Made by a program: the position numbers and the translations under genes. Under the pieces are notes generated by a model that did no database searches, had not been told where the DNA came from, and was given only the letters and a program-made list of their open reading frames with translations. Below are positions 1 through 38,252 of a stretch of DNA of 38,252 nt, in pieces (the first letter of the stretch is position 1; the number at the start of each line of letters is the position of its first letter). Source of the DNA: Candidatus Thalassarchaeaceae archaeon (GTDB lineage Archaea > Thermoplasmatota > Poseidoniia > Poseidoniales > Thalassarchaeaceae); contig CBFIAW010000003.1 in assembly GCA_965660655.1 (NCBI GenBank), forward strand, positions 1 to 38,252. The letters run 5' to 3'.

Positions 1-295
1 AAGCGGTCAGTCCATCCCTGTCATAATCGGTTGAATTGTCAGTAGAGTCGGAAGGATCGAGACCTTGAATAGACTGCTGGAAAGTTGCGGTTTCAATATC
101 CAATGATTCGCCGAAAATTACCTCGTAGAGATCTGGTATTAGATCGCCGTCTTGATCGGTTACCGGAGACTCAGTGCCCTCCGCCAGATTAGGATCTGTA
201 GAGGAAACTGGAGACTGTGGGCGGGTCTGAGAGACTAATACGAGACCAGAAAAAATCAGCAGAGAAACTAGCAAAGCTGTCTGCTTCCTACGCAT
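1..295 (-). CDS. Secreted/membrane protein with DxDxDG (TSP3-like) Ca-binding repeats; N-terminal fragment running off the left edge
   Basis: Not in the ORF track. Manual translation from ATG 295 gives MRRKQTALLVSLLIFSGLVLVSQTRPQSP...TDQDGDLIPDLYE...GLDPSDSTDNSTDYDRDGLTA, open to the edge. It has a basic-plus-hydrophobic signal-like N-terminus and a GAGGTG Shine-Dalgarno at 301-306. Confidence 0.85.
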   Translation of the reverse strand, partial: MRRKQTALLVSLLIFSGLVLVSQTRPQSPVSSTDPNLAEGTESPVTDQDGDLIPDLYEVIFGESLDIETATFQQSIQGLDPSDSTDNSTDYDRDGLTA

Positions 296-468
296 TCGCC
301 CACCTCTATGCAAAATCCCGGGTTCAGAGATTTATCATGGTGATGGAGCGTAGTTCGGACATATGTCGTTAGAGGGGTCTTAGAATCTCAAACGAGGTAA
401 GAAAATCACAGTTGTTCGACGAAAAGTATGGATTTGTTCAAAGGTCGCCTAGAACCGGGTCCGAATTG

Positions 469-1275
469 ATGGGGATTGGTGTCACTCACTTGGGATCGGG
501 CAGCCGCGGAAATGCCACCATAATCAGTTCTGAAGAATGCAATGTTCTAGTCGATTGTGGCTTCAGCCTAAAACAGACCGAGAAAAGATTGGCGATAGCC
601 GGATTTGAGCCTGAGTCAATTGATTCCATCATCGTCACACATCATCACAAGGACCATTCAGGTTCGGCTCTGAGGGCCTCTAAGAAATGGGATTCCTCTC
701 TGCACTGTAATCTCGGAACTGCATCGAAGATGAGTTGGAATACAGTAGAAGAGTGTAGGACATTTGGCAGTCTAGAGAGAGTCCAATTCTCGTCAAAACT
801 TAGCATGTTGCCAATTCCCGTACCACATGATGATGCCGACAATGTAGCCCTGATAGCTAGTGACGGAAATGGGGGCCGGGCTGCGATTGTAACAGACCTA
901 GGCGAAGCCCCACATGATCTGATTAAGCATTTGTCTGGTTGCAATCACATCTCAATAGAGGCGAACTATGATCATCGAAGGTTACTAGGGAGCGCCTATC
1001 CAGACTCCTTGAAGAGAAGAATTTCCGGGAGAGGGGGTCACCTTTCCAACAGACAAGCGGGGGAAATACTGATGGAAGTATTGCACGACGATTTGGAAAG
1101 TATTGTCCTATGTCACCTTTCAGAGAAGAATAACGCCCCCCATATAGCCGAGAGTGAGGTTCTGATGGCAATTGGTGACGAGTTTGGAGGTAGTATCGCA
1201 ATTTCTAAGCAACTGGGCCCTGAATTTAGTTACTGGACGGGGCAATTGGAGCCGCGAAGCATAGTTGCGGCATGA
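469..1275 (+). CDS. Metallo-beta-lactamase-fold hydrolase (YycJ/WalJ/PhnP-like)
   Basis: Motifs LGSGSRGNA, LVDCG, THHHKDH (HxHxDH), HD, TDLG, IEANYD, GHLSN, CHLSEKNN. ATG 469 matches the family N-terminus better than the TTG at 412. Confidence 0.9.
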   Translation: MGIGVTHLGSGSRGNATIISSEECNVLVDCGFSLKQTEKRLAIAGFEPESIDSIIVTHHHKDHSGSALRASKKWDSSLHCNLGTASKMSWNTVEECRTFGSLERVQFSSKLSMLPIPVPHDDADNVALIASDGNGGRAAIVTDLGEAPHDLIKHLSGCNHISIEANYDHRRLLGSAYPDSLKRRISGRGGHLSNRQAGEILMEVLHDDLESIVLCHLSEKNNAPHIAESEVLMAIGDEFGGSIAISKQLGPEFSYWTGQLEPRSIVAA

Positions 1276-3825
1276 TTACCTGCCCATCACCGCTCTGTGA
1301 ACAGAGTTCTGAACTTCCTTCATCCTCCCTACTGCGCCTAGGTCTCTGAATAGAGATAGTGACCTCTTAAGGTAATCCATTCTCTGGGAACTATCAGTTT
1401 CTACCTCTCCTAGTCTAGCGAGCAATTCACCCTGAAGCATCCGAAAGTCATTTGACTCAGCAACTGCGAGACCATTGAGGTAGTGCTCTGCAGCCTCTTC
1501 CCTGCGGCCCGCATCAATTAGAACCTGCCCGAGAAGCATCTCAACTTCCACGGTGCTTTGAGGGTCGTTTTGGTCCGAAAGCGTATCTAGTGCTCCTGAG
1601 TAATGGATGAGGGCTAGGTCGTTGTCTGAGATCTTTGCATAGTACCTTCCAAGAACGGCTCGTGACCTAGCATGAAGGAAATCCTGATTCAAGTCTTTAG
1701 TATTCTCGTATGCAAACAGAGCGTGATCCCTAGCCCTATCCAACTCGCCCATTTCGATAAATGCTGATGCAAGTCTAATTCTGGCGTCATTCAACTCCGG
1801 GTCTTTCTCCTTTTCCAATAGATCCTCAACGTTCCCATAAACCTCTAGTGCTCTTCGGGAATCTCTCCTTCTACGGAAAATATGACCCATGTTGTTGTAA
1901 GTTCTTGCCGCTCCAACAGCATCTCTAATCCCTATCTGAATCTTCAGAGCATTCCTGTGGAGTTCAAGGGCATCTTCCATTGCCCCTCTCTTTACTGCTA
2001 TATCTGCCCTAGCGGACAGCAAACGGGCAAGTTCGTTACTTGGCTTGCTCCCACCAATATGCTTTGTTGCAGCATCATATTCTTCTTCGGCTTCATCCCA
2101 TCTACCCTGGATGGTTAGAATATCGCCCTTTAGTTCACTAATTAGGCCTCTACTCTTAGAATCGAAGTCACTGCTTTCGAGAGAGTTGAGAATTGAGAGT
2201 AGCTCGGTGTGACCGGAACTAACCAATCTGTGCCCCTCGGTTAGCAGGACCTCGGCAAGACCATCCTCATCACCTGTCTGGCTTAAGTGGTGGATGAACT
2301 CAATCCTGTTGGCGGCATCACCCTTCTTACTCCTGTACCAATTTACTGCTGCGGAGTGAAGTCCATTCTTCATTTCCTCGTCCATCGACCTCAACAGGAA
2401 TTCCCGAACAAGATCGTGGACATCGAAATTTTCAGCATCTGACTGGCGTGCCAGGCCCTTCTCGACCAAATCATCGAGGAGGTCTATACTCCCCTCTACT
2501 TGGTGAATAGCTTGGACAGGTATTGGTTCACGGAAAACTGCAATAGCCCCCAATAGGCGTTTCTCGGAGCCAGAAAGTCTACTGAAAATCTCCTTTTCGA
2601 CAAATGCCTCCAGAGTGGCATGGAAGGTCTCAGCGACGTTGCCTCTGTTGATTAGCTCAAGAATCAACGGGTGACCACGGGATAGTGAGTAAATGTGTGT
2701 AAATTGTTCTGAGTCCATTTTTGGCATGGCAGTTAGGATCTGTCTGCTTGACTCCGCATCCAACCCCTGTAGGGGCATAACAAGGGTAACGATATTTCCA
2801 GACTGGTCGGATTCTGGAACGACCATTCTGAAGGAACGGGAGAACATGACCAGCCCAACTTCCTTCAGTGCATGAATTCTCAGAGTAAGCTCCCTAAGAA
2901 TTGAGTAAAGGGTCTCATCTCCGACCTTGTGTAAGTCGTCAATCACTATCAAAGAAGGAGTCTCAGACAACCCAGAAGCAATTAGGTTGACTGCCATATT
3001 TGTTTGCGGCACTGGAGCTGAAGAAAGATAGTCGGAAAGGTCGTTGTTTCCCACTACTGAGAGCCATTCCGCGCATGCTTCTAGGAATGCACGAGAACCT
3101 TCCCAATCCTGGCATCGATGATATAGTAGATTCCTCCTGTGGGTGAATTTGTCTAGTATCTTTGTAGAAAGAGACGTTTTTCCGATCCCCGCAATACCGG
3201 GAACCAGAATTGAAGCAGACTTGGCTTCTAGGAGTTTTGCCATCACTTCTAGTTCCTTTTCTCGGCCATAGAATCTTCGTGTTCTGGGGAGGTCGTTGAG
3301 ATAGGAAACTAGCTGCTTCTCAATGTGCTTAGATAAATCCCTCTCGACCAATTCAGAAGTCAGTCCAGATAGATCAATAGTACCTGAATCGTCCATGTAT
3401 CGAAGCATGTCCACATGTCTAAGGGGAAGTTCTGATTCCTCTATAGCTTCGGCCAAGGACGTTTGAACGGAACGTCCATCTGAGTGTATTATTCTTACAG
3501 AAATCTCGGAAATCCTTGTCCAAATCTCGTCTGCAAACTTGGCCCCTTCATCTGTTAGGAAGTATGCCTTCCTCTTCCTAGAAACCCCAGTAACGTGTGC
3601 CTGCCTTTCGATAAGATGTCCGTCCTCCTTCATCCCAGAAATCGCACGGGGGACATTTGATCGAGCAATTGACACCGCATTGGCGATGCCCATCTGGGAC
3701 AGTGCGAAGGGGACTTCTACCTTGTCGCTATGATCGATGTAGTCGCTGAGGTGGAGGAAAATCCTCTCTTGGACCCCCGGACGTGATGAGGCCGTCGTTG
3801 TCATATATCTAACACTAAGACTCAC
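1276..3825 (-). CDS. wHTH - STAND (NB-ARC-like) ATPase - TPR protein, putative signal-responsive transcription regulator
   Basis: N-terminal MarR-like wHTH (SQMGIANAVSIARSNVPRAISGMKEDGHLIER...AYFLTDEG), FYGREKEL, Walker A GIAGIGKT, Walker B LIVIDDLH, GxP motif GHPL, MHD-like VHDLVRE, then C-terminal TPR helices. Alternative start ATG 3804. Confidence 0.88.
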   Translation of the reverse strand: MSLSVRYMTTTASSRPGVQERIFLHLSDYIDHSDKVEVPFALSQMGIANAVSIARSNVPRAISGMKEDGHLIERQAHVTGVSRKRKAYFLTDEGAKFADEIWTRISEISVRIIHSDGRSVQTSLAEAIEESELPLRHVDMLRYMDDSGTIDLSGLTSELVERDLSKHIEKQLVSYLNDLPRTRRFYGREKELEVMAKLLEAKSASILVPGIAGIGKTSLSTKILDKFTHRRNLLYHRCQDWEGSRAFLEACAEWLSVVGNNDLSDYLSSAPVPQTNMAVNLIASGLSETPSLIVIDDLHKVGDETLYSILRELTLRIHALKEVGLVMFSRSFRMVVPESDQSGNIVTLVMPLQGLDAESSRQILTAMPKMDSEQFTHIYSLSRGHPLILELINRGNVAETFHATLEAFVEKEIFSRLSGSEKRLLGAIAVFREPIPVQAIHQVEGSIDLLDDLVEKGLARQSDAENFDVHDLVREFLLRSMDEEMKNGLHSAAVNWYRSKKGDAANRIEFIHHLSQTGDEDGLAEVLLTEGHRLVSSGHTELLSILNSLESSDFDSKSRGLISELKGDILTIQGRWDEAEEEYDAATKHIGGSKPSNELARLLSARADIAVKRGAMEDALELHRNALKIQIGIRDAVGAARTYNNMGHIFRRRRDSRRALEVYGNVEDLLEKEKDPELNDARIRLASAFIEMGELDRARDHALFAYENTKDLNQDFLHARSRAVLGRYYAKISDNDLALIHYSGALDTLSDQNDPQSTVEVEMLLGQVLIDAGRREEAAEHYLNGLAVAESNDFRMLQGELLARLGEVETDSSQRMDYLKRSLSLFRDLGAVGRMKEVQNSVHRAVMGR

Positions 3826-3867
3826 TCAATATACAAATGTTAGTAGAACTTGGTACCTTGATTATCC

Positions 3868-6800
3868 CTATAAATCTGAATCTGGGACCCATTCCTCAGA
3901 AGCAGCATCCCAAAGCCAACCAGGGTGGTCGTCATACCTCTCTAGAGCTCCCTCTCCCTCTCTTTCCTCGTCACCATAGTCTTCTGGTATCTGTGCTGGG
4001 GTCTTGTACTCCTCTTCTTCGTCATCGATCTCGATTCCTATGAAGCCGGTGAAGTATGCAAGAGCAGCCAATGACAATGTGGCCAATACTGACACCACTC
4101 CAACTAAAGCCCAGTTTATACTTTCAGTTGTTGGCTCCCCCTTACTAATTGGGTTTACTTCCATTGTTTGACCGGAATAGGAGAATTTCGGTATTGATGC
4201 TTCCCCCTTTATTCTCGAAGCAGGCACCCCTAGTTCCCATGTCCCGTCTTCGGAAACAATTGTGTTGTTGACTGGATTACCACCAATCAAAACAGAAACC
4301 TGTTTGCCGGGAAGACCGATGCCGGAATACATGGCCATTTCATTTTCGTCAACCCAAGACTGTTCTGGTTCCTGAATCTCGAATTGTAAGGGGATTACTT
4401 TGAAGGTTACAGGGGCTGAATTGACTCTGGAGTCCCAAGCATCGGTTGCGATGAAAATCACATTGTTCAGAGTCCAAGATTCCATGTCATCGTCGAAAAA
4501 CAACATGTCTGCTGGATCGTATCGGGCGATTCCGTCTGTTCCCACCCCAACGACGAGGGGGTACCGGTCATCCGAGGTAATCGTTGAATCATTGTACACA
4601 GAAATGAATTGTATGTCGTTGTCGATGTCAGAGAAGTAGTCCTTCAGATCAATCTCGACAGTTGTGCACTTGTCGACGGAATTGGAATCTAAATCGCAAT
4701 ACAGGATGTATTCACTCTCCCACTCAGAAGAGTCGAATTCGGGCTGATTATTTCCGGCATTTGGAGGGTTGTCAGCTATGATTGTGACATCGGTCCAACT
4801 GCTGTAATCAATTCCGTCATATGAACGGAATCTGAGTAGGTATTCTGCATCATGACGCAGATCTGTAGTGTCCCACTCTATATCCCACACACCATCTTCC
4901 GAAAATTCACTAGTGCTCGTCTCGAAAACTGAGACGTAATCATTTGAAACGTCCTTCACTTCCAAGTCCACTCTTGTCACTCCACCATCGAAATCCCTAG
5001 CCACTCCGCTCAGGAGGGTATCAATAGAGGAAGAAATTCTGGTTCCCGAATATGGTTGATTAACACTAATTGTGGGTTGGCTATTCCTGTTATCAATAGT
5101 AAGAGTAAGGACCACTGGCTGACACTCGTCCACAACTCCGTTGCAGAAATCAGAATCGGATGCCCAAATTGTGAATGTGTAGGTTGTGAGTTCTCTGGGT
5201 CGGGAGCTGAAGTCCCATTCCCAACTCCATGTACCATCTGAATTGGTCTCAACTGGACTAGTGACTTGGTAGTTTGGACCTGAAATTTGCATATACACTA
5301 GGCCAATGTCGCTGTTGCATTCATCTGGGCACCCATATGGATCTTGAGAATAGCCATCAAAAATTACCGAACCGTCATCGTGCGACGAGAATGAACTTGG
5401 AGTAGTGACGAATATGTTTGGTGCTTGGGTATTGAGCTTTATTGTAAGTGAAACAACCGGGCTGTAGTCTATACCATCAAATGCTTTGAATTCGAATGTG
5501 TAATCTCCTTCCCCTGCCAGATTACTCATGTCAATATTGTAGTACCAAGAGCTGAAGGGCCTATTGAAACGTGTTACTTCGCCCACATCTGTACCGCTTG
5601 TATCGACGGCGTATTCAGCATCCTCCCAAGAACCAGTGAAGGGATTCCTAACCTGAACCTCATGCACGTATCCCCCTTGATCCCATTGGGCTCTCTCATC
5701 GGTGAGATAGCTATTCGCTAGTGTACCATCGTGGGCGCTACCTGTGATATTGACGACCCTGCGATATGAGTGCCCTTCATTCTCTGTGACAATCACTGTT
5801 GGAGCATCGTTCTCCAGGTGTGCGGTCTCTTCGAGTGAGTTCTCCTCAAGGGTAAATACTCCAGAGTAGTAGCCATAACCAAACCTATAGGCAGTATACC
5901 TGTAAAGTGACATTTCTCTTGTTCCTGCTGAGTAGTCGCAACTGGGATCAGCGGTGTCGATTGTCAGATCTCCGTCATTGTCAATCCCGTCGGAGCATGA
6001 GTCCTCGTACTCGTCATCAGCGAACCCATCCGGATTATCGCCCCCACCTAGACCTCTGAAATCAAGATGAAAGTTCGATGGAAGAGCGATCCAGGGGGTG
6101 AAACCATCGCCGCCGGTATTGACTCTGTAGAGGTCGTTTCCAAGTGCATCCTCCACAATAACCAAGGCATCGGAGACCTTTTCTCCGCCAATTAGTGCCT
6201 GGAACCTAACCAGCTCGGCCCTGCTAACCTGTACTGCGAAGTGAGTGGGTTGTGTTGCTATCTTGACCTTGGATAGATCCAAGTTTGTTAAATCTGCGAA
6301 TGTGAAAACGGTGGAGTTGTTATCCATGCTGACGCCCAGCGGGAAGTTTCTCGGAGTCATGTTCTGGCAGTTGTTGCAGTCCTTGACTGGGGTGGGTATA
6401 ATGGCGCCTTGGAATTCATTGTCTGGCCATGCCTCCTGATCTGGCCAAGAAAGTCGGACCGGGTATTCGCCGCTAGGAGGAGATGGGATATACTCGGACT
6501 GGGCAGTTACTGAGCTCTTGGTGACGTTGTAGATAGTCTCAGCTTGGTTCCAATCGTTTTCTGAGAAGTATGCTAGTGACCCGTATTGTTGGGAATCGGC
6601 ATATCCACTATCGTAATTCTTGATTATAGCACCTGTCTTTTGCACGTCGAAGGAATTCCTCTGAATGTCCAAAAGAGACCCAATTGCTCGAATTCCATCA
6701 GCAGTCCCCCCTGCGGTGATAATGTTGTCATACATCGTCACACCCGTCACGTAGGCATGCAATACTGGACATGTGAACTGCCCCCCCCAATTGGTTTCAC

Positions 6801-8133
6801 TACTGCAAGTCCCGGTTCCATCGTATGAGATTGTGTTGTTTGCTAGGTACAGCCTAGAAGCTGCTTGGATTGAATATGAATACATTCCAGCAACAACAGG
6901 AGTCAGAGTGGTGTCGAAAATCGAGTTGTTCTCGGCAATGACGTCGTAAGAGCCGCCAAGCCAGAGTCCGAAATATCCGCCTATTGGCCCAATCTCGTTT
7001 CCGTGGATGTGTGCCTCGCTGTTGTAAACAGAAACCCCAGAGCCAGCTGCTGCCCCCCCAATGTCGTTGTCCCGGAGGTAAATTAGCGCTCCGGCAGATG
7101 CGAATACACCGGCTCCTTCGGCCGTAGCAATTTCATTGTCAGAAATATCGAAGCTGAATGAAGTCCCCCCCACTGCCTTTTTGCCGTTGAGATCGATACC
7201 ATTGCAGTTCACGTTAATTTGTGTGTTAGTGACGCTTCCTGCAGAGGTCCAAAGCCCGATTCCAAAGTCTCCCGATGTTATATCGGCGTTATCAATCTCG
7301 ATGAACGAGTCCTCAGCCCAGATTGTATGGCGTCCGCCGTCTCTATTTCCGCAGCCATTGTCAGTTCCCGTCAAGGAGATGTCAGAGAGGGTGAAGGGGC
7401 TGACTGATGAACCTGAGGAGTAAATCTGCAGTGCTGCTCCAACGATGCTTTTGCTCTCATCGGTACCGACGACGAAATCTCCCCCGTTGAATGACGGTTG
7501 GGCCAGGTTTGTTGTCAACACACTGGAGGTGTTGATCTGGTTGAACGAAAGTTCGGTAAGAGTTGGGCTAGCACCATCAAGAACTAGGGCTCCGTATCGG
7601 AACTCCCCTACTGCGGAGACGTACTGTGGAATTCCCCATGCGCTGTCGAATGTAACGTACCTTAGACCTGTCTCAGAAAGATCGATCGAGCTCCTCATGA
7701 GCACACCCTCGTTGCAGGAGGGGTCGTCTATCCAAATCTCCTGATTGCCGGAACTCATCCCATAGCATTCGCCTGTTGCACTGGAGTTTACTGGTTCACT
7801 CCATCTCAGAGTGATCCTCATAGCGGGGCCGGCATTGGAAGAGGCCCCGCAGGAAGAGGAACCGGCACACAGGCTTCCTCTGACGTCCAGATGCGTCCCA
7901 TTGGGGAACTCTATTGTTGCTCCCGGATTGATGATGAGTTTTGCACCGGGGGCGATTGTTACATCGCCTGTCAGAGTGTGAACGCCGGCCCAAGTCTCGG
8001 TACCAGTGATCGTCCCTGCCGTTGTCTCGTTAGATGCGGAAACGGTACCTGCTGGTAAAGCCAAAGAAAGCAGTATACTGAACAAGAATAGCCCTGTTAA
8101 TGAGATTGATCTCAATTTCTCATCCCGCGCCAT
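3868..8133 (-). CDS. Large cell-surface protein: parallel beta-helix repeats, Ig-like repeats, C-terminal TM anchor
   Basis: Signal peptide; TGDVTIAPGAKLIINPGATIEF followed by Asn-ladder repeats (DNEI, DNDI, GNEI, NNSI, NNTI, DNII); repeated Ig-like units ending AFDGIDYS and SYDGIDYS; TM helix WALVGVVSVLATLSLAALAYF; acidic tail. Confidence 0.85.
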   Translation of the reverse strand: MARDEKLRSISLTGLFLFSILLSLALPAGTVSASNETTAGTITGTETWAGVHTLTGDVTIAPGAKLIINPGATIEFPNGTHLDVRGSLCAGSSSCGASSNAGPAMRITLRWSEPVNSSATGECYGMSSGNQEIWIDDPSCNEGVLMRSSIDLSETGLRYVTFDSAWGIPQYVSAVGEFRYGALVLDGASPTLTELSFNQINTSSVLTTNLAQPSFNGGDFVVGTDESKSIVGAALQIYSSGSSVSPFTLSDISLTGTDNGCGNRDGGRHTIWAEDSFIEIDNADITSGDFGIGLWTSAGSVTNTQINVNCNGIDLNGKKAVGGTSFSFDISDNEIATAEGAGVFASAGALIYLRDNDIGGAAAGSGVSVYNSEAHIHGNEIGPIGGYFGLWLGGSYDVIAENNSIFDTTLTPVVAGMYSYSIQAASRLYLANNTISYDGTGTCSSETNWGGQFTCPVLHAYVTGVTMYDNIITAGGTADGIRAIGSLLDIQRNSFDVQKTGAIIKNYDSGYADSQQYGSLAYFSENDWNQAETIYNVTKSSVTAQSEYIPSPPSGEYPVRLSWPDQEAWPDNEFQGAIIPTPVKDCNNCQNMTPRNFPLGVSMDNNSTVFTFADLTNLDLSKVKIATQPTHFAVQVSRAELVRFQALIGGEKVSDALVIVEDALGNDLYRVNTGGDGFTPWIALPSNFHLDFRGLGGGDNPDGFADDEYEDSCSDGIDNDGDLTIDTADPSCDYSAGTREMSLYRYTAYRFGYGYYSGVFTLEENSLEETAHLENDAPTVIVTENEGHSYRRVVNITGSAHDGTLANSYLTDERAQWDQGGYVHEVQVRNPFTGSWEDAEYAVDTSGTDVGEVTRFNRPFSSWYYNIDMSNLAGEGDYTFEFKAFDGIDYSPVVSLTIKLNTQAPNIFVTTPSSFSSHDDGSVIFDGYSQDPYGCPDECNSDIGLVYMQISGPNYQVTSPVETNSDGTWSWEWDFSSRPRELTTYTFTIWASDSDFCNGVVDECQPVVLTLTIDNRNSQPTISVNQPYSGTRISSSIDTLLSGVARDFDGGVTRVDLEVKDVSNDYVSVFETSTSEFSEDGVWDIEWDTTDLRHDAEYLLRFRSYDGIDYSSWTDVTIIADNPPNAGNNQPEFDSSEWESEYILYCDLDSNSVDKCTTVEIDLKDYFSDIDNDIQFISVYNDSTITSDDRYPLVVGVGTDGIARYDPADMLFFDDDMESWTLNNVIFIATDAWDSRVNSAPVTFKVIPLQFEIQEPEQSWVDENEMAMYSGIGLPGKQVSVLIGGNPVNNTIVSEDGTWELGVPASRIKGEASIPKFSYSGQTMEVNPISKGEPTTESINWALVGVVSVLATLSLAALAYFTGFIGIEIDDEEEEYKTPAQIPEDYGDEEREGEGALERYDDHPGWLWDAASEEWVPDSDL

Positions 8134-8199
8134 AATGCATCGGACGTCATCTAGACAATTTAATCATAGGGCCAAGGAGTTTCATTGGTAATCAATAAA

Positions 8200-9444
8200 T
8201 CATGTGTTTTCTTGGGTGATTCCGAATTCAATTTCCACTTGTCTGGACCATTCTGCAGCATCTAGAAGCCCATATCCTTTCTTGGGGTGATGCGTTTCCG
8301 ATTGGCTTGTATCCGATTGGGCTGAATTTGCCAGAGCAACCTTGACGAGATGCATCTCGTGGAGTTCGATTATCCCATTTTCACCAGCAATATGCTCACC
8401 GTGCAATGAGAGAATCAAAGCGAGTGCACCGGTAACCATCACCGTAGAGTCACTTGTCCCCGTGGAGAATGCGTAGGGAGGGTCTCGGTCACTGTCTCTG
8501 CAGGACCAGAGATCCACCCCGGGAGCAAGTATCTCTGGCTTCTGATTAGGGAATGTGCGCTCTTCGCTTGTTTCTGGGTCCACTTCTGCACCAACTGCGC
8601 TGTCCGCCCATGGATCCCCTCCTCTGTCATGGGCTCCGACTGCAATTACCCCTGTTAGGCTAGCCGGGGATGAAACGTCGGAGATATTCTGCTGAGGATC
8701 GCTGTTTCCAGCCGCAGCGATCACGAATATGCCATCTTCTAATGCTTCTCTGACTGCCTCCAGAGTATCGGAAGATGTAGAATAACTTGACCCTGGTGCC
8801 GTCCCTAGGCTTAGGGAGATAATGTCCGAATCCTGTGATATACGACACCACCTAATCGCTTGTGAGACCATTCCCTCGTTCGCAGATTTTCCGTCTGGTC
8901 CGAGGGAAATTGCGATTGACACAGAAACACCGGGAGCAGCTCCAAGAAAAGACCCGTTAGCGACGAGGAGCCCTGCCATTAGGGTCCCATGGCTATTTAT
9001 CCCGATATCTCTGACCGGTGAGTCTTTTTCACTGTAGAAATCACGGAATCCCGCCAATGATATGTGAGTGAGATCGGGATGTGAAATGTCAATTCCTGTA
9101 TCAACAATGCAGACTCTAACTCCTTCGCCCAGATTTCCAGATTCCTGCATTTCCCTGATGCCACTATCCTCAAAAGCCCACTCAGAATCTAGGACCTCAC
9201 CGAGAATGGAGTATATTGAGGGATAGAGAAGGAGAATGGAAACGACCACTGCTGAGAATCCGACTGCCCCCCATGGCCATAAGAATCTCATTATTGGGTT
9301 CAAAGGCCATCTAAGTCTCCTTGCCTCTTCGTCACTGAGGCCATACGTCTCTCCGGGATAACCCGGTGAATCTCTGTCAACAGCCGTTAGCAGGCTAGAG
9401 TCCTCAGGTTCAGGCATCAATTCAAGATGCGGGATTCCACGCAT
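8200..9444 (-). CDS. S8 (subtilisin-family) serine peptidase, N-terminally membrane-anchored
   Basis: Catalytic motifs VCIVDTG (Asp), HGTLMAG (His), AAAGN (oxyanion Asn), GTSDST (Ser), plus KPEILAPG and GYGLLDA. TM segment GAVGFSAVVVSILLLYP near the N-terminus. Confidence 0.9.
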   Translation of the reverse strand: MRGIPHLELMPEPEDSSLLTAVDRDSPGYPGETYGLSDEEARRLRWPLNPIMRFLWPWGAVGFSAVVVSILLLYPSIYSILGEVLDSEWAFEDSGIREMQESGNLGEGVRVCIVDTGIDISHPDLTHISLAGFRDFYSEKDSPVRDIGINSHGTLMAGLLVANGSFLGAAPGVSVSIAISLGPDGKSANEGMVSQAIRWCRISQDSDIISLSLGTAPGSSYSTSSDTLEAVREALEDGIFVIAAAGNSDPQQNISDVSSPASLTGVIAVGAHDRGGDPWADSAVGAEVDPETSEERTFPNQKPEILAPGVDLWSCRDSDRDPPYAFSTGTSDSTVMVTGALALILSLHGEHIAGENGIIELHEMHLVKVALANSAQSDTSQSETHHPKKGYGLLDAAEWSRQVEIEFGITQENT

Positions 9445-9478
9445 GTTTGCCCCCTAATGCAGCGCTTAGTTAGTAGTA

Positions 9479-12400
9479 TTAGAACGGGGCGCTGACTCGT
9501 CTACCTGGTCTTCTCGTGAAGTAGAGGAGTGCTGTAATTAGCATAATCAGGAATGCGTATGCCAGGTACTTCAGGTTGTCATTCTCAACAGAGCTGCTCC
9601 AAAGCTGAGCCTCCAAGACGCAAGAGGCCTTGCCTTCGGACTTAGGAGATGTGCAAGACTCGGACTTTTCATCGAGTAATTCACCGTCTATTGAGAAAAC
9701 GAGCCAGTACGTCTTAGCCTCGGTAAACTGGGTGTAGTCCACCGTGATGTAGAAGGTCGATTCACTCATTGCTGAGACTGATCCACTGGATGTGGAGTTG
9801 ACACCGACCACATTGTTGCACGTGATATCGTAGCAGAGTGTTGCCGACAGGGTGACGCCCTCGGCGTCCACATTTCCAATGTTGGAGATATTGACAGAAT
9901 ATTGCTCGATTTCGCCAAAACTCGCGAAACCTCCTGAGCCACCGATGAGTATTGCCGAATCCCCCACGATAGAAAGGACCGGGGAGTCTGTCTCAATCAC
10001 TGTAGAGCCGGAGTAAGTGTTGTTGTCCTGATCTGAAACGGTGAATTTGATCTCCTCGGCATATGGGGAAGGCAATGCTGTTTGTGCGGAGCGGACTAGA
10101 GTGAAGGTGGCGGTTCCATCGGAGAATGGGGATGCTGGTTGAGTAGTTGGTCCGGCGAATTCCCACCATTCGGAGGAGTCAAATTGGAAGTAGAAGAACT
10201 CATCCGAGTTTCCAGTGTTCTTGAATGGGATCTCTATTGTCACAAGGGTTTCCTCCATGTTGAAGAAGAGGTTTTCAGGCTCATAGATCTCCATTCCATT
10301 GTTTTCTGGGATATCGACTCTCAACTCTAATTGGGTGGAATATCCCTGACTCGTGGATATCTTGACCAGTACCTTGTGCCCTTCTGAGAAGTGATGGGCG
10401 GTGCCGACGTTGGCTGGGACCACTCGGATGCTGAGATCTTCCGTTATGTCTGAATTGGTTAGCCCCATATCGAATGTGGCTGTTTCCAACCATTCCCCAG
10501 TTGAATTCTGGAATTGGACCTTCCAATCAGTTCCGTCGGCACCGGGGATGGTTCCAACCACTGTGTATTCATCGAATGAGTTGTGGCCTTCATACTCAAT
10601 CGATATTGTGAACTCGGCATCCTGATACTTACAGCCGCCGACTGAGTTCGTTGGCAGCCCCGTGCCCAATGGGAAGTCATCTTCCCAGTCTTTGTAACCG
10701 TCGTTGTCGTCATCTGGGTCGGCATTGTCCCCGATCAAGTCCCCATCGTTGTCTGAGGATTCGGTAGGGTCGTTCGGGAATGCGTCTTCGCCATTTATGA
10801 CCCCATCTCCGTCATTGTCGCTAGTGCAGGAAATATCCACCTCTTGAACCTCGATCCTATCAGAGCCTAGGACTGTGGTGATGACGCTCTGCTTCGAGAC
10901 CCTATCGATGCTGAGTGTGTTCAATGGGCTTACCTGTCCCGCTCTAATGGAGACTCCCTTGCCACCGGAGTAAGACACGTTCCTAACGCCCTCATCAATG
11001 TCAAAGCTACTGGAGGTTTGGACCGTCCCCGGCAAGATCAGGAGAGTCAGGATCCCGTCGCTTCCTAGTTCCTCGGACCATGAAATGGAGCCGTATTCTA
11101 TGACTAGGTCGTAATCCTCAACCTCGGTGAGGTCATGCAAACCTCCCTCGAAGTCCAACCAACTAGTATCAAGCATCAGAGTCCCGCCTTCGGTGAGTTT
11201 GGATTCGACTGAACCGCCCTCGACCCCGACTTCAAGAGACTCGATTGAGACTAGGCCAATGCACTCCGATGTAGAGCCATCAGAGGTTGTTGTTGCCATC
11301 GCTACCCAGCTTCCTGGTTGTATCGTGGCAGACCACTCCCCCAATGAGTTTCCAGATACCGTCACTCGGTCTCTGACTATCCCGTGAGAGGGGATAAGCT
11401 CAATCTGCCATCCGCCGCTAGAGATGCAGTTTTGATCCGGATAGGTGATAGTGCCTGAGACCTCGACCTCGCCGGCCGAAATCTCGATATCCTCGTTAAC
11501 TGAGGTTTCTCCGATATCGACTTGTGATGTCTGTGTCCCGAAGCCTTCCTTCTCGGCAGTGATATTCCATGAGCTTTGAGAGGGTAGGAATGTAGACCAT
11601 GAACCGTCCTGGCCCGTGATTATCTCATGACTCTGTAAATCGCTGCTGGTGATGTTAATCGTTGCATTAGCAATTCCTTCAGAGAATCCTGGCAAGTCAT
11701 CGTCATCTAGGTCCCAGAATACCTTGCCGCTAAGTCTGACTAGCATCTGAACTGTCAGGTATGCCTGGTGATCAGGGCCCACGGTTACTCCTGATTCCAC
11801 TAAAGATGTGTTCTCTAGGAACATTCTAACTCCATCTTGGTTGGTTTGGTTGATCTCGACATTCCACAGCCCTGGAACTAGTCTGATTTCGAGTGATTGC
11901 TCGAGTCCACCGACAGAAGTTACGAATGATCCGAGACCTTCCTGTGATGAAATCGTGAGATCAAACGACTCCAAGGTAACTTCGTCTTCTGAAGGGAACT
12001 GAAGGGTCACAGCCAGTGTGGCAAGCTCGGCTGTTTGGAAGTTCAGCCTGGATCCTGCCGATGATTGTGAAACTGAAAGTGACCTTCGTAACCCCTCGAA
12101 GACGCCAGTGTTAGTCTCGAACTCTTCTACGATGACGAGCCAGTCTCCCTCGTTGATGTACTCTACCAACATTCCATCTTCATTGGTTGTGAATGTCTGG
12201 ACCCAACCGCTCTCGGTGTTCTCAAGTTTGATCTCGTGATTGTTAAGAGTCTGGCCACTCTCGTTTCTGAAGGTGATGTTTGCCAGCCACCTTGGCTCGA
12301 ATCCGACGGAACGCTTGACAGTGGATGGTTCAATCTCAACATCAAATATCTCATTTGTGTCATAGAGGGTATCGAAAGGCTCGTCTGCAGAAGAGTTCGC

Positions 12401-15400
12401 CCTCTCAACCACTATTCGGTACCTTCCTGGTTCGAGTGATATCTCTGCCATTCCCGTTTCTATCCACTCGGGTCCGTCAGCCGAAACTGAGTAGCCAGCC
12501 CCATTGGGTGATAATGGTTTGATCTCGAAGGGATAGGAAACAGGGGTCCCGTTTGATGCATTGTTGTCGCCGTCATGGTCGATGAAGAAGTCAATCTGGA
12601 CGGTACTATTCTCTAGCGTCAGGACAAGTAGCTCGATTGTTGGGTCATCTAATGAGGAGTTGATTTCCTTGACTACTGAACTGCTTCCCATGTCATCTCC
12701 TGCGTCCAACGTGAAAGACCAGTTTCCGTAGGGGAGAAGCATGTCGAAACGTCCGAGATCATCCACCTCTTCCCTCCAAACGGCGTCTGTTGTGCCGTCC
12801 AAGTTGTTTGCTTGGGCGAAAATTGGTTGCCATCCCGAGAACCCTTGGTTGTATGTGTTTCCTTCCCGATTAAGGCTCACTTCTCCGAGAACCACTGTCG
12901 AATCTGTGAGTTCGATAGTGATATCTCCCACCTCATCCGTGACTTGGAAGCTAGTCCCATTGGAAAAGAGGCCGCCGGCGCCTACTATCCTTTCCACGGT
13001 TGCTTGGACAAATGCTCCTTGTGGCAGTATGACGCTGAATTCACCCAATGAGTCCGTTGTAGATTTGAGAGTGAAACCTTCCCATTGGAACAAAACCTCT
13101 TGGTTACTGACTCTAGAGAGTTGGGAAATAGTACCTTCCTTGTCTGGTTTGTCAACCACCGTTCCATTTACTACCTGACTGACTAGGAATTCGAAAGATT
13201 CGTTGACATCAACAACCCCTATCGAGATACGCTGCCACAGTTGCTTCTCATCGCTAAGGGTGTAATTGAGTATCCAATCCCCCAGGAGCAGTTCGACGTG
13301 GTATGTTTTTGTCACGTTGTCGAACATTGCTGATACAGGAGTTCTGGATAGGTCCTCCGGGATGAATTGCAATTGCAGGTCGTCTACGCTTGTACCATCG
13401 TCAGTAAGGGTGAATGTGATGTCGGATGTCTGGGGAACTTCTGAAGGGAATGCAACAAGCGATGTTTGGCCTGATTCGAATGTGAAGATCTGGGAAACCT
13501 CTGGGAATCCATCATCGTCGATGTCAACCTCTGCCAAGTAAGAACCGGGTACTATGGGGCCGACCTCGAAAGACCCGCTTTCGTCGGGGATTGCAAAGCA
13601 CGGCTGAGTAACGACTCCCTGGCACTCATCCTGCGAATCATCACTAGAGCCGTTTATTGAGAATATTGCAATCTCATTGGATAATGGTTTTCCGGAGAAG
13701 AGCGAGACGGTGCCCTTGATGGCGCCACCGGAGATTGACACCGGGACCTGGTACTCAGAAGATTCAAGTGCGACTACAAAGGGTTGCGATAGCTCGACGG
13801 GCTCACCTACCCCGAAATCAACTGATACTACGTACTCCCCCGGAAGAACGTCGACAATATGGAATGAACCCGGACTGACCATTGGTCCGCTGAACGTCCC
13901 ATGGCCTGAGAACATCCCAGTTCCGTTTACTGTGCCAAACGTGGTGAGATTCTGTGAAGAGTCTGTCACGAATATTCCCGAGCCGATAAATGTGGCCTGA
14001 GAGAGAACCCTAGTGAATTCGCTAACCCCATAGGAAGTGAACTTGCCTGAGCCGTTAACAGTGCCGTCTATGAGATAACTGCCAATCTCACTAATACATG
14101 CCTCAGAGCCGTTGGGGACTGAGTCTACAGAACAATTTGGGAAGTCTCCGGAAATTGACCCATCGACCATCCCCTTTCCAGAGAATTGACCCTCTCCAGT
14201 AATGCTATGGTTGTCGAAGACAGCCTGAGCGTGGGTACCGGTGAAGTCGTGAACTGAGACTGCCCCCATGCTCTCTACCTTTCCACCCCCTAGGAATGTT
14301 ACTTCTCCGGTTCCAGTGAATTTCAGGCTCTCCCCAACCATGCTCCCATCGGAAGTCATGGAGGCATAGGGTTGGATGGAAACCTCATCTGAAGAAGGGG
14401 TTAGTACGACTTGGACCGAAAGAACGGGTTCTCCATCAAAGTCTAGATCGCCCGACCATGAGAGGATCCCTGAGGCGGTTGATGGAGAGACGGAGATGGG
14501 GGCCTCAATTACCGATTTACCGTTGCTGTGCCCATCTGAACCCGATATGTTCACGATCGTCTCGGAGAGCCAAGTGGACCCGTAGACGTTTCCTAGAATT
14601 CCAGTAACTGGGTTTACATCCCGATTCTGAGAACTCTCAGTGAAAAGTTCTTCCATTGAGTTCCCCATTCCAGTCATCAGTGCAGTTCTGCCTGCTTCCA
14701 AGTCTGGTTGGCCAGAGAATGCGGAGACCCTAATCTTACCAGCAGGGACGGTGAATGAGAAGTGCCCATGCTCGTCTGCTTGGGTACTACCGATGGGAAT
14801 CCAGTATGTCCTAGAGTCGTTGTCGACAACATTTCCATTTGCGTCTGCAGACTCCTCTCCGCTGAATGCGTCCCTCTCAATTAGAATCCTAGCGTTAGGT
14901 ACTGGGCCGATGCCCTCCAAAGAGACAGTTCCCTCTAGGGTGGCACCACTGAAGTATTTCAGAATCTTCACGTTCCTGTTTGAGTCGTAAATCGAACCAC
15001 AGTACCTGTCTGCCTTTCCGGTTAGGGTGAAGTCTGTGACATTGGCAGTCGAAGAGGCTTGTGAACTGATGGAAAATGTCTGGCCATCGGCGTCGTAGGA
15101 GCCAGTATATGCACCCATTGGGATGGTTCCGTTTTCCACTTGGGTCATCTCCCAGGGGCCGCCCGATTGAATCTGCGACCACCCGGACGAAAGGCTGGAG
15201 GAAGACAGCGTGACATTTGACAACTGAGAATTGCCCGCTTTCGTTGATGCAGACCCAGTAATCTGGATTTCTTCGCATGAGGTCCCATTCGTAGGGTCGT
15301 ACCAGTTGGACAGAACAAAGTGGTTCATCATTGCACCTGGGAGGGCCATTGCGCCCTGCAAGTAGCTCCCCGGAGTCCCGGTTAGGGAATTCGGAAGAAT

Positions 15401-18400
15401 CCAAGTCGAGGGCGTGTCGGCATCTCCGACCTGTCCGCTCATCGATGGAAGCCCCAATGTGGAAGTCCCATAGCCGACATATGTCCTTGCGATCATGGTG
15501 TCGAAGAAGCTGTCCAGATGTTGGTAGTCCATGTCTGTCATCTGGATCATATCTTCCCCGGTCGATGCCCCTGATGCCTGAGCCTTCAGGTCGCTCATGT
15601 ACTGGGTTTGGAAATCCTCGGGAGACTTAGGCCCCTGGTTTGTCTCGTAAGTTGTAGTGATGTAAGAGTCTATGTCAAGACCGGAGAGATGGGTAGGAGC
15701 ATGAAAAATCCCAGTAGTCTGCCCTCTGTGGTACGATTTATAGTCCTGGTAATATTTTCCACCTAGAGGATAAAGACGGTTATCAACAGCAAAGTATCGT
15801 ATCTCGTGGTTCCTCGAGGTCGTGCTGCCGTGAGACTCCTCGTAGTCTGAGACCTCGTATGAGTCGATTGAGGTGATGCCATCGTATATCTGTACCAAAT
15901 CATCAAGGGAGAAGGCCGTTATTAGGAAAGCACGAGCCATCCCGAACCTAGCATTGGTCCTGTGGAGTGCGGTCGAGAGGTCATCGTAGTCGTCGATGAT
16001 GTCACGAGTATACCGGTATCCGGACATATCATAGTGACTTACGTCGTCAAAGTCGGACAATTCGAACGCGGATGAGGAACCGCGAGCCTCGTCGAATAGA
16101 GACATTGCCTCGGAAACATTGGTAGTAGGCTCACCGAATATCTCCCCATTTACTAGTACGATATAGGTATCCAAACAGGCGCCGGTGCAAGTCAGACCAT
16201 CTTCATTGAGAGGGTTTCCCATGAGTAGTTCGGCATCTCCGTATTCCGCTACAACTGCCATCAAACGGCCTTCAAGAAAGCTCTTCTCATTGTTGGAAAT
16301 GATTGCCACAAATTCCTGAACCTGTGCCTCAGACATGTGCTCCCCAATGACACTGGTGAAAGGCTCGCCAAGTTGCCCATTGATGCTTCTATCGCCCATA
16401 GCCAAGGTAGTGATGAACAAAGACAAAGTGTCTTCCTGGCCACTTGAGAGGAGCATGGCCCCACTGTGTGGAATTCCAGACTGGAAGTTGTCGGCAACAG
16501 TTGGGTGCTGACCGGATGCTAGGGCCTGGAATCCATAGTCCCACCAAGAAACGAAGGCGGGACGGTCACTGAATGGCGTGTCGCTGTCCTGCTGAGCAAG
16601 CCAGTCGTATGCCTCGTTCCACCCCTGTTGATTGAAACTCGGACCGAAAGTGCCCATGTACCAAAGGCCTGATTCAGGATCACTTGGGTCGTATTGTTCG
16701 CTATTCATGACCGAGAACAGACCAAGCAAGTCCTGCCGCAGAATATCGGGAACTATGTCGTATAGGCTCTGGTCGATGTCGTCCGCTGACCGATCCCCTC
16801 GAGGAATTCCTGCGTCGATCCCGTAAGTCGCATGTTGGGATGTGATAAGGAGCAATACCATAATCATGGCAGGAACTCCGGGGCGTGCCTTAGTGGCGGG
16901 CCACAAGGACTTGAACCGCGTCCTTGGAGTTCCTATTCCAGAGTTCCTCCACACCTTGGCGAATGCTGGCAAGCTTGCGGAGCCCCAAAGCATGGAAATA
17001 CCGATGCCACCAACTGCTGCCATCACTGGCGTGGCGTTGATGATGAATCGACCGGCTGACCACGCCATGTATGACGCGATAATTGTCCAGAGTCCCAGAA
17101 GAGTTAGTTCTGACTTGTTCTTGCGGCTCCCTCTCCACAATAGCAAGAATGCACACCCTATTGCGATTATAGCCACAACTGGTCCATACGATGCGAACAG
17201 AACCCCTCTCTCGGGCGCTTGAGCCTCGCCGATCGTTCCGAATATTTTGTTCTTAGAGAAGTAGAACCCACCGGTGAAGAGAATGTCCCATCCGTTGTAA
17301 AAGCCAGACTCCTGCAGAATGAATAGCAAAGAGAGGATCGACCCGAATAATGTGCTCCCGCCCAAAACCACTAGTAGCCAAGGTTTGTCCCTGAAGGAGC
17401 TTGATACCCATCCCACGGCGAAGGTGAAACCGATGATGTAGAACATCGGTTGCATGCCACTAGGGGCAAAGAGAAGATTCAAGCCTGGCCATGCATAGAA
17501 TGGAGCCGGGACGAGAATGGAGACAAACATCATTTGGAGTGCTGCAGAGGTAAATTGGATACTATCCCTGCTCTTGAAGATGTTAATCGTTACCTGGAAC
17601 GAGTAAGCGAGGAAGAGTATCCCTGGCCCGTAAACGAAGCCTTTCCAACCAAGGGCCATTATTGAGAATGCGATTCCTGACATGGTGGCATTTGCCATCA
17701 AAGACGGGTTCCTCTTCCAAGTCTCCCTCATCCCTGCGATTATGTATAGAGGATTTGGGCTAGTTGTCTTGAAGAGCTTCTTGTGATCAATTTTCTCTAT
17801 GGCCCTGATCCAGAAGTAGAATGCGATGGCCAGGAAAAGCATTGCAAACGAGTCGTGATCAGACATCGCGAAAGTGGATCGGCTCATGTGACCGGGCATT
17901 AAGGCGATCAGCCAGGCAGCGATCATCCCGGCCCTTCTACTGTGTGCGCGTGAGGCTATTCCAGCAACGGGCAGAACGATGAGGGCTCCGTAGATTGCCG
18001 GTAGAGCGGCCATGGACCACCATACAGCCTGATCGGTTGGAATCTCGAGAACCCATGAGAGTGCTATACCGCCAAGAGCTAAGGACCACGAGAAGAGTGG
18101 TGGTCTCGGGTTTATTCCTCCCGATGGATACGCCCTATCATGATCAAAAATCAAGTGGCTTCTCTCAGCGATAATGTAATCGACTACTCGCTTCATGTAC
18201 CAAGGATCCGAACCGCCAGTCATATCCCATAGGCCAGTTCCATTCGCATTCATTGCCGGAATTACGTTCCATGCAATTCTTACAATTAGTGCTATTAGGA
18301 AGGCAAGCGAAACCATCACGACGTAGGAGTTGTCATCCCACCAAACTCTGAATTCGCTCCGGTCCCTTCGAGGGGCAACGTCACCGAAGACGCCTCTGGA

Positions 18401-19408
18401 GGCAAAGAAAAGAGCGAAGAAGTTCATCCAGAACCACAAGAAGAACCATGTGAAAGAACCGATGAAGCCATCGTCCGAGAATATGGAGGGAAGTTCGTTC
18501 CCAATTTCATGGATGTGGCCAATGGTGTACAAGACCCAATTAACTGCAAGCAATGCTCCTAATACGTGCCATCCTTCGGCCCTGAAGAAGGCATGGATGA
18601 AGATTACCAAGGCAGAGAAAGATCCCCATGCCACTCCGATATGACTTTCCTGCGAAAATTCCTGAAGAGTGTCTATCTGCCCTATCCAAATGAGGGGAAC
18701 CATGAAACTTGCAAAAATAAGGGACGAGTAAACGACCACCTCTGGATTCTCTCTAAAGGTTGGCAGGACTGACATGAGTCGCCCCTTACCTCTCTGCTCA
18801 ATTGACCCTCTAAGGCCGATCATTACTACTAATCCCAGTGATATTGAAGATAGCCAGAATGAGAAGAATGCACTGCCAAGTGATTCCCTGGCTGTGTCGA
18901 TGGCGGCTAGAGAGTCATTTTGGGCGATCATTAGTCCGCCCGCGTAGTATGCCGCAAGCCTCATTCCCAGAACTACTGAGAGGAAGGATGCGGATTCCTC
19001 GAATCTATTGGATTCGTTGAGTACAGCTGAGACAAAACCGACGAGGACGAATGTTGCAACGAACATGTGATTGAAGTCGACGGGGTCCACGAAATTAGCG
19101 ATGATGCCGAGGATCGCCGTGACAAGAGTAAGTGTGACTACTCGCAATGATCCAGAATCAAGAGGAATCAGCCACGAGGTTCTCCCAATGCATGCTGGAA
19201 TCAGAACCGAGAGGGAAATCAGGATAGCCCCCGATAAGAAATCTCCACTGACGTCTCTGCCGTCAAGAGAAGATGCCCCGATGGTTAATCCGAGTAGGGC
19301 TAGAGTGATCGCAATGGGAGCGAATAGATTGTTGAATTGGGCGACTTTAGGGGTATCTTTCTCCACTTCCATCCCATCCACCGGACCTATTTGCCAATGA
19401 CTCAGCAT
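9479..19408 (-). CDS. aglB: Giant oligosaccharyltransferase AglB/STT3 with an extra N-terminal membrane domain and a long extracellular repeat extension ending in a TM anchor
   Basis: STT3/AglB motifs in order: SDPWY, YPSGGINPRPPLF, SDHD, TIGE (TIXE), RF, WWDYG (16532-16546), ADNFQ, VKILKY. They are followed by carboxypeptidase-regulatory-like beta repeats, a TSP3-like repeat, a CARDB-like domain, a TM helix and a basic tail. Alternative start ATG 19372. Confidence 0.9.
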   Translation of the reverse strand: MLSHWQIGPVDGMEVEKDTPKVAQFNNLFAPIAITLALLGLTIGASSLDGRDVSGDFLSGAILISLSVLIPACIGRTSWLIPLDSGSLRVVTLTLVTAILGIIANFVDPVDFNHMFVATFVLVGFVSAVLNESNRFEESASFLSVVLGMRLAAYYAGGLMIAQNDSLAAIDTARESLGSAFFSFWLSSISLGLVVMIGLRGSIEQRGKGRLMSVLPTFRENPEVVVYSSLIFASFMVPLIWIGQIDTLQEFSQESHIGVAWGSFSALVIFIHAFFRAEGWHVLGALLAVNWVLYTIGHIHEIGNELPSIFSDDGFIGSFTWFFLWFWMNFFALFFASRGVFGDVAPRRDRSEFRVWWDDNSYVVMVSLAFLIALIVRIAWNVIPAMNANGTGLWDMTGGSDPWYMKRVVDYIIAERSHLIFDHDRAYPSGGINPRPPLFSWSLALGGIALSWVLEIPTDQAVWWSMAALPAIYGALIVLPVAGIASRAHSRRAGMIAAWLIALMPGHMSRSTFAMSDHDSFAMLFLAIAFYFWIRAIEKIDHKKLFKTTSPNPLYIIAGMRETWKRNPSLMANATMSGIAFSIMALGWKGFVYGPGILFLAYSFQVTINIFKSRDSIQFTSAALQMMFVSILVPAPFYAWPGLNLLFAPSGMQPMFYIIGFTFAVGWVSSSFRDKPWLLVVLGGSTLFGSILSLLFILQESGFYNGWDILFTGGFYFSKNKIFGTIGEAQAPERGVLFASYGPVVAIIAIGCAFLLLWRGSRKNKSELTLLGLWTIIASYMAWSAGRFIINATPVMAAVGGIGISMLWGSASLPAFAKVWRNSGIGTPRTRFKSLWPATKARPGVPAMIMVLLLITSQHATYGIDAGIPRGDRSADDIDQSLYDIVPDILRQDLLGLFSVMNSEQYDPSDPESGLWYMGTFGPSFNQQGWNEAYDWLAQQDSDTPFSDRPAFVSWWDYGFQALASGQHPTVADNFQSGIPHSGAMLLSSGQEDTLSLFITTLAMGDRSINGQLGEPFTSVIGEHMSEAQVQEFVAIISNNEKSFLEGRLMAVVAEYGDAELLMGNPLNEDGLTCTGACLDTYIVLVNGEIFGEPTTNVSEAMSLFDEARGSSSAFELSDFDDVSHYDMSGYRYTRDIIDDYDDLSTALHRTNARFGMARAFLITAFSLDDLVQIYDGITSIDSYEVSDYEESHGSTTSRNHEIRYFAVDNRLYPLGGKYYQDYKSYHRGQTTGIFHAPTHLSGLDIDSYITTTYETNQGPKSPEDFQTQYMSDLKAQASGASTGEDMIQMTDMDYQHLDSFFDTMIARTYVGYGTSTLGLPSMSGQVGDADTPSTWILPNSLTGTPGSYLQGAMALPGAMMNHFVLSNWYDPTNGTSCEEIQITGSASTKAGNSQLSNVTLSSSSLSSGWSQIQSGGPWEMTQVENGTIPMGAYTGSYDADGQTFSISSQASSTANVTDFTLTGKADRYCGSIYDSNRNVKILKYFSGATLEGTVSLEGIGPVPNARILIERDAFSGEESADANGNVVDNDSRTYWIPIGSTQADEHGHFSFTVPAGKIRVSAFSGQPDLEAGRTALMTGMGNSMEELFTESSQNRDVNPVTGILGNVYGSTWLSETIVNISGSDGHSNGKSVIEAPISVSPSTASGILSWSGDLDFDGEPVLSVQVVLTPSSDEVSIQPYASMTSDGSMVGESLKFTGTGEVTFLGGGKVESMGAVSVHDFTGTHAQAVFDNHSITGEGQFSGKGMVDGSISGDFPNCSVDSVPNGSEACISEIGSYLIDGTVNGSGKFTSYGVSEFTRVLSQATFIGSGIFVTDSSQNLTTFGTVNGTGMFSGHGTFSGPMVSPGSFHIVDVLPGEYVVSVDFGVGEPVELSQPFVVALESSEYQVPVSISGGAIKGTVSLFSGKPLSNEIAIFSINGSSDDSQDECQGVVTQPCFAIPDESGSFEVGPIVPGSYLAEVDIDDDGFPEVSQIFTFESGQTSLVAFPSEVPQTSDITFTLTDDGTSVDDLQLQFIPEDLSRTPVSAMFDNVTKTYHVELLLGDWILNYTLSDEKQLWQRISIGVVDVNESFEFLVSQVVNGTVVDKPDKEGTISQLSRVSNQEVLFQWEGFTLKSTTDSLGEFSVILPQGAFVQATVERIVGAGGLFSNGTSFQVTDEVGDITIELTDSTVVLGEVSLNREGNTYNQGFSGWQPIFAQANNLDGTTDAVWREEVDDLGRFDMLLPYGNWSFTLDAGDDMGSSSVVKEINSSLDDPTIELLVLTLENSTVQIDFFIDHDGDNNASNGTPVSYPFEIKPLSPNGAGYSVSADGPEWIETGMAEISLEPGRYRIVVERANSSADEPFDTLYDTNEIFDVEIEPSTVKRSVGFEPRWLANITFRNESGQTLNNHEIKLENTESGWVQTFTTNEDGMLVEYINEGDWLVIVEEFETNTGVFEGLRRSLSVSQSSAGSRLNFQTAELATLAVTLQFPSEDEVTLESFDLTISSQEGLGSFVTSVGGLEQSLEIRLVPGLWNVEINQTNQDGVRMFLENTSLVESGVTVGPDHQAYLTVQMLVRLSGKVFWDLDDDDLPGFSEGIANATINITSSDLQSHEIITGQDGSWSTFLPSQSSWNITAEKEGFGTQTSQVDIGETSVNEDIEISAGEVEVSGTITYPDQNCISSGGWQIELIPSHGIVRDRVTVSGNSLGEWSATIQPGSWVAMATTTSDGSTSECIGLVSIESLEVGVEGGSVESKLTEGGTLMLDTSWLDFEGGLHDLTEVEDYDLVIEYGSISWSEELGSDGILTLLILPGTVQTSSSFDIDEGVRNVSYSGGKGVSIRAGQVSPLNTLSIDRVSKQSVITTVLGSDRIEVQEVDISCTSDNDGDGVINGEDAFPNDPTESSDNDGDLIGDNADPDDDNDGYKDWEDDFPLGTGLPTNSVGGCKYQDAEFTISIEYEGHNSFDEYTVVGTIPGADGTDWKVQFQNSTGEWLETATFDMGLTNSDITEDLSIRVVPANVGTAHHFSEGHKVLVKISTSQGYSTQLELRVDIPENNGMEIYEPENLFFNMEETLVTIEIPFKNTGNSDEFFYFQFDSSEWWEFAGPTTQPASPFSDGTATFTLVRSAQTALPSPYAEEIKFTVSDQDNNTYSGSTVIETDSPVLSIVGDSAILIGGSGGFASFGEIEQYSVNISNIGNVDAEGVTLSATLCYDITCNNVVGVNSTSSGSVSAMSESTFYITVDYTQFTEAKTYWLVFSIDGELLDEKSESCTSPKSEGKASCVLEAQLWSSSVENDNLKYLAYAFLIMLITALLYFTRRPGRRVSAPF

Positions 19409-19419
19409 CGCGCCGACCT

Positions 19420-19450
19420 GAACGGTTGTTTTAACCGTTCGTAGAACGGT
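19420..19450. promoter_or_regulatory. Three GAACGGT copies in alternating orientation around the putative TATA box of aglB
   Basis: GAACGGTT (19420-27), AACCGTTC (19433-40), GAACGGT (19444-50). Minus-strand TTAAAA at 19434-19429 lies 21-26 nt upstream of ATG 19408. Confidence 0.45.
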
Positions 19451-19483
19451 AGGGAATTAGGGGCCCCGGATTGGTCCTAAATT

Positions 19484-20758
19484 TCATCCCGGAAGGGCGC
19501 GAAAACCGATGTCTTCGCGGTAATGAGAGCCTTCCAAGGTGATTCCCTCGATAATCTGATATGAAGCCGCCAATGCTTCACTTAGGCTAGGTGCAATTCC
19601 CGTTGCCGAGAGAACCCTACCACCCTTCGAAATGAGTTTTCCGGATTACCCCGTCATCACTCCAGCTAGATGGGCAAAGCCGAGCACCTGCCCTTCGTCG
19701 ATTTCTGCATCCCACCCCTCTATGACTCTTCCAGAAGACACATTCCCGGGGTATCCCTCTGACGCTAGCACAACTGTGGCTGCGTGGAGTTGTTTGAATT
19801 CGACTTCGATCTCTGCAAGATTTCCCTCTGCAGCAGCAAGGAGGACCAAACCCAGATCTGACTGAAACAGAGGAATCGTGACCTGGGCCTCTGGGTCTCC
19901 GAGCCTCACGTTGAACTCAACCACGCTGGGGGCACCTTCTCCATCGATCATCAGACCGACGTACAGGCAACCACGGTAGGGAGTCTCAGAGTTGCGCAGG
20001 TAGTGGTGCATTGGTTCTACGATCTCTTCCTTGGTCCTAGCTAATACGGAAGGAGTGACAACGGGAGCGGGGGCATAGGCACCCATTCCACCAGTGTTTG
20101 GCCCCGCGTCATTATTTCCTACTCTCTTGTGATCTTGACTTGCTGGGAGCATGACATACCCGGACTCATCCATTATCACGAGTACGGAAGCCTCCTCTCC
20201 GGACAGATGTTCCTCAATAAGGACGAATCCGTCGAATTCTATTCCGATTTTGAGAGCCTCATGAGCCTCTTGTCGTGATGAGGTGACGGTTACTCCCTTG
20301 CCCCCTGCAAGGACGTCCCTCTTGACAACCCATGGGGGGTCAAAGGAGTCCAAGATGTCATCTATGGATTCAATTTCGTCTATCTTCGCGAACCTCCCTG
20401 TTGGGACTCCCAATGATTCCATAATCGTCTTTGCATGAATCTTTGATCCTTCGAGGAGGGCGCCCTCGGAATGAGGTCCGAAGCTAGGTATTGATTCCTG
20501 CCTTAGTCGATCGGATAGCCCGGCCACAAGAGGAGCCTCTGGCCCCACCACAACCAATGAAACACCCAATTCATTTGCTAATTCGACTATCCCCTCGATA
20601 TCAGTAACAGAAACTCCGTGATTAGTCGCAACCATGGATGTGCCAGCATTTCCAGGGGCGCAGTGAACGGCCGAAACAGAATTGCTCTGTGAAAGCCCCA
20701 GTGCCAATGCATGCTCTCGGCCGCCTCCTCCAACCACTAGGACTTCCATGCCGGTCAT
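19484..20758 (-). pseudogene. purD: Phosphoribosylamine-glycine ligase with an in-frame TAA at 19646-19648 (nonsense allele or sequence error)
   Basis: VLVVGGGGREHAL, APGNAG, VVGPEAPLVAG, LEGSK, LAGGKGV, QDHKR, GPNTGGMGAY, EFNVRLGDPE. After the TAA the same frame continues SGKLISKGGRVLSATG...HYREDIGFRALPG to TGA at 19484, which would give 424 aa. Confidence 0.9.
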
Positions 20759-20807
20759 GCTTCGCGCTCGCTATTCTGGTGATTAATGGATTGCACGTTG
20801 GGGTTGA

Positions 20808-21491
20808 CTAGTAGGGCACAGACTTGAGCCCGAGGCGGAACCCTATGATGTTGAATGACCTGTGGAGGATTGGCGTAACCAGGAGCAGTATGGCCATCCC
20901 CAGAAGGAGTTCGGAACTCCCCACAATTGACGGTGCGAGCAGAAGTTGGCCGAAAAAGAATGCTGAGGCAGCGAATGGGATGGTATCGAGCAATGGGGCT
21001 TCGGAGCTGACGCTCCCCTCCCTCTTGTGCCCAAGTCTTCGCTTAACAAATGACCCAGCCGAGTCGCCGACCATGCAACCAAAACCAAGTACACAGCCGA
21101 TTGTGAAAGCAGTCATCGAGGCCCCTCCGATGTAGAACCATGCATCTGAGATTTCTGAAGAATTCGTCCCATATGTCGAAAGAGGGTCTAGGAAGGGTGC
21201 AGAATCAACAGGGTTGTCATTCGCCATTATATGAGTGATGACTCCCAATAACCCCCCTCCCATGGTGCCCCCGATTAAGCCGTTCCACGTCTTACCATCC
21301 CCTAAAATCCGATTCCCATCGGACATCACCGCACCTCCATCGATGGTGAAGACGGGGATTCCAGTCAGATCAGGGATCCACTTCCCTCCGAGCATAGCTG
21401 CGGTATTGGAAAGATATCCGGGAAGGTATAGCCAGAGTACTAGAAGTGGTGCGATAACTGGATCATCCCAAGGAAGATTCTCAGACGACAT
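20808..21491 (-). CDS. carS: CDP-archaeol synthase (DUF46)
   Basis: LPGYLSNTAAMLGG, IDGG...DGNRILGDGKTWNG, GDSAGSFVKRRLG, APLLD, LHRSFNIIGFRLGLKSVPY. ATG 21491 is preceded by AGGTGAT. Confidence 0.92.
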   Translation of the reverse strand: MSSENLPWDDPVIAPLLVLWLYLPGYLSNTAAMLGGKWIPDLTGIPVFTIDGGAVMSDGNRILGDGKTWNGLIGGTMGGGLLGVITHIMANDNPVDSAPFLDPLSTYGTNSSEISDAWFYIGGASMTAFTIGCVLGFGCMVGDSAGSFVKRRLGHKREGSVSSEAPLLDTIPFAASAFFFGQLLLAPSIVGSSELLLGMAILLLVTPILHRSFNIIGFRLGLKSVPY

Positions 21492-21605
21492 TATCACCTG
21501 CAAGAAAATCAGGCGATTTAACCTTGGGTAAAACGTTGTACAATTGAGTCTGGGGCATTGCATGGAGGGGTGACCTTCATTTCCCGACTGCTCGACCGAA
21601 CGACA

Positions 21606-23342
21606 ATGAGCAAGAGGTTGACGTTTCTCGTATGCCTAACAATGGCGACTGCAAGCATCGCACTCCCGTCAAATGCAGTCGCTGATAGTGACGACATTAT
21701 CGTGGAGTCTGAATTGACTTGGGACCAAAGCATGACCTTGTCCAATAACGTCAGAGTGGTAAACGGCGGTGTTCTGAACCTAGAATCTTCAGATGGTGTA
21801 AAGACCGATTTCTCCGTAGATTTCGGAGTTGAGATTTTTGTCGACAAGGACTCTCGAATTAATATTCGAGATTCCAAGATTGTTTCCTCGCAGCCGCCGA
21901 GTGGTTTGGTTGGATTTGGCTACTGTGACGAGGACAATCGCTCTGCAATCCACATCCCATGGAATCAACCTAACCGTGGATTCGAGGTGACCTTGTACCC
22001 GGTTGATGGTGCATCTCTAGATGGGGTGACAGCACACTTCGGGAATGGCTCCAAAGAAATTTCAGATGATGATAGCTCCATAGTTTTCCCATCAGGGACG
22101 GAGGGGGTTTGGATTGGTTTGGTCGGCCCGGTTTGCCATCCTGTTTCCCTCAGTCTGGTCAGTGTTTTGAGGGATGGCGGTGGCAATAATCAAAATGTGT
22201 ATCTCGCGGCAGATTTGGAACACAGGAATATGATGGTCCATGGAAACCCGGGCTTCTCCATGGATATCAAAGGCAGTGGCAACTTCATTGACAGTTCGAT
22301 TATGGGGGGTGAAATTACCACTTCAGGAAGCATCTCATTCGAAGGAACAAAACTGAACAGAGTTGGGCCTGTGATATTGACCAGCGACAACGCCTCAATC
22401 ACCCTATCAGGAGTTGTTTTCTCAAACAGTACAGACGATCATGATATCAGAGCAAGAGCTCATTCCTCTATCGAATGGGGGGAGTTGGTTAGTGGCTCGG
22501 GGGGACTGACAGATAAGTGGGAGAGGCGTGTATCGGGGCAGAGCCTGTCCTTCGATGCTATGTTCGTTACATATGAAATCACGGGGATGCACAAATTCCC
22601 AAGCTATTCCAACTTCAGCAACGAAATGGGTCTTTCCTTTATCGATGGGGGGAAGGAGAGAGTAGTCGAGATTGCATGGTCGGCAGACAACACGTGGGAG
22701 GAAAACCCAGTTTGGAGTGAACAGGCGGTTGTCTCCATAACCGATTACAGAACTGCATGGAACCCAGAGGAGTCTGGGATTGGGGATTATGGTGGAGGGC
22801 AATTCGAACTCTCTTGGGATTTGGAAGTAATGGTCGAAAGTGGCACACCAATGGTGAGTTGGGATGACTTGAGAGTGGTTGGAGAAGACGGGTTACTGAA
22901 TGAAGCCTACGTTGGTGATTCGGTTAACGTCGAGGCTGTGATAGTCAATTCTGGAACTGCTGCTGCATCACTGGCGATTAATTGTGAAGCTGCCAGTACC
23001 AATACAACGGCGCAAATCTCACCATCGTTTCCCAACGCTATACTAGGCCCGGGTGAGCAAGTGACTATTTCTTTCAGTTGGAGGACGTCAGTCGCTGGCC
23101 AGGACTCAATCTCATGCAGAATACTGACTCCCACTCAACTCGTGGACGAAATGTCATTCGGAGGGGGGCAGATGTCTAGTCAGAGTGTAAATTGGACAGT
23201 TGCCGAGGACGAGGACGACTCTGCTCTGCTTCCGGCCCTGATCGCCCTAGTAATTGCGGCGGCAATAGGGGGTTACTTGCTATTCTCGATCTACAATAAG
23301 CGAGAAGAGAACACAGTCGGTTACAGGAAGACAGAAGAGTAA
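21606..23342 (+). CDS. Secreted, C-terminally anchored protein of unknown function (CARDB-like domain near the C-terminus)
   Basis: Signal peptide MSKRLTFLVCLTMATASIALPSNAVA; GDSVNVEAVIVNSGTAAA...LGPGEQVTISFSW (CARDB-like); TM LLPALIALVIAAAIGGYLLF. ATG 21606 preferred over TTG 21558. Confidence 0.8.
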   Translation: MSKRLTFLVCLTMATASIALPSNAVADSDDIIVESELTWDQSMTLSNNVRVVNGGVLNLESSDGVKTDFSVDFGVEIFVDKDSRINIRDSKIVSSQPPSGLVGFGYCDEDNRSAIHIPWNQPNRGFEVTLYPVDGASLDGVTAHFGNGSKEISDDDSSIVFPSGTEGVWIGLVGPVCHPVSLSLVSVLRDGGGNNQNVYLAADLEHRNMMVHGNPGFSMDIKGSGNFIDSSIMGGEITTSGSISFEGTKLNRVGPVILTSDNASITLSGVVFSNSTDDHDIRARAHSSIEWGELVSGSGGLTDKWERRVSGQSLSFDAMFVTYEITGMHKFPSYSNFSNEMGLSFIDGGKERVVEIAWSADNTWEENPVWSEQAVVSITDYRTAWNPEESGIGDYGGGQFELSWDLEVMVESGTPMVSWDDLRVVGEDGLLNEAYVGDSVNVEAVIVNSGTAAASLAINCEAASTNTTAQISPSFPNAILGPGEQVTISFSWRTSVAGQDSISCRILTPTQLVDEMSFGGGQMSSQSVNWTVAEDEDDSALLPALIALVIAAAIGGYLLFSIYNKREENTVGYRKTEE

Positions 23343-23344
23343 AC

Positions 23345-24703
23345 TCAGAGAATTCCCTGAGCCATCGTAGATTCTGCGATCTTCAGGAAGCCAGCGATAT
23401 TGGCTCCGGCGACGTAGTTACCAGGCATGCCGTATTTCTCAGCGGTCTCGAAGGCGTTCTTGTGGATGTTCACCATGATCGCTTCGAGCTTCTGGTCGAC
23501 CTCTTCCCTAGTCCAGCTCATCCTTAGGCTGTTCTGACTCATCTCCAGTCCAGATGTTGCTACTCCGCCGGCATTGCTAGCCTTACCTGGTGCGAATAGG
23601 ATCCCGTTATCGAGGAAGACCTCCACTGCTTCGGGGGTGCAAGGCATGTTAGCACCCTCGGCGACAGCGATGACGCCGCCGCTGACTAGCATCTGTGCCT
23701 CAGCCTCGTTAATTTCGTTCTGAGTGGCACAAGGGAGAGCGACGTCAACATTGGTACTCCATAGTTCGTTATGATTCGGTTCTGGCTTTGACTCGGTGTA
23801 CTCTATCCCATCAAAGTGATCAGCGTACTCCTTGATTCGACCTCTCCTGTTGTTCTTCAGGTCCATCAGCCACGCTAGCTTCTCCCGGTCTATTCCAGCG
23901 GCATCGTAGATGTATCCGCTGCTGTCGGACATGGTAACTGGCTTTCCTCCAAGATCTATTACCTTCTGACAGGCGAACTGGGCCACGTTCCCAGAGCCAC
24001 TGATTGCTACTTTGGACCCGTCAAACGACTTGCCCTTAGTTGCTAGCATCTCCCTTGCGAAGTAAACTAATCCGTATCCTGTTGCCTCTGGTCTGACTAG
24101 TGATCCGCCGTAAGAGAGTCCCTTTCCAGTTAGCACTCCAGCGGTGAACTCGTTTGCCATCTTCCTGTACATACCGAACAGGTATCCTATTTCTCTGCCG
24201 CCTACTCCGATGTCTCCTGCTGGGACGTCCAGATCTGCTCCAATATGCCTCCAGAGCTCGCTCATGAATGATTGGCAGAATCTCTTAACCTCTGCATTTG
24301 ACTTCCCCTTTGGGTTGAAGTCGGATCCTCCCTTTCCCCCGCCCATTGGCAGACCAGTCAGGCTGTTCTTGAACACCTGCTCGAAGCCCAAGAACTTTAG
24401 AATTGATAGGTTAACGCTTGAATGGAATCTGAGACCTCCCTTGTACGGCCCTATTGCACTGCTGAACTGAATCCTGAAACCACGGTTGACGTGGAGATCC
24501 CCCTCGTCGTCGTACCACGGGACCCTGAACTGAATGACCCTCTCGGGCTCCACAATCCCATGGACTACGTCAATGTAATCCGGATACTCGGAGATTACCG
24601 GTCCAAGGCTGTCGAGCACTTCTTCAACTGCCTGATGGAACTCGGGCTGGTTCGGGTCTCTTGCTTTCACTGTCTCGTAAATTGTTTTTATCGCATTGTC
24701 CAT
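23345..24703 (-). CDS. gdhA: NADP-specific glutamate dehydrogenase
   Basis: EFHQAVEEV, GPYKGGLRFH, LKFLGFEQVFKNSLTGLPMGGGKGGSDF, DVPAGDIGVGGREIG, RPEATGYG, SGSGNVA, PCATQNE, GKASNAGGVATSGLEMSQN. Confidence 0.97.
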   Translation of the reverse strand: MDNAIKTIYETVKARDPNQPEFHQAVEEVLDSLGPVISEYPDYIDVVHGIVEPERVIQFRVPWYDDEGDLHVNRGFRIQFSSAIGPYKGGLRFHSSVNLSILKFLGFEQVFKNSLTGLPMGGGKGGSDFNPKGKSNAEVKRFCQSFMSELWRHIGADLDVPAGDIGVGGREIGYLFGMYRKMANEFTAGVLTGKGLSYGGSLVRPEATGYGLVYFAREMLATKGKSFDGSKVAISGSGNVAQFACQKVIDLGGKPVTMSDSSGYIYDAAGIDREKLAWLMDLKNNRRGRIKEYADHFDGIEYTESKPEPNHNELWSTNVDVALPCATQNEINEAEAQMLVSGGVIAVAEGANMPCTPEAVEVFLDNGILFAPGKASNAGGVATSGLEMSQNSLRMSWTREEVDQKLEAIMVNIHKNAFETAEKYGMPGNYVAGANIAGFLKIAESTMAQGIL

Positions 24704-24804
24704 TTGGTCACCAACGATTATGTTGACCCTGATGTCGGGCGGGCGCCCCTGTATTTGTTCCCCTTTTCAATGTTCCAAGGGAGAAGTCAGGGTAAAAGGC
24801 GTTA

Positions 24805-26118
24805 TCAGAACAGAATGTGTTTAGCGATTTCGGAAACTCTTTGTTCGTTTCCTGATAGAGTCATCACGTATACTGCTTCTTGGCTGACCTGCCTCTTTCT
24901 GAGGGCATCGGCCATAGGTGTGACCTCCTTTAGCCATCTGGTTTTTCCATCATCGCCAACTACCTTGACGTCAACTTGGGCCATCCTTGGCTCGGATAGT
25001 AGGAGTTTTACACTGGGAACATCGATTGCAACATATCCCGGTTCTAACCCTGCACGGAATGCTATGTCATCCTCTAATTCCCTTCTGGCATTCAAATCAT
25101 TGGCTATTGATACAAGTTTTTCTATCTGCTCAGGTTCTAAATCGTCCTTCCTCCTACTCAGACATACCTTGAGCAAGTTCCGATACTTGAGTCGGGAAAT
25201 CATGTCTCTCGAGAAGCCTCCGACCTTGTCAAGAGCGCTCCAAATCTCTGCGTCGACCCTCCGCTGTAAATCGAGAGAGTCCGGGAGTGCATCGCCAGCC
25301 CTCTCTACCGCACGCGAAAGCATTACTTCGGTCACTCTCGTGACTCTGTGGAAGTACACTGCACTGTACATCAGCCCCCTGGCAACTAGCATCCCCTCTA
25401 ATGCAGATAGCCCGCCCTGTTCGACGGCAATGTCCCCACTCTGTCTTCGGAGGCACTCGATTAGTCGATTGTGGTCCACAACCCCATGCTTGACTCCCGT
25501 GAAATGGGAATCCCTTAGCAGGTAGTCCAGTTGATCACAATCAACAGGCCCATGGACGAGTTGTGCCAGTGTCTTGTCCTCACTGGAGAAATCCGTCTTG
25601 CCTTCTGTCCAGTTCAACAATGACCTCTCAGAACCTGAAGCATCTGTCCCAGTAATCAATGAGGAAACTAGCTTGGGGTCGATATCATAATCTTCCAGAA
25701 TAACTGGAATAGATTTTCTGTCATCTATTGACTCCCTCTCCGCCTCAACCATTACATCGTATTCCCCGAGAATGATTCCTTTCGTTATCTCCATGTGATC
25801 CATTCCACCCCTATCAGCCAGAATATGCTCCAATGTGTGCGAGTAGGGGCCATGTCCAACATCATGGAGCATCGCAGCTACTTGCAGGATAGCCTTATCC
25901 GAGTCATCCAGTGAAATGGAGTCGGCCATCCTCCCTGCTATGTGCGAGGCCCCCAGCGAGTGCTCGAATCTCGTATGATGAGCGCCCGGGAAAACCAAGT
26001 GGGCCAGTCCTAACTGCTTGATGTGACTTAGTTTGTTCATTTCTGGGGTGGAAAGTAGATCCTCAGTAACTCCTTCCAGTTTGAATTGGCCGTGTATTGC
26101 ATCGTTGATGACTTTCAC
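24805..26118 (-). CDS. HD-domain phosphohydrolase, SAMHD1/dNTP triphosphohydrolase-like
   Basis: INDAIHG, IKQLGLAHLVFPGAHHTRFEHSLG, LHDVGHGPYSHTLE, DCDQLDYLLRD, MYSAVYFH. GTG 26118 is the likely start (ORF track uses 26145). Confidence 0.9.
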   Translation of the reverse strand: MKVINDAIHGQFKLEGVTEDLLSTPEMNKLSHIKQLGLAHLVFPGAHHTRFEHSLGASHIAGRMADSISLDDSDKAILQVAAMLHDVGHGPYSHTLEHILADRGGMDHMEITKGIILGEYDVMVEAERESIDDRKSIPVILEDYDIDPKLVSSLITGTDASGSERSLLNWTEGKTDFSSEDKTLAQLVHGPVDCDQLDYLLRDSHFTGVKHGVVDHNRLIECLRRQSGDIAVEQGGLSALEGMLVARGLMYSAVYFHRVTRVTEVMLSRAVERAGDALPDSLDLQRRVDAEIWSALDKVGGFSRDMISRLKYRNLLKVCLSRRKDDLEPEQIEKLVSIANDLNARRELEDDIAFRAGLEPGYVAIDVPSVKLLLSEPRMAQVDVKVVGDDGKTRWLKEVTPMADALRKRQVSQEAVYVMTLSGNEQRVSEIAKHILF

Positions 26119-26200
26119 AGTGGCACCATGGTAAACCAGACACACACCTGCCTTTAATCACTCGATAAAGTCAACAAGAGGAGTTTTCTATTATTCCATT

Positions 26201-26240
26201 ATTGTATTTCATTTGCATTTCAATTGCAATACAATTATAT
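26201..26240 (+). promoter_or_regulatory. Putative operator array and TATA box upstream of the RHH gene
   Basis: Three 11-bp units ATTGTATTTCA/TTTGCATTTCA/ATTGCAATACA (26201-26233). The outer arms ATTGTATT and AATACAAT are perfect inverted repeats. TTATAT at 26235-26240; AGGAGG at 26265-26270. Confidence 0.6.
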
Positions 26241-26278
26241 CCTGTACGCGTCTCTCGTAGACTCAGGAGGAACAGGAG

Positions 26279-26644
26279 GTGCCCGGCAACAGTCCAATGG
26301 TCTCGCTTAGGATACCAGAGGATTACCTCCTAGAACTGGACAGACTCGTGGGCTTCGATGGAATGAGAAACAGGTCCGATGTAATTAGGGAGGCAGTGAG
26401 GAGAATGCTGTCAACACCACTTCCCGGCAAGGGCGACAGGGTCGAAGTGGACCTAGGACCGGATCTAACCGTTAGGTTGAGAGACTACTGCAAAATTGTC
26501 GGTGAGCCGGCAGATGTGGTGCTAAGGCAATCTGCCAGGGAGATGATCCGCAAGGAGATGATCGAGGGGGCCACTGTTGTGGGCCTCTTGAGAAAGCGCA
26601 TGGACGAGTTGCGCTTCAGGCACGATGAAGATTCAAACACATAG
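26279..26644 (+). CDS. Ribbon-helix-helix (CopG/MetJ/NikR-type) transcription regulator, probably with tandem RHH domains
   Basis: MVSLRIPEDYLLELDRLV...NRSDVIREAVRRML is a classic RHH pattern; RVEVDLGPDLTVRLRDYC...ADVVLRQSAREMI looks like a second degenerate unit. AGGAGG lies 8 nt before the GTG. Confidence 0.88.
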   Translation: MPGNSPMVSLRIPEDYLLELDRLVGFDGMRNRSDVIREAVRRMLSTPLPGKGDRVEVDLGPDLTVRLRDYCKIVGEPADVVLRQSAREMIRKEMIEGATVVGLLRKRMDELRFRHDEDSNT

Positions 26645-26655
26645 GTGAGAGAGAT

Positions 26656-26850
26656 ATGGGCGAAGTTGGGATGCACACAAAAAACACGGGGGAGCGGCAT
26701 GTCCGCTCCCCCAACCACCAATCAAACGGCACTAGGGGATTCGGGAACGGACTGAGGAATATCAGGAACAGGGCGAAGAAACTGAGCAATGCAGTGGGTT
26801 ACGAACCAAGAGACGCCCCTAGAACCCCCAGGAAAGCAGAACAGAGTTAG
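26656..26850 (+). CDS. Small basic hypothetical protein (64 aa)
   Basis: AGGTGA Shine-Dalgarno overlapping the RHH stop codon, just upstream of the ATG; fills the gap between RHH and XPD. No recognisable motif. Confidence 0.45.
   Translation: MGEVGMHTKNTGERHVRSPNHQSNGTRGFGNGLRNIRNRAKKLSNAVGYEPRDAPRTPRKAEQS
26679..26712. other. Perfect 10-bp GC hairpin with an adjacent A6 run (terminator-like on the minus strand)
   Basis: GGGGGAGCGG-CATGT-CCGCTCCCCC at 26688-26712; AAAAAA at 26679-26684. Confidence 0.5.
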
Positions 26851-26964
26851 AAATCAACACACACACCGTCCCGCACCTCGTGCGGGGCAACCCCGACTCT
26901 TCCCAAATGGAATGCTGGACATCGGGATGCAAACTTATGGACGGTCAATTTCCAGTACGGCTCC

Positions 26965-28968
26965 ATGTCGGGCGAAGTAGGGGCCAATGGCAGTCTATTC
27001 TTCGCTCATGAATCCCCTCGGGAGTCCCAAACTAGGATGATCTCGGATGGAATTGAGTCATTGAAGGGAGGAGGTTTCCTACTAGCGGCGGCACCTACGG
27101 GAATAGGAAAGACGGCGGCGGCTCTGGCTTCTGCACTCAATGCGGCAAATCTGTACAGTACGAATCCTGAAATTCCCAAAATATTGTTCCTGACAGGTAG
27201 GCAATCTCAACACAGAATAGTTGTTGATACAATTCGAGAGATAAACAAGAGGTTGCCGCCTGGATTCTCCAGAGTAAAGGTGGTCGACATCATCGGAAGG
27301 GAAGGCATGTGCAAGGTAGTGGACAGAACCACTGGGAAGTGCAATTGTGAAGTAGGGGTCACCGAGTCTGAGAGGAGGTTTCTAAGATCTGATCTGGAAG
27401 AGTACATCCATTCCAATCCGCGACATGTTGATCAGGTTCTGAGGCGGGTCAAGAAGGCAGATGTTTGCGCTTGGGCAACAGCGAGAGAAGCAGCCAAATC
27501 CACGGACGTAATTGTCTGTGACTACAATCACGTGTTCGTGGAAGAGGTAAGGGAGGCTTCACTACCAGTGATGGGGGTGGAGTTGGAAAATACAATCCTC
27601 ATAATAGACGAGGCCCACAACCTCCCCAATCGGATTAGGAATGGCCTGCAGAGGAGGATTACAGAACGAGTCTTTCAGAGGGCACTGTCGAACGTTGAAG
27701 AGTATAAGGAAAACATGGAGAAGCGCGAGAGGGAGCTTGATATTCCAGAATCCAATAAGCTTAGGGATGCTATTAATCTAGAAAAGCAAATCAAGGCATT
27801 GAAGGAAGATTCGAGGATGAGAAAATGGTTTGAAGAAAGGAAATCAGAAAACCAGAGGTCCAAAGGAGATGATATCAGAGTAGCGACTCAGGATTTCTTA
27901 GACATCATTTCACAGGCTATTGAGGGTGTTCTAGAGGAAGATTCTGAGGATATAATTTACAGAATCAGGATGATGATCTCCAGATTGTTGGCGGTAGTTG
28001 TCGAAGAAGATGATGATCTTGACGATGAAGAACAGAACGAATGTACTAGACTGGCGGAGATTCTGGAAATTTGCATAAGATATCGAAAAAATTCCGCATT
28101 GGCATTGGTCTTCGATGAATTACTGGAGAATCCCCGAGTGACAAGTCATCTTCTAGATCCAAGTGTTGTTGGCGGACCCATCTTTGAACAATGCCTGGGC
28201 TCGATACTGATGTCAGGAACCCTATTCCCTCCGGAAATGTACGCAGAGATTCTTGGCATACCTGGAGATAGGGTTACATGTCATCAGTATTCATCGGGAT
28301 TCCCTCTTGGAAATAGACCGGTACTGATTGCGAGCGACGTGACTAGCAAGTTCACAGAACGAGAAAGTAGTTTTTCATCGATAATTGGCCATATTAAATC
28401 AGTAATCGATAATACGAAAGGGAATGTTGCGGTCTTCGCTCCCAGCTATTCGATGCTTGGTAGGATTCATGGGGAATTCGAAAAAAGCGGGTGGTGTCCA
28501 AAGAAAATCATCAAGGAAGAGCAACGAATGAGCAAATCTAGGGTTGAGGGTTTGATTTCGAGGCTCTATGAACAGAGGGATATGAGGGGAGCGGTACTTT
28601 TTGGTGTTCTTAGTGGGAAACTGTCCGAGGGAGTGGACTACTCTGAAAACGTCCTGAATGCTCTAGTTTGCGTAGGGCTCCCCCTCCCCCCACCAAGCGC
28701 CAGACAGGATGCTCTGTTGGAATACTATACGAAGAAATTTGATAGGAGCAGGGCATGGAAGTATGCAAGTCTCCAGCCTGCCGTTAACAGCATATTGCAG
28801 GCCCTTGGTAGGCCGATAAGAAAGAAAGAGGACAGAGCCATTGTGATTCTCTTGGAGAAGAGGCTGCTAGAAAGGAGAGTCAGCGACTGCATGCCGGAGA
28901 TGCAGACGATGCAGACATCGAAACCCACTAGAACTGCAGAGCGAGTCAAGTCATTCTTCGAGATTTGA
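26965..28968 (+). CDS. xpd: XPD/Rad3/DinG-family Fe-S DNA helicase
   Basis: Q motif PRESQ, APTGIGKT, four Cys (MC...KCNC...VCAW), DYNH, IIDEAHNL, MSGTL, FAPSY, GKLSEGVDY, QALGRPIR. Confidence 0.92.
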   Translation: MSGEVGANGSLFFAHESPRESQTRMISDGIESLKGGGFLLAAAPTGIGKTAAALASALNAANLYSTNPEIPKILFLTGRQSQHRIVVDTIREINKRLPPGFSRVKVVDIIGREGMCKVVDRTTGKCNCEVGVTESERRFLRSDLEEYIHSNPRHVDQVLRRVKKADVCAWATAREAAKSTDVIVCDYNHVFVEEVREASLPVMGVELENTILIIDEAHNLPNRIRNGLQRRITERVFQRALSNVEEYKENMEKRERELDIPESNKLRDAINLEKQIKALKEDSRMRKWFEERKSENQRSKGDDIRVATQDFLDIISQAIEGVLEEDSEDIIYRIRMMISRLLAVVVEEDDDLDDEEQNECTRLAEILEICIRYRKNSALALVFDELLENPRVTSHLLDPSVVGGPIFEQCLGSILMSGTLFPPEMYAEILGIPGDRVTCHQYSSGFPLGNRPVLIASDVTSKFTERESSFSSIIGHIKSVIDNTKGNVAVFAPSYSMLGRIHGEFEKSGWCPKKIIKEEQRMSKSRVEGLISRLYEQRDMRGAVLFGVLSGKLSEGVDYSENVLNALVCVGLPLPPPSARQDALLEYYTKKFDRSRAWKYASLQPAVNSILQALGRPIRKKEDRAIVILLEKRLLERRVSDCMPEMQTMQTSKPTRTAERVKSFFEI

Positions 28969-29008
28969 ACATCAATGGGTTCATGCGAGTCGGATTACTG
29001 GGCATTGC

Positions 29009-29464
29009 ATGGAGTGGACGAAGGTCGATGTCCAATCCGATGAGACCATCATCGATGGAGTAGGCGGATTAGCCGATCTGAAGATGGGTCTGGATACGGA
29101 CGCGGAGTCAATGCACAAAGAGTTCCTAAATTCTCTACCCCATCTCTCGGAAGTTCGGGAGATGCATGGAGTAGTGACCTCTGACATCGAGTCTAGGTCC
29201 CTCAGCGACTCTGTGTCCACCCTAGGAGAATTTGTCTCAGAGTTCGGTGGAGAGTGGTCTGAGTCTGAAATCAGACTCCCATTGCCAGCAGCCAACAGGG
29301 ACGAGTTTACCGTCGACACGAAGAGTGACGGGATTTCCCAGATAGTCCGGATGATAGCACCCGAGAATTTCGGAGGGATGCTCAGGTCATTCCGACTTCC
29401 AAAAGGGAGGTTCGTCTCTGGTGCAATTTGGGAAGGAGAAGTCATCTCCATCAAGTTGGATTGA
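29009..29464 (+). CDS. Hypothetical protein with an Hsp20/alpha-crystallin-like C-terminal domain
   Basis: IRLPLPAANRDEFTV...RSFRLPKGRFVSGAIWEGEVISIKL resembles Hsp20-like beta-sandwiches. Overlaps the convergent gene end by 14 bp. Confidence 0.6.
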   Translation: MEWTKVDVQSDETIIDGVGGLADLKMGLDTDAESMHKEFLNSLPHLSEVREMHGVVTSDIESRSLSDSVSTLGEFVSEFGGEWSESEIRLPLPAANRDEFTVDTKSDGISQIVRMIAPENFGGMLRSFRLPKGRFVSGAIWEGEVISIKLD

Positions 29465-32400
29465 CCGACTCGTCCATCTCAATTTGAAGGGGCCCTCTCT
29501 CCGGGATATCCTGCATTGCCTCTATCTCCTGCATGACAGATGAGAGCGCTAGTTGTGCATTGTCCCTATGGGCATCTCCAAGAACGTGGCTTGAGTATCG
29601 GGCCTCCTCGAAGATTCGGTCAAGAGAGACCAATGAGGCCTCGCTGATAGGCAATGCTTCCCTGATTGCGGACTCGAACTCTCGAACGGTTTCGAAGTTC
29701 CTACGAAGGAAGCCTCGACGCATCAGCACTGAGCATAGATTCTCGTAGCAGAGGAAGATCGCCCTTCGGTATTCGTCCCCCGATGCCAACATCTCAACTG
29801 TCTGGCCGAGAACCTTTGCGAGCTCCCTGATCGTTGACTTCCTCTTTGTGTTGAATGCCAAAGCACCGAGGGCTATGGCGATTGCAGCGACCACTAGTGC
29901 CCCGAGTGCTACTGTGGCGCTGCCGAAGAATGAGTCCCCTTCCTGCTTCTCGTAGGCTATCGGAACCCCCGACGAGGGCAGGAGGGAAAGGCTGCCCGGG
30001 TCAACGAACTCGGAGTCCGACCCAAACATCACGCTGAGAAGACCCCATCCCTCTGGGGGGAGTGCCTGTTCGGAAAACGCTGGCAGAGGAGCCATTGACT
30101 TGAACTGGTACTCGAAGACACCGTCTGCCCCAGTCAGCTTGGAAACTGAGAAATGGGTGACGCTGCCATTGGCCAGGCTGGCAGTTAGTGAGAGTCCCTC
30201 TAGAGGTGCCCCCGTATCCTTAGCAGTGGCGTTTACCGTGCCCCTGATTACCCTCTGACCGTTTGAGAGATCCAGATCAGAGTAGACGAAGTCAACCTCG
30301 ATCATAACCAATATTTCGATATCCCGAGATACGCCGTTCAGGAACCTCGTCTGATCGGAACCAACCACTATGGTGATGACGTTATCACCCGGGTGCATGA
30401 ACTCTTGTGCCTTGGCCCGAATCTGGAAGTTCATCGTGCTTGGGTTGTCCCATGGCCCAGATGTTAGGGGAAGGTTCGAATCCCCCCAAGTAAGGCTCAT
30501 GGAGAGATTGTCGAAGATTGCAGATTCACCGCCGACCTCACGAACTAGTCCCTGTATCATGATGGAATTGGATGGGGATGCGTCTCCGCGAACAATTGTG
30601 TTGGTAATAGGCTGGATCTCAACCACTATGTCCGACAAGGCAAAAACCGATGATACGAACTCGGTTGGAAGATAGAGGAACTCCCCTCCAAACTGGAAAG
30701 AGACATTATGCGCACCCCTGCTCAATGAGTACTGTGCCCTGTGGCTGTAAGAGAAGACCCCCCCTTCTTCTGTGGAAATAAGTTCCACGGGCACCCCATC
30801 CAATAGTACTGAGACCACCCTCCCTTCCAGGCCCTGCTCAAATCCGGTGTCCGATTCGAAAAGCCTGCCAGAGAAGTTCCAGTGACCGCCGCGTGTGACA
30901 TAGCTCTGTTCGACCTGGAGGGATATTGAAGTATGGTACGAGACCGTGAAAATTGACTCGGTTCCGCCCTGCCTGTAGAATCCCTGGGCAGGCGAAATTG
31001 CAGATATCGAATGGTTTCCAACTTCCATTGACTCCGGAATTGTCCACTCAATTGACCAATTGCCGTTTTCCTGGCTGCTAGTAATGCCCACTAGAACCCC
31101 GTCCACGAAGACCTCGATTGTATGGCTCCCTAGCCAACCATCCTCCAAGTTGTCCTTTGCGGAACCAGAAATAACCATGGAATCTCCTACTGCGATGGGA
31201 CTTGGTTGGTCCATCGCCACGAACACGGGGGCATAGACGGTGAAGGCTACAGAAGAGTTTGATGGGAGTACAAAGGCCTCGCCAGCGAACTCTATTCCGA
31301 CTAGCATTGGCCCCAATGGCATGTCGGGTGCGATAGGAACGAAGCCGATGAATGATCCATTCTCGTCTACAGAAATGCCAGTGATTTCATGTCCATTTAC
31401 TGACAAGATGAGATCCCTGTTTGGGATGGCCCGACCGACACCATCGGTTAGCAACCCTTCGACGATTGCCACTCCAGTCCTGTCGATATCGGCTGGAGAC
31501 GTTGAGATGACCACTTGGGAGGTTTGAGTCACATTGAACACCATTGAATCCGAAGAAGCCAGGTAGTATTCTGGATTCAAGGAGTCCCCCTGACCCATCG
31601 GATCTACCCATGAGAAGCCACCCAGGAAGTCGACGCGAGCAGTATGGGAGCCAAAGTTCATTTCTGCAGGAATGAGGTAAGTTATCGACCACTGTCCCGT
31701 GGTCCCATTGGAGAATGTGGTGTAAGCAGGGCCAACATCAATTCCATCTATGTACAAATGGATTAGCCCTCCACTAAAGTCGCCATCTTCCTTCAGCAGC
31801 TGATCCCTCTCATCCAAGAGTGAGCCCACGAATGTTACTGACTCTCCTGCTATGGAAGGTGAGGATGCCTGTTTCAGGACCAGGTCAGTAGGGGCCAAGA
31901 CGACGACCCTTGTCCATGTCTCGTCGCCCAGAAGGCCAATCGTGCCATTGATGCCGGAGAATGTGGCAGTGACCACCATTGGCCCGGGATTTCTGTCGGG
32001 TCTGACGAGTATTGATGCTGAGGCAGTCCCATTTGAGTCGGTCAGTCCACCCCAGACGGTGATGTTGTCAATCCTGAGTATGATTGTAGCAGATGCAACG
32101 GGTCCACCTGAGTTGTCTATTAGGGAAAGGTCGATGTCGAATGTTTCCCCCCTGATTGTCCTGTTGTCCGGATCCAGGTCATTCGGGTTGTCTATCGCTA
32201 GAACCGAATAACCCCTACTGTCGAAGGTGGAAAACCCAGATGCCGAAGAGAAGTATGTTACTTGGGGTGTGAAAGAAACCTCCAATCCGTGAGGACCCCT
32301 TTGGAAAGATAAGTCGAGTCTAAGTTCGGCGGACCAAGTTCCATCCGCATGGAATGAAACCTGAGATACGGTGAATGTACTGGTTTCATCGTCTATTGAG

Positions 32401-35400
32401 AATGTCAATGTAGGGTTCAACGGGTTCCCTGAAGTATCGGAGAGTCCAGTCCCGTTGCTGGAAGTAAGAGAACCGGTCACGTTGAAGAATTCTCCCGGAA
32501 GAGGATTGGCAGTGATTGGATCGATCACCATAGTGGTTGAAGATCTAACGGTGATTGTATTCAGAATCTGTACTGCCTGGTGGAGGTCTTCGGAACCGTT
32601 GAAGACGAAGGTGACGTTCACAAGACCAAGTGGGTGATCGTGAGGAATTTCGAATTCAAATGCGACACTGCCATCGGCCGCGGTAACTTCAGGATCAAGC
32701 CATGTATCGTGGAAAAGGACCATGACTTCGAAACTGGAAAGAGGTCCCTCGTTGTTGCTGAACTCGACAAGTCTGGTTGTCATGGTAGCCGATTGGCCTC
32801 TGTCTACAATGGTATTGACGAATGGATTAGAATCGACGAACTGAGACACTCCGAACACTAGTATGGTCGCATCCCCGTTCCCTGTGAGATAGAATGGGGT
32901 GGAGCCGTTGACGACGCTGACTACCACGGTTCTGACACCCCTCAAGACACCGTTTCCTAGTGTATCAGTGGGAACGGTGAGGTTGAATCCACCTGACATA
33001 TTCGTAGTTTGGTTATCAATCAGGAGCTCATCTGGCTCGTCTAGAAAGAAGACGTTGATCCCCACGGGGCCATCTACGGTCCTATTGATATCTGCAGAAT
33101 CCATCACGGTACCGACCAGATTGAAGAATTGCAGTGCAGTCACTTGGTTCGGAATCGAGGATATCTCAATCGTGCTAGCTACTTGGACGGTGAGATTAAC
33201 GAAGCTCTCGTTCCCGAGCCACCTGCCTGCTTCGGGTGTGCTAAGAGAATCGGAAAGGTCGTCTGGAGCGTGCACTCGAATATTATAGAATCCCGGTGGA
33301 GCGGAAGAAGGGACAACTGGGTCGAAGGAAACCAAGCCCTCTGAATTAGTGGTTCCGGACTGAAGGACAGTCTCGAGCGGCCCGCCCCAATCGAAATAGA
33401 GATCCAAGGCGACGCCAGAAAGAGTTTCACTGGGATCCGCGACATCTGTCACTACGGACTCAAGGAGCAGTTGCTCTCCAGCAGTTACTATCGAAGCTGT
33501 GGGATCTGTCTGGACGACAAACTCTGTCTGAACTCCTATTTGGATTGTTGTGGAATCGCCTGCATTGTAGTAGCTCCCTCCCACGGGAGGGTTACCCGAG
33601 AAACTCAGGGTGACATCTATCTCGTAAACTCCAGATGGGACTCCCTGTGGTATCTCGAATGAAAGGTTGTAGGCACCGGTTGCTTCATCCACCCAACCGT
33701 TTGCAATGTTGTAAATCGGACCGGCGGCAGGGAAACCTCCTGGGGTATTGGGTAGTTCAGATGGAAGCAGGAGCTGAACCATAACGGAAGAGTTGTTTCC
33801 AATGACCGTGTTTTGCAACACCATATCGCTAGCGAATCCAGAAATCCAATTTGTCGAGCCTCTAACGGACCACTCGTCAGAGAGACTTGCAGATGCATTG
33901 GCCATCCCACGAACCCTAAGTAAATCAGATGTAGAATTGGGGCTGAGCCAAGTTGAACCGCTATAGCTGAGATTCCAATCATAGTCACCGGGATCCATGT
34001 TGAACAAAGGAGTGAACGTCGGTGTGACCCTACCCGCGTCCGGATCGGTTTGATTCCAAACGTTATCGCCATCGAATAGGAGTGTGTATTCGCCCTCAAA
34101 TGAAGCGAATGATGAGCCGGTATGATCCTCCATGAAGACGTCTACTGCGTACTCCCGTCCTCTGATTGCGAAAATGAGTTCATAGTCGAAAACTACAAAA
34201 CTTCGGATTCCGAAGATATCAGTAAATTGCTCTTGGTCGTTCGAATTCAAGTCATCCGAGTCGAACTGCATACGCACATCAACTGGACCTGCGGGCAGAG
34301 GTACTTCGGAAGCTGAGAATAGCCACGTAATGGAGAAGTCCCCTGGTGACGCGCCCCATGATGAGTTGTTGAGATACCAAGAGGAAAGTTCGACGAAAGG
34401 TCCAGAGATGTCGGCTCTACGCATCTCGAGTATCAGAGTCCCATTTAGAGGGGTGGGGGAGGGCCCTCTGCTGAGAACAGTACCATTCAGATAGATGTTG
34501 CTTCCAATCTCGAGAATTGAGTTATTTGCGCCCTGGGACTCAATTTCAACGGATAGATTTGGAGAAAGAGTGATGTTGAACATGAAGGGGAAGGAGCCCG
34601 GTCGGGCATGGTAGTCAGGAGGCGTCTCGTTGTTCATATCATCGAAATGCCAACCTTGGAAGGAAAGGGCAGCATCCATCAGACCGAGTGGTTCTGTCTC
34701 GTCAATTGGGACGATGAACTCGTAGTAACCACCACCCGAAACACCCGAAACAATTGATATCTCACCATCTACACTCGAAGAATAGTTCAACACGACCTGT
34801 AGGTCATCTGTGATTGATGGGTCCAGATATGGGGAGCTAGCCCAAGACAATTGTCCAGTGATTGACGAATTTACCCCAATCCCTAGCATTGGTTGCCCGA
34901 TCGGAATTGGGCTAGTTATCGAAATTGACACATTATCTGTGATGTTGACCTGCCATGGCATGGAAATTCCTTGCGTCCCAACATATCCCTTCTCGGTAGT
35001 CAGGATTACCAGAGACCCGAATCCTGGTTGGATTACTTGTGAGGGGAGCCCTGTAAGATTGAACGAACCATTGGCATCCGTAGTGACGTTGGCCACCATG
35101 TGTTCTTCGATGGCAGCGCTTCCGGGGACCTCTCCGGATTTATTCGGTTCGACTAGGTACATGGAGAGAGATATATTTTCCACAAGGGTTTGGTTATCCA
35201 CAAACTCCAAAGTTCCCTCTACCCAGATTGATTCAGATAACGTAGTATTTCTCTCAACTACTGTTGGACCCCAAGATTCCAAATTGACCATAACTTCGGA
35301 AATAGGGGGGCATGCTTCGAACGGGATCCAACCAAGATCCAGTTCCCCCTGGTTCTGGTTAGTCTGCAGGTGAACCTCTGCCCATCTTGTGAAGTCTTTG

Positions 35401-38252
35401 CCATACACGTTGAATGCCTTTCCGTCCCATGAGCCTCCGGAAAAACCAGTGACCTTGCGAGCGGGGATTCCTGCTATTCTAAGCATGGTCACGAAGATGG
35501 AAGTGAACTCGTCACAGTTCCCCTCTCTCGAAGAGTTTAGTATCCAATGAGTGACATCGCTATCGACCCCCAACCCATTTGTCCTTCCTGAACCGTAATG
35601 ATTCCTAAGGAAAGAGATTGTATCGTTGCCGTTCACTATGAAGTCCTGGATGGCGGATATCTTGTCCCATGCGGATATCGCTCCGGATTGGTCCAGCACG
35701 TCCTGAGTTAGGTTCGTAACAAAACCGGAGTTATTCGTGAAGTCTTGAGGGAGTTCCTTTCCGTAATCAGAATCTGCGAAAACTGTGGTGTTTTCACGGA
35801 TTGCAGCGGACAATATCACTTCGGGAGCGTTGACATATAAGGCCTCCACAACGGCACTATCCACGATGATGTCCCTAGTGTAGTTGGAGAAGTTGAGGCC
35901 CGCGGTAATATCCACCCATGTTGTGTAATTGACCACATTGTAGGGTTGTATGAGTTCTTGACCCGGTCCTATGTTTCCGGCTTCTTCAAATATAATCGCC
36001 CAAGAAAGTGCTCCGGAGTGATTCCAGAAAGACTGGTCTGCCACGCCTTGATCTGTGGAGAATTCAGGAGTAACTTGGGTATTCCCAACTAGGGTGCTAT
36101 TGACCCCCCATGAGACTCCGGTGTAGAAGTCGTAAGTATGCCACCTCCAGTAGTGTTTGACGGTGGGATCCATCCCTCCCGAGGTATTGGTTGCCGTGAA
36201 CATTAGTGCGTTCTCCTGGATGTCGTCAATGGGATCAAATGGATCTCCCGGAGATCCGATACAATCCAGGGCCCAGAAGTCTTCTGTGCACTCTTCGCCA
36301 TCAGGAACGCCCCCTCCATCCGAGTCAGGGTCGAGCCAGTCAGTACCAAGCTCCTGCTCAATCAAATCGGGGATTCCATCGCCATCGGTATCTAGGGGAT
36401 TGATGTCGTCGTTCGGATTATCTTGGGGATTGGTCCCATCGAGGTATTCCTGTCCATCATCAACACCTCCATTGTCGGAGTCGGCTACGTTCCAGAGAGT
36501 AAACCAAACGTCCGAGGTGAAGTTGCCACCGAAGCCAAATCCACCGATCCCGAAAATCATCGAGCAACCAGTGGTGTTCTCGAAGTAGTTGTTGAGGCCG
36601 TCATCATCGGTATCGAGGAGATTGTGACAAGGCTCCCTTGGATCTGTGAGGTTCAGAGTCTCGGATAGGTCATTGACCCCATCGCCATCGGTATCGGAAA
36701 GGGTCGGGTCGGAGAGGAATCCCCAGGTTGCAGACAACTCCTCCCAGTCTGCCAGACCATCACCATCTGTGTCCTTGTAGTCATCATCGCACCATGGGTC
36801 ATTGGTAGCATTGGCAGACGCGTTCCAGCACCAAGACCCATTCGTGAACAAAATCGTATTTACTCCGATTGGTGGTTCTGTGTCCAAGCCTTTCAAGAAT
36901 GAAGGATCCTCTAGAGATTCATAGCTAAACGATGTGCGTGTCCCGTTGGGGGCGACGAAATATGCCATCGGAGCGTTTCCCCTCCAATCCACCGGATCGG
37001 GATTGATACCAATAGTGGAATTGATGGTGAGAGTATCTGCATCACCGTCCCAAGAAATGATTGTGAAGACTAGATCGAAAATGGAAGTACACGGGTCGGT
37101 CTGACCGGGGAAGCCTTCGTCGCCATCATTGATTCCGCCGCCATCAGAATCTGAGACGTTCCATATGGTGCAGGAGTTGTTTTCTTCCCAGTTTTGAAGC
37201 CCATCACCATCGAAGTCCCCCTCGTCATTTATCCTAGTTGGGTCAGTCTCTCCTGTGTCAATCACCCCATTACCATTTAGATCCTCGTCTCCATCATCCA
37301 GATGATCGCCATCCGTATTGTTGCTTCTTGGGTCTGAACCCTGTGCAGGATCACCGTATGAGCCATTGAACTCGACTCCATCATTAATGCCGTCGGAGTC
37401 CGTATCAGGGGAAGTTGGGTCGGTCAACAAGACGAGAGCCTCTAACGAGTCATTCAAGCCATCTCCATCGGTATCGTTGTTCTGCGGATCGGTCTGAGTT
37501 ATTCCATCGACCTCGGAGGTAAAAATGGTACAGCCACCAGGGCCAAGCGAAAGTACTGGATTGCAGGGTGACTCTGTGGCAGTCATATTGATTGGTCCGG
37601 GTCTGAAGTACTGCGTTGGAGGGAATGTGGACCCATTTCTAGTCCCCCATGCAGGATTGACGTATTCGTAAATGTTTGAAAGACCGTCAGAATCAGGATC
37701 TCCGAAGGTTCCGTCTTGATTAGAATTAGAGGTTGGATCCAATCCGTTTGCCACCTCCCATCCATCTGGCATCCCATCGCCATCGGTGTCCCATCCATTG
37801 GGGTCCTCATCGGCAATTCCATCCCCATCATCATCATTAGAACTGCAGTCCGCATCTCCATCAAAGTCACCGTCATTTGAGTCAACCATCCCATCGTGAT
37901 CGTTGTCGAACGTGTCAGTACAGATGTTGCCCACCGGGTCCTCGTCGGCACCGTCTGATCCAGAACCCTGAATCACTTGCATTGCGCTCTCTTCGTCCCA
38001 GTTGGAAACGGGTATCGTGCCATTCCACCAAACCCCATTGTCTAAGAAATTCGTAGTTGAAGGCTCGTCCCAGCCTGAAGGAATCCCGTAAAGATACTCA
38101 TTCAGATTTGTCAAGCCGTCGGAGTCGGGATCTCCTGTCGAGCCGTTGTCGCCAGATGACGAAAGCGGGTCTAGCCCATATTGCCATTCCCATCCATCTG
38201 GGAGTCCGTCATTATCAGAGTCCCAATCCTGGGGCTGGGTGTTAATTAGGAA
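29451..38252 (-). CDS. Giant surface protein, 5' truncated: DxDxDG Ca-binding repeats, TgpA-like/transglutaminase-like domain, many Ig-like repeats, TM, DUF4129
   Basis: The frame is open to the right edge (FLINTQPQDWDSDNDGLPDGWE...), so TTG 38114 is not the real start. Motifs: YWRWHTYDFYTGVSW; GNCDEFTSIFVTMLRIAGIPARKVTGF; GWIPFE; TM ALGALVVAAIAIALGALAF; DUF4129-like CYENLC...ETVREF...IFEEARYS. Confidence 0.88.
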   Translation of the reverse strand, partial: FLINTQPQDWDSDNDGLPDGWEWQYGLDPLSSSGDNGSTGDPDSDGLTNLNEYLYGIPSGWDEPSTTNFLDNGVWWNGTIPVSNWDEESAMQVIQGSGSDGADEDPVGNICTDTFDNDHDGMVDSNDGDFDGDADCSSNDDDGDGIADEDPNGWDTDGDGMPDGWEVANGLDPTSNSNQDGTFGDPDSDGLSNIYEYVNPAWGTRNGSTFPPTQYFRPGPINMTATESPCNPVLSLGPGGCTIFTSEVDGITQTDPQNNDTDGDGLNDSLEALVLLTDPTSPDTDSDGINDGVEFNGSYGDPAQGSDPRSNNTDGDHLDDGDEDLNGNGVIDTGETDPTRINDEGDFDGDGLQNWEENNSCTIWNVSDSDGGGINDGDEGFPGQTDPCTSIFDLVFTIISWDGDADTLTINSTIGINPDPVDWRGNAPMAYFVAPNGTRTSFSYESLEDPSFLKGLDTEPPIGVNTILFTNGSWCWNASANATNDPWCDDDYKDTDGDGLADWEELSATWGFLSDPTLSDTDGDGVNDLSETLNLTDPREPCHNLLDTDDDGLNNYFENTTGCSMIFGIGGFGFGGNFTSDVWFTLWNVADSDNGGVDDGQEYLDGTNPQDNPNDDINPLDTDGDGIPDLIEQELGTDWLDPDSDGGGVPDGEECTEDFWALDCIGSPGDPFDPIDDIQENALMFTATNTSGGMDPTVKHYWRWHTYDFYTGVSWGVNSTLVGNTQVTPEFSTDQGVADQSFWNHSGALSWAIIFEEAGNIGPGQELIQPYNVVNYTTWVDITAGLNFSNYTRDIIVDSAVVEALYVNAPEVILSAAIRENTTVFADSDYGKELPQDFTNNSGFVTNLTQDVLDQSGAISAWDKISAIQDFIVNGNDTISFLRNHYGSGRTNGLGVDSDVTHWILNSSREGNCDEFTSIFVTMLRIAGIPARKVTGFSGGSWDGKAFNVYGKDFTRWAEVHLQTNQNQGELDLGWIPFEACPPISEVMVNLESWGPTVVERNTTLSESIWVEGTLEFVDNQTLVENISLSMYLVEPNKSGEVPGSAAIEEHMVANVTTDANGSFNLTGLPSQVIQPGFGSLVILTTEKGYVGTQGISMPWQVNITDNVSISITSPIPIGQPMLGIGVNSSITGQLSWASSPYLDPSITDDLQVVLNYSSSVDGEISIVSGVSGGGYYEFIVPIDETEPLGLMDAALSFQGWHFDDMNNETPPDYHARPGSFPFMFNITLSPNLSVEIESQGANNSILEIGSNIYLNGTVLSRGPSPTPLNGTLILEMRRADISGPFVELSSWYLNNSSWGASPGDFSITWLFSASEVPLPAGPVDVRMQFDSDDLNSNDQEQFTDIFGIRSFVVFDYELIFAIRGREYAVDVFMEDHTGSSFASFEGEYTLLFDGDNVWNQTDPDAGRVTPTFTPLFNMDPGDYDWNLSYSGSTWLSPNSTSDLLRVRGMANASASLSDEWSVRGSTNWISGFASDMVLQNTVIGNNSSVMVQLLLPSELPNTPGGFPAAGPIYNIANGWVDEATGAYNLSFEIPQGVPSGVYEIDVTLSFSGNPPVGGSYYNAGDSTTIQIGVQTEFVVQTDPTASIVTAGEQLLLESVVTDVADPSETLSGVALDLYFDWGGPLETVLQSGTTNSEGLVSFDPVVPSSAPPGFYNIRVHAPDDLSDSLSTPEAGRWLGNESFVNLTVQVASTIEISSIPNQVTALQFFNLVGTVMDSADINRTVDGPVGINVFFLDEPDELLIDNQTTNMSGGFNLTVPTDTLGNGVLRGVRTVVVSVVNGSTPFYLTGNGDATILVFGVSQFVDSNPFVNTIVDRGQSATMTTRLVEFSNNEGPLSSFEVMVLFHDTWLDPEVTAADGSVAFEFEIPHDHPLGLVNVTFVFNGSEDLHQAVQILNTITVRSSTTMVIDPITANPLPGEFFNVTGSLTSSNGTGLSDTSGNPLNPTLTFSIDDETSTFTVSQVSFHADGTWSAELRLDLSFQRGPHGLEVSFTPQVTYFSSASGFSTFDSRGYSVLAIDNPNDLDPDNRTIRGETFDIDLSLIDNSGGPVASATIILRIDNITVWGGLTDSNGTASASILVRPDRNPGPMVVTATFSGINGTIGLLGDETWTRVVVLAPTDLVLKQASSPSIAGESVTFVGSLLDERDQLLKEDGDFSGGLIHLYIDGIDVGPAYTTFSNGTTGQWSITYLIPAEMNFGSHTARVDFLGGFSWVDPMGQGDSLNPEYYLASSDSMVFNVTQTSQVVISTSPADIDRTGVAIVEGLLTDGVGRAIPNRDLILSVNGHEITGISVDENGSFIGFVPIAPDMPLGPMLVGIEFAGEAFVLPSNSSVAFTVYAPVFVAMDQPSPIAVGDSMVISGSAKDNLEDGWLGSHTIEVFVDGVLVGITSSQENGNWSIEWTIPESMEVGNHSISAISPAQGFYRQGGTESIFTVSYHTSISLQVEQSYVTRGGHWNFSGRLFESDTGFEQGLEGRVVSVLLDGVPVELISTEEGGVFSYSHRAQYSLSRGAHNVSFQFGGEFLYLPTEFVSSVFALSDIVVEIQPITNTIVRGDASPSNSIMIQGLVREVGGESAIFDNLSMSLTWGDSNLPLTSGPWDNPSTMNFQIRAKAQEFMHPGDNVITIVVGSDQTRFLNGVSRDIEILVMIEVDFVYSDLDLSNGQRVIRGTVNATAKDTGAPLEGLSLTASLANGSVTHFSVSKLTGADGVFEYQFKSMAPLPAFSEQALPPEGWGLLSVMFGSDSEFVDPGSLSLLPSSGVPIAYEKQEGDSFFGSATVALGALVVAAIAIALGALAFNTKRKSTIRELAKVLGQTVEMLASGDEYRRAIFLCYENLCSVLMRRGFLRRNFETVREFESAIREALPISEASLVSLDRIFEEARYSSHVLGDAHRDNAQLALSSVMQEIEAMQDIPERGPLQIEMDESVNPT
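36220..38252 (-). repeat. Protein-level tandem DxDxDG / TSP3-like calcium-binding repeats
   Basis: Recurring units DTDGDGMPDGWE, DPDSDGLSNIYE, DTDGDGLNDSLE, DTDSDGINDGVE, DFDGDGLQNWEE, DTDGDGLADWEE, DTDGDGIPDLIE, each usually followed by G(T/L)DP. Confidence 0.85.

Follow-up and report, generated by a model that had tools for sequence, protein, structure and literature searches.

AglB is the enzyme that defines archaeal N-glycosylation, and to our knowledge the structural and biochemical models of it all come from proteins of about 590 to 1,050 aa. One such described system is AglB-L of Archaeoglobus fulgidus (PDB 3waj, 3wak, 5gmy, and 7e9s; 868 to 875 aa), a single-subunit archaeal oligosaccharyltransferase of the STT3 family. 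According to passages of PMC3703281, the AglBs of A. fulgidus are 591 to 868 aa long, and solved AglB enzymes end at their soluble domain. The window analyzed here, a stretch of 38,252 nucleotides from a Candidatus Thalassarchaeaceae archaeon (contig CBFIAW010000003.1), carries an aglB gene of a different scale on its reverse strand. The gene, its parts in the order of translation, and the neighboring gene are as follows.

9479..19408, reverse strand: aglB, whole gene, an ORF of 3,309 codons plus stop with an ATG start
18344..19408, reverse strand: N-terminal bundle, residues 1 to 355, about seven to nine hydrophobic helices (hydropathy, conservation)
16619..18343, reverse strand: STT3/AglB transmembrane catalytic region, residues 356 to 930, with D401, D517-H-D519, and T725/E728 (profile, alignment)
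15296..16618, reverse strand: external domain of the catalytic core, residues 931 to 1371, with WWDYG at nucleotides 16532 to 16546 (3vgp match, conservation)
14984..15295, reverse strand: Ser/Thr-rich variable linker, residues 1372 to 1475, mostly a genus-specific insert (gaps)
14654..14983, reverse strand: first extension domain, residues 1476 to 1585, from VKILKY to IERDAFSGE, transthyretin-like (conservation, AlphaFold2 model)
13844..14386, reverse strand: Gly-rich module, residues 1675 to 1855, with long beta-hairpins (conservation, model)
10859..13843, reverse strand: array of about 9 to 10 beta-sandwich domains, residues 1856 to 2850 (Pfam, models, fold searches)
10574..10858, reverse strand: Asp-rich, TSP3-type, putative Ca-binding insert, residues 2851 to 2945 (profile, gaps, pLDDT)
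9599..10573, reverse strand: last three or so Ig-like domains, of CARDB/DUF11 type, residues 2946 to 3270 (NCBIfam, model, relatives)
9518..9574, reverse strand: C-terminal transmembrane helix, residues 3279 to 3297 (hydropathy peak; modeled helix at 3278 to 3298)
9482..9517, reverse strand: basic tail, residues 3298 to 3309, with an invariant terminal Phe (57-sequence alignment)
8200..9444, reverse strand: membrane-anchored (signal-anchored) S8 subtilase, 34 nt downstream of aglB on the same strand

The catalytic core is that of an STT3 protein. Residues 400 to 800 match Pfam STT3 (PF02516) with 49.4 bits against a cut-off of 24.5, which places the protein in this family. Residues 364 to 989 match TIGR04154 at an E value of 5e-46; the 157.4 bits lie below the curated cut-off of 450, and the protein is thus related to the archaeosortase A-associated subfamily archaeo_STT3 but not a member of it. 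A phmmer search against solved chains matched A. fulgidus AglB-L (5gmy/3waj; E 9e-10) and also eukaryotic STT3A/B. The matched chains have 164 to 875 residues, in keeping with the sequence-only reading of this locus, which had put solved AglB, PglB, and STT3 proteins at about 600 to 1,000 aa. The 57 aligned members of the order show no variation in three acidic motifs, G398-G-S-D401-P-W-Y, D517-H-D519, and T725..E728. In the alignment with 5gmy, GGSDPWY stands opposite GGNDPWY and D517-H-D519 opposite DHH, and WWDYG is shared with AglB-L as well. These residues presumably have the roles of the first-external-loop and membrane-core acidic motifs and of the fifth-loop TIXE-type motif in PglB and AglB structures. 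The WWDYG motif, earlier placed at about residue 955, lies at residues 955 to 959 and is present in all 56 fetched relatives of the order. The further claim that every catalytic motif is intact holds for these four motifs and is limited to them, because the DK/MI pocket motif was not placed by eye in the poorly conserved residues 1000 to 1100. Passages of PMC3703281 state that the DK or MI motif forms the Ser/Thr pocket and that some of its variants cannot be recognized without a structure. With intact motifs and its status as the sole copy, since the genome (72% complete) has no STT3 match besides aglB, the core is inferred to work like other AglBs and to pass glycans from a lipid carrier to N-X-S/T sites.

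The stop-to-stop frame of aglB (3,325 aa) is the longest in its source genome, and long frames of this kind are the rule in the order, for which the name Poseidoniales is taken from database labels. Exactly one STT3 match was found in 148 of 151 genomes of the order; 115 of the 148 frames have at least 3,000 aa, and the median frame is 3,187 aa. The 56 loci fetched, picked for long frames from three families, are all complete collinear ORFs of 3,124 to 3,527 aa with no stop or indel. BLAST alignments cover core and extension in 16 of 16 loci of the order. These data bear out the description of a single 3,309-aa AglB fused to its own stalk. No relative encoding the two parts as separate genes was found; the one departure, from a one-contig genome, is a frameshifted copy in which the gene lies in two frames. 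The frameshift falls about 130 to 170 residues past the core/extension junction and may reflect an error in sequencing or a split that the organism tolerates. Frames shorter than 3,000 aa were also considered as possible stand-alone cores. This was rejected for the two of the 33 that were examined, one at a contig end and one frameshifted, and many of the remaining 31 sit no more than a few kb from where their contig begins. The contigs assembled from four oligo-dT RNA libraries of one study, which cannot prove transcription, strand, or one continuous transcript, touch 24 to 28 of 30 bins at an identity of at least 95% and cover both halves of the gene without indels. None of the RNA-library pieces listed spans the junction near nucleotide 14980.

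The fused design extends beyond the order. In the sister order, 33 of 38 STT3 matches are 2,065 to 2,388 aa long (versions of about 2,350 aa), and frames of 2,000 to 2,850 aa were found in 46 of 118 genomes of other Thermoplasmatota, so the earlier statement that C-terminally extended AglBs occur in this phylum was right. The profile of the first extension domain matched directly behind the core in 15 of 17 AglBs from Thermoplasmatota outside the order, and the array profiles gave collinear matches to the other giants. Because the extension is homologous to that of the 2,000- to 2,850-aa AglBs, the fusion of core and extension is judged to be old and phylum-wide. All 13 complete proteins of at least 2,000 aa sampled outside the order end in a transmembrane helix with a K/R tail, and the three of 958 to 1,427 aa do not end in this way. 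AglBs of about 900 to 1,430 aa without a C-terminal anchor occur in several Thermoplasmatota lineages, and the extension is therefore dispensable for the enzyme.

The extension was described from the sequence as roughly 1,800 aa of beta-sandwich repeats, and two AlphaFold2 models (residues 1476 to 2560, pLDDT 87.6; residues 2540 to 3309, pLDDT 84.3) are indeed almost wholly beta, with about 15 transthyretin-like or Ig-like sandwich domains in total. VKILKY is present at about residues 1480 to 1485; it begins a conserved extension domain rather than ending the core, as had been proposed. This first domain is the best-conserved part of the extension, its conservation of 0.62 at residues 1501 to 1550 being nearly that of the core. 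The Gly-rich module that follows has two invariant Cys residues (1759 and 1771) and conserved sequons, and it is specific to the order, its profile matching 0 of 17 AglBs outside it. Residues 2577 to 2636 belong to CarboxypepD_reg (PF13620; 48.5 bits against a cut-off of 32.3), a domain found in the C-terminal third of 46 of 57 relatives, and a carboxypeptidase D domain is matched in fold over 79 residues (Z 9.8; rmsd 2.3 Å). Two further features had been named from the sequence. The supposed Ca-binding repeat corresponds to an Asp-rich stretch at about residues 2860 to 2915 with a weak TSP3-type match below threshold (NF047638; E 2.5e-4; 20.1 bits against a cut-off of 350). Roughly half of the relatives have gaps at this insert, and its pLDDT is below 50 over residues 2862 to 2924. 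Its lineage-specific nature, like the phylum-wide homology of the extension, had not been seen at first reading. As to the CARDB-like domain, 12 of 57 relatives match CARDB at E ≤ 0.01; the window protein itself has no Pfam CARDB match (PF07705) at E ≤ 0.1 and matches a DUF11 repeat at E 0.012, below the cut-off, a family seen in 9 of the 57. Fold searches with the models matched only transthyretin-like, Cna-B, or Ig-like sandwich arrays, generic folds that carry no functional information and reveal no specific functional domain; the Gly-rich module was covered as part of the whole 1,085-residue model that served as the query. Identity to the query is 0.25 to 0.37 in the extension versus 0.5 to 0.77 in the core, and gap fractions along the extension are mostly 0 to 0.1, with length and domain order fixed in the order.

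Sequons (N-X-S/T) are concentrated in the extension, a feature that had gone unseen in the sequence-only reading. Over the 57 proteins, the extension has a mean of 43.8 sequons versus 17.9 after shuffling, a 2.45-fold enrichment, and the observed/shuffled ratio of the core ectodomain is 0.53. The window protein has 32 versus 16.9 (z 4.0), above the 95th percentile of its genome, and its cytoplasmic neighbors have 0.15 to 0.27 per 100 aa. Sequon columns are retained in 53 to 55 of the 57 proteins; N1620, N1828, and N2286 are the conserved sequons of the window protein. The extension is thus likely an N-glycosylated glycoprotein, and its composition (D+E, 15.5%; K+R, 3.8%) supports its acidic character.

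Both ends of the protein are predicted to be anchored in the membrane. The C-terminal helix and its basic tail, RRPGRRVSAPF, noted earlier, are supported by the hydropathy peak at 3279 to 3297 and the modeled helix at 3278 to 3298, so that tethering at both ends, through the STT3 transmembrane core and this helix, is predicted as had been supposed. The helix is present in 56 of 56 loci of the order and in complete giants of other orders. Its sequence shows no conservation except for the final Phe, the sole invariant column within the last 55 residues of the 57 sequences, which the earlier description had missed. Among the 33 frames of the genome with a C-terminal transmembrane helix and basic tail, aglB alone ends in F. 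An unconserved helix fits a plain anchor, yet a plain anchor does not explain the Phe. A PGF-CTERM/archaeosortase signal was sought among NCBIfam families at E ≤ 0.1 and was not found, and the 57 tails have no conserved residue ahead of the helix that would mark a sorting tripeptide. At the other end, the N-terminal bundle of about 355 aa, another element that had escaped notice, is specific to Poseidoniales and has conserved charged residues (R135, E137, R200, and E278). Its profile matches only aglB itself in a search of the same genome and 19 loci outside the order, and a protein Atlas search returned only unnamed clusters at 0.82 to 0.83, below the useful score. An origin as a duplicate of the STT3 transmembrane region was ruled out (hhalign probability 0.1).

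The reading that we favor, and that we hold to be about evenly poised between right and wrong, is that this 3,309-aa polypeptide is the sole working AglB and that its extension serves as a glycosylated, doubly anchored envelope scaffold. The acidic, sequon-rich extension would lie outside the cell and would itself be N-glycosylated; by re-entering the membrane through the second anchor, it would form a glycosylated arch of fixed length, a structural scaffold or spacer of the envelope or glycocalyx that keeps the enzyme inside the envelope. The Phe that ends the tail probably serves for recognition or docking on the cytoplasmic side. The scaffold function is inferred, and several observations weigh against it, namely, the lower conservation of the extension compared with the core, the generic fold matches, the unconserved C-terminal helix whose final Phe a plain anchor leaves unexplained, the frameshifted relative, and the shorter AglBs of other lineages that lack the anchor. 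A bolder version, which we consider rather doubtful, sees a self-contained unit for building the envelope, in which the enzyme carries its chief substrate as part of the same chain and the self-glycosylated arch would be the main scaffold at the surface of Poseidoniales and many other Thermoplasmatota, a spacer or anchor that would set the extramembrane width, with the N-terminal bundle and the cytoplasmic Phe coupling it to a partner.

The linker and the adjacent gene bear on another explanation, in which the protein is a precursor cut behind the core, so that the extension becomes a surface glycoprotein in its own right, held by its C-terminal anchor (for example, a stalk or an anchor of the S-layer). 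The cut might fall in the Ser/Thr-rich linker and might be made by the S8 subtilase, and the fusion would only ensure cosynthesis and immediate glycosylation. The variable, low-complexity linker does precede a sharply conserved domain start and interrupts the BLAST alignments in 14 of 16 loci of the order, but it is mostly missing from other genera, with a gap fraction of up to 0.92 in the order alignment, and no cleavage motif was identified. All 56 loci of the order have the subtilase on the strand of aglB, 32 to 362 nt downstream of it, within the conserved gene order purD-aglB-subtilase-beta-helix, a neighborhood that the first reading overlooked. Gene order alone is weak evidence here because purD, a gene of unrelated function, keeps its place just as strictly in all 56 loci, and the giants outside the order keep the fusion with no subtilase detected in their fetched flanks. 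The subtilase is treated as a conserved neighbor and a candidate member of the system only. The genome with the gene in two frames, split near the linker region, and the presence of SlaB, a C-terminally anchored S-layer stalk, among the fold matches that share the top rank (Z 9.9, though with an rmsd of 23.6 Å) also point toward a precursor, which on balance we regard as unlikely.

Distinctly unlikely, in our judgment, is a built-in accessory subunit, in which the extension and the C-terminal helix fold back onto the enzyme like the subunits of eukaryotic oligosaccharyltransferase (OST) or a substrate-capture cage; such a device would keep unfolded, newly translocated polypeptides close to where catalysis takes place or link enzyme and translocon. 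Eukaryotic OST accessory subunits have a lumenal beta-sandwich and a single transmembrane helix. That the first extension domains are ancestral to the phylum and conserved nearly as well as the core suggests that they touch the catalytic domain. The fixed length and domain order would also suit this idea, as would three elements confined to Poseidoniales, namely, the N-terminal bundle, the Gly-rich module, and the final Phe. However, no OST accessory subunit is among the best 50 fold matches listed, the helix lacks conserved residues for specific packing, and fifteen domains far exceed the needs of a local cage. A complex prediction of the last 55 residues against residues 1 to 930 (57-row alignments) scored 0.00, which counts as "no answer" and is neutral on docking.

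Many long Ig-like repeat proteins bind particles, polymers, or other cells, and adhesins usually vary in repeat number and have a patchy distribution. An array that did likewise, with AglB as a mere carrier, would agree with the pilins, Cna-B/SdrD adhesins, and Ca-stabilized ice adhesin among the fold matches, with the TSP3-type insert of some lineages, and with the adhesion traits stressed for the order in passages of PMC6461757, where this gene goes unmentioned. We nevertheless think such a binding arm very improbable, as the array is collinear and of near-constant length in essentially every genome of the order, anchors at both ends would restrict its reach, and Pfam scans of the protein and its relatives detected no known ligand-binding domain. 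An artifact, with the long ORF produced by chimeric assembly or by reading through two genes, has one frameshifted relative and nothing else in its favor and is of negligible probability, being refuted, as far as sequence data reach, by 56 of 56 independently assembled loci, by 430 protein clusters at 90% identity (the best 120 of which span 1,886 to 3,338 aa), and by the indel-free RNA-library contigs.

Compared with known systems, the window protein is about 3.8 times as long as AglB-L, likewise a single-subunit archaeal oligosaccharyltransferase, and adds a bundle of about 355 aa, about 1,800 aa of beta-sandwiches, and a second anchor. The earlier statement that this architecture has no assigned function agrees with our literature search, which found no paper describing or explaining the design, and no published study of the other Thermoplasmatota giants was found. 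NOMO1 of the eukaryotic BOS complex, a rod of transthyretin-like or Ig-like domains with a single C-terminal transmembrane helix and a short tail, has been proposed to be a spacer. Many giant relatives match NOMO1-like Pfam families, the window protein only weakly and below the cut-off (E 0.019); NOMO1 is not fused to an enzyme, and the likeness is an analogy that does not make the window protein a member of the family. Beta-sandwiches also build SlaB, which anchors the S-layer of Sulfolobus acidocaldarius (PDB 8qox_B) and is itself fixed in the membrane at its C terminus. SlaB heads the VIA-align rows, with an alignment of 172 residues that is tied with those of many single transthyretin-like domains (Z 9 to 10), and it is a separate protein with no sequence relation to the window protein. 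The other giants of the phylum include the 2,081-aa protein of Aciduliprofundum sp. MAR08-339 and proteins of about 2,150 aa from Methanomassiliicoccus (database labels). They share the STT3 core, a CarboxypepD_reg-type array, and the C-terminal helix with its basic tail, and their first extension domain and parts of their array are homologous to those of the window protein, whereas they are 450 to 1,200 aa shorter and lack the bundle, the Gly-rich module, the terminal Phe, and the adjacent subtilase. Both genera have cultured members, and the design is therefore experimentally testable. If the extension is structural, it would give initial access to the cell envelope of these archaea, which are uncultured, and if the envelope-unit reading is true, a glycosylation enzyme would double as a major architectural protein in some of the most abundant archaea of the surface ocean. 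In contrast to the AglBs on which present models are built, the sole AglB here and in whole lineages of Thermoplasmatota is two to four times larger and bears a second anchor.

AglB is encoded in the window by a single ORF (9479..19408, minus strand) of 3309 residues with an ATG start, and, measured from stop to stop, its frame of 3325 aa is longer than any other in its own genome (1.13 Mb, 72% complete). The Pfam STT3 domain lies at residues 400 to 800 (49.4 bits against a cut-off of 24.5) and a Pfam CarboxypepD_reg domain at residues 2577 to 2636, while the archaeal STT3 model of NCBIfam spans residues 364 to 989 with a score under its cut-off. Among solved structures, phmmer matched the A. 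fulgidus AglB-L and the eukaryotic STT3A/B, and GGSDPWY and SDHD of the window protein pair with GGNDPWY and NDHH of the matched solved enzyme. The WWDYG motif occupies residues 955 to 959, and the sole strong hydropathy peak beyond residue 813 is at residues 3279 to 3297. These data establish the identity of the enzyme and its architecture, and they bear out the sequence-only reading, which had described an AglB fused to a surface-protein stalk with a second membrane anchor. That reading overlooked the region preceding the STT3 core, which starts only at about residue 356. This N-terminal region (residues 1 to ~356) contains seven hydropathy peaks and perhaps two aromatic-rich helices, and it is conserved in Poseidoniales (referred to here as the order): in an alignment of 57 order proteins, E278, W321, and F326 are invariant and R135, E137, and R200 nearly so. 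Its profile had no further match in the own genome and none in AglB loci from other orders, an Atlas search gave no lead, and its derivation as a copy of the STT3 transmembrane region was rejected on comparison of the two profiles. L014 and L069, two loci of the order's third family, encode longer AglBs, of 3401 aa with WWDYG at residue 1205 and of 3527 aa with WWDYG at residue 1284, respectively, indicating an N-terminal region that exceeds those of the other two families by 250 to 330 aa.

The beta-sandwich extension, from about residue 1476 to the C-terminal anchor, was modeled with AlphaFold2 in two parts on 57-row alignments, and both models are confident (pLDDT of 87.6 for residues 1476 to 2560 and 84.3 for residues 2540 to 3309) and nearly all beta. 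Foldseek and VIA-align matched it only to multi-sandwich arrays and to single transthyretin-like, Cna-B, or Ig-like domains; a carboxypeptidase D domain superimposed with a Z score of 9.8 and an rmsd of 2.3 Å, and SlaB gave a Z score of 9.9 but an rmsd of 23.6 Å. The aligned ranges suggest about 15 domains of about 100 residues each. The last domains are of the CARDB type in 12 and of the DUF11 type in 9 of the 57 relatives. Gap fractions across the extension are mostly below 0.1 over three families, and its length and domain order are kept fixed. An Asp-rich, putatively Ca-binding stretch, modeled as disordered, is an insert missing from about half of the relatives. Two inserts, this stretch among them, are largely limited to the genus:

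14984-15295, minus strand: Ser/Thr-rich insert between core and extension
10574-10858, minus strand: Asp-rich TSP3-type insert

A protein search with the window AglB returned 430 clusters at an E value of ≤0.001. The best 120 of these are mostly 3027 to 3338 aa long with 39 to 93% identity, some carrying the source labels Poseidoniales, marine group II, or Thermoplasmatota, and the three shorter entries among them are all on short contigs. In a whole-genome survey, 148 of 151 order genomes have exactly one STT3 match, which lies in an open frame of at least 3000 aa in 115 of the 148 (median, 3187 aa). Two of the 33 shorter frames were inspected. One ends where its contig ends, and the other is in L003, a one-contig genome in which aglB lies in two overlapping frames (1603 and 1624 aa) that jointly cover the whole window AglB and break near query residues 1600 to 1643. 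A two-gene arrangement was rejected for L003, since the overlapping frames are jointly collinear with the query, as in a frameshift. No other internal break was seen, and this one (L003 7709-7817) may reflect an assembly error or a genuine split. All 56 fetched loci, selected as long frames, are complete ORFs of 3124 to 3527 aa. BLAST alignments of 16 order loci extend over the core (36 to 55% identity) and the extension (26 to 45%), interrupted in 14 of them only at residues 1372 to 1475. In addition, contigs assembled from a single study's four RNA libraries lie on both halves without indels, which is not proof of transcription.

Giant AglBs also occur elsewhere in Thermoplasmatota, for example under the source labels Aciduliprofundum sp. 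MAR08-339 (2081 aa) and Methanomassiliicoccus. Of 38 STT3 matches in the sister order, 33 are in frames of 2065 to 2388 aa; among other Thermoplasmatota, 101 of 118 genomes have a match, 46 in frames of 2000 to 2846 aa and the remainder mostly in frames of 900 to 1650 aa. A terminal transmembrane helix with a Lys/Arg tail is present in all 13 sampled complete outside-order proteins of at least 2000 aa and absent from all three of 958 to 1427 aa; one frame of 2616 aa is truncated by its contig. Between orders, BLAST alignment is limited to the core, and profiles detect more remote similarity. The first extension domain (1476-1585) directly follows the core in 15 of 17 outside-order AglBs, the next segment was matched in 8 of 17, and the array at 1856-2560 has long collinear matches (e.g., 577 profile positions at an E value of 3.5e-37), with no match for the Gly-rich module at 1675-1855 in any of the 17. 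By these profile matches, the extension is ancestral and was elaborated within this order. Of 16 small and nearly complete genomes in survey family f7, only 3 have a Pfam STT3 match, two of these in frames of about 1900 aa, so the family's AglB may be absent or too divergent for the profile.

In the 57 proteins, N-X-S/T sequons are enriched 2.45-fold in the extension over shuffled sequences (mean, 43.8 versus 17.9) and underrepresented in the core ectodomain (ratio, 0.53), and three sequon columns are conserved in 53 to 55 proteins. In the strongly acidic extension of the window AglB, sequon density is 1.78 per 100 aa, which exceeds the genome's 95th percentile (1.32); cytoplasmic neighbors have 0.15 to 0.27. 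The last helix is followed by a basic tail ending in Phe in all 57 proteins, the sole invariant column among the last 55 residues. Of the 33 frames in its genome that encode a C-terminal helix followed by a basic tail, AglB alone ends in Phe, and this terminal Phe is absent from the sampled giants outside the order. The densest sequons in the window (80 versus 29.6 shuffled; z, 12) are in a transglutaminase-core giant (29451-38252, minus strand; at least 2887 aa, continuing past the window edge), which is thus likely to be a major glycoprotein substrate. A STAND-type NTPase with TPR repeats (1276-3825, minus strand; 849 aa) has zero sequons versus 4.4 expected.

The gene order is purD, aglB, an S8 subtilase, and a large beta-helix protein, with purD, the subtilase, and the beta-helix protein kept in 56, 56, and 54 of 56 order loci, respectively; synteny alone is no proof of function, because purD is equally linked. 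The subtilase (8200-9444, minus strand) has no cleavable-looking signal, and its ~45 residues followed by a single hydrophobic helix (~57-80) suggest an external protease with a signal anchor; its ATG is preceded, 6 nt upstream, by a GGGGG stretch. The beta-helix protein (3868-8133, minus strand; 1421 aa, with a signal peptide) ends in ...HPGWLWDAASEEWVPDSDL, and a 1495-aa frame on another contig of the genome (C29) has a near-identical terminal motif. Two more large frames share a different C-terminal motif, ...GWTM(D/E)QW..YG..W. These motifs may be order-specific sorting or anchoring signals.

For the extension, we infer an extracellular location, N-glycosylation, and a structural role. We read the window AglB as a canonical oligosaccharyltransferase whose extension would form an N-glycosylated arch outside the cell, constant in length and with an anchor at either end, that serves as an envelope scaffold or spacer. 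Giant AglBs are already present in public databases under generic names. Full-text searches outside subscription papers, notably Nikolayev et al. 2020, found no description of the architecture, and none of the papers listed mentions AglB alongside Poseidoniales or Marine Group II. Passages of PMC9723583 name an oligosaccharyltransferase only among differentially transcribed genes, those of PMC3750248, PMC5155288, and PMC11407970 do not mention AglB size, and the term "glycosyl" is absent from PMC6461757.

Among the alternatives to a permanent arch, a polyprotein that is cleaved is the most likely, followed by an accessory subunit or capture cage built into the enzyme. An adhesin ranks third, as variable repeat adhesins are unlike the AglB extension with its fixed length and domain order.
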